Assembly (NCBI GenBank): GCA_039796155.1
Contig: JBDKKJ010000005.1
Span: 1 to 48,237 of the forward strand
From: Candidatus Parcubacteria bacterium
GTDB taxonomy: Bacteria > Patescibacteriota > Minisyncoccia > Phycocordibacterales > UBA6065
DNA: 48,237 bases
Reading direction: 5' to 3'
In this document: positions 1 through 48,237 of the stretch, one piece after another
How positions within the stretch are numbered: the stretch's first letter is position 1
Layout: each line of letters opens with the position of its first letter
Translations under genes and position numbers: made by a program
The notes under the pieces: generated by a model
Databases searched by the model: none
Told to the model about the DNA's origin: nothing
Seen by the model: the letters and a program-made list of their open reading frames with translations, nothing else

Positions 1-6
1 GATGTC

Positions 7-822
7 ATGGGCAAAAAGCCCGACTCTGCACAAAGTGCTATCGTCTTTTTACCAAAATCAAAAGCACTCATTGATATGACGCTGGCTTTTGTTTCTGGAA
101 TTGTCGTATCAGGCGGAACCATCGTTTTGGCTGGTACTAAAAAGGGTGGCATCGAATCTGCAAAAAAGTGGTACGAGACAAACATCGGACCTGTTGATCA
201 GAAAATCGTTGGAAACCATTCCGCACTCTATGTAGGAAAGAATCAGAAATTAGGAGCGGACAAAAAACTCGAAGACTTCCTTTCGTACTTCCCTGTTACG
301 TTTAAAGATACGACTTTGGAAATCGCAAACCTGCCCGGCGTCTTTTCCGCTAGAGAATTTGATGCGGGAACAAAACTTCTTCTTGAACATATTCCTTTCA
401 ATGCAAAAACTGTTCTCGATGTTGGATGCGGTGGAGGTGTAATTGGATCAATCTATAAAAAACTTTCACCGAGTACTACTGTGACCATGGCTGACATAAG
501 CCAGCTTGCTGTTCGAGCCACACAAGAAACACTTAAGAAAAATAACCTTGAAGCCACTGTTCTTGAATCAAACGTATTTTCAAACATCACAGGTACCTTC
601 GATGTGATTCTCTGTAATCCACCTTTTCATACAGGTATTGAAACTGATTACACATTCATGGAACGATTTGCAGAGGGTGCACGAAAGCACCTTGGGCATG
701 GAGGCACTGTATATATTGTGGCAAACTCATTCCTTTCATACCAACCAACTCTTGAGAAAATTGGTCCAACTGAAATCATTGTTGATAACAACAAATTCAG
801 GGTATTCAAGACAACGGTCTAG
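7..822 (+). CDS. rsmC: Class I SAM-dependent methyltransferase, RsmC (16S rRNA m2G1207)/MTS family; may begin upstream of the window
   Basis: LPGVFS..DAGTKLLL, VLDVGCGGGVIG SAM-binding motif and NPPFH catalytic motif; the frame is open back to base 1. Confidence 0.75.
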   Translation: MGKKPDSAQSAIVFLPKSKALIDMTLAFVSGIVVSGGTIVLAGTKKGGIESAKKWYETNIGPVDQKIVGNHSALYVGKNQKLGADKKLEDFLSYFPVTFKDTTLEIANLPGVFSAREFDAGTKLLLEHIPFNAKTVLDVGCGGGVIGSIYKKLSPSTTVTMADISQLAVRATQETLKKNNLEATVLESNVFSNITGTFDVILCNPPFHTGIETDYTFMERFAEGARKHLGHGGTVYIVANSFLSYQPTLEKIGPTEIIVDNNKFRVFKTTV

Positions 823-829
823 TGAATCT

Positions 830-1450
830 TTAATAAAGACCGGTTATAACTTTAAACAACCACGGAATAACGGGAGTAAAGAACTGCCAGATAAACAGAA
901 GGAAAAGTAGCACGCCAATAAAACCAAAACTTTCTATCTTTGCACGGATGACCATAAACTTCTGAGGCAATACAGCAGAAATTATTTTTGATCCATCGAG
1001 TGGCGGTACAGGAATAAGGTTAAAGATTGCGAGCGTTATATTTACCCACACAATAATCTGACACAGATCCCCCGCTGGACTAGAAGACATTCCTTGTGGA
1101 ATTAAAAAGAAGCGTATGAAAAGACCAAAGATCAGAGCAAGAAGAAAATTTGAAAGCGGACCGGCAACAGCAACAATAGCCTCACCCCATTTACGGTTAC
1201 GGAGATTGTAGGGATTAAAAGGTACCGGCTTTGCCCACCCAAACAAGAGACTTCCCGGTAACATGAGTGATAGGGCCGGCAAAATGATCGTACCCACCAT
1301 GTCTATATGCTTTAGAGGGTTTAACGTAAGTCTTCCCTCGTACTCGGCGGTTTTGTCGCCCAGGTACAACGCAGCGTATCCATGGGCAACTTCGTGTATA
1401 ACAACCGAAAATAGAAGGACTATAAGTGAGAATATGAACTGAAAATCCAT
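830..1450 (-). CDS. Site-2 protease family (M50) membrane metalloprotease
   Basis: HEVAH (HExxH), AGPLSN and FNLIPVPPLDG motifs; several TM segments. Confidence 0.92.
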   Translation of the reverse strand: MDFQFIFSLIVLLFSVVIHEVAHGYAALYLGDKTAEYEGRLTLNPLKHIDMVGTIILPALSLMLPGSLLFGWAKPVPFNPYNLRNRKWGEAIVAVAGPLSNFLLALIFGLFIRFFLIPQGMSSSPAGDLCQIIVWVNITLAIFNLIPVPPLDGSKIISAVLPQKFMVIRAKIESFGFIGVLLFLLFIWQFFTPVIPWLFKVITGLY

Positions 1451-1469
1451 GGTTTTATAGGGTTATGAC

Positions 1470-1497
1470 TTGCCAAATAGCCCATATATGATAGCAT
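1470..1497 (+). promoter_or_regulatory. Putative sigma70 promoter of rpmB
   Basis: TTGCCA (1470-1475), 16 nt spacer, TG-n-TAGCAT extended -10 (1489-1497). Confidence 0.45.
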
Positions 1498-1524
1498 GCT
1501 CCGTACCTCTTATATACCAATTTT

Positions 1525-1767
1525 ATGGCACGAATCTGCCCAATCACAAAGAAAACTTCAATAGTCGGTGGCGGTTACTCAAACGCAACTCGTGCGACTC
1601 AGTATAACCCTACTGGTAAAGTACGACGATATGTAAACCTTCAGAACAAGAAGATCTACATTCCTGAACTTAAGAAATCTATCCGTCTCACTATCTCAAC
1701 TCGAGCTATCAAGACAATCAACAAGAACGGAGCTTACGCAACATTGAAGAAAGCAGGAATCATATAA
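1525..1767 (+). CDS. rpmB: 50S ribosomal protein bL28
   Basis: MARICPITKK start, RRY.NLQ and RLTISTRAIKTINKNG typical of L28. Confidence 0.93.
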   Translation: MARICPITKKTSIVGGGYSNATRATQYNPTGKVRRYVNLQNKKIYIPELKKSIRLTISTRAIKTINKNGAYATLKKAGII

Positions 1768-1774
1768 AACTAAG

Positions 1775-1807
1775 AGACTGTGTCCCGAGGGACACAGTCT
1801 TTTTTTT
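1775..1807 (+). terminator. Intrinsic terminator after rpmB
   Basis: agactgtgtcc-cgag-ggacacagtct hairpin followed by a T run. Confidence 0.85.
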
Positions 1808-1849
1808 ATTGCTTGCAAAGGTTGGAGAAAGTACTAGTATCAGACTCGG

Positions 1850-2371
1850 GTGAACTTAAAACCAATCGTAGCCACCGTCTGCTATCTCTTACGAGAAAAA
1901 GACGGAACCCTTGGAGAAATGGGTTTGGCCTGGAAAGAACCGACGGAAAGCGCACTGAAACTTCGCGTCGCCAACCGTTGGAATGGTTGGGGTGGAAAAG
2001 TAGAGTTGTCTGATTCTTCGATCGAAGCGACAGCTCTCCGTGAGCTTCGCCAAGAAAGTGGGGTCATTGCAACTCTTAAGCAAATCGAGAAAGTTGGCAT
2101 CATCACATATCGCAGGGAGGGTGCCAGAGATTGTATCTGCCACATCTACCTTGCACGTGTGCCTAACGCTGACCCTCGAGCAACACCGGAAATGACAAAG
2201 CCTACATGGTTTCTTGCGGATGAACTTCCCTACGAATCGATGATGGCGAGTGATCTACTTCTCCTGCCCTCGATTGTCGCGGGCAAGAAAGTAACCGGTG
2301 TCATTACTTACGATCAGGAAATGATTGTAATCTTTCCAGAAACAAACATCGAGGTTGTCTCCAACCTCTAA
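1850..2371 (+). CDS. Nudix hydrolase, MutT/MTH1-like (oxidised dNTP sanitiser)
   Basis: RWNGWGGKVE...ALRELRQESG Nudix box and EMTKPTWF..DELPYESM, resembling MTH1-like proteins. Confidence 0.8.
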   Translation: MNLKPIVATVCYLLREKDGTLGEMGLAWKEPTESALKLRVANRWNGWGGKVELSDSSIEATALRELRQESGVIATLKQIEKVGIITYRREGARDCICHIYLARVPNADPRATPEMTKPTWFLADELPYESMMASDLLLLPSIVAGKKVTGVITYDQEMIVIFPETNIEVVSNL

Positions 2372-2399
2372 GCGCGGACCTTACGGTCCGCGCTTTTTT
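2370..2399 (+). terminator. Intrinsic terminator / palindromic repeat copy 1
   Basis: aagcgcggacc-ttac-ggtccgcgctt plus T run; same element occurs inverted at 6577-6609. Confidence 0.8.
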
Positions 2400-2477
2400 A
2401 TTTGACAAAATCCCAAGAAAGTTGAATATGAGGTACAACAACCCTCAACCAATCCCACCCGCTCCTTCTACCAACCC

Positions 2478-2966
2478 ATGAAAAAAGCATTCCTTGCTTC
2501 GTTCTGTTCCCTCACAGCCATTGCCTGTGCGCTCTGGCTGTTTCTTTACACCTTCATCAATGACATGATGCGGGACCCGTTTCGGTCAGAGACAATAGTT
2601 TCTGACTTCAGACTGTTTGGCCCCATGATTGTTTTTGTTTTCTGTTGTCTCGGTTATGTCCGTATTCGGCGAATGATGGATAGAGAAAAAATGACTGAGC
2701 GTTATCTGAAAGAAATCGAACTCAACGAGCTCATGTTTATTGCGCCAAGCGAACTCACTGCACGTGCACTCCTCGACCTACTTCCCGAAGGAAAGCTGAC
2801 AAAAGAGCGCATCAGTGACGAACTCGCAGCAGTGCTCAACGAGCTTCGTTTCAACTACTACCGCTTCAGCAAAAAAGGTGGTCGTAAGGAGCAGATTGCA
2901 CTCTCCATGATCGAACTTCTCGAACGCCTGGATCGTGACATGCCGAGAACAGCTTTCGGAGAATAA
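2478..2966 (+). CDS. Hypothetical membrane protein (2 N-terminal TM helices)
   Basis: 162-aa ORF with two hydrophobic segments, followed by its own terminator. Confidence 0.6.
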   Translation: MKKAFLASFCSLTAIACALWLFLYTFINDMMRDPFRSETIVSDFRLFGPMIVFVFCCLGYVRIRRMMDREKMTERYLKEIELNELMFIAPSELTARALLDLLPEGKLTKERISDELAAVLNELRFNYYRFSKKGGRKEQIALSMIELLERLDRDMPRTAFGE

Positions 2967-2980
2967 TCACGGTCCACATT

Positions 2981-3008
2981 GGTGCCCTTTTCTTAGGGCA
3001 CCTTTTTT
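2981..3008 (+). terminator. Intrinsic terminator
   Basis: ggtgccct-tttctt-agggcacc followed by T6. Confidence 0.7.
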
Positions 3009-3861
3009 ATTGCCGACGTATTTTTACGCCATCCAAAACATAACCAATGGTCCCCTCTTTATCAGTACGCTGTATTTGTATTCCAAACTTATTAAAGATT
3101 TCTACCACCTCTTTATGTGGATGACCGTAGCGATTTGCTTTACCCGAAGAAATGATTGCAACGGCGGGCGCCACCATTTTTACAAACGCTTCACCCGACG
3201 AAGTACGCGAGCCATGATGCCCCGCTTTTAATATATCGCTCTGCAAGCGCCCGCCATCAATCTCAATCAGATGATTTTCAACAACCTTTGGGGAATCACC
3301 TGTAAACATCACAGACGTAGATCCATACACCAACCTTCCCACAACTGACGCTTGATTGGTTTCTAGATGCGAAGGATCGACATCTGGATACAGCACATCA
3401 AAATGTGTGCCGTCGCCAAAATTGATTCTCATACCACGTCGTGCAAATACACGATCGATACTTCTTTCTTTACGAATCCTCCCAATCTCATCATCAATAG
3501 CATTAGGAGAATTAACACCAGGTTCAATAAATAATCCAACATGATATCGAGACAACACTTCGGGCAGTCCACCGATATGGTCAGCATCTGGATGAGTTTC
3601 AAGTACCACGTCTATCGCCTTGTCATACCAAGGCATTACTTCAGACAGCCTCTGTAGAACAACCCTTCCTGGTCCGCCATCAATGAGCATATCTCGACCA
3701 TTCGGAGTTCGTATGTATATTGCATCGCCCTGCCCTACGTCCAAGAAGAATACTCTCAGTGAATCATTACGATCGCCAACATATATAGAACAGACAACAA
3801 AAACGACGCCGAGTAGCGTCGCACACACAATTTTATAGCGGTGATACAAAAACAATCTCAC
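3007..3861 (-). CDS. ComEC/Rec2-type MBL-fold metallo-hydrolase (stand-alone beta-lactamase domain of ComEC)
   Basis: FLDVGQGDA, LIDGGP, THPDADHIGG, FTGD, KAGHHGS and NRYGHPH motifs; N-terminal anchor. Confidence 0.9.
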   Translation of the reverse strand: MRLFLYHRYKIVCATLLGVVFVVCSIYVGDRNDSLRVFFLDVGQGDAIYIRTPNGRDMLIDGGPGRVVLQRLSEVMPWYDKAIDVVLETHPDADHIGGLPEVLSRYHVGLFIEPGVNSPNAIDDEIGRIRKERSIDRVFARRGMRINFGDGTHFDVLYPDVDPSHLETNQASVVGRLVYGSTSVMFTGDSPKVVENHLIEIDGGRLQSDILKAGHHGSRTSSGEAFVKMVAPAVAIISSGKANRYGHPHKEVVEIFNKFGIQIQRTDKEGTIGYVLDGVKIRRQ

Positions 3862-4586
3862 AATAAAAGTTTCTTAAGGGAAGCCTTATACAATTCAACT
3901 AATAGACGATTGCTGTTCTTCTCAATAAATGTATTGAACCCTGGGCGTGTATTTACCTCGAGGAAATAGAACTCACCTGACTCTGACTCAATAAAGTCAA
4001 AAGCGCCCCATGCAATAGTGAGTTTATGTAAGATGACCTCAGACATGGTTTTAACTTTTTCAAAATCGTCTTGTGAAAGCAAACTCCCTGTCGTGCGATC
4101 ATAACCAAGAGCAACAACGTGATTCGAAACAACAACCCGAACCTCACGAATAGGTTTGATATATTCCTGAATAAGTGCCAAATAGTCGTAATGCAGAGAG
4201 CTCTTATTAAAGACACTTGCAAGCGCGGACCGAGCCTCTTCTTTGTTCGTAACCAAATACACATTATCCCCTCTTTCACCCGAATTCATTTTAATAATTC
4301 GAGGATAAAGAATATCTAAAGAAACATCTTTTGATTCTGTCGCATACGTACCCTGTTTATCAAGCACAGAAATAGTTTCTGGCATCGGCACACTACCCTT
4401 AAGTAACGTATAAATAGCCGCCTTGTCCCTACAGAGAGAAGCAATAGAACCATTATTAAAGGGAGTAACAGCGCGAACAAACGCATACCCTTTAACCATT
4501 ACAGCGTCGTAAAAGCCTTTGATTTCAGAAAAATCAGTATTAATCTCATGGAGTGCCTGTCGTACTGCTTCAATATTCTTGTGCAT
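3858..4586 (-). CDS. ATP-grasp domain protein (RimK-like)
   Basis: YPRIIKMNSGERGDNV, LIQEYI, EVRVVV, FDFI and FLEVNTRPG; GTGA overlap with the downstream gene. Confidence 0.8.
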   Translation of the reverse strand: MHKNIEAVRQALHEINTDFSEIKGFYDAVMVKGYAFVRAVTPFNNGSIASLCRDKAAIYTLLKGSVPMPETISVLDKQGTYATESKDVSLDILYPRIIKMNSGERGDNVYLVTNKEEARSALASVFNKSSLHYDYLALIQEYIKPIREVRVVVSNHVVALGYDRTTGSLLSQDDFEKVKTMSEVILHKLTIAWGAFDFIESESGEFYFLEVNTRPGFNTFIEKNSNRLLVELYKASLKKLLL

Positions 4587-4645
4587 AGGAGAAATTATAC
4601 CGACAAAGCGTATAATAGATACATACCCGTAATTCCAAAGTAATA

Positions 4646-5245
4646 ATGAAAAAATTCGAAGAAAAGAAATTTAATATCCCGGCACTCAAGGGAATCTCAG
4701 CAAAAAACATCGAAGAACACCTCAAGCTCTACGCAGGCTATGTAAAACACGCAAACCTTATCCTTGAAAAGATTGCAGAAATGTCTGCAGATGCGGACAA
4801 GAACGCGTATCCTATGGGTGAACTCCAGCGAAGATTTGGATTTGAATTTGACGGCATGCGAAACCACGAATTCTACTTTGCACACCTTGAAGGCGGTGCC
4901 TCAGCACTTGCATCTGATAGTGCATTCACAAAAGCTATTACAGAGGAGTGGGGTTCTTTCGACGCTTGGATTGCCCGGTTCAAAGCAGTAGCCATGACGC
5001 GAGGTGTGGGATGGGCTGTTCTCTATTATGACAAACATACGGATCGCCTTGTGAACGCGTGGATTGATGAGCAGCACCTCGGACACCTCACGGGCATCTC
5101 CCCTGTTTTGATGCTTGATATGTGGGAACATTCATTCGTTGCGGACTACCAACCTTCAGGCAAGAAACAGTATGTAGAGGATTTCTTTGCAAATCTTAAC
5201 TGGCAGACCGTTCTGAAGAATTTTTCTGTCGCCAAAAACGGATAA
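4646..5245 (+). CDS. sod: Fe/Mn superoxide dismutase
   Basis: Metal ligands in EEHLKLY, RNHEFY and DMWEH; GVGWAVL. Confidence 0.92.
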   Translation: MKKFEEKKFNIPALKGISAKNIEEHLKLYAGYVKHANLILEKIAEMSADADKNAYPMGELQRRFGFEFDGMRNHEFYFAHLEGGASALASDSAFTKAITEEWGSFDAWIARFKAVAMTRGVGWAVLYYDKHTDRLVNAWIDEQHLGHLTGISPVLMLDMWEHSFVADYQPSGKKQYVEDFFANLNWQTVLKNFSVAKNG

Positions 5246-6557
5246 GATACAGAACCATACATACGTACGAAAAAATGAGCGCGAAAGCGCTCATTTTTAT
5301 ATGTACTGAAGCAAACGGTAGACCGCCAAAGAATGCGGTCACTTGTATGATGTACGTCAAAACTACTGAAGTCACCGCAGCAAGAGGAAGCGCCAGAATA
5401 TGACTTATAAATCCCACTACAACAGATACAAAGCCACCGAGCATTGCCAAAGGCACTAAAGGAAGAACCAAAAGATTTGGTGCAAGCGAGATAATAGATA
5501 ACTGGCCTGACATGTGAAGTATGAGTGGTGTTGTTAGTATTTGCGTACCAATAGTTGTTGCTATCATTTCACGAAGTTTGAAACGATTTGTAATGAATTG
5601 AATTTTATCTGAAACAACGGGCGCCATGTAAATGAGTGCCAGTGTAGCCAAAAAGGATAACTGAAAAGATGCATCAAATGCGAGAATGTGTGGATTTTCA
5701 AGCGTCATAAAGAATGCAGCAATGATGAGGGCTCTCGTTACATCGTACCGACGTGCTGACGATTTTAGTAAAAGCACAATAAGCGCCATAACAGTAGCCC
5801 TCACAGTAGTAGCTGACGCACCTGTCATAAGTGCAAACAAAATAATAGACGATGCCCCAAGAACTCGTGACAGCAGAGGCGGTAAAAATGAAAATAGTTT
5901 CATAAGCCCTTCAGCCACCACCGTCACGTTTGAACCTGATAATACGAGAATGTGAACAAGTCCCGCATTCCTGAATTGATCTGTAAGTTCTTTTGAAAGA
6001 CCAGATTTCTCCCCTATCAGCACACCTGCAAGTAGTGAGGATTCTGGTTCGGGAAATAAATCTTGCATTGTTTTAGTAAAAGCTGATTTGAGTTTGAAAA
6101 GAACACTTTTAATTTTATTTCCTTTATTCACTCCCGTACTTTTAATGTTAGGACGTTTCAAAATATATCGGATTCCGTCTTTATTAAGGTATGCAACATA
6201 ATCAAACTCTGGACCTCCGTCGTATGACGTAAAGTTTTCAGGCAACTCAATCTTTCCGGATAGCACAAGTTCATCGCCGTATGAGTATTCAGGATATCGA
6301 GAAGCGCTTACAAGAATACGATCTGACGTATCGTATGGTGCAAAGCAAAACTTGAGCGACGTATCTCGGGTTTCTGGCTCTGCACACACAACACCCTTAA
6401 ACACATGTACCTTGCCTACGTGTGCATCAAACGCGTGTAGTGATATGTTTCCCAAATAGCCTTTTGAATCCAGAAGCGACCAGATGAATACAAGTGTGAA
6501 GAAAGTAAGTGTAGCGCTGTAAAAAACTTTGTTATTCACGCCAACCAGTTTATACAC
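5196..6557 (-). CDS. comEC: ComEC/Rec2 competence channel (OB-like DUF4131 plus Competence domain, no fused MBL domain)
   Basis: AGLVHILVLSGSN, RATVMA, SFQLSFLAT and multiple TM helices. Confidence 0.92.
   Translation of the reverse strand: MYKLVGVNNKVFYSATLTFFTLVFIWSLLDSKGYLGNISLHAFDAHVGKVHVFKGVVCAEPETRDTSLKFCFAPYDTSDRILVSASRYPEYSYGDELVLSGKIELPENFTSYDGGPEFDYVAYLNKDGIRYILKRPNIKSTGVNKGNKIKSVLFKLKSAFTKTMQDLFPEPESSLLAGVLIGEKSGLSKELTDQFRNAGLVHILVLSGSNVTVVAEGLMKLFSFLPPLLSRVLGASSIILFALMTGASATTVRATVMALIVLLLKSSARRYDVTRALIIAAFFMTLENPHILAFDASFQLSFLATLALIYMAPVVSDKIQFITNRFKLREMIATTIGTQILTTPLILHMSGQLSIISLAPNLLVLPLVPLAMLGGFVSVVVGFISHILALPLAAVTSVVLTYIIQVTAFFGGLPFASVHIKMSAFALIFSYVCMVLYLIRFWRQKNSSERSAS
5271..5298 (+). 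terminator. Probable sod terminator embedded in the comEC coding sequence
   Basis: aaaaatgagcgc-gaaa-gcgctcattttt, 12-bp stem with GNRA loop. Confidence 0.65.
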
Positions 6558-6576
6558 AACGACATCAACAAAAGAT

Positions 6577-6609
6577 AAAAAGCGCGGACCGTAAGGTCCG
6601 CGCTTTTTT
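6577..6609. terminator. Bidirectional terminator / palindromic repeat copy 2 (after rnhA)
   Basis: aaaaagcgcggacc-gtaa-ggtccgcgctttttt. Confidence 0.8.
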
Positions 6610-6617
6610 ATGCCACT

Positions 6618-7319
6618 CTATACTCCCCACTCTTTCCTTATATCCTGCTCGTCACTCGCGCTTATAGATTTTTTAAACTTTGTACCCCGCACACCTTTTA
6701 CTCGAGCTTCACACTCTGCCCATGTTTTATGAATCTGAAGAACTCCATCCACCAAAGAAAGATATGAATATGCTTTAACTGAAGAAGATGATTTTTTCTT
6801 TTTGGCTTTGGCGCCCGCGAGAGGCGCTGCATCAAGGTCGATAGAGTATTTGTCGCGGGCGCCCGCATACAAATCAATAGTCACCTTATCCGCAAACGAC
6901 GTAGCAATCTCATCACATCTCTCATTCCCTGGATGACCAGCATGACCTTCAACATATTTCCATTCTACGGAAAATCCGCCGGTAAGCGCAGAGAGTTTCT
7001 CCCACAAATCCTTATTCCCCACCTCCTTCTTGCCTGCAGTTATCCAACCATTCTTCTTCCAGCCAAAAACCCATGAAGTAATACCCTGAATAACATATTT
7101 AGAATCACTCTGAACAAGAATCTTTTCAGCCCCAACGCTTTTTGTCTTAAGAAAGGCCAAAGCTTCGATAGCGGCCAAGAGTTCCATTCTGTTGTTAGTT
7201 GTATGATCCTCTCGTCCACCCAATTCAAAAACTTCCTTCTCAGTACGAATAACAGTAGCCCAACCTCCAGGCCCAGGATTTCCACGTGATGATCCGTCAG
7301 TAAATATAGTAATAGACAT
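6618..7319 (-). CDS. rnhA: Ribonuclease HI with C-terminal hybrid-binding (Cauli_VI-like) domain
   Basis: FTDGSSRGNPGPGGW, TTNNRMEL, SDSKYV, NKDLW and GHAGHPGNERCD; C-terminal HKTWAECEARVKG..KFKK. Confidence 0.93.
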   Translation of the reverse strand: MSITIFTDGSSRGNPGPGGWATVIRTEKEVFELGGREDHTTNNRMELLAAIEALAFLKTKSVGAEKILVQSDSKYVIQGITSWVFGWKKNGWITAGKKEVGNKDLWEKLSALTGGFSVEWKYVEGHAGHPGNERCDEIATSFADKVTIDLYAGARDKYSIDLDAAPLAGAKAKKKKSSSSVKAYSYLSLVDGVLQIHKTWAECEARVKGVRGTKFKKSISASDEQDIRKEWGV

Positions 7320-7324
7320 ACGTA

Positions 7325-9028
7325 TTAGAGTACCTCAACTATGCGCAAGCGCAATTCGGGGTAATTCTTAAAGGTAGATTTCTCAAGATGCGCCACAATA
7401 TCCACTTTTGATTTTGCAGTGGCATGTACTGGTAATGAATCTGGTGCCGAAAAAAACTGAATAGCAGAAATCTTGCGATTATTTTTATCTATAAAAGCTA
7501 TCTCCGTATGGTTCTTTTCTTTACCAAAGGCTTTTATCGAATCAATATACGCACCCTTAATTAAGAAGAGTGGTTTTGGATTTCCTGTGCCAAAGGGCGC
7601 CAACTTTTCGACATCTTTATACAGATTCCAAGACACCTCATCGAGTCCAATGTGTGCATCAACAATGCCTGTACGTTCTTCAATCTCTCCACCCAAATCA
7701 TGAGCAGCCTTTTCCAATGATTCTGCCAAAGCATGAATCGATTCATTTGCTACTTCAAATCCACCGGATGCACTGTGTCCCCCGAAAGCCAAAAAAGATT
7801 CAGGAGTCTTTTGCATAATTGAAAGCACGCTCATGGTGCCACCTGATCTACACGACCCCTTTATAATCCCCTCACCATCTCTTCCCCACAGAAATGCCGG
7901 TCTGTTATATTCTTCAGCTAACGTGTTCGCAACCAATCCAAGGAGTGCCGGGCGCCATGATGGATTTCCAAGAACAATCGCTTTCTTGTCACTTATGTCG
8001 CGTTCGGCCAAGACTTTGCGAATCTCCTTAACAAGTGACGCTACAGTTCCCTTTCGTTCATTGTTTACACCTTCAAGAGTATCAGCATATACACCTGCAA
8101 GAGCTTCGTCATCAGTAGAAAGAAGATTAAATGCAGCCAAAGGTTCTCCGATACGTGATGCTGCATTAATACGCGGAGTAATAGTGAAACCAATATCGTC
8201 TTCACTCAAATGTTCACGATTTACTCGAAGCTTTAAAAAAAGCTGTGACAAACCTGGTCGTGATGTCTTTTTTAACACTTTTAAACCATACACCGCAAAT
8301 ACTCTATTCTCCCCAGTCAGAGGCACCATGTCAGAAAGCGTTGCGATTCCTACCATATCCAAAAACCATTTCTCCCATCCTGGCTTTACATTAAACTCGG
8401 CACCGTACTTTTTATAAAATGCCTGAACAAATTTAAATATCACACCTGAACCACAAAGCATTTTTTCTGGATACATACAGCCTTCCACTTTTGGGTTCAA
8501 AATTGCATATGCGGGTGGCAATACTTCATGAGGCATATGGTGATCCGTCACAATTACGTCGATTCCGAGTGACTGTGCATATGCAACCTCCTCTGCATCC
8601 GCTATCCCACAATCAATTGTTATAAGAAGTTTTGCTCCTTTTGCTTTAGCTTTATCGATGGCCTGTTTACTCAAACCAAATCCCTCATCGTGACGGTGAG
8701 GAATATATACTTCGAAATTCTTATACCCCAGCTTGCGGAGTGCGTCATATAAAATTACACCCCCAGGGATTCCATCAGCATCATAGTCAGTAAAGATGGT
8801 GACAAACTCATTATTTTTTATCGCTTCATGCACTCTTTCAACCACCTTATCCATGTCTTTCATTAAAAAGGGATTGTGTGTGTGCAAATCGTAGTCAGGT
8901 AAAAGAAAGTCCTGCGCCCCCTTCAGAGTCCCCACCCCACGACCAAGCAACAGAGAGGAAACCGTGTCAGAGAAAGCGGAAAATTCAGCAGGTCGTGTCA
9001 GTCCGGAGTCTCGCAGAGAGTATTTCAT
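7325..9028 (-). CDS. recJ: Single-stranded DNA-specific exonuclease RecJ
   Basis: DYDADG, ITIDCGI, TDHH, PRINAASR, GSCRS, GGH and APFGTGNP; start set at ATG 9028, 7 nt downstream of an extended -10. Confidence 0.96.
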   Translation of the reverse strand: MKYSLRDSGLTRPAEFSAFSDTVSSLLLGRGVGTLKGAQDFLLPDYDLHTHNPFLMKDMDKVVERVHEAIKNNEFVTIFTDYDADGIPGGVILYDALRKLGYKNFEVYIPHRHDEGFGLSKQAIDKAKAKGAKLLITIDCGIADAEEVAYAQSLGIDVIVTDHHMPHEVLPPAYAILNPKVEGCMYPEKMLCGSGVIFKFVQAFYKKYGAEFNVKPGWEKWFLDMVGIATLSDMVPLTGENRVFAVYGLKVLKKTSRPGLSQLFLKLRVNREHLSEDDIGFTITPRINAASRIGEPLAAFNLLSTDDEALAGVYADTLEGVNNERKGTVASLVKEIRKVLAERDISDKKAIVLGNPSWRPALLGLVANTLAEEYNRPAFLWGRDGEGIIKGSCRSGGTMSVLSIMQKTPESFLAFGGHSASGGFEVANESIHALAESLEKAAHDLGGEIEERTGIVDAHIGLDEVSWNLYKDVEKLAPFGTGNPKPLFLIKGAYIDSIKAFGKEKNHTEIAFIDKNNRKISAIQFFSAPDSLPVHATAKSKVDIVAHLEKSTFKNYPELRLRIVEVL

Positions 9029-9061
9029 AGACGCCATTCTACCACGTGCTATTATTTTCTT

Positions 9062-9427
9062 ATGGAAAACTGCGTATTTTGCAAAATTATTAAAGGTGAA
9101 ATCCCTTCACACAAAATCTATGAGGATGCTGACTTCATGGCCTTTCTTGATATTCGACCACTGTCACCCGGACACGCGCTGGTAATACCAAAACAACACT
9201 ATAGATGGGTATGGGATGTACCGAACGCTGGAGCATATTTTGAGGTAGCGCGAAAAATTGCTCTCGCACAGAAGAAAGCCTTTAACACTGATTGTGTCGT
9301 ATCAAAAATAATGGGAGAAGAAATTCATCATGCACACATCTGGGTCTATCCCGATAGCCGTAAAGATGTTCTTGACGCCAAAGACGACTTCACCGGAAAC
9401 GTAGAAAAGATAAAGAAAAATCTCTAA
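9062..9427 (+). CDS. HIT family nucleotide hydrolase
   Basis: CVFCKIIKGEIP, AFLDIRP..PGHALVIPK.H and triad-like HAHIW. Confidence 0.9.
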   Translation: MENCVFCKIIKGEIPSHKIYEDADFMAFLDIRPLSPGHALVIPKQHYRWVWDVPNAGAYFEVARKIALAQKKAFNTDCVVSKIMGEEIHHAHIWVYPDSRKDVLDAKDDFTGNVEKIKKNL

Positions 9428-9460
9428 ACAAAAAACCAGCTTGAGCTGGTTTTTTGTTTA
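9425..9460. terminator. Bidirectional terminator between HIT and pgk
   Basis: taaacaaaaaaccagc-ttga-gctggttttttgttta, 16-bp stem that includes both stop codons. Confidence 0.85.
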
Positions 9461-10585
9461 ACTTTTTAAGGCTTCGATACCGGGCAATGTTCCTGTTGCC
9501 AAAAACTCTACCATCGCCCCACCACCCGTAGAAGCGAATGTGAACTTATCAAGAAGACCCATCTTGGCTACAACAGCAATCGTATCCCCTCCTCCAATGA
9601 TCGACACTGCTTTGCTGTCCACTATAGCTTGAGCAAGCCCTTCTGTACCTTCAGAAAAACCTTTCTCATAATCACCCAGAGGACCGTTCCATAGAACAAA
9701 CTTCACATCACTAAGTAAATCAGAAAGCTCTCCAATAGAACGAGGTCCGGCATCCATAATTTTCTCGTCTGGACTTACTTGATCTGGACCCTTCACATCC
9801 TTAGCGCCAGGACTTGTTACTATTACATCTGATGGAACAATGAGGCGTGGACTCATCTCAATGTGTTTTAGATTAATACGTGCCTTTGCAGTGAGTGAAA
9901 CGCCCACTTCATACCCCTTCTCCTTATAAATATCGTTTGCCAACGCACCACCCACAAAGACGTAATCCGCTATTGTAATAAACTTCTCAATGAGTGGAAG
10001 CTTTGTATCGAATTTTGCACCACCGAGGACAAAAAGAAATGGATGGGGTGGGTTAAATGCCTTTGAAAGCTCTTCGATTTCAAGATTAAGAAGCGGACCA
10101 GCATACGATGGAATCAATTTAGGAATTGAAACAATGGAAGCGTGTTCACGATGTGAAACTGCAAACGCGTCATTTACATACATATCAGCCAAATGTGCGA
10201 GTCTTCCTGCAAACACAGGATCATTTGCCTTCTCTCCAGGATTTACACGAAGGTTTTCAAGCATGATGATTTCTCCATCCTGCATATTGGCAATAACAAG
10301 AGGTGCATCATCATAACTCATGACAAGCGCCTTAATTGGAATGAAACGCCCAATATATGTAGCAATTCGAGAGAGTGAATGTGTTAATTCACTTTCAAGA
10401 TGGCTAATGATAATTACCTTTGCACCCGCCTCACGTAGGAACTGGAGTGTTGGTAGCGAACGCTTGATTCTAAAGTCATCACGAACCTCCTCGCCTACTA
10501 CAGGCACGTTCAAATCGAGACGTAGAAGCACGCGCTTACCTTTAAGATTCTTTTCGTCTGTAATTTTCTTATATGCTGTTGGCAT
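9458..10585 (-). CDS. pgk: Phosphoglycerate kinase
   Basis: RLDLNVP, LENLR, NDAFAVSHREHAS, LGGAK, WNGPLG, GGGDT and STGGGA; start MPTAYK overlaps the tpiA stop. Confidence 0.96.
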   Translation of the reverse strand: MPTAYKKITDEKNLKGKRVLLRLDLNVPVVGEEVRDDFRIKRSLPTLQFLREAGAKVIIISHLESELTHSLSRIATYIGRFIPIKALVMSYDDAPLVIANMQDGEIIMLENLRVNPGEKANDPVFAGRLAHLADMYVNDAFAVSHREHASIVSIPKLIPSYAGPLLNLEIEELSKAFNPPHPFLFVLGGAKFDTKLPLIEKFITIADYVFVGGALANDIYKEKGYEVGVSLTAKARINLKHIEMSPRLIVPSDVIVTSPGAKDVKGPDQVSPDEKIMDAGPRSIGELSDLLSDVKFVLWNGPLGDYEKGFSEGTEGLAQAIVDSKAVSIIGGGDTIAVVAKMGLLDKFTFASTGGGAMVEFLATGTLPGIEALKS

Positions 10586-11345
10586 AGTCGATGATTGTTG
10601 CAAACGCCTCAGGATCGAGTGATTGTCTACCAATAAGCAAACCATCAATAGCGCTTTCACGAAGCATTGCTTCAGCGTTTTCGCTATTTACAGAGCCTCC
10701 GTACAGTACTTTCAACTTGAGACCGTCTGTTTTTCCAAGCGCTTCGATTGCAACCTTTTTTATATACAAAACCATTTCATGAATGTCGGCAGGTTTTGGT
10801 GCGAGGGCAAAGCTCTTGCCTATTGCCCAGACAGGTTCGTAGGCAATCATAATGTCTTTCATCTTCTTTTTGTCTGGAAGCGCGTTGATAACAAACAAAA
10901 CTTGTTCTCGAATCGCACGAAGATAATACGCGTGTTCGTCGCGCTCTTTTTCACCAACACAGAGAATCACTTTCATACCTGCACTGAGTGCTCGAACAGC
11001 TTTTTGAGCTACAATTGTATCTGTATCACCTACCGCTCGTCGTTCACTGTGACCAACGAGAGCATACCCCGCCCCCGATGTTGCCATTTGAGTTGCGCTT
11101 ACCATTCCCGTGAACGCACCACGTTCCTCTGTCGAGACATCCTGAGCGCCTAGAGAAATAACAGGCTCTTTTTTACCAATGAGATGTGGAATAAAAGGAG
11201 CAGGTGGAATAATAATCACCCCCACATCGGGAGTTTTAGCGCTTTTCTTTGATAATGCAGAAAACAAAGTCTTTGCCTGTTCAAGCGTGTCTGGATTCAT
11301 CTTCCAATTCCCCACTATCGTGAATTTTTTGTGTGTCTTTGCCAT
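10569..11345 (-). CDS. tpiA: Triosephosphate isomerase
   Basis: GNWKMN, GHSERR, AYEPVWAIG and LYGGSV. Confidence 0.97.
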   Translation of the reverse strand: MAKTHKKFTIVGNWKMNPDTLEQAKTLFSALSKKSAKTPDVGVIIIPPAPFIPHLIGKKEPVISLGAQDVSTEERGAFTGMVSATQMATSGAGYALVGHSERRAVGDTDTIVAQKAVRALSAGMKVILCVGEKERDEHAYYLRAIREQVLFVINALPDKKKMKDIMIAYEPVWAIGKSFALAPKPADIHEMVLYIKKVAIEALGKTDGLKLKVLYGGSVNSENAEAMLRESAIDGLLIGRQSLDPEAFATIIDYANSI

Positions 11346-11381
11346 AAGGCACATTATACCACTACTAGAAAAGGAGCGTGG

Positions 11382-13124
11382 CTACTGAGACTCTTTCCAA
11401 GATTTTATGTTCGAACTAGACGTTGCTGCGCCAGACTCGTCTGAAGTAAGGTTGAGTGATGACATTTGAGGGTCATACACAACATTTGCACCACCGCTAA
11501 TATAAAGATATTGTGCCGCTCCCGCTTTAACACTCGCACCTCCTGTAATAGTCACACCTCCGTTTGATGCATAGAGTGCCGTGTCATTTGCTCCCCCACT
11601 AATCTTTATCGCCTCAGCAGGATCATTGCTCGTAGAAACAAGAAGAATGTGACTATTTGTAGCACCATCAATAGACGCGCCACCCGATAAGGTTATCTTT
11701 CCATCAGAGACAATAGCAAAACTTTTTGAACTGTTATTTGAACGTACGTGTGCACCACCACTGATTGTTACATCACCAGTGACCCAGAGTGTTCCCGATA
11801 CTCGCAGAGTTCCGCCGCCAGACACAGTGAGGGTTCCCGATATTTTCTTTGGTCCGAGAGTTGCCCCGGAATAATTTACACTCTGACTACTTACGGTACC
11901 TCCTGCAACAGCCTCATTTTTCCAGAGTGTAATAGTCCCACCAGAAACCGGCATCGGTTCAACGACAGGATTAGCACGAGATGTGTCGCACGCCTTATTG
12001 TTACCTGAACCTGCCTGACAATACAGAGAACCTGTTGATGACACATAATTTACGTTATAAGCGTATGCACTTCCCACAGAAAGGTCATTGTACTGATCTT
12101 TACCCATAATTCCCACGTCACTTGTACCAAGAGTAAGTTTAAAGTACGCATCAAGACCTGAGGGACTGGTGTTAGACCAAGAACCCCAGTCTGTTCGTCC
12201 AATTTTTGCCTGACCGTTGCCATAGGTACTGTTTGCAGCAATCACGTAGTAGTTACTTGCATCAGGGTTAGCGTCGATAACAATCCAGTATGTTGTATTG
12301 TCATCAAGGATCTGGTTGGCCGTTAAAGGTATTTCAATCCACGAATAACCTGTACCCACAAGCGAGGAAGAAATCGTACCGCTGGCAATCACACCACTGT
12401 AGCTTGGCGCACTCCCAGAACCAGTCATTATTTTTATAGTTGCATTTGAAGGGTTCCCTACTTTTTTGATATACACCTCAATCTTTACAAGAGAAAGTTC
12501 ATCACTTACTCGAAAACCCTGGGCCAAATCCTGCGTAGAGGCAGCGTTAGCAAATGTAATTGATTGTGTCGGAGGAAGTGGGGTTGAATTGGCCTGATCA
12601 ACAGAAATAGTTGCTGTAGCAGCAGAGACAGCAGCACCAGATATGGAACACGATCCACACCCTTTAATAGAACCTGTGGTATACACATCTCCAATAATTG
12701 AACCATCATCAATTTCAATACCGCCAAGACCACCCTGAAGAAGAAATGGGAATGAAACCCCCGATGTTGTATCCATAGTAGCCTCAAGAGTTCTCTTTGT
12801 GCCCAAGGCATCGCCTGCGGAGTTAATAGTCTGTGAACCGTCCCCTGCTGTAGTAATGGTAGTAGTGGCTGATGATGAAGCAACCATCAATGTCTCCGTT
12901 GAGCCGATTTGCTTACCAGTTTTTATACGATAAATAGCATCTTCGAGTGAAGATTCAGACGCATAGTAACTCTGCTTTGAAGTTGACTCATTTCGCACAG
13001 TACGCACCTCTCGCAAGACAGAATCGGAAAGACCTGCCACAACCGCTATTCCTCCTGCCAAAAAAAACATGAGTGCTGTCATCAATGCATAACCTCCTTG
13101 TGTATACTTTTTAGATGATGTCAT
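11382..13124 (-). CDS. PilX-like minor pilin / tip adhesin with large C-terminal beta-rich region
   Basis: QGGYALMTALMF pilin-like N-terminus, SYYASESSLEDA (PilX_N-like), repeated ISGGA, terminal SWKE. Confidence 0.7.
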   Translation of the reverse strand: MTSSKKYTQGGYALMTALMFFLAGGIAVVAGLSDSVLREVRTVRNESTSKQSYYASESSLEDAIYRIKTGKQIGSTETLMVASSSATTTITTAGDGSQTINSAGDALGTKRTLEATMDTTSGVSFPFLLQGGLGGIEIDDGSIIGDVYTTGSIKGCGSCSISGAAVSAATATISVDQANSTPLPPTQSITFANAASTQDLAQGFRVSDELSLVKIEVYIKKVGNPSNATIKIMTGSGSAPSYSGVIASGTISSSLVGTGYSWIEIPLTANQILDDNTTYWIVIDANPDASNYYVIAANSTYGNGQAKIGRTDWGSWSNTSPSGLDAYFKLTLGTSDVGIMGKDQYNDLSVGSAYAYNVNYVSSTGSLYCQAGSGNNKACDTSRANPVVEPMPVSGGTITLWKNEAVAGGTVSSQSVNYSGATLGPKKISGTLTVSGGGTLRVSGTLWVTGDVTISGGAHVRSNNSSKSFAIVSDGKITLSGGASIDGATNSHILLVSTSNDPAEAIKISGGANDTALYASNGGVTITGGASVKAGAAQYLYISGGANVVYDPQMSSLNLTSDESGAATSSSNIKSWKESQ

Positions 13125-13125
13125 G

Positions 13126-13650
13126 TTATTGAATATAAGAACCTCTTAAAACATACGTCCCGTAAAAATTGAGTGCAGGCACTGATGTCGAAGCTTCAGG
13201 AGCAAGAGTCATTTCAACGCGAATCGCAGTCGTGGATCCTGTATCAAATTTTCTAAACGTAAGGTTTGATACAGCCATATTGTCTTGTGTGATATCGCCT
13301 GCATACACAGCATTCTGGTCAATTTTTACCTTCGATTCAGAAAGGTAAAATGTTAGAACGTCGTTGGTTCCGTCACTTTTTTTCATATTTAGAACAAGCT
13401 TTCCCGAACTCGCTCCAAGCGTACTCTGAATCGTATCAATTGATGTTGCTCGTCTAATATCACGAGAGAATCGACTAAAAGCAGAGACAGCAGCTGAATT
13501 AATATCGAGATATGATCGAGAGCGTTTTGATGCTTTTGATATAGAAAAAGCAGTCTGAATAATTACTAAAAATAAAAGGCTCACAAGTCCCACATAGACA
13601 AGCATCTCAGCGAGCGTATTTCCCTTCTCTCTATTAAATGTTCGTAACAT
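13126..13650 (-). CDS. Type IV minor pilin (PilW/PulJ-like)
   Basis: KG|NTLAEMLVYVGLV prepilin motif with E5; start set at MLRTFNREKG. Confidence 0.8.
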   Translation of the reverse strand: MLRTFNREKGNTLAEMLVYVGLVSLLFLVIIQTAFSISKASKRSRSYLDINSAAVSAFSRFSRDIRRATSIDTIQSTLGASSGKLVLNMKKSDGTNDVLTFYLSESKVKIDQNAVYAGDITQDNMAVSNLTFRKFDTGSTTAIRVEMTLAPEASTSVPALNFYGTYVLRGSYIQ

Positions 13651-14104
13651 AGGTTTTGTACGTAATAGTTGTCGTTGCATTCCGCACTCTCCACGAGACA
13701 GAGGCTTCAGCAAAGAAAGTATTGGAATCAATCGTTCCACCAGAAGGAACAATGTCATCGTTGCCATCACGAGATACCTGATTCAATTTGAATGAACGAT
13801 AAAAAAGACCGTCAATGATTTCAGGTGTTGTGGTTACACTCCATGAAGATGTGGCGAGAGTAAAATATCGTGGAGTATTGAGAGGAAGGCTTGAAAGATT
13901 TGACCATCCACTGCCTTTTACAAAACGAACCGCCTCCAAGCCCTCTTCTGCGAGGAGTCCCCCTTTAATTGAAAGCATGTCTTTCTGATGAAACACAGCA
14001 AGAGTGGAGAGTGTGCCCAAAAAAGCCAGAGACACGAGAGAAATAATCGCAGATGCAACTACGACTTCTATTATGACTGAACCTTTAGTGTGAAAAGAGA
14101 TCAT
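13634..14104 (-). CDS. Type IV minor pilin (PilV-like)
   Basis: KG|SVIIEVVVA prepilin motif; LLAEEGLEAVR. Confidence 0.8.
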   Translation of the reverse strand: MISFHTKGSVIIEVVVASAIISLVSLAFLGTLSTLAVFHQKDMLSIKGGLLAEEGLEAVRFVKGSGWSNLSSLPLNTPRYFTLATSSWSVTTTPEIIDGLFYRSFKLNQVSRDGNDDIVPSGGTIDSNTFFAEASVSWRVRNATTTITYKTYVTNI

Positions 14105-14553
14105 TCTATGCTTACAAGCCCTGTTGACTGCACCTTTACACGCTTTGACACGCCTGGTGCTGACACTTGATACACATCAATTGTACCAGATGCAGAAGAG
14201 TTCCCTGTTACTCTTTCAAACACAAAGGTGGATATCGAAGAAGACGCTTTGACCCCTGATCCATATGAGTAACTGATATTGGTGTTTGTAGAAGATGCAA
14301 ACGTAGAGCCTTGGAAAAATATAAAGCTGTTAGCATCAACTTTCACTCCATACTGAGAACCCGCCACAGACGCTAGTGTTCGAGCGCGTGCATCGCGCAA
14401 CGATGCGGCTATCGCAGAAGCATTTGCCAACACCGCTTCCCGTCTATTAAACCTTGCGAAAGAACTCGCAGAGACAGCGAATAAAAGCCCCAAAATAGCG
14501 ATAGTGGCCAAGAGTTCTATGACAGAAAAGCCTTTATCTGTAACGTTTCTCAT
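14101..14553 (-). CDS. Type IV minor pilin (FimT/GspH-like)
   Basis: KG|FSVIELLATIAI; SLRDARART. Confidence 0.88.
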   Translation of the reverse strand: MRNVTDKGFSVIELLATIAILGLLFAVSASSFARFNRREAVLANASAIAASLRDARARTLASVAGSQYGVKVDANSFIFFQGSTFASSTNTNISYSYGSGVKASSSISTFVFERVTGNSSASGTIDVYQVSAPGVSKRVKVQSTGLVSIE

Positions 14554-15764
14554 GAGATTTTATCTGAAAGAGAATAAATAGGACTGATCATAGCAAGGGC
14601 AAAGAAACCTACACCCACACCAATAAACACCATAAGAAATGGTTCGATAATAGTCGACATGTCCTTAGTCTTTTGGTCGACTTCATTTTCATAAAAAATT
14701 GCTACTTCGAAGAGAGTTTTTGAAAGTGTTCCTGTCTCCTCTCCCACCCCAATCATTTCAGAAACGAACGATGGGTACAAATCTGAACGAGGCATAAAAA
14801 GAGACTGAAGAGTCGAACCTTTCTGAATATCTTCAGCAGTTGTCTTGAGCATCTCTTTATAATGAACATTCTGAACCACATCCGCAGTGATTTTTATTGC
14901 AGTCACAACCTCAACACCTGAAGAAAGAAGTGATGAGAACGTACGAGACATGCGTGCTGAATTTACTTCCTTCGCAATGTTTCCAATAATAGGAAGTTTA
15001 AGTACAAGACGCCCAATAAAACGCTTGCCAGTGGGCGTCTTTGAAAAAACATACGTAGAAATAACGGTTGTCAGAAGCGCTAGCACCACAACAATGTAAT
15101 GTGCGGCAAAGAAGTCACTTACCCAAATCACGATCTGTGTAGCAAAAGGCAATTCAGTATTAAACTCTTTAAACGTTGCGGTAAGTTTTGGAATTACAAA
15201 CACCAACATCATGATCCCAATAATAATCATCACAGAAAGAATAATTCCTGGATACATCATTGCTCCGCGAACCTTCTTTTGCAGGTTATACGACTTCTCG
15301 AGTTGTTCTCCCACAATGGAAAGAGACTGCGAAAGACTTCCTGACTCTTCGCCTGCCGCAACCATGGAAACAAAAAGTGATGAGAATGTTTTCGGGAATA
15401 CAGCAAGCGCCGCAGAAAAACTCGTACCTTTTGAAAGACTTTCAGAAAGAGACGTTAATATTGGCTTCCATGACTTGCCTGTCATCTGACGTTCAAGCAC
15501 AGTAAGTGCGCGTGCCAAAGGAAGTCCGGCCTTGAGCATCGCTGAAAGATTCTTGGCAAACATGATTCTGTCTGCCATCTTCGCCCCACCAAAAGAGAAG
15601 TTAAGAAAATTTTTAACAGCACCCTTCTTTCCTTCTTCAGTAACGCTCAGCACAGTATTCCCTTCTTCGTGCAGTTTCTTGTAAACAGCAAATTTATCAT
15701 TGGCTTCGATAGTGCCACTTGAGCGTGTACCGTCTTTCTTTACTGACTTATAAACGAAAAACAT
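14550..15764 (-). CDS. pilC: Type IV pilus platform protein PilC (T2SS F family)
   Basis: LSAMLKAGLPL, AGEESGSL, AMMYP, VGEETG and IIEP. Confidence 0.95.
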   Translation of the reverse strand: MFFVYKSVKKDGTRSSGTIEANDKFAVYKKLHEEGNTVLSVTEEGKKGAVKNFLNFSFGGAKMADRIMFAKNLSAMLKAGLPLARALTVLERQMTGKSWKPILTSLSESLSKGTSFSAALAVFPKTFSSLFVSMVAAGEESGSLSQSLSIVGEQLEKSYNLQKKVRGAMMYPGIILSVMIIIGIMMLVFVIPKLTATFKEFNTELPFATQIVIWVSDFFAAHYIVVVLALLTTVISTYVFSKTPTGKRFIGRLVLKLPIIGNIAKEVNSARMSRTFSSLLSSGVEVVTAIKITADVVQNVHYKEMLKTTAEDIQKGSTLQSLFMPRSDLYPSFVSEMIGVGEETGTLSKTLFEVAIFYENEVDQKTKDMSTIIEPFLMVFIGVGVGFFALAMISPIYSLSDKIS

Positions 15765-15847
15765 AGTGAAAAATTATTTACTCTATTGTAACACTATTTT
15801 ACAGACCTATCGTTGCTCAAATAAGCGAATATGTATACAGTTAGTAC

Positions 15848-16471
15848 ATGTCATCACTTTCTTATCTCATGGATCCACGCGCTCTTATTGAAGCCGTAGG
15901 TCTGATTGGAATTATAACCATCGTCTTCGCAGAATCTGGTCTTTTTTTTGGTTTCTTTTTGCCTGGAGATTCCCTTCTCTTTACCGCCGGTCTTTTGGCA
16001 TCACAGGGGCTCATCTCAATAGAACTCCTTGTGATTGGTACCATGATTGCCGCAATAGTCGGCGATAGCGTTGGATATGCATTTGGCAAGAAAATAGGAC
16101 CAGCGCTCTTTTCTCGTGAAGATTCTTTCTTTTTCCATAAAAAACATGCACTCCGTGCAAAGGCTTTCTATGAGAAATACGGTGTAAAAACCATTGTACT
16201 AGCACGCTTTATTCCAATCGTTCGAACATTCGCACCAATTGTCGCAGGGATTGGTGACATGAAGTACACAACTTTCCTGTCATACAACATCATAGGTGGA
16301 GTTATTTGGACGAGTTCAATGACTCTTTTCGGCTATTTCCTTGGTACGCTTGTCCCTCAGACTGAAAAGTATCTCCACGTAATAATCATAGCCATAATAG
16401 TGCTTTCATTCGTACCCATAGTTATTGAATACATTAAAGAGAGGCGCGGACAAAGCATTCGGCCGATGTAG
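15848..16471 (+). CDS. dedA: DedA/VTT family membrane protein
   Basis: FAESGL..GFFLPGDSLLF and ARFIPIVRTFAP. Confidence 0.93.
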   Translation: MSSLSYLMDPRALIEAVGLIGIITIVFAESGLFFGFFLPGDSLLFTAGLLASQGLISIELLVIGTMIAAIVGDSVGYAFGKKIGPALFSREDSFFFHKKHALRAKAFYEKYGVKTIVLARFIPIVRTFAPIVAGIGDMKYTTFLSYNIIGGVIWTSSMTLFGYFLGTLVPQTEKYLHVIIIAIIVLSFVPIVIEYIKERRGQSIRPM

Positions 16472-16479
16472 TATAATAA

Positions 16480-17589
16480 ATGACGATGAATTTTCTTTCT
16501 CACGTCATTAAAAAAGAGTTACTAAAGAAGGACTGGTTTACAGGTGCATTTCCTGTTCCAAGCTCTCTCATACTTTCAGATACATCAGTAGATGTCTCTG
16601 ACAGCCTTCTCCGTTTTTTTGAGTGTTCTCGCAAACGAGGTGTATGTATCCCAAAAGATTTTGGAACATTACCCCTCCCCCGTATTCATACAGCAGTCGA
16701 TTCTACAAAAGCTCGAGAAGAAACTTCTTTGGCTATTCGAAACTGGGCAAAAAACCGTAAGCAAAAAATGGTGCGGGCAATCATCCACGAAGACGAAGCA
16801 TATGTATTCAAGGTGACTGTCCCTACGACAAATCCAAAAGAAATTTATTCTGCTGTCGAGGGTCTTCTCGAAGAAAATGTTCCCATTCCACCCGCAGACT
16901 GTCTCTTTGAATATGAAATTGTAAGCCTTGATGAAACTCTCAAGGAAGCAACCCTTGCCGTGTCGGTTATATCTCGCTCAGCAGCATCTAACTATTTAGA
17001 TATTTTTAAAGAAAGTGGCATACAGGTTGTCTCACTTGAGACCGAAGCACGTGCTACGGCAAAGGCCCTCTTTCGGAAAGACGAGACAGGTGTTCACGCG
17101 GTAGTTGTTATAGCAAAACACCACTCAATCGTATTCATTGCAGAAAAGGGCTCAGTTGTTTTTAGCTCTTCTCTTGCCGTGGGTCAAACTGATCTCACAA
17201 CTGCAGTTGCAAAGACACTCAACATAACCCAAGAAGCCGCAGAAGCACTTAAAAAAGAAAAAGAATCTGCTGGACACGAGAGTGATATGAAGCTTTTTGA
17301 AGCAATGATTCCTGTCTTTGGAACACTTAGGGACGAACTTGGTAAAGTGCTCGCGTACTGGAAGACGCAGGGCAAAAAAGAAAGAAATTTCATCGACGTA
17401 TCTGATGTGATTCTCCTTGGTAAAGATTCTCTAACCACTGGTTTTGCCCAGTATATTTCAGCTTCAACAAAAATTCCTGCCAAAATAGGGTCTGTGTGGA
17501 CTAACACCCTGCCGCCAGACGTTTCTCTGCCAAAGCTCCACAAAGCAGACTCACTTGATTACGGAGCACTCGTCGGCACAATATTATAA
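16480..17589 (+). CDS. pilM: Type IV pilus assembly protein PilM (actin-like, divergent)
   Basis: ENVPIP...FEYEIV, LETEARATA, AEALKK; first gene of an M-N-O-like cluster. Confidence 0.75.
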   Translation: MTMNFLSHVIKKELLKKDWFTGAFPVPSSLILSDTSVDVSDSLLRFFECSRKRGVCIPKDFGTLPLPRIHTAVDSTKAREETSLAIRNWAKNRKQKMVRAIIHEDEAYVFKVTVPTTNPKEIYSAVEGLLEENVPIPPADCLFEYEIVSLDETLKEATLAVSVISRSAASNYLDIFKESGIQVVSLETEARATAKALFRKDETGVHAVVVIAKHHSIVFIAEKGSVVFSSSLAVGQTDLTTAVAKTLNITQEAAEALKKEKESAGHESDMKLFEAMIPVFGTLRDELGKVLAYWKTQGKKERNFIDVSDVILLGKDSLTTGFAQYISASTKIPAKIGSVWTNTLPPDVSLPKLHKADSLDYGALVGTIL

Positions 17590-17593
17590 TCAT

Positions 17594-18127
17594 ATGTTTA
17601 CCTTTCTTCCTGAAGAATATAAAAAAATAGCACTCAAAGAATACAGATTCAGACTTGTAGTCCTCTGTCTTGGTCTTTCTTTCGCTCTCTTCCTTATTGC
17701 GACAGCTTTTAGCATACCGACATTCGCAATTATCAACGCCCAGAAAGAAAGCGCTCTCCTCGAGCGGACAGCACTTCTCAATGGTCTAAAGGAAGACCCG
17801 TCACTTCTTGAAAAGGAGGTCATTATTTTAAACCAGAAAATAAATCTCATCGCAGAAACATCAGGCAACCTGACACTTATTTCTGTCATTGAAAAAGTAC
17901 CTGTGCAAAAGGGTTCATCTATAGCTCTCACCTCACTGAGCTTTAAGCGAGGGGGAAAAGCTGGAACAATATCCATCAGCGGTGTCGCATCATCACGTGA
18001 CGCGCTTGTATCATTCTCGAAAAGACTTCAAGGGGAGCCTTCTTTTTCAAAAATTAATCTTCCGGTTGGTGCATTGGCCCGCAACAAAGATATTCCCTTT
18101 AGCCTTACTATAGAATCAGCCTTCTAG
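17594..18127 (+). CDS. pilN: PilN-like pilus assembly protein
   Basis: FLPEE, one TM helix, coiled coil, then ISGVASSRDALVSF..L; follows pilM. Confidence 0.7.
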   Translation: MFTFLPEEYKKIALKEYRFRLVVLCLGLSFALFLIATAFSIPTFAIINAQKESALLERTALLNGLKEDPSLLEKEVIILNQKINLIAETSGNLTLISVIEKVPVQKGSSIALTSLSFKRGGKAGTISISGVASSRDALVSFSKRLQGEPSFSKINLPVGALARNKDIPFSLTIESAF

Positions 18128-18130
18128 CCT

Positions 18131-18661
18131 ATGAAAATATCAAAAACTTACATAGTCACCCTTTCTGTACTTGGCACACTTACCCTTCTCACCCTTGGTC
18201 TTTGGATATTTCTCATTATGAAGAGTTCTTCTTTAAAGAGCGAAAGTCTTGCAGTTGAATCAGACATCCTTGCACGGACATCAGAGGGTGCTTACTTTAA
18301 TTCAATTCGAAATGTGCTCAAGGGATCAAAGCCTTATCTTGAAACAATTGATTCTCGATTTATTGATAAAGACAGCGTGCCTCAATTCATCGACCTTCTT
18401 GAGACAAAATCATTGGAGGCGGGTATTAATAGTGATTTCAGCTCTATAGATATCGGTGCACAGAACGGTTCTGAAGGATTGCTCCGTATACGTATTACAG
18501 GAACAGGCACATGGAGTAATATAATAAGCTTTATAGCCACTCTCGAGTCTCTTCCCTACGCCTCTAAAATTGAGAGCCTTTCTTTTGCAAAGCCTAATAT
18601 TAAAGAATCTATCTGGAGTTTCAGTCTCGACTTCACAGAGAATATTTCAGAGAAAAAATAA
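18131..18661 (+). CDS. pilO: PilO-like pilus assembly protein
   Basis: TM helix, VPQFIDLLE and GTWSNIISFIATLESLP; follows pilN. Confidence 0.7.
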   Translation: MKISKTYIVTLSVLGTLTLLTLGLWIFLIMKSSSLKSESLAVESDILARTSEGAYFNSIRNVLKGSKPYLETIDSRFIDKDSVPQFIDLLETKSLEAGINSDFSSIDIGAQNGSEGLLRIRITGTGTWSNIISFIATLESLPYASKIESLSFAKPNIKESIWSFSLDFTENISEKK

Positions 18662-18667
18662 TATTTT

Positions 18668-18961
18668 ATGTCACTTAAAAACAAATTCCAGCTGGTAAGA
18701 CAAAAGATTGGTAGAAACAGTACCTATGACTGGTACACTGCTCTTCTTTGTTTCGCGTCATGCCTTGTCATCTTACTTGCTATACACATTTGGATATTTA
18801 TAGACCTCACACTTACGAGTGGCACCAATCAAAATACTGCCGACAAAAAATCAGTGTCAATTAATCAGGGTGATATTCAAAAAGCAGTTCAAAACATTCG
18901 AGAACGAGACGCTAATTCAAAGAATGTTTCAAGAGTAGTTCGTACCGATCCCTCTTTATAA
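18668..18961 (+). CDS. Small single-TM protein at the PilP position
   Basis: One TM helix, ends RTDPSL (RxDPF-like); operon position. Confidence 0.5.
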   Translation: MSLKNKFQLVRQKIGRNSTYDWYTALLCFASCLVILLAIHIWIFIDLTLTSGTNQNTADKKSVSINQGDIQKAVQNIRERDANSKNVSRVVRTDPSL

Positions 18962-19010
18962 GAGACAGGTGCTTCACCTAACCTCCCTTTCCTGCTATCC
19001 TCAAGTTTGA

Positions 19011-19085
19011 CCCCTTGTAGTTCAATGGATAGAACACCGGACTTCTAAGCCGGTTATGTTGGTTCGATTCCAACCAAGGGGACCA
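19011..19085 (+). tRNA. tRNA-Arg(TCT), CCA encoded
   Basis: Acceptor ccccttg/caagggg, D-arm gttc/gaac, anticodon loop CT-TCT-AA, T-loop TTCGATT, ACCA end. Confidence 0.92.
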
Positions 19086-19089
19086 TATA

Positions 19090-19122
19090 AAAGAAAGACC
19101 GGCCAATGGCCGGTCTTTCTTT
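19090..19122. terminator. Bidirectional terminator between convergent tRNAs
   Basis: aaagaaagaccggcc-aat-ggccggtctttcttt. Confidence 0.85.
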
Positions 19123-19128
19123 ATTCTG

Positions 19129-19201
19129 TGCGCCCTGAGGGACTTGAACCCCCGACCTTCTCAGTGTAAATGAGCTGCTCTACCAACTGAGCTAAGGGCG
19201 C
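19129..19201 (-). tRNA. tRNA-Val(TAC), no encoded CCA
   Basis: Reverse complement gcgccct-tagctcagttggtagagc...tt-TAC-ac...gggggttcaagtccctc-agggcgc-a. Confidence 0.93.
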
Positions 19202-19377
19202 GTATATTTAACTTTACCTATCAAATGTGCCATATAACTGTTATTTACCAAAACAGCTAACGGCACGTAAAAACAACAATAACCTATTTAATGGCTTTTT
19301 TCAAGAAAAACCCATAAACGCTTGCTGATTTCGCTCCGCCATGTTACATTGACGACCACGTTAATACATTCAAATCA

Positions 19378-19818
19378 ATGGAAAGCAAAGTAATCACATC
19401 CCCTATAGATATGGCCGCACGAGCAAAACTCGCGCTCCGTTCAGGCGATACAGTTCGCGTATGGCAGAAAATCAAGGAAGGTGACAAAACACGTCTTCAG
19501 GCCTTTGAAGGACTTATCCTTTCTCGAAAGCACGGTGATGAAGCAGGTGCTACATTCACAGTTCGAAAGGTAATAGACGGAGTAGGTGTAGAACGCATCT
19601 TCCCTCTTTACTCTCCAATGATTGATGAAATCGAAACTGTTCGAAAATCAAAGGTACGACGATCAAAACTCTATTTCGTACGAGAAAAGGCAACAAAGGA
19701 AATCCGACGCCAAATGCGAAACCTCCGAGCAGACAAGACAGCAAAGACAGACGTTGTAAAGAAAGGTACAAAGGTAGAAAAGAAAGAAGTAGAACCAGCT
19801 CCGGTAGAAGTAAAGTAA
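19378..19818 (+). CDS. rplS: 50S ribosomal protein bL19 with Lys-rich C-terminal tail
   Basis: [38 protein letters not shown] and KVRRSKLYF. Confidence 0.97.
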
Positions 19819-19822
19819 ATAA

Positions 19823-19854
19823 AAAAAACCACCGACCACTGTCGGTGGTTTTTT
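19823..19854 (+). terminator. Intrinsic terminator after rplS
   Basis: aaaaaaccaccgac-cact-gtcggtggtttttt. Confidence 0.85.
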
Positions 19855-19979
19855 GTTGTCCATGCTGCGATTCCATAAAAGTGTTGCTGAACTCACTAAG
19901 AATGGGCTGGATTTTATTATTCCTTTATCTCTCATTTTGTAAGATATCGAAGACGGAAGATTGGTAATCTTTACGTCGT

Positions 19980-20049
19980 GGGCATGCTAGTGGCCTAGAC
20001 CCTCAGCCTTACCATCTGAGGGGTGCGGGTTCGATCCCCGTCATGTCCA
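19980..20049 (+). ncRNA. Non-canonical tRNA-like element (pseudo-tRNA or tRNA-like domain of a ~185-nt ncRNA)
   Basis: Acceptor gggcatg/catgtcc+A, mini D-arm ctag-tggc-ctag, 7-bp arm ccctcag/ctgaggg with 9-nt loop, T-arm gcggg-TTCGATC-cccgt. Confidence 0.6.
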
Positions 20050-20106
20050 TGCACTTGAAAAAGTCCCCCGCATCCCTTATCATATCCATGTGGTAAGGCT
20101 GGGGGC

Positions 20107-20134
20107 CAAAACCGTTCCGAGAGGAACGGTTTTG
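20107..20134 (+). terminator. Terminator-like hairpin closing the tRNA-like transcript
   Basis: caaaaccgttcc-gaga-ggaacggttttg. Confidence 0.7.
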
Positions 20135-20218
20135 CATTATATATTGAAAAGGTTGAAAATAAGGCCATATTTATGTATGATGTGCGAACAAGAAAAAGAA
20201 AGGTCTTTCTTGGCCAAT

Positions 20219-20300
20219 GCGCGGATGGTGGAATTGGCAGACACACTACCTTGAGGTGGTAGCGCCGTAAGGCATGGAGGTTCAAGTCCTCTTCCGCGCA
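20219..20300 (+). tRNA. tRNA-Leu(GAG), long variable arm, no encoded CCA
   Basis: gcgcgga/tccgcgc acceptor, ctacc-tt-GAG-gt-ggtag, variable arm gcc-gtaa-ggc, T-loop TTCAAGT. Confidence 0.94.
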
Positions 20301-20304
20301 CACG

Positions 20305-20343
20305 GAGAAAACGGCGGGCGGCTACGCCGCCCGCCGTTTTCTC
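20305..20343. repeat. 18-bp perfect GC-rich inverted repeat between tRNA-Leu and tRNA-His
   Basis: gagaaaacggcgggcggc-tac-gccgcccgccgttttctc. Confidence 0.8.
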
Positions 20344-20361
20344 TCGATAGCAGTTCACGAT

Positions 20362-20433
20362 GGTGCCTATAGTTTAGTGGTAAAACTTCGGTTTGTGGAA
20401 CCGATATCCAGAGTTCGATTCTCTGTAGGCACC
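20362..20433 (+). tRNA. tRNA-His(GTG) with encoded G-1, no encoded CCA
   Basis: G-1:C73 pair, gtgccta/taggcac, tcggt-tt-GTG-ga-accga, TTCGATT. Confidence 0.94.
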
Positions 20434-20530
20434 CAACAAATTCCATATCCGACGACAAACGATTTGTAATCATCCTCCTTATAGAACGGCTTTGTTTATG
20501 CCCAATGATTACCAATTAAATCAAAATAAT

Positions 20531-20680
20531 ATGCCCAATAATATTGAAGAAGCTGAAAAGAAAGCTGAGGTGGCCGAAGCTGTTGCGAAACAAGCTCGTG
20601 CTGACAGCGACAAAGAAAAGGCAAATGTAGCAGTGGAGAAAGCTCACACCTCACAAAAAGACGCAGATAAAGCAAAATAA
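20531..20680 (+). CDS. Small Ala/Lys/Glu-rich hypothetical protein (49 aa)
   Basis: MPNNIEEAEKKAEVAEAVAKQARADSDKEK..., protein-like composition, followed by a terminator. Confidence 0.5.
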   Translation: MPNNIEEAEKKAEVAEAVAKQARADSDKEKANVAVEKAHTSQKDADKAK

Positions 20681-20712
20681 ATTTCGACAACCTCTACCAC
20701 GGCACACCCATA

Positions 20713-20738
20713 GAAGAACCGCCTTTGGGCGGTTTTTC
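20713..20738. terminator. Bidirectional terminator between two small ORFs
   Basis: gaagaaccgcc-tttg-ggcggtttttc. Confidence 0.7.
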
Positions 20739-20740
20739 GT

Positions 20741-20890
20741 TTACACTATCTTTTCCCCTCTTATCACTCGCACCAGTATCATAATCACCGCCACGACAAG
20801 AAGGATATGAATAAACCCGCCCACGGTATATGAACTAATAAGACCGAGAATCCATAGAATAATCAAAATAACAGCAATTGTAGTTAACAT
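20741..20890 (-). CDS. Small membrane protein, lmo0937/DUF5670-like (49 aa; not in the ORF track)
   Basis: Hand translation: MLTTIAVILIILWILGLISSYTVGGFIHILLVVAVIMILVRVIRGEKIV; LW.LGL...GGFIHILLV signature. Confidence 0.85.
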   Translation of the reverse strand: MLTTIAVILIILWILGLISSYTVGGFIHILLVVAVIMILVRVIRGEKIV

Positions 20891-20945
20891 GTATATACAG
20901 ACGAATACGCCTAAAAACTATTACAAAATCTGATAGTATTGAGAC

Positions 20946-21866
20946 ATGAAAAAAATTATCGTTACTGTTGCGCTTCTCATGCTTGCCCAGACAGCGTCAG
21001 CTGCATGTACAGACATATCCCTTGATCTTGGATTGGGTTCAACAGACTTAAACTCAAATGGCAATGTAACAAAACTGCAAAACTATCTTAAGGATTCTGG
21101 CCATCTCACTGCGGTACCCAACGGAGTGTTTGGCCCAGCAACTGTAGCCGCTGTAAAGAAATTTCAGACAGCACAGAACCTTAGCTCAACAGGTTTTGTA
21201 GGACCCCTCACTCGAGGATCGGTAAAGACAAAGAGTTGTGTTGTTCCAACACCATCAGTCACTACCCCATCCCCAAGTAATGGCAATACAAGCATCACAA
21301 GACCAAAAGCAGGTGCATCAGTGACCATCGGAAAAAAGCAGATAGTACGCTGGTCGCAAGAAATTAAATCGACGTACAGCATTATTCTTGAAAACCAAGA
21401 AGGTGTGTCACAAGGTTACATTGCAGTCAGTCGCCTTGGTGGAACAGAGTTTGAGTGGAATGCTGGTGATGTCTTTAATACTGACAGTCAACGCGACATG
21501 ACTGTAACTCCAGGTACTTACAAGATTCGTATCCGTAACACTTACTCGGGGACTTCAGCTAATGATCCACAGAGTGCCGTGTTTACACTTGTTGCAGATC
21601 CAATTGCACCAAGACTCGTCTACCCTACAACAGTTCCCGTGAACCAGGACACAACAGTGGTGATGTACGGAAGCGGATTTAATGACAATACGTCCATGTA
21701 TCTTGATGGTCTCTTTAATGTCAGAACAAGCAAGGTGTACATGTCGCCCGACCGAAAAGTGTTTATTATCTCAATACCCAAAACAGTTCCTGCTGGCAAA
21801 CATACACTGTGGGCATACAACGGATATGAAAGCACCGATACGGGAACGGTGATTACGGTTGAGTAA
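20946..21866 (+). CDS. Secreted peptidoglycan-binding (PG_binding_1) protein with Ig-like domains
   Basis: Signal peptide, VTKLQNYL..G.FGPATVAAVKKFQ..TGFVGPLTR, Pro/Thr linker, beta-rich C-terminus. Confidence 0.85.
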   Translation: MKKIIVTVALLMLAQTASAACTDISLDLGLGSTDLNSNGNVTKLQNYLKDSGHLTAVPNGVFGPATVAAVKKFQTAQNLSSTGFVGPLTRGSVKTKSCVVPTPSVTTPSPSNGNTSITRPKAGASVTIGKKQIVRWSQEIKSTYSIILENQEGVSQGYIAVSRLGGTEFEWNAGDVFNTDSQRDMTVTPGTYKIRIRNTYSGTSANDPQSAVFTLVADPIAPRLVYPTTVPVNQDTTVVMYGSGFNDNTSMYLDGLFNVRTSKVYMSPDRKVFIISIPKTVPAGKHTLWAYNGYESTDTGTVITVE

Positions 21867-21915
21867 CGTTGTATTTTTATCATTCTCTGATATTGTCTAC
21901 TGTACACAAAATTAT

Positions 21916-22401
21916 ATGGAACCTACCACACAACAAAAAAGTAAAAAAGTAATTGTACTTGTCGTTATTATCATTCTCGCATTGATTGCAGGCGGTATTT
22001 TTTGGTATCGAAAACACTCAGTTGCACCTTTCTGCTTTAACTTTAAGCACGATACCCAGTTCGGAGATCGAAAAGTAGCAAAGCCATCAAACGTTGGGGT
22101 GGAAGCTCCAAACGGCATGGTGTATTACCTCCCTGAAGTACCAGCTCTCCAGACAGCACTTTCTCGTGAAGGTTTCTATGTTGATACCTACGAAGCAACA
22201 GGTGGAAAGGTATACTATGCAGCATTCTTCGGTCCTTCAACTCAGGTTGCGGTGCGAGAATTCCAGAAGAAATACGGACTAGCCCAGACAGGTGAAGTTG
22301 AAAACACCATGATTGATAAACTTACTTCACTCTACGGATGTAAAGCAGAAGAAGTAGCAGCTACGACGACAGTTTCAGTTGCAACGACAACAAAGAAGTA
22401 A
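21916..22401 (+). CDS. Membrane-anchored peptidoglycan-binding domain protein
   Basis: TM helix, VPALQTAL..FFGPSTQVAVREFQKKYGL..TGEV. Confidence 0.8.
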   Translation: MEPTTQQKSKKVIVLVVIIILALIAGGIFWYRKHSVAPFCFNFKHDTQFGDRKVAKPSNVGVEAPNGMVYYLPEVPALQTALSREGFYVDTYEATGGKVYYAAFFGPSTQVAVREFQKKYGLAQTGEVENTMIDKLTSLYGCKAEEVAATTTVSVATTTKK

Positions 22402-22408
22402 TAAAAGA

Positions 22409-22437
22409 AAAAGCCGGCGCCAAAGGCGCCGGCTTTT
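22409..22437 (+). terminator. Intrinsic terminator
   Basis: aaaagccggcgcc-aaa-ggcgccggctttt. Confidence 0.8.
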
Positions 22438-22470
22438 CGTTTACCCCTTGCTCTGTGTCATAATATATTA

Positions 22471-23550
22471 ATGCTAGGAAAAGCTCGATTATTTTTCAGA
22501 AAATACGAAAGATATGTATCCCCTGTTACACTCGTGACCGGCTTTATCTTTGACTCAATAATGCTCCGCAGAATAGATGTCTTGTTTTCTAATGTTCTTC
22601 TTATTTCGTATCTGTTAGTTGCAGCGCTCTCTATCATTCTTCTCAATATTCATCAGAGCAAAGAGGAAACCAAGCGTTCAGAAGTATTTCATATCGTCCT
22701 TATATTCCTTCTTCAATTTTGTCTTGGAGGTCTCTTTAGTGCATCATTCCTCTTTTATTCAAAGTCAGGAGCTGTCATTGCAAGCTGGCCGTTTCTTCTT
22801 ATGATTTTCATCTACGTTATTGGAAATGAAATCTTACGAAAGAATTATGTTCGTCTCAGTTTTCAGATAACCGTATTCTTTACGGCACTTTTCTCATATC
22901 TCATATTCTTCCTCCCTATCATTCTCGGAAAAATGGGAGACTCGATTTTTCTACTTGCTGGTATAGCGAGTCTTATGATTACGGGTATTTTTATTTATGT
23001 CCTATCATGGTTTTCACCCAAAAGAACATATGAGAGCGCTGGAATAATCTCACTTTCTATCTTTGGACTCTTTGGCATAATCAACCTCCTCTATTTCACC
23101 AATCTTATTCCACCGATTCCACTTGCCCTCAAAGAGGCTGGCATATATCGATCACTCGCACGACTACCCGATGGAACGTACCTTGCTGAAGGCGAAGCTC
23201 AGAAGTGGTTTAACATTATTTCAGCCGATCCAGTTATTCATAGCGTAAAGAATGAACCCGTATATCTTTTGAGCTCGGTGTTCGCCCCGACGAATCTCAA
23301 AACTGATATTGTTCACATCTGGCAGTATTACGATGCAGTCGATAAAGCATGGACTGTTGCAAACACTGTTACACTCGGTATCACCGGTGGTCGTGACGAA
23401 GGTTTCAGAACATACTCAACAAAAGAAGGGCTCTTCCCTGGAAAATGGCGTGTTGATGTTGCAACTCCACGAGGACAACTCATTGGACGACTTTCATTTA
23501 CAGTCGAAAACTCAAATGGTAAAGAGAAGCTACAAACAAGCATAAAGTAA
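22471..23550 (+). CDS. Polytopic membrane protein with C-terminal DUF2914-like domain
   Basis: About 7 TM helices, NLIPPIPL, SVFAP..H.W, GGRDEGFRTYS.K and GKWRVDV. Confidence 0.8.
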   Translation: MLGKARLFFRKYERYVSPVTLVTGFIFDSIMLRRIDVLFSNVLLISYLLVAALSIILLNIHQSKEETKRSEVFHIVLIFLLQFCLGGLFSASFLFYSKSGAVIASWPFLLMIFIYVIGNEILRKNYVRLSFQITVFFTALFSYLIFFLPIILGKMGDSIFLLAGIASLMITGIFIYVLSWFSPKRTYESAGIISLSIFGLFGIINLLYFTNLIPPIPLALKEAGIYRSLARLPDGTYLAEGEAQKWFNIISADPVIHSVKNEPVYLLSSVFAPTNLKTDIVHIWQYYDAVDKAWTVANTVTLGITGGRDEGFRTYSTKEGLFPGKWRVDVATPRGQLIGRLSFTVENSNGKEKLQTSIK

Positions 23551-23603
23551 AATTTATGCTATAATTGCCCAGTCTCGTTTTACTGTAAATAGCTAACATT
23601 CAT

Positions 23604-24257
23604 ATGAATAAGAAAGGAATACTCGGTCTCATTATTATCATCATTCTTGGTGTCGCAGGATACGTAATCTTTGGCGGATCAAGCACTTCATCTGTGTCAA
23701 ACACAGGTACTTCTACAGAGACCCCAACTAACACAGCCCCTGTATCAAAAGATACATTCGCTCCTGTTACAAAGGATTCGACAGACGTTTCTCTTCTTGG
23801 ACGACTCAAGAACGCTTCTGTGTCAGCTGCAGAAACAGGTACTCGTGTTGCCCTCTCAGGAGGATCAGCAAAGTTTAGTGACGGTGATGTAAAAGGAACA
23901 ATTACTCTTGGAGACATCGCTGTTGAAACAACGGCCTCAGGATCAAAATATGTTCTCGCTTCTCTTGCGGTTAATTCAGGAGGTAGTGGTACATTTAAGT
24001 ACGTTGTTCTCTTTGAAGACAAGAATGGAACTCTCACAGACAAGTCATACGCTATTGTAGGTGATCGCGTAAACGTTACAGGTATTCGTGCAGACGTCGT
24101 TTCTGACACAAAGGGTGTTCAGCAGGTTGTTGTATCAGTTTCATATCTCGATCACGACAAGGGTGAAGCTCTCGCTTCAACACCTACAGTGCCTCGAACA
24201 AAGATTTTCGTAGTTGAAGGCGGTGAATTCAACTCAGCAAAAGAGCTTACACTCTAA
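23604..24257 (+). CDS. Hypothetical membrane-anchored exported protein
   Basis: N-terminal anchor, Ser/Thr linker, NSGGSGTF and GDRV motifs. Confidence 0.7.
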   Translation: MNKKGILGLIIIIILGVAGYVIFGGSSTSSVSNTGTSTETPTNTAPVSKDTFAPVTKDSTDVSLLGRLKNASVSAAETGTRVALSGGSAKFSDGDVKGTITLGDIAVETTASGSKYVLASLAVNSGGSGTFKYVVLFEDKNGTLTDKSYAIVGDRVNVTGIRADVVSDTKGVQQVVVSVSYLDHDKGEALASTPTVPRTKIFVVEGGEFNSAKELTL

Positions 24258-24264
24258 GCACATT

Positions 24265-24295
24265 AAAGGCCGGGCCCTACGGGCCCGGCCTTTTT
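24265..24295 (+). terminator. Intrinsic terminator
   Basis: aaaggccgggccc-tac-gggcccggcc followed by T5. Confidence 0.85.
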
Positions 24296-24313
24296 GTTTG
24301 CTACAATATACCC

Positions 24314-24868
24314 ATGGATTCAGCCATGAAAAAAAGACTCCTTATAGACCTCTGCATCATAGCGGTTAGCATCTTTGCAGCTGGCCTTTTTACACATAGC
24401 AATATTATTGACGAGATAGTTGTTGCAAACAAAAACTTCTACGCACTTAACTCCTTTATTGCAGGCCTCTTTTTCACCTCAGTATTCACTACAGCACCCG
24501 CGATGGTGGCTCTTGGAAAACTTGGAAGCACCTTCCCTCCTCTTGCAGTTGCTCTCGCCGGAGGACTAGGTGCGCTCATTGGAGACTTAATTATTTTTAG
24601 TTTTATCAAGGGTCATATTTCTGAAGATATCTCATTTCTTATTTCTCGTGCAAAGTCTCGACGAATTAAACACCTCTTTCATTATCGCTTTATGCGTTGG
24701 TCGCTCGCCTTTGTTGGTGCCATTATTATCGCATCACCACTTCCCGACGAATTAGGTCTTACCCTTATGGGACTCTCTCGGATGTCGACGGCAAAATTCA
24801 TTGTTATTTCTTTCACCTTCAATGCCCTTGGTATTCTCGCAATCTCTCTCATAGCTCGGTCTCTATAG
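24314..24868 (+). CDS. Membrane protein, VTT/SNARE-associated-like
   Basis: GALIGDLIIF and SPLPDELG motifs; several TM helices. Confidence 0.6.
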   Translation: MDSAMKKRLLIDLCIIAVSIFAAGLFTHSNIIDEIVVANKNFYALNSFIAGLFFTSVFTTAPAMVALGKLGSTFPPLAVALAGGLGALIGDLIIFSFIKGHISEDISFLISRAKSRRIKHLFHYRFMRWSLAFVGAIIIASPLPDELGLTLMGLSRMSTAKFIVISFTFNALGILAISLIARSL

Positions 24869-24887
24869 GTTATGGTATAGTCAGCAA

Positions 24888-25763
24888 ATGGCAGACATTC
24901 TCGATGGTAAAAAGGCACGGGATAGCTACAAACAAGGTCTCTTTGAGCGATCAAAGAGACTTTCATGTACCCCTGCTCTCGCCCTCATTCAAATTGGTGA
25001 CAATAGAGAATCGACTCTATACATCGAACAAAAGAAGAAGTTCGCACTCGATATTCATGCCCAGGTAGAGCACATAGTATTTAAAACAGATGTTACGTTT
25101 GAGGAAGTACAAAATGTAATTAAAGAGCTTAATGCGCGAACGGATATTCACGGAATCATAGTTCAACTACCCCTCCCAGCACACCTCGACTCTCGAGCGA
25201 TCATAAACATTATTGATCCCCAAAAAGATGTCGACGGTTTAACAGATACTAATCAGACTCTTCTTGAATCAGGTAAAGCATATTTTGTACCCGCAACAGC
25301 ACGCGGAGTATTAGACCTCCTCAAGTTCTACCACATTGAAGTTAAAGACAAGAACGTGGTTGTCTTTGGTCGGTCACGTCTTGTTGGTAGCCCTATCGCC
25401 CACCTCTTGAAAGCTCAAGGCGCTCATGTTTCTGTGTGTCATAGCAAAACCGAACACCCTCAAGAGATCTCAAAGCAGGCAGATATCGTCATTGTTGCAA
25501 TTGGTAAGCCGGAGCTTATTGATACGTCTTATATCAAGGAAGGTGTAGTGGTCATCGATGTCGGTATAAACAGTGTACTCGACACAAAAACACAGAAAAT
25601 GAGGCTTGTCGGAGACGTAGATCACGCAAATGTTGAAAAACTTGTCAAAGCAATAAGTCCGGTGCCTGGAGGTGTCGGACCCATGACTGTTCTCTCATTA
25701 TTTGCTAACCTTATACTCTCGGCAGAAGTCATGTGCCGGAACACGAATTATCAGATTCACTAA
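24888..25763 (+). CDS. folD: Bifunctional methylenetetrahydrofolate dehydrogenase/cyclohydrolase
   Basis: ILDGK, GIIVQLPLP, KDVDG, GRSRLVG.P, VIDVGIN and SPVPGGVGPMT. Confidence 0.96.
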   Translation: MADILDGKKARDSYKQGLFERSKRLSCTPALALIQIGDNRESTLYIEQKKKFALDIHAQVEHIVFKTDVTFEEVQNVIKELNARTDIHGIIVQLPLPAHLDSRAIINIIDPQKDVDGLTDTNQTLLESGKAYFVPATARGVLDLLKFYHIEVKDKNVVVFGRSRLVGSPIAHLLKAQGAHVSVCHSKTEHPQEISKQADIVIVAIGKPELIDTSYIKEGVVVIDVGINSVLDTKTQKMRLVGDVDHANVEKLVKAISPVPGGVGPMTVLSLFANLILSAEVMCRNTNYQIH

Positions 25764-25770
25764 CAATTAC

Positions 25771-26562
25771 ATGGAAACTCTTAACAGCAATCCCCTCTTT
25801 AAAAAGGTAGCTACAACACTTTTTATCGTCCTCGTAGCATTTGTAGCAGTAAAGACAATACGTGAGATCAAAGAAATCTCTCACCTTGGTAAAATGCAGA
25901 TGGCACCTACCACTATCAATGTTTCAGGTAAAGGCGAGGTTCTTGCCACCCCAGACATTGCAACATTTAGCTTTACGGTAAGAGAGGAGGCTTCTATTGT
26001 GAGCAAGGCACAAAAGATGTCTACAGAAAAAATGAATGCTATTCTCGCTTATGTAAAAAAGAGCAACGTTGAAGACAAGGATGTAAAAACTCTTTCTTAC
26101 AGCATTTATCCTCGATACGACTACCAGAATGGCACAAATTACAATCCAGGTAAGCAGATTCTTGCCGCGTATGTAGTATCACAGACTATCGAAATCAAGG
26201 TTCGTAAGCTCGAAGATGCAGGTTCTCTCCTTACGGGTATTGGAGAATTCGGTGCAACGGATGTTTCAGGACTTTCATTCTCAATAGACAAACAGGATGA
26301 CCTTGCTCGCGAGGCTCGCGACAAAGCTATTGTTGACGCTCAGGTAGAAGCAGCAAAGCTTGCAAAAGCTCTTGGTGTAAAACTTGGCTCAATGACAAGC
26401 TTCTATGAATCAAACCCATATCCTATGTACTACGCAAAGGATGTCATGATGTCAGCATCAGCACCTATGATGGCAGGTGGAGAAGGTCGGGTTACTCCCC
26501 AGCTTCCTAGCGGTGAAAATAAAGTCACTTCAAACGTAACTGTTACGTACGAAGTTCGATAA
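25771..26562 (+). CDS. SIMPL/DUF541 domain protein
   Basis: TINVSGKGEV.A.PDIA, YSIYPRYDY, AI.DA...A..LAKALGVKLG and GENKVTSNVTVTYE. Confidence 0.92.
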   Translation: METLNSNPLFKKVATTLFIVLVAFVAVKTIREIKEISHLGKMQMAPTTINVSGKGEVLATPDIATFSFTVREEASIVSKAQKMSTEKMNAILAYVKKSNVEDKDVKTLSYSIYPRYDYQNGTNYNPGKQILAAYVVSQTIEIKVRKLEDAGSLLTGIGEFGATDVSGLSFSIDKQDDLAREARDKAIVDAQVEAAKLAKALGVKLGSMTSFYESNPYPMYYAKDVMMSASAPMMAGGEGRVTPQLPSGENKVTSNVTVTYEVR

Positions 26563-26574
26563 AGTTCAGAGTAG

Positions 26575-26612
26575 AAATAAAAAACCCTTCGTGAACGAAG
26601 GGTTTTTTATTT
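26575..26612. terminator. Bidirectional terminator between SIMPL and pilB
   Basis: aaataaaaaacccttcg-tgaa-cgaagggttttttattt. Confidence 0.85.
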
Positions 26613-28366
26613 TATTCAGATACCACTCGGAGGACTTCCTCGATAGTAGTGAGGCCTTGGGCGGCAATAAAGATTCCGTCTTCAAGCATTGTCACCATCC
26701 CCTCTTTCTTTGCCTGTATTTCGATATCACCAGAAGTTGCGCCCTTCATGATGAGCTCACGAATAGTTGGTGTCATTTTAAGCACCTCATGAATACCAAC
26801 ACGACCCTTATATCCGTCTTCCTCCTTGGTTACCGTAGGTGCGCCAAACATTACATTGTCCCAATCATCCTTAGGACCGATCACTTTTTCAGTTCGAAGT
26901 ATACCCAACATTCGATCGAGATCTACAACCTTCGCCAAAGCGCTTAATTCGCCCTTGGTGAGGGGTTTTCGGTCTTTTGAAGCATCTGAGAGTCTTCGCA
27001 CCAATCGCTGTCCAATAACGACCGAGAGCGTCGATACGAGGATAAAGGGCTCTATCTTCATATCCATCAATCGAGGTATGGCTCCTGCCGCAGAGTTGGT
27101 GTGAAGCGTCGAAAGCACGAGGTGTCCCGTAAGAGCCGCATTCACAGCTAGTGATGCTGTTTCATTGTCTCGAATTTCACCCACCATAATAATATCTGGG
27201 TCCTGACGAACAAGAGAACGAAGTCCGGATGCAAAGGTAAATCCAATGTCAGGCCGTACCTGTGTCTGATTTATACGCGGCATCTGGTATTCAACAGGGT
27301 CTTCAACTGTTGATATGTTTACGTCGGGAGTATTCAAAATATCGAGCACGGTATAGAGCGTTGTAGACTTTCCAGACCCTGTAGGCCCCGTCGCAAGAAT
27401 CATACCTGTGGCCAGCTTTGTGGAATTATGAATTCTTTCGAGTGCTTCCCCGTGGAAACCGAGGTGTTCTAGAGTGAAACCGGAAACGCTTTCTCGCAAG
27501 AGACGCATAACGGTCTTTTCTCCATAAAATGTCGGCAAAATAGAGACGCGCAACGAAACCTTCTCGTCGTTCATTTCCACCTTAAATCGTCCATCTTGAG
27601 GCAATCGCTTTTCGTCGAGTTTGAGACTCGAGAGAACTTTAATACGTGCGGTAATAGACATTTCAGCTTCTTTAGGAAGAACCATAGCGTCATGCAGCAT
27701 TCCGTCGATACGATAACGAACCAAAAGCTCTTTTTCCATAGGTTCTATATGGATATCAGAAGCGCCTTGAATGATGGCGTGTTTTAGAAGCGTGTCGACA
27801 ATACGGATTACAGGTAGGTCTTCGGCAAGTTTCTTGAGATCATCCCCTGTTGCCTTTGCGCCACCTATTTCTTCGGAGAGCTGTTTGAGTGTTGCAGTTT
27901 CTTGTTTGATAAGATCACCGAATTCTGCCTTGAGACTCTTTTGGTACTGAAGAAGAACTGATTTAATTGAATCAGCGTCGGTGAGTCGTGGAGAAATTTT
28001 AAGACCAACTTTTTTCTTTATAAAGTCGATTGCATGTAAGTCGTCAGTGTCGAGCATTGCAACCTCGAGTGTGTCTGTATTCTTCTTAAAGGCAACAATA
28101 TTGTGATTTCGGGCAATAGGTTCTGGCACAAGCGATAGCACAGCAAAATCAATCTTCTGCCCTTTCAAATCAACGAATGGAATTCCCAAAATATACGCCT
28201 GCATCTTTCGCAAGTCGTCTTCAGAGAGCTTTCCATGGTTTACGAGTATTTCCCCGAGACTCAATTTTTTTTCCTTGGCCTCTTTTTCAGCGTCAGTGAC
28301 ATCCTTTTTAGATACCAGACCTGAATCGTTTATAAAAGTCTTTAGTTGTTGTTCTTCGATGTACAT
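26612..28366 (-). CDS. pilB: Type IV pilus extension ATPase PilB (GspE/PulE family)
   Basis: ASDIHIEP, RLPQDGR, GPTGSGKST, VEDPVEY, RQDPDIIMVGEIRD and TGHLVLSTLH. Confidence 0.95.
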   Translation of the reverse strand: MYIEEQQLKTFINDSGLVSKKDVTDAEKEAKEKKLSLGEILVNHGKLSEDDLRKMQAYILGIPFVDLKGQKIDFAVLSLVPEPIARNHNIVAFKKNTDTLEVAMLDTDDLHAIDFIKKKVGLKISPRLTDADSIKSVLLQYQKSLKAEFGDLIKQETATLKQLSEEIGGAKATGDDLKKLAEDLPVIRIVDTLLKHAIIQGASDIHIEPMEKELLVRYRIDGMLHDAMVLPKEAEMSITARIKVLSSLKLDEKRLPQDGRFKVEMNDEKVSLRVSILPTFYGEKTVMRLLRESVSGFTLEHLGFHGEALERIHNSTKLATGMILATGPTGSGKSTTLYTVLDILNTPDVNISTVEDPVEYQMPRINQTQVRPDIGFTFASGLRSLVRQDPDIIMVGEIRDNETASLAVNAALTGHLVLSTLHTNSAAGAIPRLMDMKIEPFILVSTLSVVIGQRLVRRLSDASKDRKPLTKGELSALAKVVDLDRMLGILRTEKVIGPKDDWDNVMFGAPTVTKEEDGYKGRVGIHEVLKMTPTIRELIMKGATSGDIEIQAKKEGMVTMLEDGIFIAAQGLTTIEEVLRVVSE

Positions 28367-28424
28367 AAATGCGAGTTGCTAATAAGTATATCACTGAAAA
28401 AAGCCCCTATGATATACTTTTTAC

Positions 28425-29135
28425 ATGTTACATTTCAAACACCACAAGGAATGGCTCACCACACCAATAGCCATTATCATAGCAGGGGCTTTAATAGCAA
28501 TCGGTATCTATTTAGGAGCTCTAAACATAGCCTCTAAGGGAGCTATAGCTGCAAAACCGGCCACGGCACCTGTCGCACCTGTAAAAATTAAACCTGTAAC
28601 TGCAGCGGACCATGTTATGGGTAACCCAAATGCAAAGGTTGTTATTGTTGAGTACTCAGACACTGAATGTCCGTATTGCAAGAGTTTACATTCAACACTC
28701 AATAAACTCGTTGCTACCTACGGAAAAGATGGATCTGTGGCATGGGTATACAGGCACTATCCTATCGACAGACTTCACTCAAAAGCACGCAAACAAGCTG
28801 AGGCAAGTGAGTGTGCTGCAGAACTTGGTGGAAACAAAGGTTTCTGGGAATTTTTAAATGAACTCTATGCAACTACTCCGTCAAATAACGGGCTTGATCC
28901 CGCAGAACTACCAAAGATAGCTAAAAAGGTTGGGCTCGACGTAGCTAAATTCGAAACCTGTCTTTCAAGTGGAAAATATACAGAGCTTATTGATGCACAG
29001 ATAAAAGATGCACTTGCGGCCGGAGCCAAAGGTACACCCTACAGTGTCATGATTACCAAGTCAGGAACAATACCACTCAAAGGAGCAGTGCCTTACGAAA
29101 ACCTTGAATCTATTCTCAAAAGTAATCTCAAATAA
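28425..29135 (+). CDS. DsbA/BdbD-like thiol-disulfide oxidoreductase (thioredoxin fold)
   Basis: TM anchor, EYSDTECPYC, YRHYP and GTP cis-Pro motif. Confidence 0.9.
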   Translation: MLHFKHHKEWLTTPIAIIIAGALIAIGIYLGALNIASKGAIAAKPATAPVAPVKIKPVTAADHVMGNPNAKVVIVEYSDTECPYCKSLHSTLNKLVATYGKDGSVAWVYRHYPIDRLHSKARKQAEASECAAELGGNKGFWEFLNELYATTPSNNGLDPAELPKIAKKVGLDVAKFETCLSSGKYTELIDAQIKDALAAGAKGTPYSVMITKSGTIPLKGAVPYENLESILKSNLK

Positions 29136-29175
29136 ATAAAAGAAAACCGCACACTGTGCGGTTTTCTTTTATTTA
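29133..29175. terminator. Bidirectional terminator ending dsbA and the 18-kb minus-strand island
   Basis: 20-bp stem taaataaaagaaaaccgcac-act-gtgcggttttcttttattta, spanning both stop codons. Confidence 0.85.
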
Positions 29176-29568
29176 CTTAACGACGGTGATAATACCTCTC
29201 TTGTTTGCATGAAAATGATCATGGAACCTCCACGTACCCGCTCTATCAAATGTAAACTGCCATGTTTCACCTGGACCCACAGGCTGACGTGGGTCAAACT
29301 CTGGATAAAGTTCATGTGTAGGATGAAGATCAGATGCGGGCCAGAAATTACAAGAAGCTTCCGACAAAGGGCAGTCTTCTGGCGCACCGTTCACAAATAA
29401 AATTGCCTGACCTTTTTGTATGGTAACTTCGGAAGGACTAAAACCATCTCGTGTCATTACTATCGTTGCAGATGGCTGCACTGCTACTGATTTTTTAAAT
29501 ATAAAATATCCAGCCACACCAACGACAGCTAATACAACTAAACCTAAGTAAATATTCTTTTTAGACAT
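29173..29568 (-). CDS. Membrane-anchored cupredoxin-fold protein (His-rich, no type-1 Cys)
   Basis: GFSPSEVTIQKG..F.N, WPASDLHPTH, PGETWQFTF..AGTWRFHDH and GIITV. Confidence 0.8.
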   Translation of the reverse strand: MSKKNIYLGLVVLAVVGVAGYFIFKKSVAVQPSATIVMTRDGFSPSEVTIQKGQAILFVNGAPEDCPLSEASCNFWPASDLHPTHELYPEFDPRQPVGPGETWQFTFDRAGTWRFHDHFHANKRGIITVVK

Positions 29569-30049
29569 ATTTTTTTATTAAAGTGCTACCAAGTACACCC
29601 AAGGCGAGGCCCCCACAAACAAGTCCTGTAAATAAAACATACGGCTGTTTCTGAGTAGATTCACCTTTTACAACCACGACATCAAAACTACTCTCGGAAA
29701 GAGTCTTTGATCTATCTTCGAATCTTATAAAGAGCTTGTAAGTCCCCTCTTCTGGGAAAATAAAGCTAAACCCTGTTTTTCCAAACTCACCGCGTGCTAT
29801 TGGGCCAGCAAAGAATAATTTATTATTCTTTTGAATTCGAACCCAGGCACTTGAAAATGGTATGTCTTCACGTGTATCTGCTTTAAGTAATGATAAATCC
29901 ATTCGAATGAATTCATTACTGATAAATTCAGCACTATATCCGATATCGAAGTAGTAGTCCCCCACTTTTTGTTCAAGAGAAAGACCGTCACCATGTGCAA
30001 AAATTGTAAGGGGTAGAAGAGATAGTAAGAAAATAAAAACGTATTTCAT
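29561..30049 (-). CDS. Exported YtkA/Ig-like protein with predicted mature N-terminal His and C-terminal anchor
   Basis: Signal peptide ...IFA|HGDG, F.FPEEGTY.L and C-terminal TM helix. Confidence 0.65.
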   Translation of the reverse strand: MKYVFIFLLSLLPLTIFAHGDGLSLEQKVGDYYFDIGYSAEFISNEFIRMDLSLLKADTREDIPFSSAWVRIQKNNKLFFAGPIARGEFGKTGFSFIFPEEGTYKLFIRFEDRSKTLSESSFDVVVVKGESTQKQPYVLFTGLVCGGLALGVLGSTLIKKYV

Positions 30050-30089
30050 ATATTGCTATTATACCGCCACCCTGAAAACATGCACCAGC

Positions 30090-31388
30090 TTAGTTTGAAT
30101 TCGTAAGACATTTTGTCTGCCACTGTGTGGGCAACAACATACAAAGCTTGGTAAAGTCTTTTGATTCTGGCGCATAGAGAAAACCGGCATAATAAGACAT
30201 TTCTTTATAGCAAACTTCCCCGACACCGCGTTCTGCAGCGTAATCACAAATGGCAACAGCTCTCTCAATAAGAAGTCTGTCGGTCTCAATTAATCGAGAC
30301 GCAGTATTGGCAAAGCACTGCGCCTTAATATCCAAAGGCAATTCCAAACACAACTTCTTCATTTTATCCGTATCAAATTGATAGGATGCCATAAGACCAT
30401 AGAAAAGTTTATTGAAACATTTCTTTTTCTCACCTGTATCAAGAGCATACGAACAGTAATCAATCACACCTTCGGTGGTACGTAGTGAGCCTTCACTTTC
30501 AATAACCCACGCCTCTCGAAAACAAGCGGTTCTCACAGTGTCAGAAAACGTATCGCAAAAGTTCTTGTAAACGCCCTGCCAACCAGCTTTCCAACAAGCG
30601 CCCTTTTGTACACCCGCCTCATACTGTTCACACACAGAGATGGCGTCCTTTTTTGGAATTAATTTATAGATAAGGCCGAAATCATCCGGTTCCCGAGGTT
30701 CAAATACTTGCATAAAAATACCCTCGTAGCAGGTTTCACGATAATCTCTTCCATCTGGTCTCTGAGCTAGCGCATCACACACCTTTGCCGACTCAACAAC
30801 ATTTGCATCAGCCAAATACATAGAAAGATGCCCTATCTCGTGATAGCAACTCGATTTTTCCTGATTAGTGGGATTCCAACCCTCTCTCTTCTCACAAATA
30901 TCCTTTAAGTCAGGCAGTAAATCATGAATTTCCACGCCGGAAAGTGAGGCCTTACTAAATCTTTCTTGTAGAGCGCCATGAAGACACCCATTGGAACATA
31001 TACCAACAGGGCAACGTGTCATGATACTTCGCCACTGTGCTGGATCTTTATAATACTCGTTTGCACTTATTTTATGAGCAGCAGCATGGCAAAACCAATA
31101 AGTATCATTTTGCTTCTGAACAAGCCTAACAACATCAAAAGCTTGCTCCAATGAAACGCCTTGGTTCATAATTTTTGGTATCTCAGTGTCATAGCAAGCT
31201 TGAGTAGAACTACCAGAAGCACCGCACAAGCTCAACACACCTTCAGCGAAGATATCAAGCTCAGCATCGCTGTGAATTCTTTGAGCCTTACTAGTGTAAA
31301 GAAAGAACAAAAGACCGATTACAAGCAAAGAAAAAGCTAACACGGTTGCAAGCAATTTTATCAGAGCTTTAGTATTTCTTTTTACCAT
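30090..31388 (-). CDS. Cys/His-rich helical-repeat exported protein, paralog 1
   Basis: TM anchor; CHAAAH, CSNGCLHG, CYHEIGH and CYEGIFM. Confidence 0.75.
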   Translation of the reverse strand: MVKRNTKALIKLLATVLAFSLLVIGLLFFLYTSKAQRIHSDAELDIFAEGVLSLCGASGSSTQACYDTEIPKIMNQGVSLEQAFDVVRLVQKQNDTYWFCHAAAHKISANEYYKDPAQWRSIMTRCPVGICSNGCLHGALQERFSKASLSGVEIHDLLPDLKDICEKREGWNPTNQEKSSCYHEIGHLSMYLADANVVESAKVCDALAQRPDGRDYRETCYEGIFMQVFEPREPDDFGLIYKLIPKKDAISVCEQYEAGVQKGACWKAGWQGVYKNFCDTFSDTVRTACFREAWVIESEGSLRTTEGVIDYCSYALDTGEKKKCFNKLFYGLMASYQFDTDKMKKLCLELPLDIKAQCFANTASRLIETDRLLIERAVAICDYAAERGVGEVCYKEMSYYAGFLYAPESKDFTKLCMLLPTQWQTKCLTNSN

Positions 31389-31394
31389 ACAAGC

Positions 31395-31766
31395 TTATTT
31401 CTCTATTACTGTAATTGCTCCTACAAAGTAAGGTGCGAGATGATCATGAAATTTCCACACACCCTCCCTCTTAAACTGAAAGGTCCATGTTTTGTCTTTA
31501 GCGATTGGCACCCGTGGATCAAACTCTGGATACAACTCATGTGTCGGATGCAGGTCTGACGCTGGCCAGAAATTTCGATCTATATCTGCTTGGAATGTAA
31601 CCTTATCACCCTTGTCGATAGTTACTTTTGAGGGGTAAAAACCTTTCTCGGTAAGTGCGATAAAAAACACCTTAGGTGTTTTTTGAAAGGCGCCAGTTTG
31701 TATAAAGAAATAGATACATAGCATTACAACCACTACAGTACAGCCTGTAATAACTTTATATATCAT
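31395..31766 (-). CDS. Membrane-anchored cupredoxin-fold protein (His-rich, no type-1 Cys)
   Basis: GFYPSKVTIDKGDKVTF, WPASDLHPTH and GVWKFHDH. Confidence 0.8.
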   Translation of the reverse strand: MIYKVITGCTVVVVMLCIYFFIQTGAFQKTPKVFFIALTEKGFYPSKVTIDKGDKVTFQADIDRNFWPASDLHPTHELYPEFDPRVPIAKDKTWTFQFKREGVWKFHDHLAPYFVGAITVIEK

Positions 31767-31768
31767 GT

Positions 31769-33046
31769 TTATTCAGCAGTACGCTTAAGTTCTGATTGCT
31801 GCCGATTTCCACTAAAACACTTTTCGTTCCATGGCACTGGCATCACCGCACAAAAAGATTTAAAAGCTTCACTTCCCTGATGGAAATTAAATGTTGAGTA
31901 TTTTAAAAGCTCTTTGAAACAGAGATTATCGACATCATACATTGCACCTTTTTCGCATAATGCCACAGCGCTCGGGCCATTTCTATAATCAGTTTCAATT
32001 AAACGCGATGACGCCTGTGCAAAGCAATTACCGCTATATTTTGAAGGCATCGCTGAGCAGTAGTCAAACACCTTGTCCTGATTAAAGCCCATTTGTGCTG
32101 TGTACACGTAAAGTAACGCATTAAAACAGCGACCCCTCTCCTGTTTTTCGCTAAGGTAGTTGCAGTGATTGATAAGATTCTCTGGCTTATACAACTCTTC
32201 TCGAAACAATGGCCAGCTTTCTGACCAACATGAACCCTTTTGTTTTCCTGCATAATCGTCACAGAAGGCCTTTACATGTTTCTTATCAACCTCCTTCCCT
32301 ACAATAAGCGCAAAGTCATCTGGTTCGAGAGGCTGAAATATTTGCATGAATGAACCGTCAAAACAAAGCTGAGAATAGTCGTTTTCTGGTTTAACAGTCA
32401 TCTCTTTGCAAAGCGAAACTGACTTGCGAATATCGGCGCCTGTCACGTACATAAAGAGATGCCCGAGCGCATGATAACAACTCGCCTTCTCAAGACCTGT
32501 TGGGTTGAAACCTGATCTGTTTTCACATACATTTTCAAACTGCGGCTTTAACACCTCAATTTCTTCGTCCGTAAGAACTTCTTTTCTAAAACGCTCCTGA
32601 AAGGCGCCGTGAATACAACCATTCGAACAAAGCCCTGAAGGACAACGCTTAATTACATCCTGCCATTTGTCAGGATCAACCGCAGTTTCTCGTGCTGCCA
32701 GTTTGTGACCCAATACATGACAGTAACGGTATGAAGGATCCTCATCCTGAATCAATCGAGTAACTTGAAAAGCATCCTCCATGGATATTTGCCCCATGAG
32801 TTTTGGGATCTCGTCGTCATAGCACGTAGGTTTATATTTTGATGACGAACACTTTGTTACAGTTGTATGTGCTAGTACCGTAAAATCCCCACTTTTAATC
32901 GAGCTACCCCCCAGGAGTGACAACTCGACCACAACAGCCAACAATAAAACTCCAACAAGCGAGAAAACAATTTTATTCTTTAAGAATTCTTTTCGCAGAA
33001 ACTTAAATGCCGCATGGAGATGTCTAACCCTGTGATCAAAAATCAT
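31769..33046 (-). CDS. Cys/His-rich helical-repeat exported protein, paralog 2
   Basis: CHVLGH, CSNGCIHG, CYHALGH and CFDGSFM; close paralog of 30090-31388. Confidence 0.75.
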   Translation of the reverse strand: MIFDHRVRHLHAAFKFLRKEFLKNKIVFSLVGVLLLAVVVELSLLGGSSIKSGDFTVLAHTTVTKCSSSKYKPTCYDDEIPKLMGQISMEDAFQVTRLIQDEDPSYRYCHVLGHKLAARETAVDPDKWQDVIKRCPSGLCSNGCIHGAFQERFRKEVLTDEEIEVLKPQFENVCENRSGFNPTGLEKASCYHALGHLFMYVTGADIRKSVSLCKEMTVKPENDYSQLCFDGSFMQIFQPLEPDDFALIVGKEVDKKHVKAFCDDYAGKQKGSCWSESWPLFREELYKPENLINHCNYLSEKQERGRCFNALLYVYTAQMGFNQDKVFDYCSAMPSKYSGNCFAQASSRLIETDYRNGPSAVALCEKGAMYDVDNLCFKELLKYSTFNFHQGSEAFKSFCAVMPVPWNEKCFSGNRQQSELKRTAE

Positions 33047-33074
33047 ACACCAATTATATCATCTAAATATGTGC

Positions 33075-34553
33075 CTAAGGTGCTACACACAACTTTCTGT
33101 ACTTAATATCGATAGTTGCACATATAGAAGCCTGTTTTTCTGGTGGGTAATAAGCACGGATACCGCCAAAGGCCATCTTAATACATTGGATCCTCTCGTC
33201 CTCAAGGAGCTTTTCTGACATACAAAAAGCGACCGCTGCCTCATACTCTTTACCTGGAGTTCCAAACTCCATGATTCCACTTGGAATACCCTGCAAACAC
33301 GGTACAACCAAATCCTTTCTTGCAGAATGACACGCGTCAATGGTATTTTCAAAATCTTCATCAAAAGGTTGTTTAAAACGCGACGGTACAACGCCAGACA
33401 AACTTCTCATTGCAAGAGCCGCATACTTATTTTCATCATCTATCTTTTCAACAAAATGAATTCCCTTCTTGAGATCACCCTGTGCCAAACGCATACCCAA
33501 AGTATTCATTTCTTGGTAGCACGGATTTTTTATGCGAAATTCATCCCAATTTTTACACACCTCAAAAGGATTTGTGACACTATCAAGGCGCAAATTATAT
33601 GAATTTGCCATATACATAAGTGCCAACGAATTAAATACACCAGAAACACATCTGTAAAAATGAGGTTCTTTTGAATCGACTTTATTACAAAGCTCTATAC
33701 CCGGCGAAACGAGCGCGATTGGATTACCCCACGCACGAGGATCGCTCCCGTCAGCAGCACCGTGTCCTATACCGTGATAACAAGCACCCTCAGCGTTTGC
33801 GCTTTCCTTTGAGAGTATCTTACCTGCATCAGTACAAAATTTTCTTGCATCATCGAGATTTCCCGATAACTGCAACATTTCCTCCATAAAGCCGTGATAA
33901 AAACCATAACTACAATAAGATGTTTTTCCTGTAAGTTTTATAGTACCCCCCTCTTCAAACACATGGTACGCACTTTTCCCGAGTATATGAGATACGGCAT
34001 GACATGAATCTTTGAATGCAGGTTCGTTATTATACAGAAACGCCATTCTATCAAGCGCTTTTTCTAAGCCCTCTTTTTTAAGAACGCCTACCACATCTAT
34101 TTGATAGCACTCACTTGGAGTAGAGTTCTTATTTTTACAGTCTGGTAAGACCACCTTACCTGTTTTACTCAGCACGACTATCTCCCCTTCCACTACAGAC
34201 GCCAAATGATCATGGAATTTCCACACACCAGGATTTTGAAAACTGTATGTCCATGTATCATTGGGCTTTAAAGGTCTTCTTGTATCAAACTGAGGATCAA
34301 CATTATGAGTTGGATGTGGATCAGATGCAGGCCACACTTCGTGTGTTGAGTCATTTATAAATGTAACTACATCGCCCATGTTTACAACCAAACGTCGTGG
34401 CGATAAACCACTTTCATTAAACCTAATCTCTTTAATGGGTGAAAGCGCTAGATCATCACTCCTATATTTTAAAAATAGAATTGGGATAATCACACACAAA
34501 AAACCGATACTTATAACTATCTTTATATTTTTAATTTTCAGAAGACTCTTCAT
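33075..34553 (-). CDS. Fusion of His-rich cupredoxin and Cys/His-rich helical-repeat domain (paralog 3)
   Basis: N-terminal WPASDPHPTH..WKFHDH; C-terminal CHAVSH, CSYGFYHG, CYHGIGH and CVSGVFN. Confidence 0.78.
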   Translation of the reverse strand: MKSLLKIKNIKIVISIGFLCVIIPILFLKYRSDDLALSPIKEIRFNESGLSPRRLVVNMGDVVTFINDSTHEVWPASDPHPTHNVDPQFDTRRPLKPNDTWTYSFQNPGVWKFHDHLASVVEGEIVVLSKTGKVVLPDCKNKNSTPSECYQIDVVGVLKKEGLEKALDRMAFLYNNEPAFKDSCHAVSHILGKSAYHVFEEGGTIKLTGKTSYCSYGFYHGFMEEMLQLSGNLDDARKFCTDAGKILSKESANAEGACYHGIGHGAADGSDPRAWGNPIALVSPGIELCNKVDSKEPHFYRCVSGVFNSLALMYMANSYNLRLDSVTNPFEVCKNWDEFRIKNPCYQEMNTLGMRLAQGDLKKGIHFVEKIDDENKYAALAMRSLSGVVPSRFKQPFDEDFENTIDACHSARKDLVVPCLQGIPSGIMEFGTPGKEYEAAVAFCMSEKLLEDERIQCIKMAFGGIRAYYPPEKQASICATIDIKYRKLCVAP

Positions 34554-35596
34554 TATATAAGAATTTTAGCCTGTTCATTACAGTATTCTTTATCAACGGA
34601 ACTCAATCCTTCACACAACACTCCCATTTTATTTCGTGTTGTTGGTTCTGCAAAAAAGGCCCAAGACGCTCCTGCACGACATTCAAGCAAATCTTGATGT
34701 TTCGGCATGAGCTCACACTGGTTAATAGCCTCCTCGGAATTGTATTTAGAGCCGGCGGCTATTGTATTTCCCAAACCCTTAAAACACGCATCTCGCATAG
34801 ATCCGATCGGTGCCAAACCACACAGTAAACCTGTTTTAGCATAATCATGTGAGACAGTAGCGTAGTGCCAGGCAGGAAGCTCGAAATAACACGCTTGAGA
34901 GAACCTCTTGTTGACAGTGTCACACGGGAAGAGGGGCTTTTGGGAATCGAAAACTCTTCCCTGTGCACCCTGTATGCTCTGCATGGTATGAAAATTATAT
35001 TCCATGAAGACACCACTTTGACAGCCGTTAAACAATCCTTTCCAAGAAAGTTTTGAACAAACTTCGAGGGCTTTATCAAGTGAGTCATTTCCAAGATATC
35101 CCAACACTCCGTGACCAATACCATGAGGACATCCCAGACCCTTCGGACCAAACTTTTTTACACACAACTCATCAAGAGTAGTTACAGACTCAATTCCCCC
35201 ATCAGTTATTGCCCGTCCGAAAAAACTGTGATAACAGCCAAAGGCGAAAGATGCGTCACACACAACTATCCCGTTAATTCCCTCTTTCTCGTATATAAGT
35301 TCACCCATAATATGAGACAGGGTGTGAGCGATACCAAACCCCTTACCCTGGGTATCGATTTTAAAATCTTGATATGCCTTTTCGGCACCAACTGTGTCAA
35401 TTTCCTTTTTCCAAAAAGCGCGTTCTTTAGTATAGTTACCTGACCACAACACATCCAAAGAATCTTTTGGTTTGCTCTTAGTTGAAAAATACATGATAAC
35501 CAGAGAAAGTACCACCGCAAAAAGTACAACAATACTCGTCACCAGTACTTTATTTTTCAATAAAAAATGTTTATGTTGATTCCACATCACTTTCAT
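34553..35596 (-). CDS. Cys/His-rich helical-repeat exported protein, paralog 4
   Basis: AHTLSH, FGCYHS, CPHGIGH and CQSGVFME. Confidence 0.75.
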   Translation of the reverse strand: MKVMWNQHKHFLLKNKVLVTSIVVLFAVVLSLVIMYFSTKSKPKDSLDVLWSGNYTKERAFWKKEIDTVGAEKAYQDFKIDTQGKGFGIAHTLSHIMGELIYEKEGINGIVVCDASFAFGCYHSFFGRAITDGGIESVTTLDELCVKKFGPKGLGCPHGIGHGVLGYLGNDSLDKALEVCSKLSWKGLFNGCQSGVFMEYNFHTMQSIQGAQGRVFDSQKPLFPCDTVNKRFSQACYFELPAWHYATVSHDYAKTGLLCGLAPIGSMRDACFKGLGNTIAAGSKYNSEEAINQCELMPKHQDLLECRAGASWAFFAEPTTRNKMGVLCEGLSSVDKEYCNEQAKILI

Positions 35597-35603
35597 AACT
35601 AGA

Positions 35604-36623
35604 TTATAGCTTATTTACTCTGTCTGAAATATCCTTTTGTGAGGGGCACTCCTTAATATCTTTGCCTGAAAGTTTATCGCATACCTTTATAGAGTCGTTT
35701 CTTGCCTTTAATTCTGCAAAAAATGCCCACGCAGCCCGCTGTAAGCATGAAACCTCGCCTGCCTTTTCCTTAATGTAGGCACACGATTGCTGCGTTTTCA
35801 ATACATCATATTCAGAACTTGGAGCAGCTACATTACCGGTACCTAGATAACAAGCTTCTTTTTCTTTAGCTCCTACGATAGAAGCACAGAAATCGGCGGC
35901 ACGCGCAAAGTCATTTTTAAATATTCTAAGCCACCACTGGGGCTGTTCAAAATAACACGTTTCCCTATTCTTTGTAGGAATATCTGTACATGGTTCATAC
36001 GGTCTTTGTGGGTCAAACTTTCTATTTTCGGCGGAAACGACACTTTGCATTGTATGAAAGTTATACTCCATGAACACCCCACTTTGGCAACCGCCAAATT
36101 TTTCTTTCCAAACCAACTTATCACAGACACCAAGTGCTTCAACGAGTTTTTCGTCTCCGAAATACCCTAAAATTCCATGACCAATGCCATGAGGACACCC
36201 CAAGCCAAGACCCCAGCGTTTATAACACGCCTCAGCAAGTCTGGTAATAGAATCAAGACCTTCTGTAGCAATCGCTTTACCAAAAAAACTGTGATAACAG
36301 CCAAAGGCAAAAGCCCCGTCACAAACCGTAATACCCTTTTCGCCTTCACTCTCATAAAGGAGTTCGCCCATAATATGAGCCAGTGTATGTGCAACGTCAA
36401 ATTCTTTATCCGCTGTATCTTTTTTGAAAATTTCGTAGGCTTCTTCAGCACCCAGCTTTTTAATAGAAGCACGAAGCGCATCTTTTTCCTTTACATAATT
36501 ACCCACCCATAATTTTTGAAGCGGGTCTTGTGGATACCCTTGATCCTCGCTTTCCTTATAAATCAAAGAGCTGAGGCAGAAAAAGAGAATTATTACTGCA
36601 CTGACAAGATTTTTTGTTGACAT
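35604..36623 (-). CDS. Cys/His-rich helical-repeat exported protein, paralog 5
   Basis: AHTLAH, FGCYHS, CPHGIGH and CQSGVFME; close paralog of 34553-35596. Confidence 0.75.
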   Translation of the reverse strand: MSTKNLVSAVIILFFCLSSLIYKESEDQGYPQDPLQKLWVGNYVKEKDALRASIKKLGAEEAYEIFKKDTADKEFDVAHTLAHIMGELLYESEGEKGITVCDGAFAFGCYHSFFGKAIATEGLDSITRLAEACYKRWGLGLGCPHGIGHGILGYFGDEKLVEALGVCDKLVWKEKFGGCQSGVFMEYNFHTMQSVVSAENRKFDPQRPYEPCTDIPTKNRETCYFEQPQWWLRIFKNDFARAADFCASIVGAKEKEACYLGTGNVAAPSSEYDVLKTQQSCAYIKEKAGEVSCLQRAAWAFFAELKARNDSIKVCDKLSGKDIKECPSQKDISDRVNKL

Positions 36624-37819
36624 AATTTCTTTCGATCACCCTCCATACTGTTACAAATATATTCTCTACGTGATGCGTCTTGTATATAGAATTTAACCTC
36701 CGAAAAAAGTTCATTAAGACAGTCAGAATTTTTCATGCGCTTGTCTGCAAGTTCACAGAAGTGAACAGCGGCCTTTGGATCATTCTCACCTCCCCACAGC
36801 ATAGAACCAAGTGCAGACAGTATACAGTGTTTCTTACCATCAGCAGGCCCAGCAAGGTAACACCAATCAAGAACATTAGTTGCCTGGGCAGTGTTCATCT
36901 GATCAATCTTCCGAATATCGCGATTCTGAGCAAGAACTATGAATTCTTTACCAAAACCAGCAAAACAAGCCTTCCGATCTTCGCCAGTAAGAGGTTCACA
37001 GTATGTAAATGCCTCCTTGTACTGACTTGGTAAAGGATAACCGAGATCAGCCCCGGCGGTCTGAAAAAGATGGGGTGTAAGATATGTGTAACACATACCC
37101 CTCATTGATCCCGGCATAAATGATGCATCGCAAGGAAAAAGCGGATCACTCTTTTTGAAATATTTCTTAACCTTCTCTTGCCACATCTCCCTATCATGTA
37201 CTCCGGCAATCATTTCCATAATTGTACCCCCCACACACTCGATAGCCTCGCGACCATTAGCGCCGCCAAAACCAACCTTTTCACACATTTTTACAGCTAG
37301 AGGAAGCTCGTAGTCGTTAAACGCCAAAACACCGTGACCTAGTCCGTGAAAACACATTGTATATGCCCCAGTACCTCCTGGAGCCTGCTTGCAAAGCTCA
37401 GCAATTTCAGCAAGTGAATCAGGTCCCTTTTCAAGAAGAGTGCCGATCACAATAGTGTGTGAACACGCGTTTCTAAAATCCTGATCACAAATCAATATAC
37501 CCTTGGCACCTTGCTGTTTATAAAGAATATCCCCCACTATATGCCCTAACAAATGAACGTCTATTCCAGCTGGAAGCGGTGCACGTTTCAGAACCTCGAA
37601 CGCGTAAGGTGCTCCTTTTTTATTGGCAACATTTGCAAAGAAAACAGACAAATCCTTAAAAGATGCATCTGGCTTTATTTGGGAAATCTCTTCGTACGAA
37701 GCATTTGAGCTCTGAAAAAGATACATTCCCATTAGAAAACAGCTTGAGGTCAAAAATATGATAGAAAGACCCAACCAGCCGACGCGATGCCACGCTGATT
37801 TAATATGTTTTCTCATCAA
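36593..37819 (-). CDS. Cys/His-rich helical-repeat exported protein, paralog 6
   Basis: VHLLGH, NACSHT, CFHGLGH and CVGGTIME. Confidence 0.75.
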   Translation of the reverse strand: MMRKHIKSAWHRVGWLGLSIIFLTSSCFLMGMYLFQSSNASYEEISQIKPDASFKDLSVFFANVANKKGAPYAFEVLKRAPLPAGIDVHLLGHIVGDILYKQQGAKGILICDQDFRNACSHTIVIGTLLEKGPDSLAEIAELCKQAPGGTGAYTMCFHGLGHGVLAFNDYELPLAVKMCEKVGFGGANGREAIECVGGTIMEMIAGVHDREMWQEKVKKYFKKSDPLFPCDASFMPGSMRGMCYTYLTPHLFQTAGADLGYPLPSQYKEAFTYCEPLTGEDRKACFAGFGKEFIVLAQNRDIRKIDQMNTAQATNVLDWCYLAGPADGKKHCILSALGSMLWGGENDPKAAVHFCELADKRMKNSDCLNELFSEVKFYIQDASRREYICNSMEGDRKKLCQQKILSVQ

Positions 37820-37829
37820 GAGGTTAGAA

Positions 37830-38369
37830 CTACTTTACGACCACCATTCCTGCAGGACCGCTTGAACCATCACATCCGAAACCATAAATGCCTACACCCA
37901 TTCCAAATGTAGCCTTTATAATCTTGCTTGAGTTAGCGGGAATTTTGAATATCTTGTCAGCATTAAATACAATTGAGTGTTCGACAGTGTCATCGTTCAC
38001 AAAAGATATATCTGAATCATTAATTACACCTGATACGGTTGGCTTTGCTGTACATGAAGATATATTGACTGTTTTTGTGTCAACGGCCGAACTGTACACA
38101 CGCTGTACAAAAGCTTGTTTTTCCGCTTCAGTCGCATCTGGCTTTGGTGAATTAAGAAGAGCCTTTGCCTCCACTTTATCTGCCTCACTCAACTTTTTAG
38201 TAGGATCAACGGGAACAGGTTTTGAAACAGGGGCTGTAACCGGTGCTTTAACTGGTGCTTTAACTGGTGCTGATACTGAAGAGAGGGACTGCTTCTGATA
38301 AATCTTAAATCCGAGAAACGCCGCCGCTACGATAAGTACACCGAGAATTATTTTTAGAGCTGTATTCAT
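37830..38369 (-). CDS. Membrane-anchored degenerate cupredoxin-like protein
   Basis: TM helix, (K/T)APV repeats, ISFVNDDTVEHSI, IPANSS, GIYGFGC and GMVVV. Confidence 0.6.
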   Translation of the reverse strand: MNTALKIILGVLIVAAAFLGFKIYQKQSLSSVSAPVKAPVKAPVTAPVSKPVPVDPTKKLSEADKVEAKALLNSPKPDATEAEKQAFVQRVYSSAVDTKTVNISSCTAKPTVSGVINDSDISFVNDDTVEHSIVFNADKIFKIPANSSKIIKATFGMGVGIYGFGCDGSSGPAGMVVVK

Positions 38370-38453
38370 ATGTTTATTTTATGTGTATTTATTATACCAC
38401 CTCGGCTACTCAAAACCATAGACCGCAAGATGGTGTGTATAACTATTCTCAAA

Positions 38454-39551
38454 CTATCTAATCTGCACCGTTTTGTAGTCTGATATCAAGCGGTAGTTGG
38501 CATCCACCAAACTCTTAAAACCTGAATCCTTCTTATACAGTGATACTGCCGCCTGAAAAGCCTTTTGAGTTTCGCGTGCTTTTCGAGAGAAAAGAACCAT
38601 CGTGTTCCCCGCATTGATGGCATTAATACCTGCGTCTGTGATTGAACTCTGTCCATTAGTAATAAACGGCATACTTGATACATCATCAGTAATAATTATT
38701 CCTCGAAAGTCTAAATCTTCTCTTAAAATACGCATAATATCTCTAGAAAAACTTGCTGAGTTTTTTGGATCAATACTTGTATACACAGCATGATTAGTCA
38801 TAATAAAACCCGCACCCGCTTTAATTCCTTCTTGAAATATCTTAAAAGACTGTTCGAGCTCCGGGTAACCTTCATCAAAATAAGGCACCATTTCATGTGG
38901 ATCAGTCACTGAAACACCGATACCGGGAAAGTGTTTAAGCGTGGTAGAAATACCCTGCTGCTTCATAAGCTCTATAAAATGAGTATTGAAGGCAATAAAG
39001 TCCTCAATATTTCGTGAGGGAGAACGTTTAGATATAAAAGAATTTTCAATTGAAGTAAAATCCGCAACAGGTGCCAGATCAACATTTATACCAATATCAG
39101 ACATTTTTTTAATGTCCTTGGCAAATAAGTCCCAATTAATTTTTTTTGAGTTTCTAAAATCTTCGAATAAATCAAGTCGTGTTGCACCAGCCGGCTCCTC
39201 GTCAATAAAAATGAAGTAGGGCTTGCCGGTTGTTTCTTTCGCAAACACCTGAAGATCCTTGATAAGTGTTGAAAGTTGTTCGGTGTTCTCTATGTTAACC
39301 TGTCTATATATAATGATTCCACCTGGTTTTATAGCGCTTAAAAAGTTTTTGGTTCCTTCGTTTAATCGTGTACTATCGATACCTACAATAAAGTTCTGAC
39401 CTACTTTTACCTCATCAGCAACCTCAACAATCCCATCGAAATGTTGGGAGAAGAAAACTTTATACACAAACACGCACCCTATCAGTAAAATTAGACCAAT
39501 AAGGAACGATGTTGCTCGCGGACATTTTTTATACTTTGGTAAAGACAACAA
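38454..39551 (-). CDS. Glycoside hydrolase family 3, NagZ-like beta-N-acetylhexosaminidase, membrane-anchored
   Basis: PGGIII, IFIDEE, DLAPVAD, KHFPG, TDPH, IMTNH and FRGIIITDD; N-terminal TM helix. Confidence 0.88.
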   Translation of the reverse strand: MLSLPKYKKCPRATSFLIGLILLIGCVFVYKVFFSQHFDGIVEVADEVKVGQNFIVGIDSTRLNEGTKNFLSAIKPGGIIIYRQVNIENTEQLSTLIKDLQVFAKETTGKPYFIFIDEEPAGATRLDLFEDFRNSKKINWDLFAKDIKKMSDIGINVDLAPVADFTSIENSFISKRSPSRNIEDFIAFNTHFIELMKQQGISTTLKHFPGIGVSVTDPHEMVPYFDEGYPELEQSFKIFQEGIKAGAGFIMTNHAVYTSIDPKNSASFSRDIMRILREDLDFRGIIITDDVSSMPFITNGQSSITDAGINAINAGNTMVLFSRKARETQKAFQAAVSLYKKDSGFKSLVDANYRLISDYKTVQIR

Positions 39552-39554
39552 TAA

Positions 39555-40067
39555 TTAAGGTGTTATATAAATATAACCAACTGTAACCCTAGGTTCTCCA
39601 CATACATATGGCAATATCCTTCTTAAAACATTTTCGTTAGTCCATGTCAACACGCTCGTTGAAGCGGTTTCCCCGGGTTTTATACTTATAGACTGTTTTC
39701 CTACTTGAATTCTAATATCTTCCTCGGAGAGGTTCTTGAAACCAACTTGTTCTCCTTTTCTTATGTGCACTGTAGCTGGAAAAGGATTACAGCCATCCAT
39801 AACCACCGTTGAAGCTTCAATTGCGGCCGCTTTTGCATACAAGAAATACTTTTCCATACTATCCTTCGGCATTGGTCTAAAACCTGAAAGAAGATTATCG
39901 GCTGCTGTTGCATAAGGATTGCCCTCTAAGTTTGTTTTAAATCGGTATTCCGTCACATCTGAAGCCAGAGATTTTTTATTCCGCATAATATTGTCCGTGT
40001 ATAACACAACACCAACAATTATTGAGCTGAGTAGACCGAGATAGAAAGCAATGTACAACTTGTTCAT
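39555..40067 (-). CDS. Membrane-anchored degenerate cupredoxin-like protein
   Basis: GCNPFPATVHIRKGEQVGFKN, IKPGET, YVC and GYIYI; similar layout to 37830-38369. Confidence 0.55.
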   Translation of the reverse strand: MNKLYIAFYLGLLSSIIVGVVLYTDNIMRNKKSLASDVTEYRFKTNLEGNPYATAADNLLSGFRPMPKDSMEKYFLYAKAAAIEASTVVMDGCNPFPATVHIRKGEQVGFKNLSEEDIRIQVGKQSISIKPGETASTSVLTWTNENVLRRILPYVCGEPRVTVGYIYITP

Positions 40068-40089
40068 ATAAATTAGTTTTATAAATATA

Positions 40090-40911
40090 CTACATACATA
40101 CTTCTAGGTCACAGACACGATCCCAGGTTACACATTCACCTACACTATCCCAACTCGTACACACATCCTCCCACGCTTGACACGTAAGCTCCGGGACACT
40201 GTAACATTCTCCGTCGCATTCTATGTGTCCTGGTCCACACCCGGTATCACCACATGGTAATCCAAGAGCTGGACTACAGTAGGCACTCTCAGAGTAATAA
40301 TGACCTTCTCCGTAGTAATAGCCCTGGTAGTAGTAATAGCCTTCTCCGTAGTAATAGCCTTGGTAGTAGCCTTCTCCGTAGTAATAGCCTTGGTAGTAGC
40401 CTTCTCCGTAGTAATAACCCTCGTAGTAGCCTTGGCCGTAGTAGTAACCTTGTGCGTAGTAATAGCCTTCTCCGTAGTAATAGCCCTGTGCGTAGTAATA
40501 GCCCTGTGCGTAGTAATAGCCTTGGTAGTAACTCTGGTAATAGCTCTGGCTATAGTAGTAACCTTGTGCGTAGTAATAGCCTTGGCCGTAGTAATAGCCC
40601 TGTGCGTAGTAATAACCCTCTGAATACGGCGGTAGACACACCACCTTACTTACATTCGCGGGAAGGTATGCATAAAAATTGAACCATTCCGCGACGGTTT
40701 TAATTGGAACGTAGATAGGGAGGTTTGGGACAACATTACTGACGGTATAACAGACTGCATTTGGTCCTGTAACATCGAGCGATGTACCGGGATCAACCTT
40801 ACAGTAGTCTGTAAAACATGCCGATGCGGCAGCAACATCCCCCGCTTTAAAAAGAAGTACGAGAGCGAGGGTTATGTATGCAATTTTTGATAAAAGACGC
40901 ATCGGATACAC
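40090..40911 (-). CDS. Secreted Tyr/Gly-rich repeat protein with Cys-rich flanking domains
   Basis: Signal peptide (probable start MRLL), Cys domain with YVPIKTVAEW, (YYYxQG/YYYGEG/YYQG)n core, Cys-rich tail. Confidence 0.8.
   Translation of the reverse strand: MYPMRLLSKIAYITLALVLLFKAGDVAAASACFTDYCKVDPGTSLDVTGPNAVCYTVSNVVPNLPIYVPIKTVAEWFNFYAYLPANVSKVVCLPPYSEGYYYAQGYYYGQGYYYAQGYYYSQSYYQSYYQGYYYAQGYYYAQGYYYGEGYYYAQGYYYGQGYYEGYYYGEGYYQGYYYGEGYYQGYYYGEGYYYYQGYYYGEGHYYSESAYCSPALGLPCGDTGCGPGHIECDGECYSVPELTCQAWEDVCTSWDSVGECVTWDRVCDLEVCM
40279..40626 (-). repeat. In-frame coding tandem repeat (12- and 18-bp units)
   Basis: Repeated gtagtaatagcc(ctgtgc/ttctcc/ttg) on the + strand; 116 codons, 57 Tyr by manual count. 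Confidence 0.9.
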
Positions 40912-40914
40912 TAA

Positions 40915-41478
40915 TTACTTCATTTTCAGTTCTGCAATTTCCGCTTTAAGACTATCAATCTGCTTTTGCTGATCCTTAATTGCTTCTATAAGTGGAGCAA
41001 CAAGGTTTCCGTATTGGACTGATTTCATACCGTTCTCACTTGTGCTTACGAGTTCTGGATACACTTTTGCAACATCTTGCGCAATGAGTCCCATGCTCGG
41101 TGTTTTATCCTTTTTCCATGTGAATGTTACACCTTGAAGTTTGAGAATATTTGAAAGAGCGCTATCAAGTGGCTTGATATTGTCTTTAAGACGTCGGTCT
41201 GATGTATAAAAATAGCCAGTAGCACCAACGTTTCCATTCACATCAAGGTTATACGAAGGTGACATGCCGACACCCAGTTTCTGGTTGAACTGTGAGTTGA
41301 GTGTTGCAACAAATGCTCCTACGCTCAAGTTCCCTGACTTGGTCTGTGCGGTAGCACTGTCGTTTATAGGAGTCGCAGTGTTACCACTTGTTGGTGCAAA
41401 TGCAGGGTTGCTCCACACCTGAGCGGATGCCCCTGATGCAATCGTCAACAATGTGAGTGAGAAAATAATCTTTTTCAT
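40915..41478 (-). CDS. Secreted protein with Peptidase S74 / tail-fibre intramolecular chaperone domain
   Basis: Signal peptide, TSDRRLKDNI, GLIAQDV..VYPELV, V.YGNLVAPLIEAIK and coiled coil. Confidence 0.88.
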   Translation of the reverse strand: MKKIIFSLTLLTIASGASAQVWSNPAFAPTSGNTATPINDSATAQTKSGNLSVGAFVATLNSQFNQKLGVGMSPSYNLDVNGNVGATGYFYTSDRRLKDNIKPLDSALSNILKLQGVTFTWKKDKTPSMGLIAQDVAKVYPELVSTSENGMKSVQYGNLVAPLIEAIKDQQKQIDSLKAEIAELKMK

Positions 41479-41512
41479 AAAGTTAAGTATATCAATTACT
41501 TCTTAAAATGTA

Positions 41513-41815
41513 TTAACGAGCACTTCCCGCCTCCAACGCCTTAAGTAAATCCAACTGCTGATTCTTTGTCATAACAGGGGCCGTTGAGGACGCTTCAAGC
41601 CTTTTAAGTACCGCCTCTTGCTCTACCCTCGGAACGGGTTTTGAAGCTGACGCGGCTTCAAGTCCCTCAAAAGTACCGGTCACCTCCTTGGGTGTAGGCG
41701 ATACTTTTGCCTCGGTTCCCGGACTGACCACTTGATTTGTATTGGTTTCTTTATATATCCAAAATCCACCAACCACCCCAATAATCACAACAGCTGCAAT
41801 AATAATCTTATTCAT
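41513..41815 (-). CDS. Hypothetical single-TM protein
   Basis: N-terminal anchor; three short LEA(A/S/G)S-like repeats. Confidence 0.6.
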   Translation of the reverse strand: MNKIIIAAVVIIGVVGGFWIYKETNTNQVVSPGTEAKVSPTPKEVTGTFEGLEAASASKPVPRVEQEAVLKRLEASSTAPVMTKNQQLDLLKALEAGSAR

Positions 41816-41821
41816 ATTCCT

Positions 41822-43060
41822 TTAAAATTCTTGATAGCGTGGGTCAAAATTTGCTGGGTTAAGCGTAACATCAACAGTTCGTACAAGATTTGAGTTTGTT
41901 GAGGTGCCTGTAAGTCGGATTGTGTATGGTCCTGTAAATGCTGGTGCACCCGCAACTCGTGTTACTCGAACCCTGAGCCCCGCGCTCGCTGAGTATGGTG
42001 TTGGGATAGTGCTTGTAAGTGAGCCAGATCCCTTGGCATAGTAGTTTGTACCTCCATTGAGAGAATACATAAACGTTGTACTTGCGATTGTTGGTGGATA
42101 GTTTGAAATCCCAATAACTACAGGATTTGCTGCCGTAACAAAGGCTGCATTAGGAGCGACTGGAACAAGCTTTGTTTCAGAATCAGCAGTTCCTGTTGGA
42201 AGAATCTGTATTGTCATATTCTGATTTGAACCAAGGGTGTAATCCTGAGGTTGAGGTGCAACCGTGAAACTTACCTGTTTCGAAACAGTAGGATTTGTAC
42301 AATCAATGCTATATGTGTGAAGACCTGAAACACTCAAAGCATCCTCAATCTGTGATCCAGATGTTGTTTTTCCTGTAATAGGGGTGCTAAATGGACTACC
42401 TCCAACTGTCTTTGTAACGGCACAAGAACCCGAGATATTTGTGAGTGTCCACAAGAACGTAGGAATCGTAGCATATGTTACCGCGCCATTATTTACTATA
42501 GAGATACCGCCATTTTGTACATCAAGACTTGCATCACCAATCATTTTCACACCATTAGCACCAGCCGCATCAAAACTGATCCAACCCATCACAGCGTTTC
42601 CCCAGGCGTACCCAGAAAAAGTAGTACCTGAAAGCGTCACACCGTAAGCCGGCGAAGTACCTGAAAATGAAATCCATCCATCCCAGCCACCACCATTTGA
42701 AAGTACTCGCGCCCAACCCCGCAATGCACCACCAACTACTTGTGCATCCTGAGTATATGTACCCGTTCCTACTGGAAAACCAGACGTCAAATTACCAAAT
42801 TGAATCCAACCTACATTTGATGACCATGCGTAACCAGGAACACTACACGTATCGTTTCCACAAAGTCTTCCATCTGCTGTCTTATGAACTCCATAATCTG
42901 CGGTTCCGCAAGTTCCTGTATTCGTACAATTGAAGCTAATCCAACCGATATTTGATGACCAGGCATAACCCGAGAGATTGTGTTGGGTGCCAGCAGATGC
43001 GAAAAAAGGAATCACCGAAAGCGCAATAATAAAGAGAAATTTAAAAAATACTGATTTCAT
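41822..43060 (-). CDS. Secreted protein with four GYAW..GWI(S)F repeats and C-terminal Ig-like domain
   Basis: Signal peptide from MKSVFF; start set by the extended -10 at 43068-43076 and the upstream terminator; ends PRYQEF. Confidence 0.75.
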   Translation of the reverse strand: MKSVFFKFLFIIALSVIPFFASAGTQHNLSGYAWSSNIGWISFNCTNTGTCGTADYGVHKTADGRLCGNDTCSVPGYAWSSNVGWIQFGNLTSGFPVGTGTYTQDAQVVGGALRGWARVLSNGGGWDGWISFSGTSPAYGVTLSGTTFSGYAWGNAVMGWISFDAAGANGVKMIGDASLDVQNGGISIVNNGAVTYATIPTFLWTLTNISGSCAVTKTVGGSPFSTPITGKTTSGSQIEDALSVSGLHTYSIDCTNPTVSKQVSFTVAPQPQDYTLGSNQNMTIQILPTGTADSETKLVPVAPNAAFVTAANPVVIGISNYPPTIASTTFMYSLNGGTNYYAKGSGSLTSTIPTPYSASAGLRVRVTRVAGAPAFTGPYTIRLTGTSTNSNLVRTVDVTLNPANFDPRYQEF

Positions 43061-43114
43061 TACGTATATCATACCAGTTGACAGACCTAAGCTCAATATA
43101 CATATTAACAGTCG

Positions 43115-43157
43115 AAACAAAACACCCCGCGGCCTACGGCCGCGGGGTGTTTTGTTT
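43115..43157. terminator. 20-bp inverted repeat, terminator of the 888-aa gene
   Basis: aaacaaaacaccccgcggcc-tac-ggccgcggggtgttttgttt. Confidence 0.85.
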
Positions 43158-43166
43158 TTAAAACCT

Positions 43167-45833
43167 TTAGAATTCTCTGTATCCAGGATACAAAGGACGT
43201 GAATCAAGATTAACTGTCGCTGTTTGTGTGATGGTCCCAACCTGACTATCTACACCAACGCCCCTGAAGGTTATTGAATACGTACCCGTCTCAGAAAGTT
43301 TCTTATTGAAGCGTACTCTCACTGGCAGAAACTGTAATCCACCACTGTTAAGAGTAAATGGAATGGTGAGATTCGGCGAAAAGTCTGACCCGTTATAAGA
43401 GAACACAGGCTCTACATCTGCCGGAGCAGATGAAACCTCAAGTGAAACCGGTGCTGTAAAGTATGAAGTGTTCACCGAAAGATTAATCGTTTCATCAGCA
43501 GCGCCAGCATATCCGGCAACTGATCGAATCTTTACATTATTTGGCGTTGCAGAAAGACTGAATGATGGTGCTACACATATGTTTCCTGACACATTCACGG
43601 GCTTACTTCCAGGACACACACAGGTTGAACCTGACTTTACCTTATCTCCAGAACACACAACTGGTGGCGGTACTACCGTACATGTTTTAGCCACTGAGTA
43701 ATTCTTACCTTCACAACTAATTGAATAGCTTGTACCGCTGATATTCTCGAAACCACTCGCTGGTTTCGAACCACAACTCGCTACTCCCGTCACATTCCAT
43801 GTGACTTGATTATAACTAGTACCCATTGCTGTTCCCCAATTGTATCCAAGATACCCTCCGTCATGATTATCAGTCACACTTCCAGAAGCGGGATATACAC
43901 AACCCCCGCCGCCGGTACCTGTACCCGTATTCCCTCCAGGACCACTAGTACATGACGGATCTGTTGGATTTAGAGTACAGAAACTTGGCGGTGGTGTAGC
44001 GGCTACGGTAAATGCCTTTGTTCCACCGAACCACTCTTCACCTTGTTCTACAGCCTGCAACACATAGCTACCTGGAGTAGTTGGTGCGGTCATGCCTACT
44101 GTTTTTTGACCTCCAATACCGGTTGTAGCAAGATTCGCAAAAAACACAGCGTTCTGACCAACAGGCAAAATACCCAACTGATGTCCAGCACCCCATGTTT
44201 TTGTACCATTATTAGTTACAGAAACATTAAACGACTGTCCAGGAGTTACTTGTGATGGGAATGAATTATACGTTATACCGTTTTGAGGTATACCAACAGT
44301 CACACAATCTCCACTTGCGTTAACAGTCATACCTGTGGGAACTGATGCTTGATCGCCTCCGATGTTTGGACACACGTCTATTGTTGGTGCAGCTGCAACC
44401 GTTACCGAAGCGCTTCCCGACCACGGATTCATGTTTGTACCCGTACAACTGAGATTAAATGTTGATGCCTGTGATACAGATACTGTTTGATTTCCCGAAG
44501 TTGCCTTTGTGCCCGACCAAGAACCTGATGCGGTACACGAATTAGCACCAGATGCAGACCAGGTTATCGTCACGTTTCCCCCACCTGATGAAACCTGTGT
44601 CGGAGACACGCCAATGGAACCAGTTATGTCGCCCGGAGGACTAACGGGCGGTGCACAGTTGATCGTTGATTGCCCTATGTATGCATTCGGTTCTGCAGTT
44701 GTATCTATGGCATATGCATATATGACTCTGTTTGAATTTGTTTTAAGACTCACTGGAGTCGGATAACTATAATTACCACTTGAATCAGTTGATGTGTTTC
44801 CTCCCCAGCTACCACTGCCCGCAGGTCCGTCTACATAAAAATGAACACTTACAGATTGTCCTGGGGTATTTGAATCAGTTGCACTTCCTGAAAACGCACT
44901 ACACCCCGCACTGAAACTTCCTGTCGGAGGATTGTTTGTCACCGGTGGAGCTACACATGTATATGAACTATTAAATACATAACTGTTATTACATATACAA
45001 TTAGAGCCGCTGATTGAGGTTCCTGTTGGTGCACTCGCCTGTGTTCCCGGAATGTTTGCGCACACGTCAGTGGTGGTAGTTGTAGTATCTACACAATCAC
45101 CACTCCCATTAATTTCTTTGCCTGTCGGTACCGAAGTTTGAACCCCATCTATATTTGGACACACGTCAGTGGGCGGTGTTATACAGTCACCGATATTTAT
45201 CGTATGACTGATAGTTCCTGATACAGCCCCTTTTGCATCAGTTGCCCAAGCGGTATACGTGATTGAATCTGGACCTTTATCTAAACTATCGTTCTCAGAA
45301 ATACCCGTACTCCCATCACCCCCGCCCGCGTTCGCAAATGCCACACCATCTTTACGAATATTTACATACATCAGATTTCCATCCTGATCATCCGCAGTTG
45401 CCTGAATTTGATAAAGTGCGTCACACTGAGCTGATGCCGGCACTGATGTCCAAGAGATTGTTGGAGCACTGTTTGCAGGTCGTGCGCAATAAATATCTTT
45501 GAACCATTTACTACTTACACATTTAAAACCTTCCCATGCTCCATTTTTCCAAATAATTGAATACTCACTATTACACCTATCATACTGACCCAAGACTGCA
45601 TCATACGTATACGTCTGATAGCCACTCATTTCACAAAGGTGGTCTGCCGTTGGACCATCATTGTAAAAGTTCTGCGTAACATTTGCGTAAGGTACGCCAA
45701 AGTTATATACATTAGAAACATCAACCCATCCACACTCTTTTCCGGCCGGACACGTCGCAGCAAATACCTGGGTTAATCCAGCAACCAATATGAGCACACC
45801 CGCAAACAAACTCGATAGAAGTATTTTTTTCAT
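43167..45833 (-). CDS. Large secreted modular surface protein (Ig-like domains, Cys-rich DVCxNI repeats)
   Basis: Signal peptide, three copies of DVC(P/A)NIxGxQxSxPTG, Thr/Gly/Ser-rich, ends PGYREF. Confidence 0.75.
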   Translation of the reverse strand: MKKILLSSLFAGVLILVAGLTQVFAATCPAGKECGWVDVSNVYNFGVPYANVTQNFYNDGPTADHLCEMSGYQTYTYDAVLGQYDRCNSEYSIIWKNGAWEGFKCVSSKWFKDIYCARPANSAPTISWTSVPASAQCDALYQIQATADDQDGNLMYVNIRKDGVAFANAGGGDGSTGISENDSLDKGPDSITYTAWATDAKGAVSGTISHTINIGDCITPPTDVCPNIDGVQTSVPTGKEINGSGDCVDTTTTTTDVCANIPGTQASAPTGTSISGSNCICNNSYVFNSSYTCVAPPVTNNPPTGSFSAGCSAFSGSATDSNTPGQSVSVHFYVDGPAGSGSWGGNTSTDSSGNYSYPTPVSLKTNSNRVIYAYAIDTTAEPNAYIGQSTINCAPPVSPPGDITGSIGVSPTQVSSGGGNVTITWSASGANSCTASGSWSGTKATSGNQTVSVSQASTFNLSCTGTNMNPWSGSASVTVAAAPTIDVCPNIGGDQASVPTGMTVNASGDCVTVGIPQNGITYNSFPSQVTPGQSFNVSVTNNGTKTWGAGHQLGILPVGQNAVFFANLATTGIGGQKTVGMTAPTTPGSYVLQAVEQGEEWFGGTKAFTVAATPPPSFCTLNPTDPSCTSGPGGNTGTGTGGGGCVYPASGSVTDNHDGGYLGYNWGTAMGTSYNQVTWNVTGVASCGSKPASGFENISGTSYSISCEGKNYSVAKTCTVVPPPVVCSGDKVKSGSTCVCPGSKPVNVSGNICVAPSFSLSATPNNVKIRSVAGYAGAADETINLSVNTSYFTAPVSLEVSSAPADVEPVFSYNGSDFSPNLTIPFTLNSGGLQFLPVRVRFNKKLSETGTYSITFRGVGVDSQVGTITQTATVNLDSRPLYPGYREF

Positions 45834-45838
45834 GGGTG

Positions 45839-47152
45839 TTATCGGTTAAATTTTGAAAGCTTTTTCCTCTTTAAGTAGAAACGTACCGCAATTAATCCTC
45901 CTGTTCCCGCTGTAAGAACCGTGAGCGCAAAGAGAGTTGTAACAATATTATTTTTTGTAGTTGTCTTTGCTGTTTCAGGAACACAATTTCCACCAAAAGA
46001 AGTACATGTGAATGTTTGCTTTGTCCTTCCGATTATTTTTCCTGCCTCTGAAGCAATAAGCGTTTCAACGATGTACTCTTTTGAAGCGAAACTAAAGTCT
46101 TTTGTAAATTCAAACTTGCTACCCGGGTTAATTTTAAACACCGCCCTTTCAATTGGTTTTCCTTGAGGATTTGAAACTGTAACCATGACCGTTCGTATTT
46201 CTTTGTCATTTGCGAATGCATTCTGCACACAACCAATTACAAAACCGTTACCTATAGAGCCAATCTTACCGATAGAAACAAAATTAACCATTGCCTCTCC
46301 TACAGGACGCTCAACTGAAAAAGTAATCATAGGAGAAATGTCATTAACGTTTGCTTGTACAACAACCTGATACAAAGAGTAATTTGAATCAGAAACAGAA
46401 TATGAAATATTTTTGCGAGATTCCGCTGCAAGTTCAACTGTCTCTACAAACGAACTTACAAGATTTTTTTCACTTCCTGCGTCCCATCGATACACTTTCC
46501 AAGCCACAGGGACTGAGACAGCTTTAGTCGAAGGATTTACAATATCAACGCTTGAAGAAATTGGTTTTACCTTGTCGCCATCTGCCTTTTTGAGAGTCGC
46601 CGCGTCAAAATAAACGATCGAAAGTGGATTTGCATTCTTTATTGTTATTACTTTCTCGACTGTGTTCGCACCGCTTTTATCAGCAATTGAGAGATCTGGG
46701 TTTTCCTTGTTAAAACCGTCATTAAGTACGTATGCGACATCAAGAGTGTATTTACCCTGTGGGAGAGATGCAGGGAAAGAAATGTCTACACTAACGGTAC
46801 GAGCTTCATCCTTTGAGAGGAGTAAGTTTGTAAGAGGGAGAGTTCTTACAAACACAGAATCTTTTGCTTTGGTGAGAATTTTATCAGTAAGTCCGCTCGC
46901 TATGAGTCGAACCATAACAGATCCGCCCGAGAGTGGGAGACCTGAAATATTTTTGAGCTTAAGTGTCACAGGCATACTCGTTCCGGCAAGTATGTTGTCG
47001 GACGGAAGCGTGACAGAAAGATCAACCATATTTTGTCCGTATGTAGGACAAACAAAAGCATCCGTACTTACTTTTGTTTCTGCTGCAGAAACAAAAGTAA
47101 AAGCTGATAAAAATACTGATAATAAAAGAACTCCCAAAGTGTACTTTTTCAT
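45839..47152 (-). CDS. Exported beta-rich protein with C-terminal TM anchor
   Basis: Signal peptide, Ig-like strands (P.SLPQGKYTL), C-terminal TM helix plus basic tail. Confidence 0.7.
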   Translation of the reverse strand: MKKYTLGVLLLSVFLSAFTFVSAAETKVSTDAFVCPTYGQNMVDLSVTLPSDNILAGTSMPVTLKLKNISGLPLSGGSVMVRLIASGLTDKILTKAKDSVFVRTLPLTNLLLSKDEARTVSVDISFPASLPQGKYTLDVAYVLNDGFNKENPDLSIADKSGANTVEKVITIKNANPLSIVYFDAATLKKADGDKVKPISSSVDIVNPSTKAVSVPVAWKVYRWDAGSEKNLVSSFVETVELAAESRKNISYSVSDSNYSLYQVVVQANVNDISPMITFSVERPVGEAMVNFVSIGKIGSIGNGFVIGCVQNAFANDKEIRTVMVTVSNPQGKPIERAVFKINPGSKFEFTKDFSFASKEYIVETLIASEAGKIIGRTKQTFTCTSFGGNCVPETAKTTTKNNIVTTLFALTVLTAGTGGLIAVRFYLKRKKLSKFNR

Positions 47153-47229
47153 GCAATAAGTATATCAGAAAGCTGTTTATAGCCCTATAAATTTGAGGCA
47201 TAATAGCTATTGACAAATACTAAAATGAC

Positions 47230-48237
47230 CTTAAATTCTAGACTGAAGTGCAACACATCTTTTCATACATTTCCGCCGGTGTTCGCCAGGAGAGAGACTT
47301 TCTTGGTGTGTGATTCATAAAGTGAATCACCACATCAAGCTGTCTTTGGGTAATGGTACTAAAGTCAAAGCCTTTGGGGAATACTCGGCGAAGTCTGCCA
47401 TTGGTATTTTCATTCTTGCCTCTCTCCCACGGGTGGTGAGCATTAGCAAAATATACCGTAGCGTCTGTATCTCTTTCAATCAATTCCCAGAGAGCAAATT
47501 CTGAACCACGATCATACGTAACATCTCCTTTGATGCGTTGATGCTTTTTCAATACAGCGAAAACAGCATCAGCTGTTCCGTTTGGAATGAGGTCTGCAAC
47601 AGTGAAGAGACTCGTTCTCTCAACATGAGTTAAGACCTGTGACTTGGTTCCACCTTTAACAGTGTCACCTTCCCAAGATACCTCACTTTCTGGACGCTCA
47701 ATGATATTGCGTACATTTCTCGTCCAGCCTTGTTTCTGTTCACGATTTCCACCATATCGCCTTCGTTTCTTTCCCCGATACGGAAGCAGTCTTTTCAAAT
47801 CAGGACGTGAACGATCAATCCAGGCATATATTGTTTCGTGGACGATTCCAAGTTCATGAGCAATCACTTCGGGTGAACGGAGTGGATGCAAGAGCGATAC
47901 GATCCGGTCTTCTAGATCTGCGTTGTTTTCAATCAATCGATATTCCTGTTTTGAGTTTCTTCTCCGTCTCCTTGCGAGCAGATCTGCATGTGTCGCGTGA
48001 TACCCACCTGTATCGGTTTGATTTCTTTTGAGCTCTCTTGATACAGTACCTGGATTCATCCCCAGTTCTCGTGCTGCAGAGGCCTGACTATGCCCTGCAT
48101 ACAGGAGTGCGCCTAGCGCAACTCTTCTGTCGCGGTTAATATGTGAATACATACCCGTATGGTTGCTAGTGATTAAACACTTCTAGCGTACCGTACGGGT
48201 ATGTTCGTTGTCATTGCACTTCAGGGGAGAATTCACC
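47230..48237 (-). mobile_element. IS30-family insertion sequence, apparently complete and reaching the window end
   Basis: Imperfect terminal IRs: aattctagactgaagtgcaa (47234-47253) and ttgcacttcaggggagaatt (48214-48233), 17/20 complementary; transposase stop lies inside the IR. Confidence 0.88.
47238..48152 (-). CDS. IS30-family DDE transposase
   Basis: HTH (TVSRELKRN), SPE.I..ETIY, WEGDTV, TYDRGSEF, PWERGKNENTNGRLR and PRKSL.W.TPAE. Confidence 0.95.
   Translation of the reverse strand: MYSHINRDRRVALGALLYAGHSQASAARELGMNPGTVSRELKRNQTDTGGYHATHADLLARRRRRNSKQEYRLIENNADLEDRIVSLLHPLRSPEVIAHELGIVHETIYAWIDRSRPDLKRLLPYRGKKRRRYGGNREQKQGWTRNVRNIIERPESEVSWEGDTVKGGTKSQVLTHVERTSLFTVADLIPNGTADAVFAVLKKHQRIKGDVTYDRGSEFALWELIERDTDATVYFANAHHPWERGKNENTNGRLRRVFPKGFDFSTITQRQLDVVIHFMNHTPRKSLSWRTPAEMYEKMCCTSV

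Follow-up and report, generated by a model that had tools for sequence, protein, structure and literature searches.

The window analysed here, 48,237 nucleotides of contig JBDKKJ010000005.1 from a Candidatus Parcubacteria bacterium (assembly GCA_039796155.1, genome G000 below), carries between the ribosomal protein gene rplS and a tRNA-Leu gene a cassette without any conserved ORF, in which a tRNA-like RNA with its leader hairpin is followed by a second, short predicted transcription unit (Table 1).

Table 1. Features of the cassette and its surroundings (window coordinates).
Feature	Position	Strand	Remarks
rplS (L19)	19378..19818	+	TIGR01024 match; context, outside the cassette
Intrinsic terminator of rplS	19822..19854	+	from sequence; shields the cassette from read-through
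Predicted promoter of the tRNA-like RNA	19913..19945	+	-10 TAAGAT at 19940-19945; consensus -35 absent
TTTAT direct repeats of the upstream promoter	19913-19917, 19924-19928	+	11 bp apart
5' leader hairpin	19952..19977	+	loop TGGTAA at 19962-19967, complementary to the anticodon loop
tRNA-like RNA, 70 nt	19980..20049	+	CCA not encoded, to be added
Acceptor stem, 7 bp	19980-19986/20042-20048	+	G1-C72, G2-C71, G3.U70; A73 at 20049
D region of the tRNA-like RNA			4-bp D stem, 4-nt loop; without 8-9 linker
Anticodon arm	loop 20007-20015	+	7-8-bp stem; 9-nt loop
Likely anticodon ACC	20011..20013	+	reads Gly codon GGU; conserved A next at 20014
3' half of the tRNA-like RNA			1-2-nt connector, then canonical T arm
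Internal sigma70 promoter	20055..20083	+	-35 TTGAAA at 20055-20060, 17-bp spacer, -10 TATCAT at 20078-20083
Predicted antisense RNA, ~45 nt	20090..20134	+	own intrinsic terminator at 20107-20134
Antisense stretch x anticodon arm	20090-20105 x 20000-20015		16 bp, 14 of them Watson-Crick
'Second hairpin'	20065..20105	+	duplex of promoter spacer and antisense stretch
tRNA-Leu(GAG)	20219..20301	+	ARAGORN; intact neighbour with own promoter; context

An initial sequence-only reading of the locus had described one structured transcript of ~185 nt. Its leader hairpin, acceptor, D stem, arm with a 9-nt loop, T arm and terminator were all found in place, and the AlaRS identity set G1-C72, G2-C71, G3.U70 and A73 was confirmed in the window sequence. 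Taken alone, the 70-mer 19980-20049 folded into the cloverleaf as its MFE structure (-28.8 kcal/mol). The 183-mer was also far more stable than its shuffled versions (z -6.6; 0/200 shuffles as good), but in the predicted equilibrium of the full 183-nt RNA the cloverleaf was lost and 20090-20105 paired with 20000-20015, thereby covering the 5' strand of the anticodon stem together with its loop, to both of which it is complementary. The region is not read here as a single transcript: the main point overlooked before is that the 3' part, judging from its sequence, has a promoter of its own and yields an antisense RNA to the anticodon arm. The 'second hairpin' described between the cloverleaf and the terminator does exist as a pairing in the window, but it overlaps the internal sigma70 promoter and is not general in the family: the duplex with the spacer was strong in L010 and L012 (-20.3 and -19.5 kcal/mol), while the other 19 of 21 were weaker than -13 kcal/mol, so that folding predicts it for the window copy and one close relative only.

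ARAGORN called neither a tRNA nor a tmRNA at 19980-20049 of the window, and the connector-free members of the family were generally not called as tRNA by ARAGORN or RF00005. In Rfam, the only match over the element was to tmRNA and sub-threshold, at 16.8 bits where the cut-off is 47 and the true ssrA scores 78.8; the C4/CI, T-box, YrlA Y RNA and DUF3800 motif models gave no match over 19980-20049 at E<=10 and none at gathering score in 10 member loci. The tRNA-like domain of tmRNA and mt-tmRNA (RF00023) has G3.U70, A73, the T arm, a reduced D region and a long helix in common with the element, and typical of tmRNA are an open D loop without a stem and a conserved GAC before helix P2. A minimal tmRNA had been proposed as one reading, from the 5' layout with its GAC. 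It was dismissed, as was a permuted tmRNA: unlike in tmRNA, the D stem covaries, the anticodon loop is closed, a tag frame is missing and GAC is present in only 4/51 family members, while elsewhere in the source genome smpB and, directly behind it, ssrA are both intact. From canonical tRNA-Ala, with which it shares G3.U70 and A73 (51/51), the element differs by the missing U8-N9 linker, the 7-8-bp anticodon stem and the 9-nt loop, with AGC in only 2/51 members in the favoured register. The missing CCA, to which attention had been drawn, is indeed not encoded but hardly unusual, since CCA is encoded in only 8/31 tRNA genes parsed from the genome.

BLAST of relatives retrieved homologues of the element in other genomes and a second copy in G000 (L023; G000:C2:94026-94095, minus strand), which lies between a TatD-like gene and metG, carries AUC (Asp) as its loop triplet and is followed downstream by a partner of its own. 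From 13 homologues a covariance model was built, which separated members (>=59 bits) from ordinary tRNAs (<=47 bits) in 61 relatives. With 33-82 candidates scored per genome and the genomes being incomplete, members were present in at least 12/61 genomes of relatives, at least 10/22 in the genus, at least 9/151 drawn from the order and at least 4/151 from the phylum (G000 included in these counts), two or three copies per genome being common. The named records belonged for the most part to Patescibacteria, and among the matches listed a record of Eremiobacteraeota held two units in tandem; the genome and metagenome scans and the two viral scans give matches listed only, making this range a lower bound. 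BLAST against a phage collection gave no match, and against plasmids only two ordinary tRNA-Gly genes. The broad pattern scans hit mainly 3' ends of tmRNA and ordinary tRNA-Ala and were sorted by covariance score and by eye. For the working set of 51 distinct sequences eight rows were left out: L222 (an ordinary tRNA-Ala), L218 and L219 (duplicates), and L099, L188, L200, L202 and L207 (covariance score <50, no partner found). A 67-nt match at G017:C8:101968-102034 (+) scored 44.5 bits, between members and ordinary tRNAs, and is possibly a fourth copy there.

The family fold is a four-way junction without the 8-9 or 26 connector, in which the D stem has 4 bp, the anticodon stem 8 bp and its loop 9 nt, with a single nucleotide leading over to the T arm; the acceptor branch is 7/5 in all members. 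Homologues and covariation had been named as a check, and all four stems covaried. Among the 21 gap-free 70-nt members, two-sided changes occurred at 18/24 pairs with 95.4% of cells paired (0/500 shuffles, slid controls also nowhere near), the D stem being 100% paired and showing changes on both sides at each of its 4 pairs. G3.U70 and A73 were invariant (51/51), and G51-C63, a pair with a role in EF-Tu binding, was present in 50/51. The proposal of an alanine-chargeable tRNA mimic is thus strongly supported at the level of sequence comparison.

The predicted second RNA likewise recurs throughout the family and covaries with the loop. A pairing score >=11 with the anticodon arm was reached by 39/51 own flanks against 53/2550 foreign flanks, although the members are kin and permutation tests therefore overstate the significance. 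At score >=10, partners were located downstream in 22 members, upstream in 14 and convergently in 5 (including one chance match, L226). In the convergent layout the partner lies downstream on the opposite strand with a terminator common to the tRNA gene, and in the upstream layout its terminator faces the tRNA promoter, so that in both it can act only in trans. A promoter-led local partner was found beside 48/51 members, and a sigma70-like promoter preceded the antisense stretch in 39/43 members against 535/8600 shuffles (score >=9, two mis-picked rows excluded). In multi-copy genomes the own partner scored best in most paralog sets: the predicted binding energies in G000 were -18.1 and -15.2 kcal/mol for the cognate and -8.8 and -2.8 kcal/mol for the crossed combinations, -18.1 and -8.8 being those of the window antisense RNA with its own tRNA-like RNA and with the paralog, respectively. 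As a control, a partner-like stretch was detected in fetched loci beside 4/268 tRNAs with G3.U70, U33 and an Ala anticodon (one of the four being a misfiled family member) against 25/93 other G3.U70 genes.

The 12 members scoring below 11 were mostly accounted for individually. Five of them (L016, L028, L038, L294 and L326) have promoter-led partners with 9-17 bp at the loop, L226 is covered by the partner of its neighbour and L217 is cut by the contig end. The variant partners of L039, L041, L231 and L232, convergent in the latter two, pair with the 3' strand of the acceptor and CCA besides a short match to the loop, a design which, by its sequence, would block charging. The L041 partner matches a CCA which the L041 gene does not encode and may be read as a single hint of CCA addition. 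For L021 no partner was found in the flanks and its sole genome-wide candidate has no promoter; genome-wide perfect partners of L021, L231 and L232 were limited to the elements themselves and one unpromoted match per genome. The idea that a member with an Ala anticodon would have lost its partner was tested and dropped; L075 with the cognate anticodon AGC keeps a 17-bp partner and L041, also AGC, its variant one.

The leader hairpin follows the anticodon loop in the same manner. Pairing of own leaders with the loop summed up to 239 against 210.4 +/- 6.0 in permutations (0/20000 as high; 50 members, L016 standing one base out of register), and the co-change persisted without the commonest loop (p 0.0005, 30 members); paralogs within one genome showed the same co-change of loop with partner and leader. 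An exact complement of loop positions 4-7 was present in 26/50 own against 103/1916 foreign leaders, the complement being centred on positions 4-8 (26 and 24 of 50, against 13/50 for positions 3-6). In the window the leader hairpin has a predicted triloop GGU, the codon for ACC, and it is a predicted cis mask that RNase P would remove. A read-through transcript is also predicted to pair the loop with the 3' stretch at a probability >=0.8 in 16/21 members of the downstream layout.

A -10 element of the upstream promoter was recognised in 42/50 assessable members, in which T-richness peaks at -50, -39 and -28. T-rich repeats at an 11-bp period without a -35 are arranged as in a site for an OmpR/PhoB-type activator; going by these motifs the promoter is likely activator-dependent, a step of the reading that is weak. 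G000 encodes one OmpR-family regulator (C12:31040-31729) beside a short histidine kinase (C12:31040-32486). A PWM scan of the genome with the upstream motif ranked the window copy 155 of 20423 and the paralog 2, and gave no coherent gene set as a regulon. Its top match (G000:C7:119841, minus) lies directly before a 130-aa ORF resembling a PemK/MazF-type toxin.

The 9-nt loop allows three anticodon registers, from which positions 5-7 fit best, since they obey the rules of tRNAs: pyrimidines before, A after in 50/51 members, and a distance of 11 nt from the T stem (39/51). The triplets in this register are ACC (26), GUC (11), GAC (5), GCC (3), AUC (3), AGC (2) and GCU (1), i.e. non-Ala in 49/51 members if the register is correct, and position 33 is C in 14/51. 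At positions 3-5, a stop-reading triplet is present in 30/51 members and an Ala triplet in 0/51. The earlier statement that the loop has no Ala anticodon therefore holds for the window triplet, but the loop does contain a decodable anticodon.

Cousins of canonical tRNA length also bear on the register. Among the matches listed, G3.U70 tRNAs with GUC included L236-L238, L241, L255, L262, L263, L268, L272, L281, L293, L295, L301, L303, L306, L315, L319, L321 and L339, while L135, from an Acidobacteriaceae record, has a GCG anticodon. In the GUC cousins and L135 a promoter, antisense stretch and terminator are located ~100 nt downstream, ARAGORN calling tRNA-Asp, and the GUC cousins would be the cleanest test case for Asp-to-Ala miscoding as far as sequence can tell. 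The matches listed from viral contigs included cousins with 7-nt loops, L591 (GUC) and L615 (AUC), and the connector-free members L663 and L689; canonical cloverleaves with G3.U70, GUC or AUC and such a unit thus occur on bacterial, metagenome and viral contigs. Since canonical-shaped cousins of this layout set the anticodon to ACC (Gly, the group described next) or GUC/AUC (Asp), the window RNA most likely combines alanine identity with a Gly anticodon. A34 reportedly never occurs in normal tRNA-Gly, according to the available part of PMC7293025.

A third group on metagenome contigs (among the matches listed L242, L244, L250, L251, L254, L278, L286, L287, L292 and L309) has G3.U70, an ACC anticodon and a mismatched anticodon stem and is called tRNA-Gly(ACC) by ARAGORN, with three copies within 1.2 kb in L254. 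It is flanked upstream by short promoter-terminator unit(s) with TTGGTA and downstream by a conserved hairpin whose loop displays this complement again, both loop complements being only 6-8 nt long. L699, L202, L188, L207 and L099 are shortened G3.U70 genes with no partner detected.

The source genome (672 kb, 88.9% complete) has a normal tRNA-Ala(UGC), AlaRS, a gene of the CCA-enzyme family and RnpA, while a match of RF00010 for the RNase P RNA was not obtained from this incomplete assembly. Among its 31 parsed tRNAs G3.U70 is confined to tRNA-Ala. TadA was not found in G000 and only a ComEB-like deaminase matched, from which A34 is probably unmodified. The tRNA set includes tRNA-Arg(GCG) in place of ACG, and a tRNA-Ile(UAU) call was obtained at C7:94415-94489 (minus). 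GGU is the commonest Gly codon (3.27% of codons). Nine sequencing runs came into question, all with shares <0.1; the four compared cover neighbouring tRNAs of other organisms, the element being covered in 0/4.

The comparison therefore reveals the four-stem fold with G3.U70 and A73, a cognate antisense unit in three layouts with paralog specificity, a leader loop displaying the codon, and a patchy multi-copy spread with no partner protein. As far as sequences can establish it, this is a real, conserved and apparently unpublished two-RNA module, with an architecture well supported by comparison and a function that is deduced. In a full-text literature search, which left most subscription papers outside its scope, neither a description of such a module nor a natural antisense RNA whose function is to silence a tRNA was found. 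The reading favoured here, by a small margin above even chances, is an RNA-only pair of an alanine-charged miscoding tRNA toxin and an antisense antitoxin, as suggested by the presumably constitutive, paralog-specific antisense RNA, the seemingly regulated and doubly masked partner, the patchy multi-copy spread and the absence of a protein. The conserved elements of the tRNA-like RNA (G3.U70, A73, the T arm and G51-C63) are the ones that charging and delivery would require, and both masks are aimed at the anticodon. It is an evenly balanced question whether the modules form an undescribed protein-free class of toxin-antitoxin or anti-phage systems, in which a tRNA rewrites Gly or Asp as Ala and is held by an anticodon-plugging antisense antidote; such a class would be widespread, extending at least to Patescibacteria, one Eremiobacterota and one Acidobacteriaceae genome, metagenomes and viral contigs. 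That its modules evade tRNA finders or are mis-annotated as ordinary tRNA-Asp or tRNA-Gly has, within the same reading, an equal chance of being right or wrong.

In the proposed mechanism the antisense RNA would be made constantly from its consensus sigma70 promoter, and the upstream promoter, with 11-bp repeats and no -35, would be switched on by an activator. The precursor would be doubly masked, by the leader loop on the anticodon and, in the downstream layout, also by the 3' stretch folded back, until RNase P, 3' trimming and CCA addition would release a 73-nt RNA to be charged by AlaRS and delivered by EF-Tu. The antisense RNA would kiss the loop, unzip the 5' strand of the stem and so silence the tRNA-like RNA. 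Induction of the latter, or decay of the antisense RNA upon cassette loss, transcription shut-off or phage attack, would free the toxin, and misreading of Gly as Ala (Asp as Ala in other members) would slow or stop growth. According to the accessible sections of PMC9976931, G3.U70 is the major AlaRS determinant and non-proteinogenic tRNAs alter the pairs 49-65 and 51-63; natural miscoding tRNAs were reported to halt growth of E. coli in the accessible text of PMC5389517. On the other side, the 9-nt loop, with C at position 33 in 14/51, and the missing connectors might fail to decode in frame, and miscoding cannot be the whole story for L075 and L041, which have an Ala anticodon (AGC) and yet keep their partners. 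L021 with no promoter-led partner, the missing RF00010 match in G000 and the lack of a coherent regulon also weigh against the reading. The pairs G49.U65 and C50-G64 belong to the tRNA-Sec box, by which EF-Tu is rejected (PMC9976931, as far as available), an objection weakened by the presence of the same two pairs in the own tRNA-Ala of G000.

The general logic resembles the type I loci hok/sok and tisB/istR, with their constitutive antisense RNA, self-masked and regulated toxin mRNA, paralog-specific pairs and patchy spread; the type I toxin is a small protein, while the cassette has no conserved ORF. Closer in this respect is type VIII (CreT/CreA; SdsR/RyeA), where adjacent RNA genes on the same or opposite strand likewise operate without a protein toxin (PMC10767807, accessible part). 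Here, too, the sequence shows neighbouring RNA genes with no protein product and a partner-specific putative antitoxin RNA, promoters and pairing being predicted; unlike in type VIII, as described in that part of PMC10767807, the toxin would be a chargeable tRNA and the antidote would act on the anticodon arm, with no CRISPR effector. CreTA and SdsR-RyeA are the validated type VIII systems (same source and extent), and the present module, if the favoured reading is true, would be a third kind of RNA-only toxin-antitoxin system.

On the tRNA side, allo-tRNAs similarly combine a Ser or Ala (G3.U70) identity with a mismatched anticodon at the sequence level, are toxic in E. coli and have been seen in the vicinity of toxin-antitoxin genes; their acceptor branches, however, are 8/4 or 9/3 (PMC5389517, accessible text), against 7/5 without connectors and with a 9-nt loop here. 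The words 'antisense' and 'complementary' are absent from the main text of that paper, while its supplements on irregular tRNA polycistrons may bear on the canonical-shaped group. The tRNA-ProX of Streptomyces and Kitasatospora are dual-identity mistranslating tRNAs which, as here, have A34 in the anticodon and an unusual residue at 33, differing by the Pro identity and a dedicated ProRSx next door, with no antisense partner mentioned in the portion available (PMC11415595). The available text of reviews of non-canonical and mistranslating tRNAs gave 0 matches for 'antisense' (PMC7609411, PMC11415595). If true, the favoured reading would also mean that bacteria mistranslate in a controlled way, as a weapon or to switch to dormancy; it would assign a function to non-coding DNA of the very small Patescibacteria genomes and define a minimal connector-free tRNA fold; the ~300-bp module would be a compact, orthogonal and sequence-programmable decoding switch.

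The strongest alternative, although rather unlikely, keeps the two-RNA logic and lets the charged mimic do its harm otherwise, by frameshifting or stop read-through, by jamming the A site or by titrating EF-Tu or AlaRS. It would accommodate the two AGC members with their partners, the stop-reading and never Ala triplets at positions 3-5, and the four variant antisense RNAs covering the acceptor and CCA besides the loop. What disfavours it is that the canonical cousins with 7-nt loops show the same loop motif and antisense unit together with a plain GUC, AUC or ACC anticodon, and that the leader complement is centred on positions 4-8 and not on 3-6.

A benign, regulated alanine carrier, either an SmpB-binding mimic of tmRNA or an Ala donor for ribosome rescue or for the alanylation of cell wall or lipids, turned off by the antisense RNA, is less probable still. 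The invariant alanine identity, the regulated appearance of the upstream promoter, the weak RF00023 score and a 9-nt stretch of the D region shared by the window copy and the G000 tmRNA are compatible with such a role; against it stand the intact ssrA and smpB, the covarying D stem and the rarity of GAC (4/51), the absence of a conserved neighbouring enzyme and the targeting by both masks of an anticodon which would be unused in such roles. The paralog-specific partners and the patchy spread (10/22 genus genomes) fit a selfish module better.

C4 of phage P1 and CI of P4 are RNase P-processed antisense RNAs, and by analogy with them and with the T-box the roles could be reversed, the tRNA-like RNA being the regulator and the short transcript the attenuator leader of a gene located downstream. 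The order of promoter, complementary stretch and terminator is that of an attenuator, but a conserved downstream gene is missing, many neighbours are oppositely oriented, and the terminator is common to the tRNA gene in the convergent layout and faces the tRNA promoter in the upstream one; with no C4 or T-box match in Rfam over the element and the invariant G3.U70 left unexplained, this is quite improbable. A single transcript, in which the 3' stretch folds back in cis to gate maturation and the internal promoter is incidental, would agree with the loop/3' pairing predicted for read-through RNAs in 16/21 members of the downstream layout; such a fold-back is impossible in the upstream and convergent layouts and the promoters were found in 39/43 members, leaving it a very small probability.

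The position behind rplS, which had been taken as a landmark for collecting homologues, turned out to be incidental: there the cassette is present in 3/20 assessable genus genomes and absent in 17/20, and across the family no conserved neighbouring protein was found and the neighbours of other members are unrelated, so that a functional link to rplS was dropped. In at least 12 of the 17 cassette-less sites tRNA-Leu directly follows rplS (sequence read by eye), and a terminator-like hairpin is located behind rplS at the empty sites as well, which makes the cassette a ~300-bp insertion without a duplicated tRNA end; the insert is protein-free and the adjacent tRNA-Leu intact and unrelated. That the element is a decaying copy of a tRNA or what remains of an integration site, as the insertion might suggest, is hardly tenable and largely refuted by the covariation of four stems (two-sided changes at 18/24 pairs) and of the partner, with no integrase or duplicated tRNA end at the site and no match in the phage collection. 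In L497 and L498, from two genomes of the genus, the rplS/tRNA-Leu site is followed by an ORF resembling, by eye, a LAGLIDADG-type homing endonuclease, suggesting an insertion hot spot.

Follow-up and report, generated by a model that had tools for sequence, protein, structure and literature searches.

A five-histidine and methionine array on predicted α-solenoids of Patescibacteria is probably an undescribed copper-binding centre with unusual cupredoxin partners

The window analysed here, a stretch of 48,237 nucleotides from a Candidatus Parcubacteria bacterium, contains a region (positions 30090-37819) that is exactly covered by six minus-strand open reading frames, par1 to par6 (Table 1). 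Their products are divergent paralogs that share a set of histidines and, in most cases, one methionine, which raises the question of whether this array is a metal centre and, if so, for which metal. No Pfam, NCBIfam or PDB family matches these solenoid proteins: a Pfam scan of all six at E-values up to 1 gave only spurious sub-threshold matches in the solenoids, and we found no published description of the family. The comparisons set out below lead us to propose that it probably represents an undescribed copper-binding centre with unusual cupredoxin partners.

Table 1. Genes and other features of the six-gene run and its surroundings, with positions in the window.
Feature	Positions	Strand	Properties	Evidence
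par1	30090-31388	-	class A (par1/2-type) solenoid, 432 aa; N-terminal membrane helix; His5+Met	ORF, AF2
par1 His/Met patch	30708..31091	-	residues 100-227; candidate ligands: helix A H101/H105, helix B H137, helix C H183/H187, helix D M226	translation, invariance in alignments, AF2 helix limits
par2	31769-33046	-	class A solenoid, 425 aa; His5+Met	ORF, alignment, class assignment
par3	33075-34553	-	class B solenoid, 492 aa; N-terminal Cys-less cupredoxin; His5+Asn	ORF, profile, alignment
par4	34553-35596	-	class C solenoid, 347 aa; His5+Met	ORF, alignment, class assignment
par5	35604-36623	-	class C solenoid, 339 aa; His5+Met	ORF, alignment
par6	36593-37819	-	class D solenoid, 408 aa; His5+Met	ORF, alignment
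Free cupredoxin	31395..31766	-	membrane-anchored, Cys-less, 123 aa; between par2 and par1	Cupredoxin_1 27.1 bits
Second free cupredoxin	29173..29568	-	Cys-less, 131 aa; last gene of the run	Cupredoxin_1 35.5 bits
p162	29561..30049	-	signal peptide; His19 predicted first mature residue; beta-rich domain; C-terminal membrane helix	
p179	37830..38369	-	membrane-anchored small protein upstream of par6	two invariant Cys
GH3 glycosidase	38454..39551	-	membrane-anchored, N-terminal-domain type; directly upstream	Glyco_hydro_3 E 3.8e-38
DsbA-like protein	28425..29135	+	thioredoxin fold; opposite strand	Thioredoxin_4 E 1.2e-24, DSBA E 9.6e-16

Every His/Met motif that the initial annotation had quoted for the six copies is present in the ORF translations. 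In the first half the motifs range from CHAAAH/CSNGCLH in par1 to VHLLGH/FRNACSH in par6; in the second they range from CYHEIGH to CFHGLGH and from CYEGIFM to CVGGTIM, with CVSGVFN in par3. A MAFFT alignment of the six has 20 invariant columns, including (in par1 numbering) H101, H105, H137, H183, H187, G186 and G223, and residue 226 is Met in five of the six copies and Asn in par3. The five invariant His make up most of the histidine complement, which is seven residues in par1 and only six in par5. Identity among the paralogs is 16-47%, and only par1/par2 (38%) and par4/par5 (47%), the pairs earlier picked out as the closest, rise above 16-22%; judged from the alignments, conservation of five His at such low identity is far beyond chance. 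As listed, par5 begins within par6, whose last 31 nt it shares, and the true start of par5 may be further in.

The proposed invariance of the five His holds in the six copies and also in 148 diverse homologs, all of which keep them, with M226 retained in at least 90%. The full H-H-H-H-H-M pattern is found in 297 of 320 aligned domains of a wider set, in all 119 domains of the par4/5 subfamily and in 235 of the 356 domains from 74 related loci, the remaining domains of those loci being nearly all either partial or of the par3 type, in which 226 is Asn or some other residue (the domain sets behind these counts overlap, and redundancy was kept across them). Over 795 aligned domain rows, again with redundant rows kept, the five His are 98-100% conserved; apart from Cys and Gly, nothing else is conserved across the whole family, and the C-terminal repeats vary. 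Near-invariant small residues (G134, G138, G186, G223 and G/A104) stand beside the His. These patterns support the view that the five His and the Met behave like functional residues of the ligand type throughout a very large family.

The AF2 model of par1 predicts an all-helical solenoid (pLDDT 95, pTM 0.90) in which, combining the modelled helices with the Cys pairs, helix pairs form repeats with one disulfide each, about ten disulfides bracing the fold. In the domain alignment the Cys pairs of every repeat are either covarying or invariant: at C100/C131, 200 domains have both Cys, 100 have neither and none has just one, and at C126/C135 the corresponding numbers are 267, 42 and zero. The disulfide-stapled helical-repeat scaffold that had been suggested from the letters alone is thus borne out by the model and by this perfect covariation. 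Together with the hydrophobic N-terminal anchors seen in the solenoid sequences, the covarying pairs suggest that the proteins face outward and are disulfide-bonded, and the DsbA-like protein encoded nearby, a homolog of which accompanies the family in 5 of the 74 related loci, is a plausible source of the disulfides. Foldseek and VIA-align searches with the whole model and with its N-terminal domain listed generic helical repeats (Z up to 8.2), and no metalloprotein analogue is among the fold matches listed.

The repeats are homologous to one another (hhalign probabilities up to 96%), and profile-profile comparison aligns the HxxxH helices of the two halves (probability 83%, E 8.5e-6). A finer point of the initial annotation, that Met226 stands in the register of the third His (H137), did not survive this comparison: the profile alignment instead pairs M226 with H187, and anchoring on the conserved repeat disulfide Cys (C135 = C181 = C220) sets H137 against H183 and, again, M226 against H187. 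The earlier register was dropped because it is anchored on C131, an additional Cys that roughly a third of the domains lack, rather than on the conserved repeat Cys.

The six copies belong to four subfamilies, namely class A (par1/2), class B (par3), class C (par4/5) and class D (par6). A recent local expansion of six copies was considered and rejected; by alignment and neighbourhood comparison the genes form a set conserved in Patescibacteria, with four old subfamilies in conserved gene order. Met is kept at 226 in class A (100/100 complete domains), class C (83/83) and class D (51/52), whereas class B, whose members usually have a cupredoxin fused to them, carries other residues there, chiefly Asn (among 96 copies with five His, N 73, T 8, D 6, S 5, G 2, H 1 and M 1). 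The Asn that had been noticed in the cupredoxin-fused copy, par3 alone of the six, is therefore a trait of the whole class B subfamily, and since this class lacks the Met, that residue is not essential to the shared function. Natural variants exchange the two residue types: H137 is replaced by Met in three domains and M226 by His in two, one in the 320-domain set and one in the 74-locus set, these two being the only six-His domains. In our reading of the alignment, Met226 and H187 share a heptad position, which points away from the hydrophobic stripe. As the residue is Met-invariant in classes A, C and D, polar or small in class B and directed away from that stripe, we read Met226 as a candidate ligand rather than as part of the core packing.

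The same observations bear on the idea that the His and Met are purely structural (a structural Zn or a hydrogen-bond network) or serve as axial haem ligands, which we consider very improbable. His/Met and bis-His are indeed the classical axial pairs of haem, but the solenoids contain no CxxCH or other haem motif, and extracellular haem supply is doubtful in such reduced genomes; a fold already braced by its disulfides speaks against a structural role, and the polar substitutions of class B and the orientation of the Met speak against packing. A family-wide conserved carboxylate near the His was not found, positions 141 and 222 varying by subfamily, which argues against a site of the di-iron type. 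Likewise, the family alignments have no conserved Glu or Asp that would complete an HExxH or HxxE motif, and the HEIGH seen in par1 is not shared across the family, where position 184 is mostly Gly or Ala.

Further indications of the metal come from the partners. Alone of the six, par3 carries an N-terminal cupredoxin-like domain with the motifs WPASDPHPTH ... FHDH, which matches Cupredoxin_1 at E 0.005, below the Pfam cut-off of 27 bits, and a cupredoxin profile built in this study at E 6.6e-35; Pfam places both free partners in the cupredoxin family and our profile places the par3 domain there. Pfam detects a fused cupredoxin in 12 of 49 long homologs; our profile, which also matches amicyanin (E 3.6e-6), finds one fused in 79 ORFs and locates the domain in 61 of the 74 related loci. 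The type-1 ligand set of His, Cys, His and Met is absent: Asp108 aligns with the amicyanin Cys, the family alignment has no conserved Cys or Met, and H73, H76, H107 and H109 are conserved in place of the type-1 ligands, the free copy between par2 and par1 showing WPAS, H73, H76 and H107-D108-H109 as the conserved residues. The conserved HPTH and HDH motifs suggest a non-blue site rich in His. The Cys-less cupredoxin is much more widely spread than the solenoid (84 of 301 sampled genomes, including the unpublished G154, versus 14 of 301) and is therefore not a dedicated partner. Two small proteins recur beside these genes. Homologs of p162, a conserved cluster member, occur in 26 of the 74 related loci, and in 27 of 27 homologs a His directly follows the signal-peptide-like segment, presumably at the cleavage site, with a conserved Glu and Trp; homologs of p179 occur in 20 of the 74, and 28 of 28 keep both C106 and C166.

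These associations invite comparison with EfeO, in which a Cys-less cupredoxin domain is joined to a helical metal-binding domain; the solenoids likewise pair a Cys-less cupredoxin, fused or adjacent, with a helical His-bearing domain. The patch might accordingly bind another metal (Zn, Ni or Fe) for uptake or hydrolysis, for example as an EfeO/FtrB-like extracytoplasmic iron module; His3-type sites are common for Zn, and a hydrolytic or envelope role would suit the single fusions of the family to a GH3 glycosidase and to Wzy_C. We nevertheless regard this as quite unlikely. EfeO/FtrB systems are recognised by a helical domain of the M75 (HxxE) type together with a permease of the FTR1 family, whereas the solenoids match neither M75 nor any other Pfam family, and FTR1 permease, Peptidase_M75 and P19 were not found in the organism's own genome (88.9% complete). 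The incomplete HExxH and HxxE motifs noted above count against it as well, and the exposed invariant Met and the N-terminal-His partner point to copper rather than to Zn or Fe.

Occasional fusions or neighbours of the solenoids include GH3, Wzy_C, FG-GAP, PKD/DUF11 surface proteins and an M23 peptidase, and α-solenoids usually bind extended ligands. The patch could then bind no metal and instead recognise, or act catalytically on, another protein or a polymer, for instance a peptide, an anionic polymer or the cell-wall glycan of a host or of the cell itself; the His would be acid/base or pH-dependent binding residues, and the variable C-terminal repeats the diversified binding surfaces to be expected. 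This appears decidedly improbable to us, in that the five His and the Met lack any conserved Arg, Lys, Asp, Glu, Tyr or Trp nearby, a composition unlike any glycan- or phosphate-binding or lyase site known to us; furthermore, GH3 lies near the family in 0 of the 74 related loci, and the only recurrent partners are metalloprotein-like. We treat the GH3 gene of the window as context only. In P0102, a GH3 domain is fused to seven solenoid domains.

On balance, we lean slightly toward reading the His/Met array as a metal centre, most likely for copper, in a module that binds copper and passes on copper or electrons. The six genes would encode membrane-anchored, outward-facing α-solenoids with each helical repeat disulfide-stapled, and four successive parallel helices towards the N-terminus would bear, on one face, a two-row array of the five invariant His and, in three of the four subfamilies, an exposed invariant Met. 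The array may form two neighbouring sites, H101/H105/H137 and H183/H187/M226, or a single His-rich site with an adjoining Met. Four non-redundant solenoid subfamilies, the Cys-less His-rich cupredoxin (free or fused) and the N-terminal-His small protein would make up the surface module, which would act at the Patescibacteria cell surface. Copper is favoured because of the exposed invariant Met, the natural His/Met swaps and the copper-type partners; counting against this reading are the absence of the Met from class B, the lack of any metalloprotein analogue among the fold matches listed and the wider spread of the cupredoxin, and His-only sites bind Zn, Ni or Fe too. No multicopper oxidase was found in the organism's own genome at its 88.9% completeness, and no obvious copper-requiring end function is visible there, which also tells against copper. 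A more ambitious proposal, that a binuclear His3 plus His2Met copper centre on a disulfide-stapled α-solenoid constitutes a new cuproprotein class, is tentative and in our judgement somewhat unlikely. Were it true, the four subfamilies, the Cys-less cupredoxins and an N-terminal-His copper chaperone would work together as an extracellular redox or O2-activating machine of ultra-small Patescibacteria, with one subfamily, class B, tuned by the Met-to-Asn change and hard-wired to its own cupredoxin.

Among known systems, the initial annotation had likened the array to the ligands of the PHM/DBM monooxygenases. The inventory does match, with five His and a Met that could supply three His for one copper and two His and a Met for the other; fold and sequence, in contrast, exclude membership. 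PHM/DBM enzymes have a beta-sandwich, two-domain catalytic core without helical repeats, whereas the solenoid model is all-α and the six paralogs match neither Cu2_monooxygen nor Cu2_monoox_C (Pfam, E up to 1). In PHM, His242, His244 and Met314 are described as the CuM site and His107 and His108 as part of the CuH site, with ~11 Å between the coppers (PMC6123673). The candidate ligands of the solenoid are instead spaced as i/i+4 pairs on predicted helices, and one whole subfamily, class B, lacks the Met.

Type-3 copper sites (tyrosinase, catechol oxidase, hemocyanin) combine an HxxxH motif with further His from neighbouring α-helices. This arrangement is shared by the solenoids, two natural variants of which even have six His; the family as a whole, however, has five His plus Met (A, C and D) or plus Asn (B) rather than a 3+3 set, and presents a disulfide-stapled solenoid, without a Pfam match, in place of a four-helix bundle. 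No type-3 protein is among the Foldseek or VIA-align matches listed, whether the query was the whole model or its N-terminal domain. As for the scaffold, the Sel1-like Helicobacter cysteine-rich proteins (Hcp) are secreted or surface-located and consist of α/α repeats with one disulfide each, as is also predicted for the solenoids. Yet the paralogs have no Sel1 match (Pfam, E up to 1), the alignment with the Sel1 repeat protein 3rjv_A is weak (Z 5.8, rmsd 6.2, 126 aligned) and no better than with designed repeat proteins, and we know of no His cluster in Hcp.

Of the partners, the Cys-less cupredoxin is a true homolog of the amicyanin/plastocyanin-type cupredoxins, from which it differs by an Asp for the type-1 Cys and by a C-terminal ligand loop whose His and Met are not conserved. 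YcnI has a C-terminal membrane anchor, as does p162. The latter has no Pfam match to the DUF1775 (YcnI), CopC or LPMO families (E up to 1) and no PDB sequence match, and differs in this from the histidine-brace proteins (LPMO, CopC, PCuAC/PmoF, YcnI). What p162 has in common with them is a His at the predicted mature N-terminus, the feature by which histidine-brace copper sites are defined (PMC8424229).

The ORFs of par1 to par6, the six paralogous solenoid genes, together extend from exactly 30090 to 37819 on the minus strand, and each product begins with a hydrophobic N-terminal segment. The paralogs and the small genes on the same strand lie close together, neighbours being 1-40 nt apart or overlapping by as much, and the gene run looks translationally coupled. 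Among the individual junctions, par3 and par4 have one base in common, p162 (a 162-aa small protein of the cluster) and the last cupredoxin gene overlap by 8 nt, and the first 31 nt of par5, counted from its listed start, coincide with the end of par6 (36593-36623). All six family copies of the genome (672,516 bases, 88.9% complete) fall inside the window, i.e. 7.7 kb of a 672-kb genome is given to six copies of one family.

Features of the solenoid gene cluster and its immediate flanks
Feature	Coordinates	Strand	Remarks
DsbA-like gene	28425-29135	opposite strand to cluster	
Free cupredoxin	29173-29568	-	ORF and Pfam
p162	29561-30049	-	ORF, 162 aa
par1	30090-31388	-	ORF, 432 aa
Free cupredoxin	31395-31766	-	ORF and Pfam
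par2	31769-33046	-	ORF, 425 aa
par3	33075-34553	-	ORF, 492 aa
par4	34553-35596	-	ORF, 347 aa
par5	35604-36623	-	ORF, 339 aa; start uncertain
par6	36593-37819	-	ORF, 408 aa
p179	37830-38369	-	ORF, 179 aa, membrane-anchored
Glycosidase with GH3 N-terminal domain	38454-39551	-	Membrane-anchored; directly upstream of cluster
Second small membrane-anchored protein	39555-40067	-	Other flank of GH3 gene

Elsewhere in the window, 4646-5245 (+) matches the C-terminal domain of Fe/Mn superoxide dismutase, a match from which the source organism apparently meets oxygen. A protein with a Peptidase_S74 (endosialidase-chaperone) domain is encoded at 40915-41478 (-), beside three large ORFs of 472, 888 and 437 aa without a Pfam match (41822-47152, -); these ORFs may encode fibre-like surface proteins.

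Every one of the motifs quoted in the initial annotation was found in the six translations. Their alignment has 20 invariant columns, including H101, H105, H137, H183 and H187 (par1 numbering throughout), ten Cys and two Gly, while residue 226 is Met in five paralogs and Asn in par3. This His pattern is not an effect of composition, because par1 has only 7 His in total and par5 only 6. The conservation check proposed with the initial annotation came out in its favour: of 148 diverse sequences, none departs from the five His, and at least 90% have M226. The full H-H-H-H-H-M pattern (hereafter His5+Met) occurs in 297 of 320 domains, the other 23 comprising four with Asn226, three with Met137, one with His226, two degenerate internal copies and 13 partial domains; in the par4/5 subfamily it is found in 119/119 domains. 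Among 795 domain rows, pooled from three overlapping sets with duplicates retained, conservation of the His stands at 98-100%, with Met at residue 226 in 85% and Asn in 10%. Beyond His and Met, family-wide conservation in these rows is confined to the Cys and a few Gly adjoining the His, and the C-terminal repeats vary.

From the 148-row alignment, AlphaFold2 returned a confident all-helical model (pLDDT 95.0, pTM 0.90), and the N-terminal half alone reached a pLDDT of 93.3. In the model, successive helices belong by turns to one of two layers. The putative ligands are on helices A (101-114), B (131-144), C (175-192) and D (217-229), which come at every other position along the chain and would lie side by side in one layer. 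The Cys residues come and go in pairs: C100 and C131 are both Cys in 200 domains, neither is in 100 and mixed cases number 0, the corresponding both/neither/mixed counts for C126/C135 are 267/42/0, and the remaining pairs are essentially invariant. Because the pairs covary perfectly, the sequences support a predicted scheme of one disulfide per repeat, with an extra one joining the starts of helices A and B. Mutual information with APC correction over 289 domains singles out the two disulfide pairs alone, the remainder being subfamily signal. Thus, the all-helical model and the Cys-pair covariation bear out the proposal of a scaffold of disulfide-stapled helical repeats. The repeat units are homologous to one another (hhalign probability up to 96%), and the His-bearing units match the C-terminal ones at 77-93% probability. 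Searches with Foldseek against the PDB and with VIA-align wide, run with the full model and separately with its His-bearing N-terminal domain, gave no metalloprotein analogue among the matches listed, which were generic HEAT, ARM and designed repeats only (Foldseek E of at least 0.01; best VIA-align Z 8.2, to designed repeat proteins).

When the profile of half 1 is aligned to that of half 2 (83% probability, E 8.5e-6, 41 columns), H101 falls on H183, H105 on H187, C126 on C204 and C135 on C220. The unit alignments agree, with C135, C181 and C220 as equivalent anchor Cys, each 4-7 residues into its inner helix, and the helix limits fit the same register. Accordingly numbered, H101, H137 and H183 are equivalents at anchor+2 and H105, H187 and M226 at anchor+6, while the remaining two cells, 141 and 222, are subfamily-dependent. 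The earlier register, in which the Met sits where the third His does (H137 = M226), was based on C131, a residue present in only 201/309 domains, and is not supported. Judged by the hydrophobic periodicity, the anchor+2 and anchor+6 positions would fall on the face opposite the hydrophobic stripe and form a 4 x 2 surface array. Such an array is compatible with a split into H101/H105/H137 and H183/H187/M226, and also with H137/H183/H187 as a central site that has M226 and H101/H105 at its sides. Neither Q/E141 nor D/E222 qualifies as a family-wide extra ligand, since in the par4/5 subfamily the former is mostly Gly and the latter mostly Ser or Gly. A zincin-like HExxH reading of the par1 HEIGH motif was likewise rejected, as its Glu varies in the family, where Gly or Ala prevails at position 184.

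In pairwise identity par1/par2 (38%) and par4/par5 (47%) are the closest pairs, in keeping with the initial annotation, with all other pairs at 16-22%. In a tree of 148 sequences the par4/5, par6 and par3 lines separate with support of 0.99-1.0, and par1 and par2 are each nearer to homologs in other genomes than to one another. For comparison of gene neighbourhoods we collected 74 related loci from public genome contigs by a pattern scan with a par1/2-type alignment, a biased sample in which each locus has a par1/2-type gene. They contain 349 solenoid ORFs (1-12 per locus), which, assigned by the best-matching window paralog, number 101 in class A (par1/2-type), 111 in B (par3-type), 82 in C (par4/5-type) and 54 in D (par6-type). 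The four classes occur together in 27/74 loci, many loci being cut by contig ends. The tree and this co-occurrence indicate that the six copies are members of old, non-redundant subfamilies and not a recent expansion. A recurrent order is p179 (the small protein upstream of par6), D, C, an optional second C and A, after which come fused B copies, a free cupredoxin with p162, or both. The window, read along the minus strand, has p179, D, C, C, fused B, A, cupredoxin, A, p162, cupredoxin, its sole departure being the fused B before the first A.

Residue 226 follows the subfamilies closely. In complete domains from the related loci, His5+Met is present in 100/100 of class A, 83/83 of class C and 51/52 of class D. 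Class B keeps the five His in 96/106, and residue 226 among those 96 is N in 73, T in 8, D in 6, S in 5, G in 2 and H and M in one each. The initial annotation had singled out the cupredoxin-fused copy for its Asn; this stands for par3 and its subfamily, fused or unfused, but not as a trait of fusion itself, as 15/17 motif-bearing fusion proteins of the protein set keep Met in all domains. The strict conservation of residue 226 in three subfamilies, its polar or small replacements in the fourth and the rare His/Met swaps at 137 and 226 fit a ligand and not a packing position. The ten class B copies without several His are mostly in loci rich in B copies and would be either decaying duplicates or copies of changed function; three loci with many cupredoxin-fused B copies (L074, L087, L095) have His-losing copies with patterns such as H-D-H-x-N-x.

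Cupredoxin ORFs number 119 and occur in 61/74 loci; 79 of these ORFs are, like par3, fusions with a solenoid. The cluster cupredoxins, free and fused, have an invariant W-P-A-S, H73 and H76 and a near-invariant H107-D108-H109; their subfamily alignment has no conserved Cys and no conserved Met, and in the profile match to amicyanin (E 3.6e-6) Asp108 takes the place of the type-1 Cys. A complex prediction for the par1 ectodomain and the adjacent free cupredoxin scored 0.03, which is uninformative either way. The genome's fourth Cupredoxin_1 match (126 aa; L098, on contig C7, 1194-1574, +) has Cys- and Met-containing motifs and differs in kind from the cluster cupredoxins; directly before it lies a gene for a 348-aa multi-pass membrane protein (144-1190, +).

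Homologs of p162 are found in 26 of the 74 loci and adjoin a free cupredoxin in 22 of these 26. The protein has a signal peptide, a predicted first mature residue His, a body rich in beta structure and a membrane helix at the C-terminus, and lacks a Pfam match. The His straight after the signal peptide is present in 27/27 homologs, alongside conserved Glu, Asp, Tyr and Trp, making p162 a candidate histidine-brace copper protein. The brace is defined by an N-terminal His giving both amino group and imidazole, with LPMOs, CopC, PmoF and YcnI as examples (excerpt of PMC8424229). Two small ORFs of locus L013, considered as possible kin of p162, have no similarity to it. Homologs of p179 share two invariant Cys, whereas neither His nor Met is conserved in them, and they lie ahead of the par6-type gene in 20/74 loci; DsbA is a neighbour in 5, and homologs of the 39555-40067 protein occur in only 3. 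Single cases among 49 long homologs are fused to GH3 with LRV/HEAT, to Wzy_C or to FG-GAP. The GH3 linkage, known from one such fusion and from the window's neighbour, recurs in 0/74 related loci and is regarded as occasional.

Taken together, the conserved His patch quite probably binds a metal of some kind. Its ligands would be His only with an exposed invariant Met, His and Met interchange, there are no conserved carboxylates, and the disulfide-rich, outward-facing scaffold has partners of two copper-protein lineages; because of these features we propose an extracytoplasmic centre for which copper has a slightly better than even chance of being the metal. Against copper stand class B, which lacks the Met, the much wider spread of the Cys-less cupredoxin than of the solenoid, and the genome itself, which yielded no multicopper oxidase. 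Of 301 genomes sampled from the phylum, 14 have the solenoid family and 84 have the Cys-less cupredoxin with E of 1e-8 or below, one of these 84 being an unpublished genome (G154) that no claim made here relies on; 10 of the 14 also hold the cupredoxin, related genomes not being independent. Iron uptake, by analogy with EfeO/FtrB, would be an alternative setting for such a protein, but no FTR1, M75 or P19 gene was found in this genome (88.9% complete). The two-copper His3 plus His2Met arrangement of the initial annotation is possible but rather doubtful. Candidate roles for such a system include passing electrons to O2 or some other acceptor, handling copper and oxidising envelope polymers.

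The six paralogs match no Pfam family, except for a sub-threshold cupredoxin match at the par3 N-terminus, and have no counterpart among the NCBIfam models or, at E up to 10, among PDB sequences. A word-indexed search returned 101 proteins, all 'hypothetical' and none with a Pfam domain, from Patescibacteria, candidate phyla or plain 'bacterium' where an organism is named. An exhaustive profile search recovered 6,780 cluster representatives with E of 1e-3 or below, 1,749 of them with E of 1e-30 or below; the longest chains reach seven domains in one 3,580-aa protein (P0102), fused to a GH3 domain and LRV/HEAT repeats. Protein atlas matches are unnamed clusters only, one of them, of 212 aa, covering just the His-bearing N-terminal half. 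With par6 as query, no locus was retrieved from metagenome contigs; the sequencing-run matches listed are DNA runs only, from freshwater metagenomes, with no RNA run among them, and are uninformative on expression. The 74 loci are mostly titled as Patescibacteria or candidate phyla, with some Gammaproteobacteria, Verrucomicrobiia and Acidimicrobiales. Within one set of MAG records (L030, L033, L053, L074, L083, L085, L087, L088, L090, L091, L095) several are titled 'uncultured Gammaproteobacteria' and single ones Verrucomicrobiia or Acidimicrobiales despite a Patescibacteria-typical cluster; such titles may be mistaken; alternatively, the family may extend beyond the phylum. Our literature search found no paper describing the solenoid family; an excerpt of PMC12931201 mentions, for Patescibacteria, cupredoxins of a single domain that carry a plastocyanin annotation, a mention from which the solenoids are absent.

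The present analysis adds the Met/Asn subfamily rule, a correction of the structural register, the variants in which His and Met are swapped, the gene order of the four classes and the finding that p162 has an invariant N-terminal His. For spectroscopy, the natural Met/Asn and His/Met variants, with fused and free cupredoxins, are ready-made comparisons. Patescibacteria (CPR) account for a large share of bacterial diversity and live attached to other cells; few redox or metal systems can be recognised in their tiny genomes. Were the His5+Met patch a copper centre, it would represent a new protein scaffold for copper chemistry and would hint at an unstudied surface function, e.g. redox activity, oxygen or copper handling, or attack on host envelopes.

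Among known systems, the Hcp/Sel1 proteins resemble the solenoids solely in their disulfide-braced helical repeats. The likeness to type-3 copper proteins drawn in the initial annotation holds for an HxxxH plus a further His on helices and goes no further. Membership in the PHM/DBM monooxygenases is excluded by both fold and sequence, whereas the candidate ligand inventory of the solenoids equals that of their CuH and CuM sites (as excerpted from PMC6123673).

Follow-up and report, generated by a model that had tools for sequence, protein, structure and literature searches.

Tyr-rich structural materials that are tanned through DOPA and quinones are known from the mussel foot, the trematode eggshell (vitelline proteins), the insect cuticle with its laccase, and the Bacillus spore coat with its CotA laccase. 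The SYGQ-rich domains of FUS, EWSR1, and TAF15 are eukaryotic and intracellular, contain far less Tyr than the protein described here and space it irregularly, and can form cross-beta polymers. In Gram-positive pathogens, the Ser-Asp repeat of the sortase-anchored staphylococcal Clf/Sdr proteins is modified by dedicated enzymes encoded nearby. CPR bacteria represent a large share of bacterial diversity, with cells that live attached to other cells, and to our knowledge almost nothing is known about the composition of their surfaces. The present analysis concerns a Tyr-repeat gene in the window, that is, the whole stretch of 48,237 nucleotides analyzed, for which a preliminary description had reported an ORF with 57 Tyr in a core of 116 aa built from 6-mers and 4-mers. 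Composition and unit list confirmed both, and the protein was resolved into the following parts:

40090..40911, minus strand: Tyr-repeat ORF, 273 aa from the listed GTG at 40911, with the stop codon at 40090-40092
40822..40902, minus strand: signal sequence, residues 4-30, MRLLSKIAYITLALVLLFKAGDVAAASA, read from the sequence, with an Ala-x-Ala type end
40627..40821, minus strand: N-terminal domain, residues 31-95, from a family lacking annotation, delimited by alignment and AF2
40279..40626, minus strand: Tyr-repeat core, residues 96-211, 116 aa, made of 6- and 4-residue units only
40093..40278, minus strand: acidic 10-Cys C-terminal domain, residues 212-273, delimited from the sequence and its orthologues

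The ATG at 40900-40902 (residue 4) is a likelier start than the listed GTG, because the alignment of the orthologue P0013 and the ESM Atlas record both begin there. Across the 672,516-base genome, this gene is the sole six-frame ORF of at least 60 aa that reaches at least 9 Tyr in any 30 residues. Logan contigs from three freshwater runs of three studies matched positions 39800-40359 and 40585-41200 with zero mismatches, reaching about 70 nt into the array from its low-coordinate end and 40 nt from the other, and the array interior was covered by unitigs of 47-112 nt alone, so that the unit count is given as assembled. A 15-nt loose end at 40368/40398 in these contigs hints at another junction or strain. 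One 160-nt contig from an RNA library overlapped positions 40787-40932 with 8 mismatches; its source is a relative, and it could be DNA. The promoter scan of 29000-48237 returned 34 sites against 42.7 in shuffled sequences, and terminators numbered 20 against 15.5; these counts are uninformative on operon limits.

The core is composed of 57 Tyr, 25 Gly, 13 Gln, 8 Glu, 6 Ser, 6 Ala, and 1 His, is free of Lys and Thr, and is neutral to acidic with 49% Tyr. It begins with YSEG and ends with HYYSES, and in between it is assembled from 6-mers (YYYAQG five times, YYYGEG five times, YYYGQG twice, YYYSQS and YYYYQG once each) and 4-mers (YYQG three times, YYQS and YYEG once each). The spacing from one Gln/Glu to the next is six residues in 15 of 20 cases and four in the other five, and it is never odd. 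The rule of even unit length proposed earlier thus holds for this core (20/20) and extends to the other arrays of the Tyr-repeat type with a Tyr fraction of at least 0.43, where 343 of 349 spacings were even (238 of six, 104 of four, and one of two residues) and six were odd. A drift from Gln to Glu along the core had likewise been proposed, and we consider it real because the Glu-containing units concentrate late (units 10, 13, 14, 16, 18, 20, and 21 of 21, plus unit 1). The argument that synonymous variation between units points to selection on the protein proved weak, as units with the same peptide are mostly the same in their DNA too: the five copies of YYYAQG exist in two DNA versions, the five of YYYGEG in two, and the three of YYQG in one. 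A rough count between the 14 six-mers gave a pS of 0.33 and a pN of 0.14, and TRF reported periods of 18, 30, 36, and 114 nt in the array.

The even spacing fits a beta-type, two-residue register, and the array may well adopt a beta-type conformation, which would place Tyr, Tyr, and Gln/Glu on one side and Tyr, a small residue, and Gly on the other. Such faces would suit sheet packing and, together with the strict register of the target and of the other arrays, speak for the earlier proposal that the core forms a cross-beta or beta-solenoid fiber with stacked Tyr ladders, comparable with a functional amyloid or a silk. AF2 run on the full-length protein without an alignment does draw long beta hairpins, at low confidence (mean pLDDT 41); the structure rows of the ESM Atlas for this protein were ignored, the underlying model having a pLDDT of 0.41. 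The proposal fared poorly against several observations. The array has just 116 aa and is flanked on either side by a globular, disulfide-rich domain, scanning of the window ORFs revealed no curli- or Fap-type assembly family (nor did Pfam on the 50 window ORFs or NCBIfam detect any CsgA or Fap signature), and the evenness of the units could stem from the slippage copying of two ancestral unit sizes of 18 and 12 nt. Moreover, nine-residue units break up the arrays in P0012 and L019, and P0013, which comes closest among the positional orthologues (54% overall identity, same gene order), carries a nine-residue Pro-Pro unit, xYSEGYYPP, where the target has its array. With Tyr-periodic units of this odd, Pro-containing kind among the orthologues, a cross-beta fiber becomes unnecessary as an explanation, and we judge it quite unlikely.

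The middle region varies further among the remaining positional orthologues. Units of (YESx)n, YGQSGYYx, and SGYTGAYTVE occur in others of the same genus, and still other middles consist of a PPVT-rich region or of TSP1 repeats. Given such diversity at one position, the conserved trait appears to be a periodic Tyr accompanied by Gln, Glu, Ser, or Gly, not a single fold.

The domain preceding the core follows the signal sequence directly and extends over about 65 aa with the motif TGPDxxCxxVTN...[YF]VPxKTxxEWxxF...PxxVxxxxC, which bears out the 4-Cys domain with a YVPIKTVAEW motif of the preliminary description. In an alignment of 21 sequences (A2), one C, N, E, W, and F each were invariant, and P, P, V, and C nearly so. 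The four Cys of this part occupy residues 32, 37, 54, and 92, among which 54/92 form the main pair and 32/37 an extra pair of a subgroup. AF2 modeled the domain as a small, confident fold (pLDDT 88.2, pTM 0.71), and it is probably a disulfide-bonded alpha/beta head that serves in docking or anchoring. Neither Pfam, NCBIfam, nor PHROG gave a match with this domain, and the fold searches gave no significant one (best E 1.7 with Foldseek in the PDB and 0.74 in BFVD; best Z 3.2 in a wide VIA-align search). A word-based search with residues 25-95 returned 13 candidates, none of which scored. The domain is present in 20 of the 38 phmmer matches to the Tyr-repeat protein and heads about 20 secreted proteins that are otherwise unrelated, some of them carrying adhesion-type modules (F5/8 type C, TSP1, and ALK/LTK glycine-rich) and one fused to Peptidase_S74 (P0040). 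Six phmmer rows (P0016, P0019, P0029, P0031, P0034, and P0038) were set aside as spurious after reading, because they represent other low-complexity repeats, some of them eukaryotic-looking.

A Cys directly follows the signal sequence, where the target reads A-S-A-C against the lipobox L-[AS]-[GA]-C. At this position the orthologues read A-S-S-C or D-S-F-C, or they lack the Cys, and because the lipobox varies among them, the reading of the protein as a lipoprotein is doubtful and was dropped. At the opposite end, the acidic tail with ten Cys was also borne out: these Cys lie between residues 212 and 272, and the last 62 residues hold 12 Asp/Glu against a single Arg. The domain is shared with P0014 as CSPxLGLPCGxxGCGxGHIECDGEC..., and the tails of P0013 and P0015 resemble it more loosely. 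None of the three protein parts matched a described family in Pfam, NCBIfam, or PHROG; sequence and profile searches of the PDB with the whole protein and with the N-terminal domain profile gave chance-level rows only, and the ESM Atlas held no usable feature match for either part queried.

The search for similar arrays across genomes suggested for this locus was productive. The pattern YYYxQGYYxxxGYY was found in 26 stretches of 18 assemblies among 185,579 species genomes, against a chance expectation of about 0.004 by our own arithmetic, and 17 of these assemblies are titled as CPR lineages (CPR/Patescibacteria) and one as 'uncultured bacterium'. Within 400 sampled genomes of the phylum, the sole match to YYYxQGYY contains a stop codon. 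The target array belongs to this module, whose tandem units take the form Y(2-3)-x(0-1)-[QE]-[GSA] with nearly every second residue a Tyr, and by phmmer and word searches it aligns to the arrays of P0001-P0012 with 56-82% identity. In otherwise unrelated proteins, the array follows the signal peptide, lies within the chain, or forms the very C-terminal end; the carriers include two prepilin-like proteins, which have it as a C-terminal tail, proteins of the CARDB and PKD kinds, and giants that were assigned to the PG_binding type by reading their sequences. The largest of these multidomain carriers, apparently Sec-exported judging from their hydrophobic N-termini, reach 1177 aa. The claim of a secreted, modular protein is consistent with the signal sequence and with the presence of its modules in other Sec-type proteins, and the Tyr-repeat protein is likewise predicted to be exported via Sec. 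The same carriers bear on two further readings, namely that of a multi-core RiPP precursor and that of a non-gene or assembly artifact, for which the many short, near-identical units and the contigs breaking inside the array might speak. Arrays embedded in large Sec proteins, a length of 273 aa with two folded domains, and window ORFs devoid of any modifying-enzyme, protease, or exporter family (Pfam on 50 ORFs, including radical-SAM, P450, YcaO, lanthipeptide, and peptidase/exporter families) argue against the former, whereas the latter conflicts with the full-length orthologues that retain conserved flanking domains and with the identity of flanks and array edges in the Logan contigs of all three studies described above. 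We attach next to no probability to either.

The Tyr-repeat gene sits in a single co-directional array of surface genes. Its neighbors there, followed by a DsbA-like gene of the opposite strand, are:

43167..45833, minus strand: secreted 888-aa protein ending in YPGYREF, from sequence reading
41822..43240, minus strand: secreted protein that contains repeats of the GYAWSSNIGWISF type and ends in DPRYQEF, with its true start probably near 43060-43072
41513..41815, minus strand: N-terminally anchored 100-aa protein, a conserved array member with a 97-aa counterpart in genome G016
40915..41478, minus strand: secreted protein of 187 aa ending in Peptidase_S74 (Pfam 8.7e-19)
39555..40067, minus strand: membrane-anchored 170-aa protein, weakly cupredoxin-like, with its position kept in relatives
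37830..38369, minus strand: membrane-anchored 179-aa protein, a conserved array member
28425..29135, plus strand: DsbA-like thioredoxin (Pfam Thioredoxin_4 1.2e-24, DSBA 9.6e-16)

The S74 protein lies upstream, its stop codon 12 nt from the ATG of the Tyr-repeat gene, and the 170-aa protein downstream across a gap of 22 nt. Peptidase_S74 is the intramolecular-chaperone domain of phage tail-fiber ends, and this neighbor matched PHROG tail-fiber families down to 9e-40. A 73% identical orthologue occupies the same position in G016, where the gene order agrees as well (two tail proteins, the 97-aa protein, the S74 protein, the orthologue, and a protein of 164 aa). Complex prediction for the N-terminal domain with three copies of the S74 neighbor scored 0.00 and is uninformative either way. 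The DsbA-like gene adjoins the cluster described below both here and in G009, and its product is plausibly the maker of the many disulfides. A gene for a Fe/Mn superoxide dismutase is also found within the window.

On its downstream side, the gene array continues into a cluster of His/Cys-rich and cupredoxin-like genes:

29173..37819, minus strand: linked His/Cys-rich and cupredoxin-like cluster, delimited by paralogy, Pfam, and sequence reading
36593..37819, 35604..36623, and 34553..35596, minus strand: His/Cys-rich membrane-anchored paralogues 1-3 of six
33075..34553, 31769..33046, and 30090..31388, minus strand: His/Cys-rich membrane-anchored paralogues 4-6 of six
31395..31766 and 29173..29568, minus strand: two Cys-less cupredoxin-like proteins (Cupredoxin_1)
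29561..30049, minus strand: protein whose mature form is predicted to begin with His and which has a membrane helix near its C-terminus, from sequence reading

The six paralogues belong to a family, hereafter five-His, in which H89, H121, H158, H162, H208, M201, E202, and 13 Cys were invariant across 16 sequences, and 16 Cys were conserved at 93% or more among 14 orthologues. The paralogue at 33075-34553 has an extra N-terminal cupredoxin-like domain. The family has no relative in NCBIfam, and its profile gave only chance-level rows in the PDB. The cupredoxin-like proteins exhibit the motifs WPASDxHPTH and FHDH and are without the ligand Cys that is typical of blue copper sites, and the mature N-terminal His of the 29561-30049 protein was predicted in all four orthologues read. 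The five invariant His with the Met-Glu pair, in combination with the His motifs, suggest that the cluster may bind metal. In PMC12931201, the passage on cupredoxins deals with plastocyanin-like carriers for NirK and not with the five-His cluster.

The link to neighboring genes raised by the preliminary description turned out to be strong and runs through this cluster: Tyr-repeat genes co-occur and co-localize with the unannotated five-His and cupredoxin-like families, which is the new finding here. A strong five-His orthologue (E of 1e-95 or better) was present in 18/18 assemblies with Tyr arrays, and in 13 of these 18 a family member lies no more than 4 kb from the gene with the Tyr array; beyond those 13, one assembly has a partial match at a contig edge and another has the family 5.4 kb away. 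In the sampled genomes of the phylum, 1 of 150 matched a single five-His protein at E<=1e-10, and 3 of 150 matched the five-His profile at E<=1e-5, all of them weakly. Related genomes are not independent in these co-occurrence counts. In the genome under study, all family copies are confined to 29173-37819, within about 2.3 kb of the Tyr-repeat gene, and of the 41 genomes closest to it only G000, G005, G009, G011, and G016 have the family, each of which has a Tyr-periodic repeat protein within a few kb of it. In G003 and G006, of the same genus, an N-terminal-domain gene with thrombospondin-type Cys repeats is found at the equivalent spot, and both genomes lack the Tyr array as well as the five-His family. 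The reverse test, on 80 metagenome loci retrieved with no query other than the family, yielded a Tyr-rich ORF in 28 (20 of 41 for loci of at least 8 kb), often directly upstream on the same strand, and the strict YYYxQGYY motif in 11, near-duplicate loci such as L103/L104, L107/L108, and L058/L059 being included in the count; 52 of the 80 lack such an ORF, many of them short. Part of this co-location could be due to a general island of genes for surface proteins.

Among the readings offered by the preliminary description, that of a Tyr-rich structural or adhesive protein fits best. We propose that the gene, which belongs to a Candidatus Taylorbacteria-like CPR bacterium of the Paceibacteria with about 0.7 Mb of genome, encodes a Sec-exported, three-part surface protein that would consist of a docking head, a Tyr stalk, and a small, acidic knob with ten Cys, in which the array is probably an exposed, extended, and sticky stalk. 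This array would be a client, as substrate or ligand, of a putative machinery that works with a metal, probably copper, on the outer side of the membrane. That the protein is a surface structural or adhesive one, functionally coupled to the cluster, seems to us rather probable, and the explanation as a whole, with the three-part protein and its array as client of the putative metal cluster, stands at about even chances. The chemistry on Tyr is more conjectural. Conversion into DOPA and quinone, or into dityrosine, is one possibility, by which an envelope or attachment structure might be cross-linked, hardened, or glued; oxidative modification as the nature of the coupling is a tentative suggestion that we regard with some doubt. 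Its most specific form, in which an undescribed metal oxidase system outside the cytoplasm, probably based on copper, would have the Tyr arrays as its dedicated substrates and turn them into DOPA, quinone, or dityrosine, is the more doubtful. The putative parts of such a system would be the five-His helical-repeat membrane proteins, the Cys-less cupredoxin-like domains with His motifs, and the N-terminal-His protein. Against oxidation, the core is devoid of Lys, unlike DOPA adhesives; copper oxidases require O2, and many CPR bacteria are thought to be anaerobic.

The coupling is dispensable if the array acts unmodified, either as a spacer of low complexity or as a promiscuously adhesive patch that makes its contacts through Tyr, holding the Cys knob off the cell and evolving fast under host or phage pressure; the nearness to the His/Cys cluster would then reflect a shared island of surface genes and not chemistry. 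This agrees with the hypervariable middle among positional orthologues (YYYxQG, xYSEGYYPP, (YESx)n, and others), with the occurrence of the module at free termini or between globular domains, and with the F5/8 type C, TSP1, and ALK/LTK glycine-rich modules of other proteins with the N-terminal domain. It leaves unexplained, however, the co-occurrence of a rare array with the rare five-His family (18/18 vs. 3/150) and the absence of Tyr arrays from genus members without the family, and we think it unlikely.

A different modification would take place if the array were an acceptor for O-glycans on Tyr, Ser, or Thr, attached by a GT-C membrane glycosyltransferase to form a mucin-like coat. In Paenibacillus and Thermoanaerobacter, S-layer proteins are known to carry O-glycans on Tyr, and the equivalent gene array of G005 includes a PMT_2 gene (5.4e-10), in a type of array where proteins of about 480-570 aa ending in ...YRF or ...YKF recur. 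With PMT_2 in the array of relatives, glycosylation instead of oxidation could be the link. The sole PMT_2 match of the genome itself is on another contig, though, and the core offers just six Ser and lacks Thr. We hold this reading to be very improbable. More speculative still is a redox wire, in which electrons would move along the Tyr ladder by radical hopping and so connect the cupredoxin-like proteins with a partner outside. The co-location with cupredoxin-like domains and the two prepilin-like proteins with the array as C-terminal tail are compatible with it; the missing blue-copper Cys ligand and a gene array in which Pfam detected no cytochromes or respiratory partners among the window ORFs are not, and its probability is slight in the extreme.

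If the proposed client relationship and oxidation are true, they would amount to bacterial quinone tanning, by which ultra-small episymbionts harden their envelope or glue themselves to the host. Should Tyr oxidation be confirmed, the enzyme chemistry would be new, and so would this type of bacterial surface material; otherwise, the array would still be a candidate adhesin element for host contact. Two sets of hypothetical proteins now make up a single system that can be tested, with a probable substrate and probable enzymes or carriers, centered on a module that is easily recognized, restricted to CPR, and costly to make. Our literature search, which covered sources other than subscription journals, returned no paper with any of six motif strings and none that combines the term 'tyrosine-rich' with Patescibacteria or with the candidate phyla radiation.

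Compared with known systems, the proteins of tanned structures resemble the Tyr-repeat protein as secreted Tyr/Gly tandem repeats that occur alongside copper-type proteins. They are basic and Lys-rich, whereas the core is Lys-free and neutral to acidic, and their partner is a copper oxidase, whereas Pfam scanning of the 50 window ORFs gave no tyrosinase, laccase, Cu-oxidase, or peroxidase family, and the partner proteins here, unlike theirs, have no described relatives. The repeats of silk fibroin (GAGAGS/GAGAGY) share the six-residue units, the alternate Gly, and the two-residue register, but silk consists of small residues in bulk fibers, and the target is half bulky Tyr, short, and capped by domains. 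For phage tail-fiber ends, the likeness concerns the upstream S74 neighbor only; the Tyr-repeat protein, unlike them, has neither an S74 domain nor a PHROG match. The Ser-Asp stalk of staphylococcal Clf/Sdr proteins is, like the array, a fast-evolving, low-complexity spacer between a functional domain and the cell, made of different residues. The SYGQ-rich domains are likewise nearly all Tyr, Gly, Gln, and Ser, with Tyr as the sticky residue, and the orthologue P0014, which reads YGQSGYYSYGQSGYY, bears a strong resemblance to them. In contrast to these domains, the core of the target is 49% Tyr, strictly periodic, and predicted to be exported, and the PDB sequences gave no homology between the two.

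The gene studied here encodes a modular protein that is predicted to be exported. The ORF (40090-40911, minus strand) is intact and counts 273 aa from GTG, but the ATG at 40900-40902 (residue 4) appears the likelier start, because the alignment with its orthologue P0013 begins there and the ESM Atlas entry begins at residue 4. Behind a hydrophobic signal sequence (MRLLSKIAYITLALVLLFKAGDVAAASA), three parts follow: an N-terminal part (residues 31-95) with Cys 32, 37, 54 and 92; a core (residues 96-211) in which 57 of the 116 residues are Tyr; and a C-terminal part (residues 212-273) with ten Cys, 12 Asp/Glu and one Arg. The core consists of the units YYYAQG, YYYGEG, YYYGQG, YYYSQS, YYYYQG, YYQG, YYQS and YYEG. 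As proposed in the preliminary description, these are of even length only, all 20 Q/E-to-Q/E spacings being 6 or 4, and the Q-to-E gradient toward the C-terminus was confirmed, since seven of the eight Glu-bearing units are concentrated in the C-terminal half, within units 10-21. Among six-frame ORFs of at least 60 aa, it is the only one in the 672,516-base genome to reach 9 Tyr per 30 residues. The DNA of the array is stereotyped (TAT TAC TAC ...), and because the same peptide unit mostly has the same DNA and a 114-nt period recurs with an 88% match, the array seems to have arisen by slippage or duplication fairly recently and not to be a set of long-diverged copies. Synonymous variation between units, previously read as a sign of selection at the protein level, is consequently a weak argument. 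The ORFs on the opposite strand across the array are by-products of the repeat.

Both flanks of the gene were matched without mismatch by contigs of three freshwater metagenome runs (three studies), which also cover the array for 81 nt from one end and for 42 nt from the other; further in, the metagenome contigs fall into short unitigs, and the unit number is as assembled. Strain variants were observed in one run at 40504, 40507, 40508 and 40519, of which, taken singly, three are silent and the other, Ala135Gly, falls on the free 'x' position of its unit. Full-length orthologues that keep both flanking domains were found in P0013 (54% identity), P0014 (55%) and P0015 (38%). The readings of the gene as an assembly artefact and as a RiPP precursor were both rejected, the latter since no family of modifying enzymes, proteases or exporters turned up among the 50 window ORFs scanned with Pfam.

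Searches of Pfam, NCBIfam, PHROGs and PDB sequences gave no match for the protein. An exhaustive phmmer search against 1.84 billion representatives returned 38 hits, comprising 20 with the N-terminal domain and 12 with the Tyr array alone; the other six were set aside as unrelated low-complexity proteins. Directly behind their signal sequences, the 20 proteins share the motif TGPDxxCxxVTN...[YF]VPxKTxxEWxxF...PxxVxxxxC, beyond which they diverge completely, some into Cys-rich repeats and others into an ALK/LTK-type glycine-rich domain (P0023), an F5/8 type C domain (P0020) or a Peptidase_S74 chaperone end (P0040). One is from Omnitrophota, and every named one is a 'hypothetical protein'. AF2 with the family alignment yielded a confident small beta/alpha fold (pLDDT 88.2, pTM 0.71), for which neither the PDB (best E 1.7 with Foldseek, best Z 3.2 with VIA-align) nor a set of viral models (best E 0.74) offered a significant match. 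The occurrence of this conserved head on variable bodies suggests that the N-domain may serve in docking or anchoring.

The genus of the window genome includes G011, a record titled Candidatus Taylorbacteria. The related genome G016 shows the gene order of the window: a secreted protein ending in PGYIEI, a GYAWSSNIGWISF-repeat protein ending in DPRYGEF, a 97-aa protein, a 187-aa S74 protein (73% identical), the orthologue P0013 and a 164-aa protein. Despite this conserved order, the centre of P0013 is (xYSEGYYPP)n. Two copies with (YESx)n-type centres occur in G005, and G009 has a (YTGx)n centre as well as an N-domain protein with a PPVT-rich region at the equivalent spot, where G003, G006 and G011 encode N-domain proteins with long thrombospondin-type Cys repeats. 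The YYYxQG array of G011 is housed in a neighbouring protein of the same gene array, which also holds a collagen triple-helix repeat protein (L014 10539-11714, plus strand; Pfam 1.1e-14) between the Tyr-array protein and an S74 protein. Comparison of these orthologues shows the centre to be hypervariable: the flanks are conserved and what lies between them is freely replaced, while in the short-form orthologues it is always periodic Tyr with Q/E/S/T/G. Such free replacement argues for conservation of composition and periodicity rather than of one obligatory fold, and the differing centres thereby count against the cross-beta or beta-solenoid fibre first proposed, which is a rival reading of the array.

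The wider distribution of the array was examined by scanning the pattern YYYxQGYYxxxGYY over 185,579 species, each represented by one genome, which yielded 26 stretches in 18 assemblies against a chance expectation, by our own arithmetic, of about 0.004 hits. Seventeen of these assemblies have the title of a CPR lineage (Saccharibacteria, Parcubacteria/Paceibacteria, Taylor-, Colwell-, Nomura- and Gottesmanbacteria, 'Patescibacteria group') and one that of 'uncultured bacterium'. The module is rare even inside the phylum, with a sampled frequency that is a lower bound because MAGs often lose repeats; the sole YYYxQGYY match among 400 sampled phylum genomes includes a stop codon. Its carriers are mutually unrelated proteins. 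In proteins of ~250 aa that have an HSFxESP-type domain it comes right behind the signal peptide, and in others, of 760-980 aa, it occupies the extreme C-terminus; it is also the tail of two prepilin-like proteins (P0004 and L033 3461-4138, plus strand; N-termini GFTLLI / KKGFTLIEML), separates domains in CARDB, PKD and Ig-like giants and, once, precedes a Hint/intein-like C-terminal domain in a 920-aa surface protein (L024 1739-4501, plus strand). As a module, the Tyr array is shuffled among proteins and restricted to CPR. Homologues of PilB, PilC and PilM/N are encoded in the window.

Across arrays with Tyr at 0.43 or above, the 349 Q/E spacings comprise 238 of 6, 104 of 4, 1 of 2 and 6 odd. 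Although Tyr runs should readily slip by one codon, the register is kept across independent contexts, which points to selection for a two-residue period; this period would place Y,Y,Q/E along one face of an extended strand and Y,small,G along the opposite face. There are exceptions to the rule: in Pro-containing variants the unit has 9 residues, and such units supply 22 of all 32 odd spacings.

The gene sits in an 18-kb same-strand run (47152 down to 29173), separated by 12 nt from the S74 gene and by 22 nt from the next gene. A block encoding six paralogues of 339-492 aa, all membrane-anchored, begins ~2.3 kb downstream. It also encodes a pair of small cupredoxin-like proteins and one protein of 162 aa, and none of these has further copies in the genome; a DsbA-like gene adjoins the block. 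The main features are:

29173-29568, minus strand: Cupredoxin_1 match
29561-30049, minus strand: 162-aa protein
31395-31766, minus strand: Cupredoxin_1 match
33075-34553, minus strand: Cupredoxin_1 match at the N-terminus
36593-37819, minus strand: member of the five-His (His/Cys-rich) family
38454-39551, minus strand: GH3 (NagZ-like beta-N-acetylhexosaminidase) inside the array, absent at that position in G016, G005 and G009
39555-40067, minus strand: next gene downstream
40915-41478, minus strand: S74 gene
41822-43240, minus strand: large secreted protein, tail DPRYQEF
43167-45833, minus strand: large secreted protein, tail YPGYREF
47238-48152, minus strand: IS30-family transposase at the upstream end of the surface-gene array

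The two tails follow the form P-x-[YF]-x-E-[FI], present in these two alone of the 1273 genome ORFs of at least 100 aa; it recurs in P0009, L011, L012, L014, L016 and L017, with PGYIEI, DPRYGEF, DPSFNEI, NPEFREF and IPKFEEF in relatives, and is possibly an unrecognised sorting or assembly tag.

The His/Cys-rich proteins are anchored in the membrane at their N-terminus. Five His (89, 121, 158, 162 and 208 in 36593-37819 numbering, with H93 near-invariant), a Met-Glu and 13 Cys are invariant across sixteen family sequences, and 16 Cys are present at 93% or more among 14 orthologues; no relative was found in Pfam, NCBIfam or the PDB. The cupredoxin-like domains lack the Cys ligand and bear conserved WPASDxHPTH and FHDH motifs. 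The 162-aa protein, without a Pfam hit, has a predicted mature N-terminal His (cleavage between A and H in 4/4 orthologues read) and a C-terminal membrane helix, a topology that may resemble that of copper-binding YcnI-type or histidine-brace proteins.

Association between array and cluster was assessed in both directions. In the 18 assemblies, chosen purely by the Tyr pattern, a family member was found within flanks of 4 kb in 13; of the other five, one gave a partial hit at the edge of a contig, one has the family at a distance of 5.4 kb, one has just a cupredoxin-like gene in the flank and two have the family on other contigs. In all 18, 36593-37819 has a strong orthologue (identity 37-66%, E 1e-95 or better), against a background of 1/150 sampled high-quality phylum genomes for a single-protein match at E<=1e-10 and 3/150, all weak, for a family-profile match at E<=1e-5. 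Among the 41 closest genomes, five have the family (G000, G005, G009, G011 and G016), and exactly those five encode a Tyr-periodic repeat protein within a few kb; a search with our protein as query gave no Tyr array for the remaining 36. Conversely, 80 metagenome loci were fetched solely via the family motif HG[LIF]GHG and confirmed by tblastn. An ORF with at least 9 Tyr per 30 residues occurred in 28 of them (20/41 for loci of at least 8 kb), often as the immediate upstream gene on the same strand, and the strict YYYxQGYY motif in 11; the 52 loci with no such ORF include many short ones. In locus L064, P0014 lies 2.5 kb upstream of the family gene. The Tyr module and the putative metal-binding surface cluster thus show strict co-occurrence (18/18 versus 3/150) and frequent adjacency (13/18 within 4 kb), in counts that include non-independent kin and some near-duplicate metagenome loci, and a link of the gene to its neighbours is supported. 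Upstream of the five-His gene, L063, L073, L075, L097, L100, L113, L122 and others have two to four paralogous genes for HSFxESP-domain proteins, with an N-terminal Tyr array on the last one alone.

We infer that the array forms an exposed, extended, Tyr-faced stalk joining the docking head and the Cys knob, and that the cluster may act on it or bind it. Metal-dependent Tyr oxidation (DOPA/quinone or dityrosine) would be the most economical chemistry, leading to a cross-linked or adhesive material. Against this stand the lack of a known oxidase family among the ORFs scanned, a core without Lys and an uncertain oxygen dependence, though the window encodes a Fe/Mn superoxide dismutase. A PMT_2 glycosyltransferase in relatives' arrays provides an alternative link via glycosylation, by which the array would be a glycan carrier: this GT-C type protein mannosyltransferase-like gene (L012 11813-13300, minus strand) lies inside the equivalent array of G005, whereas the sole PMT_2 match of the window genome is on another contig (C2). 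The array could also be a sticky stalk that stays unmodified, or a redox wire.

The Tyr module, the N-domain and the linked His/Cys-rich family are all unannotated, and no description of them was found in the literature covered, which leaves out subscription journals. New here are the N-domain/Cys-knob architecture, the orthologue series revealing unit replacement and the two-way quantitative test of the association between Tyr array and cluster. By composition, the nearest known systems include, as analogies without homology, FUS-type SYGQ domains, DOPA or quinone-tanned structural proteins with copper oxidase partners, silk hexapeptides and SD-repeat adhesin stalks.
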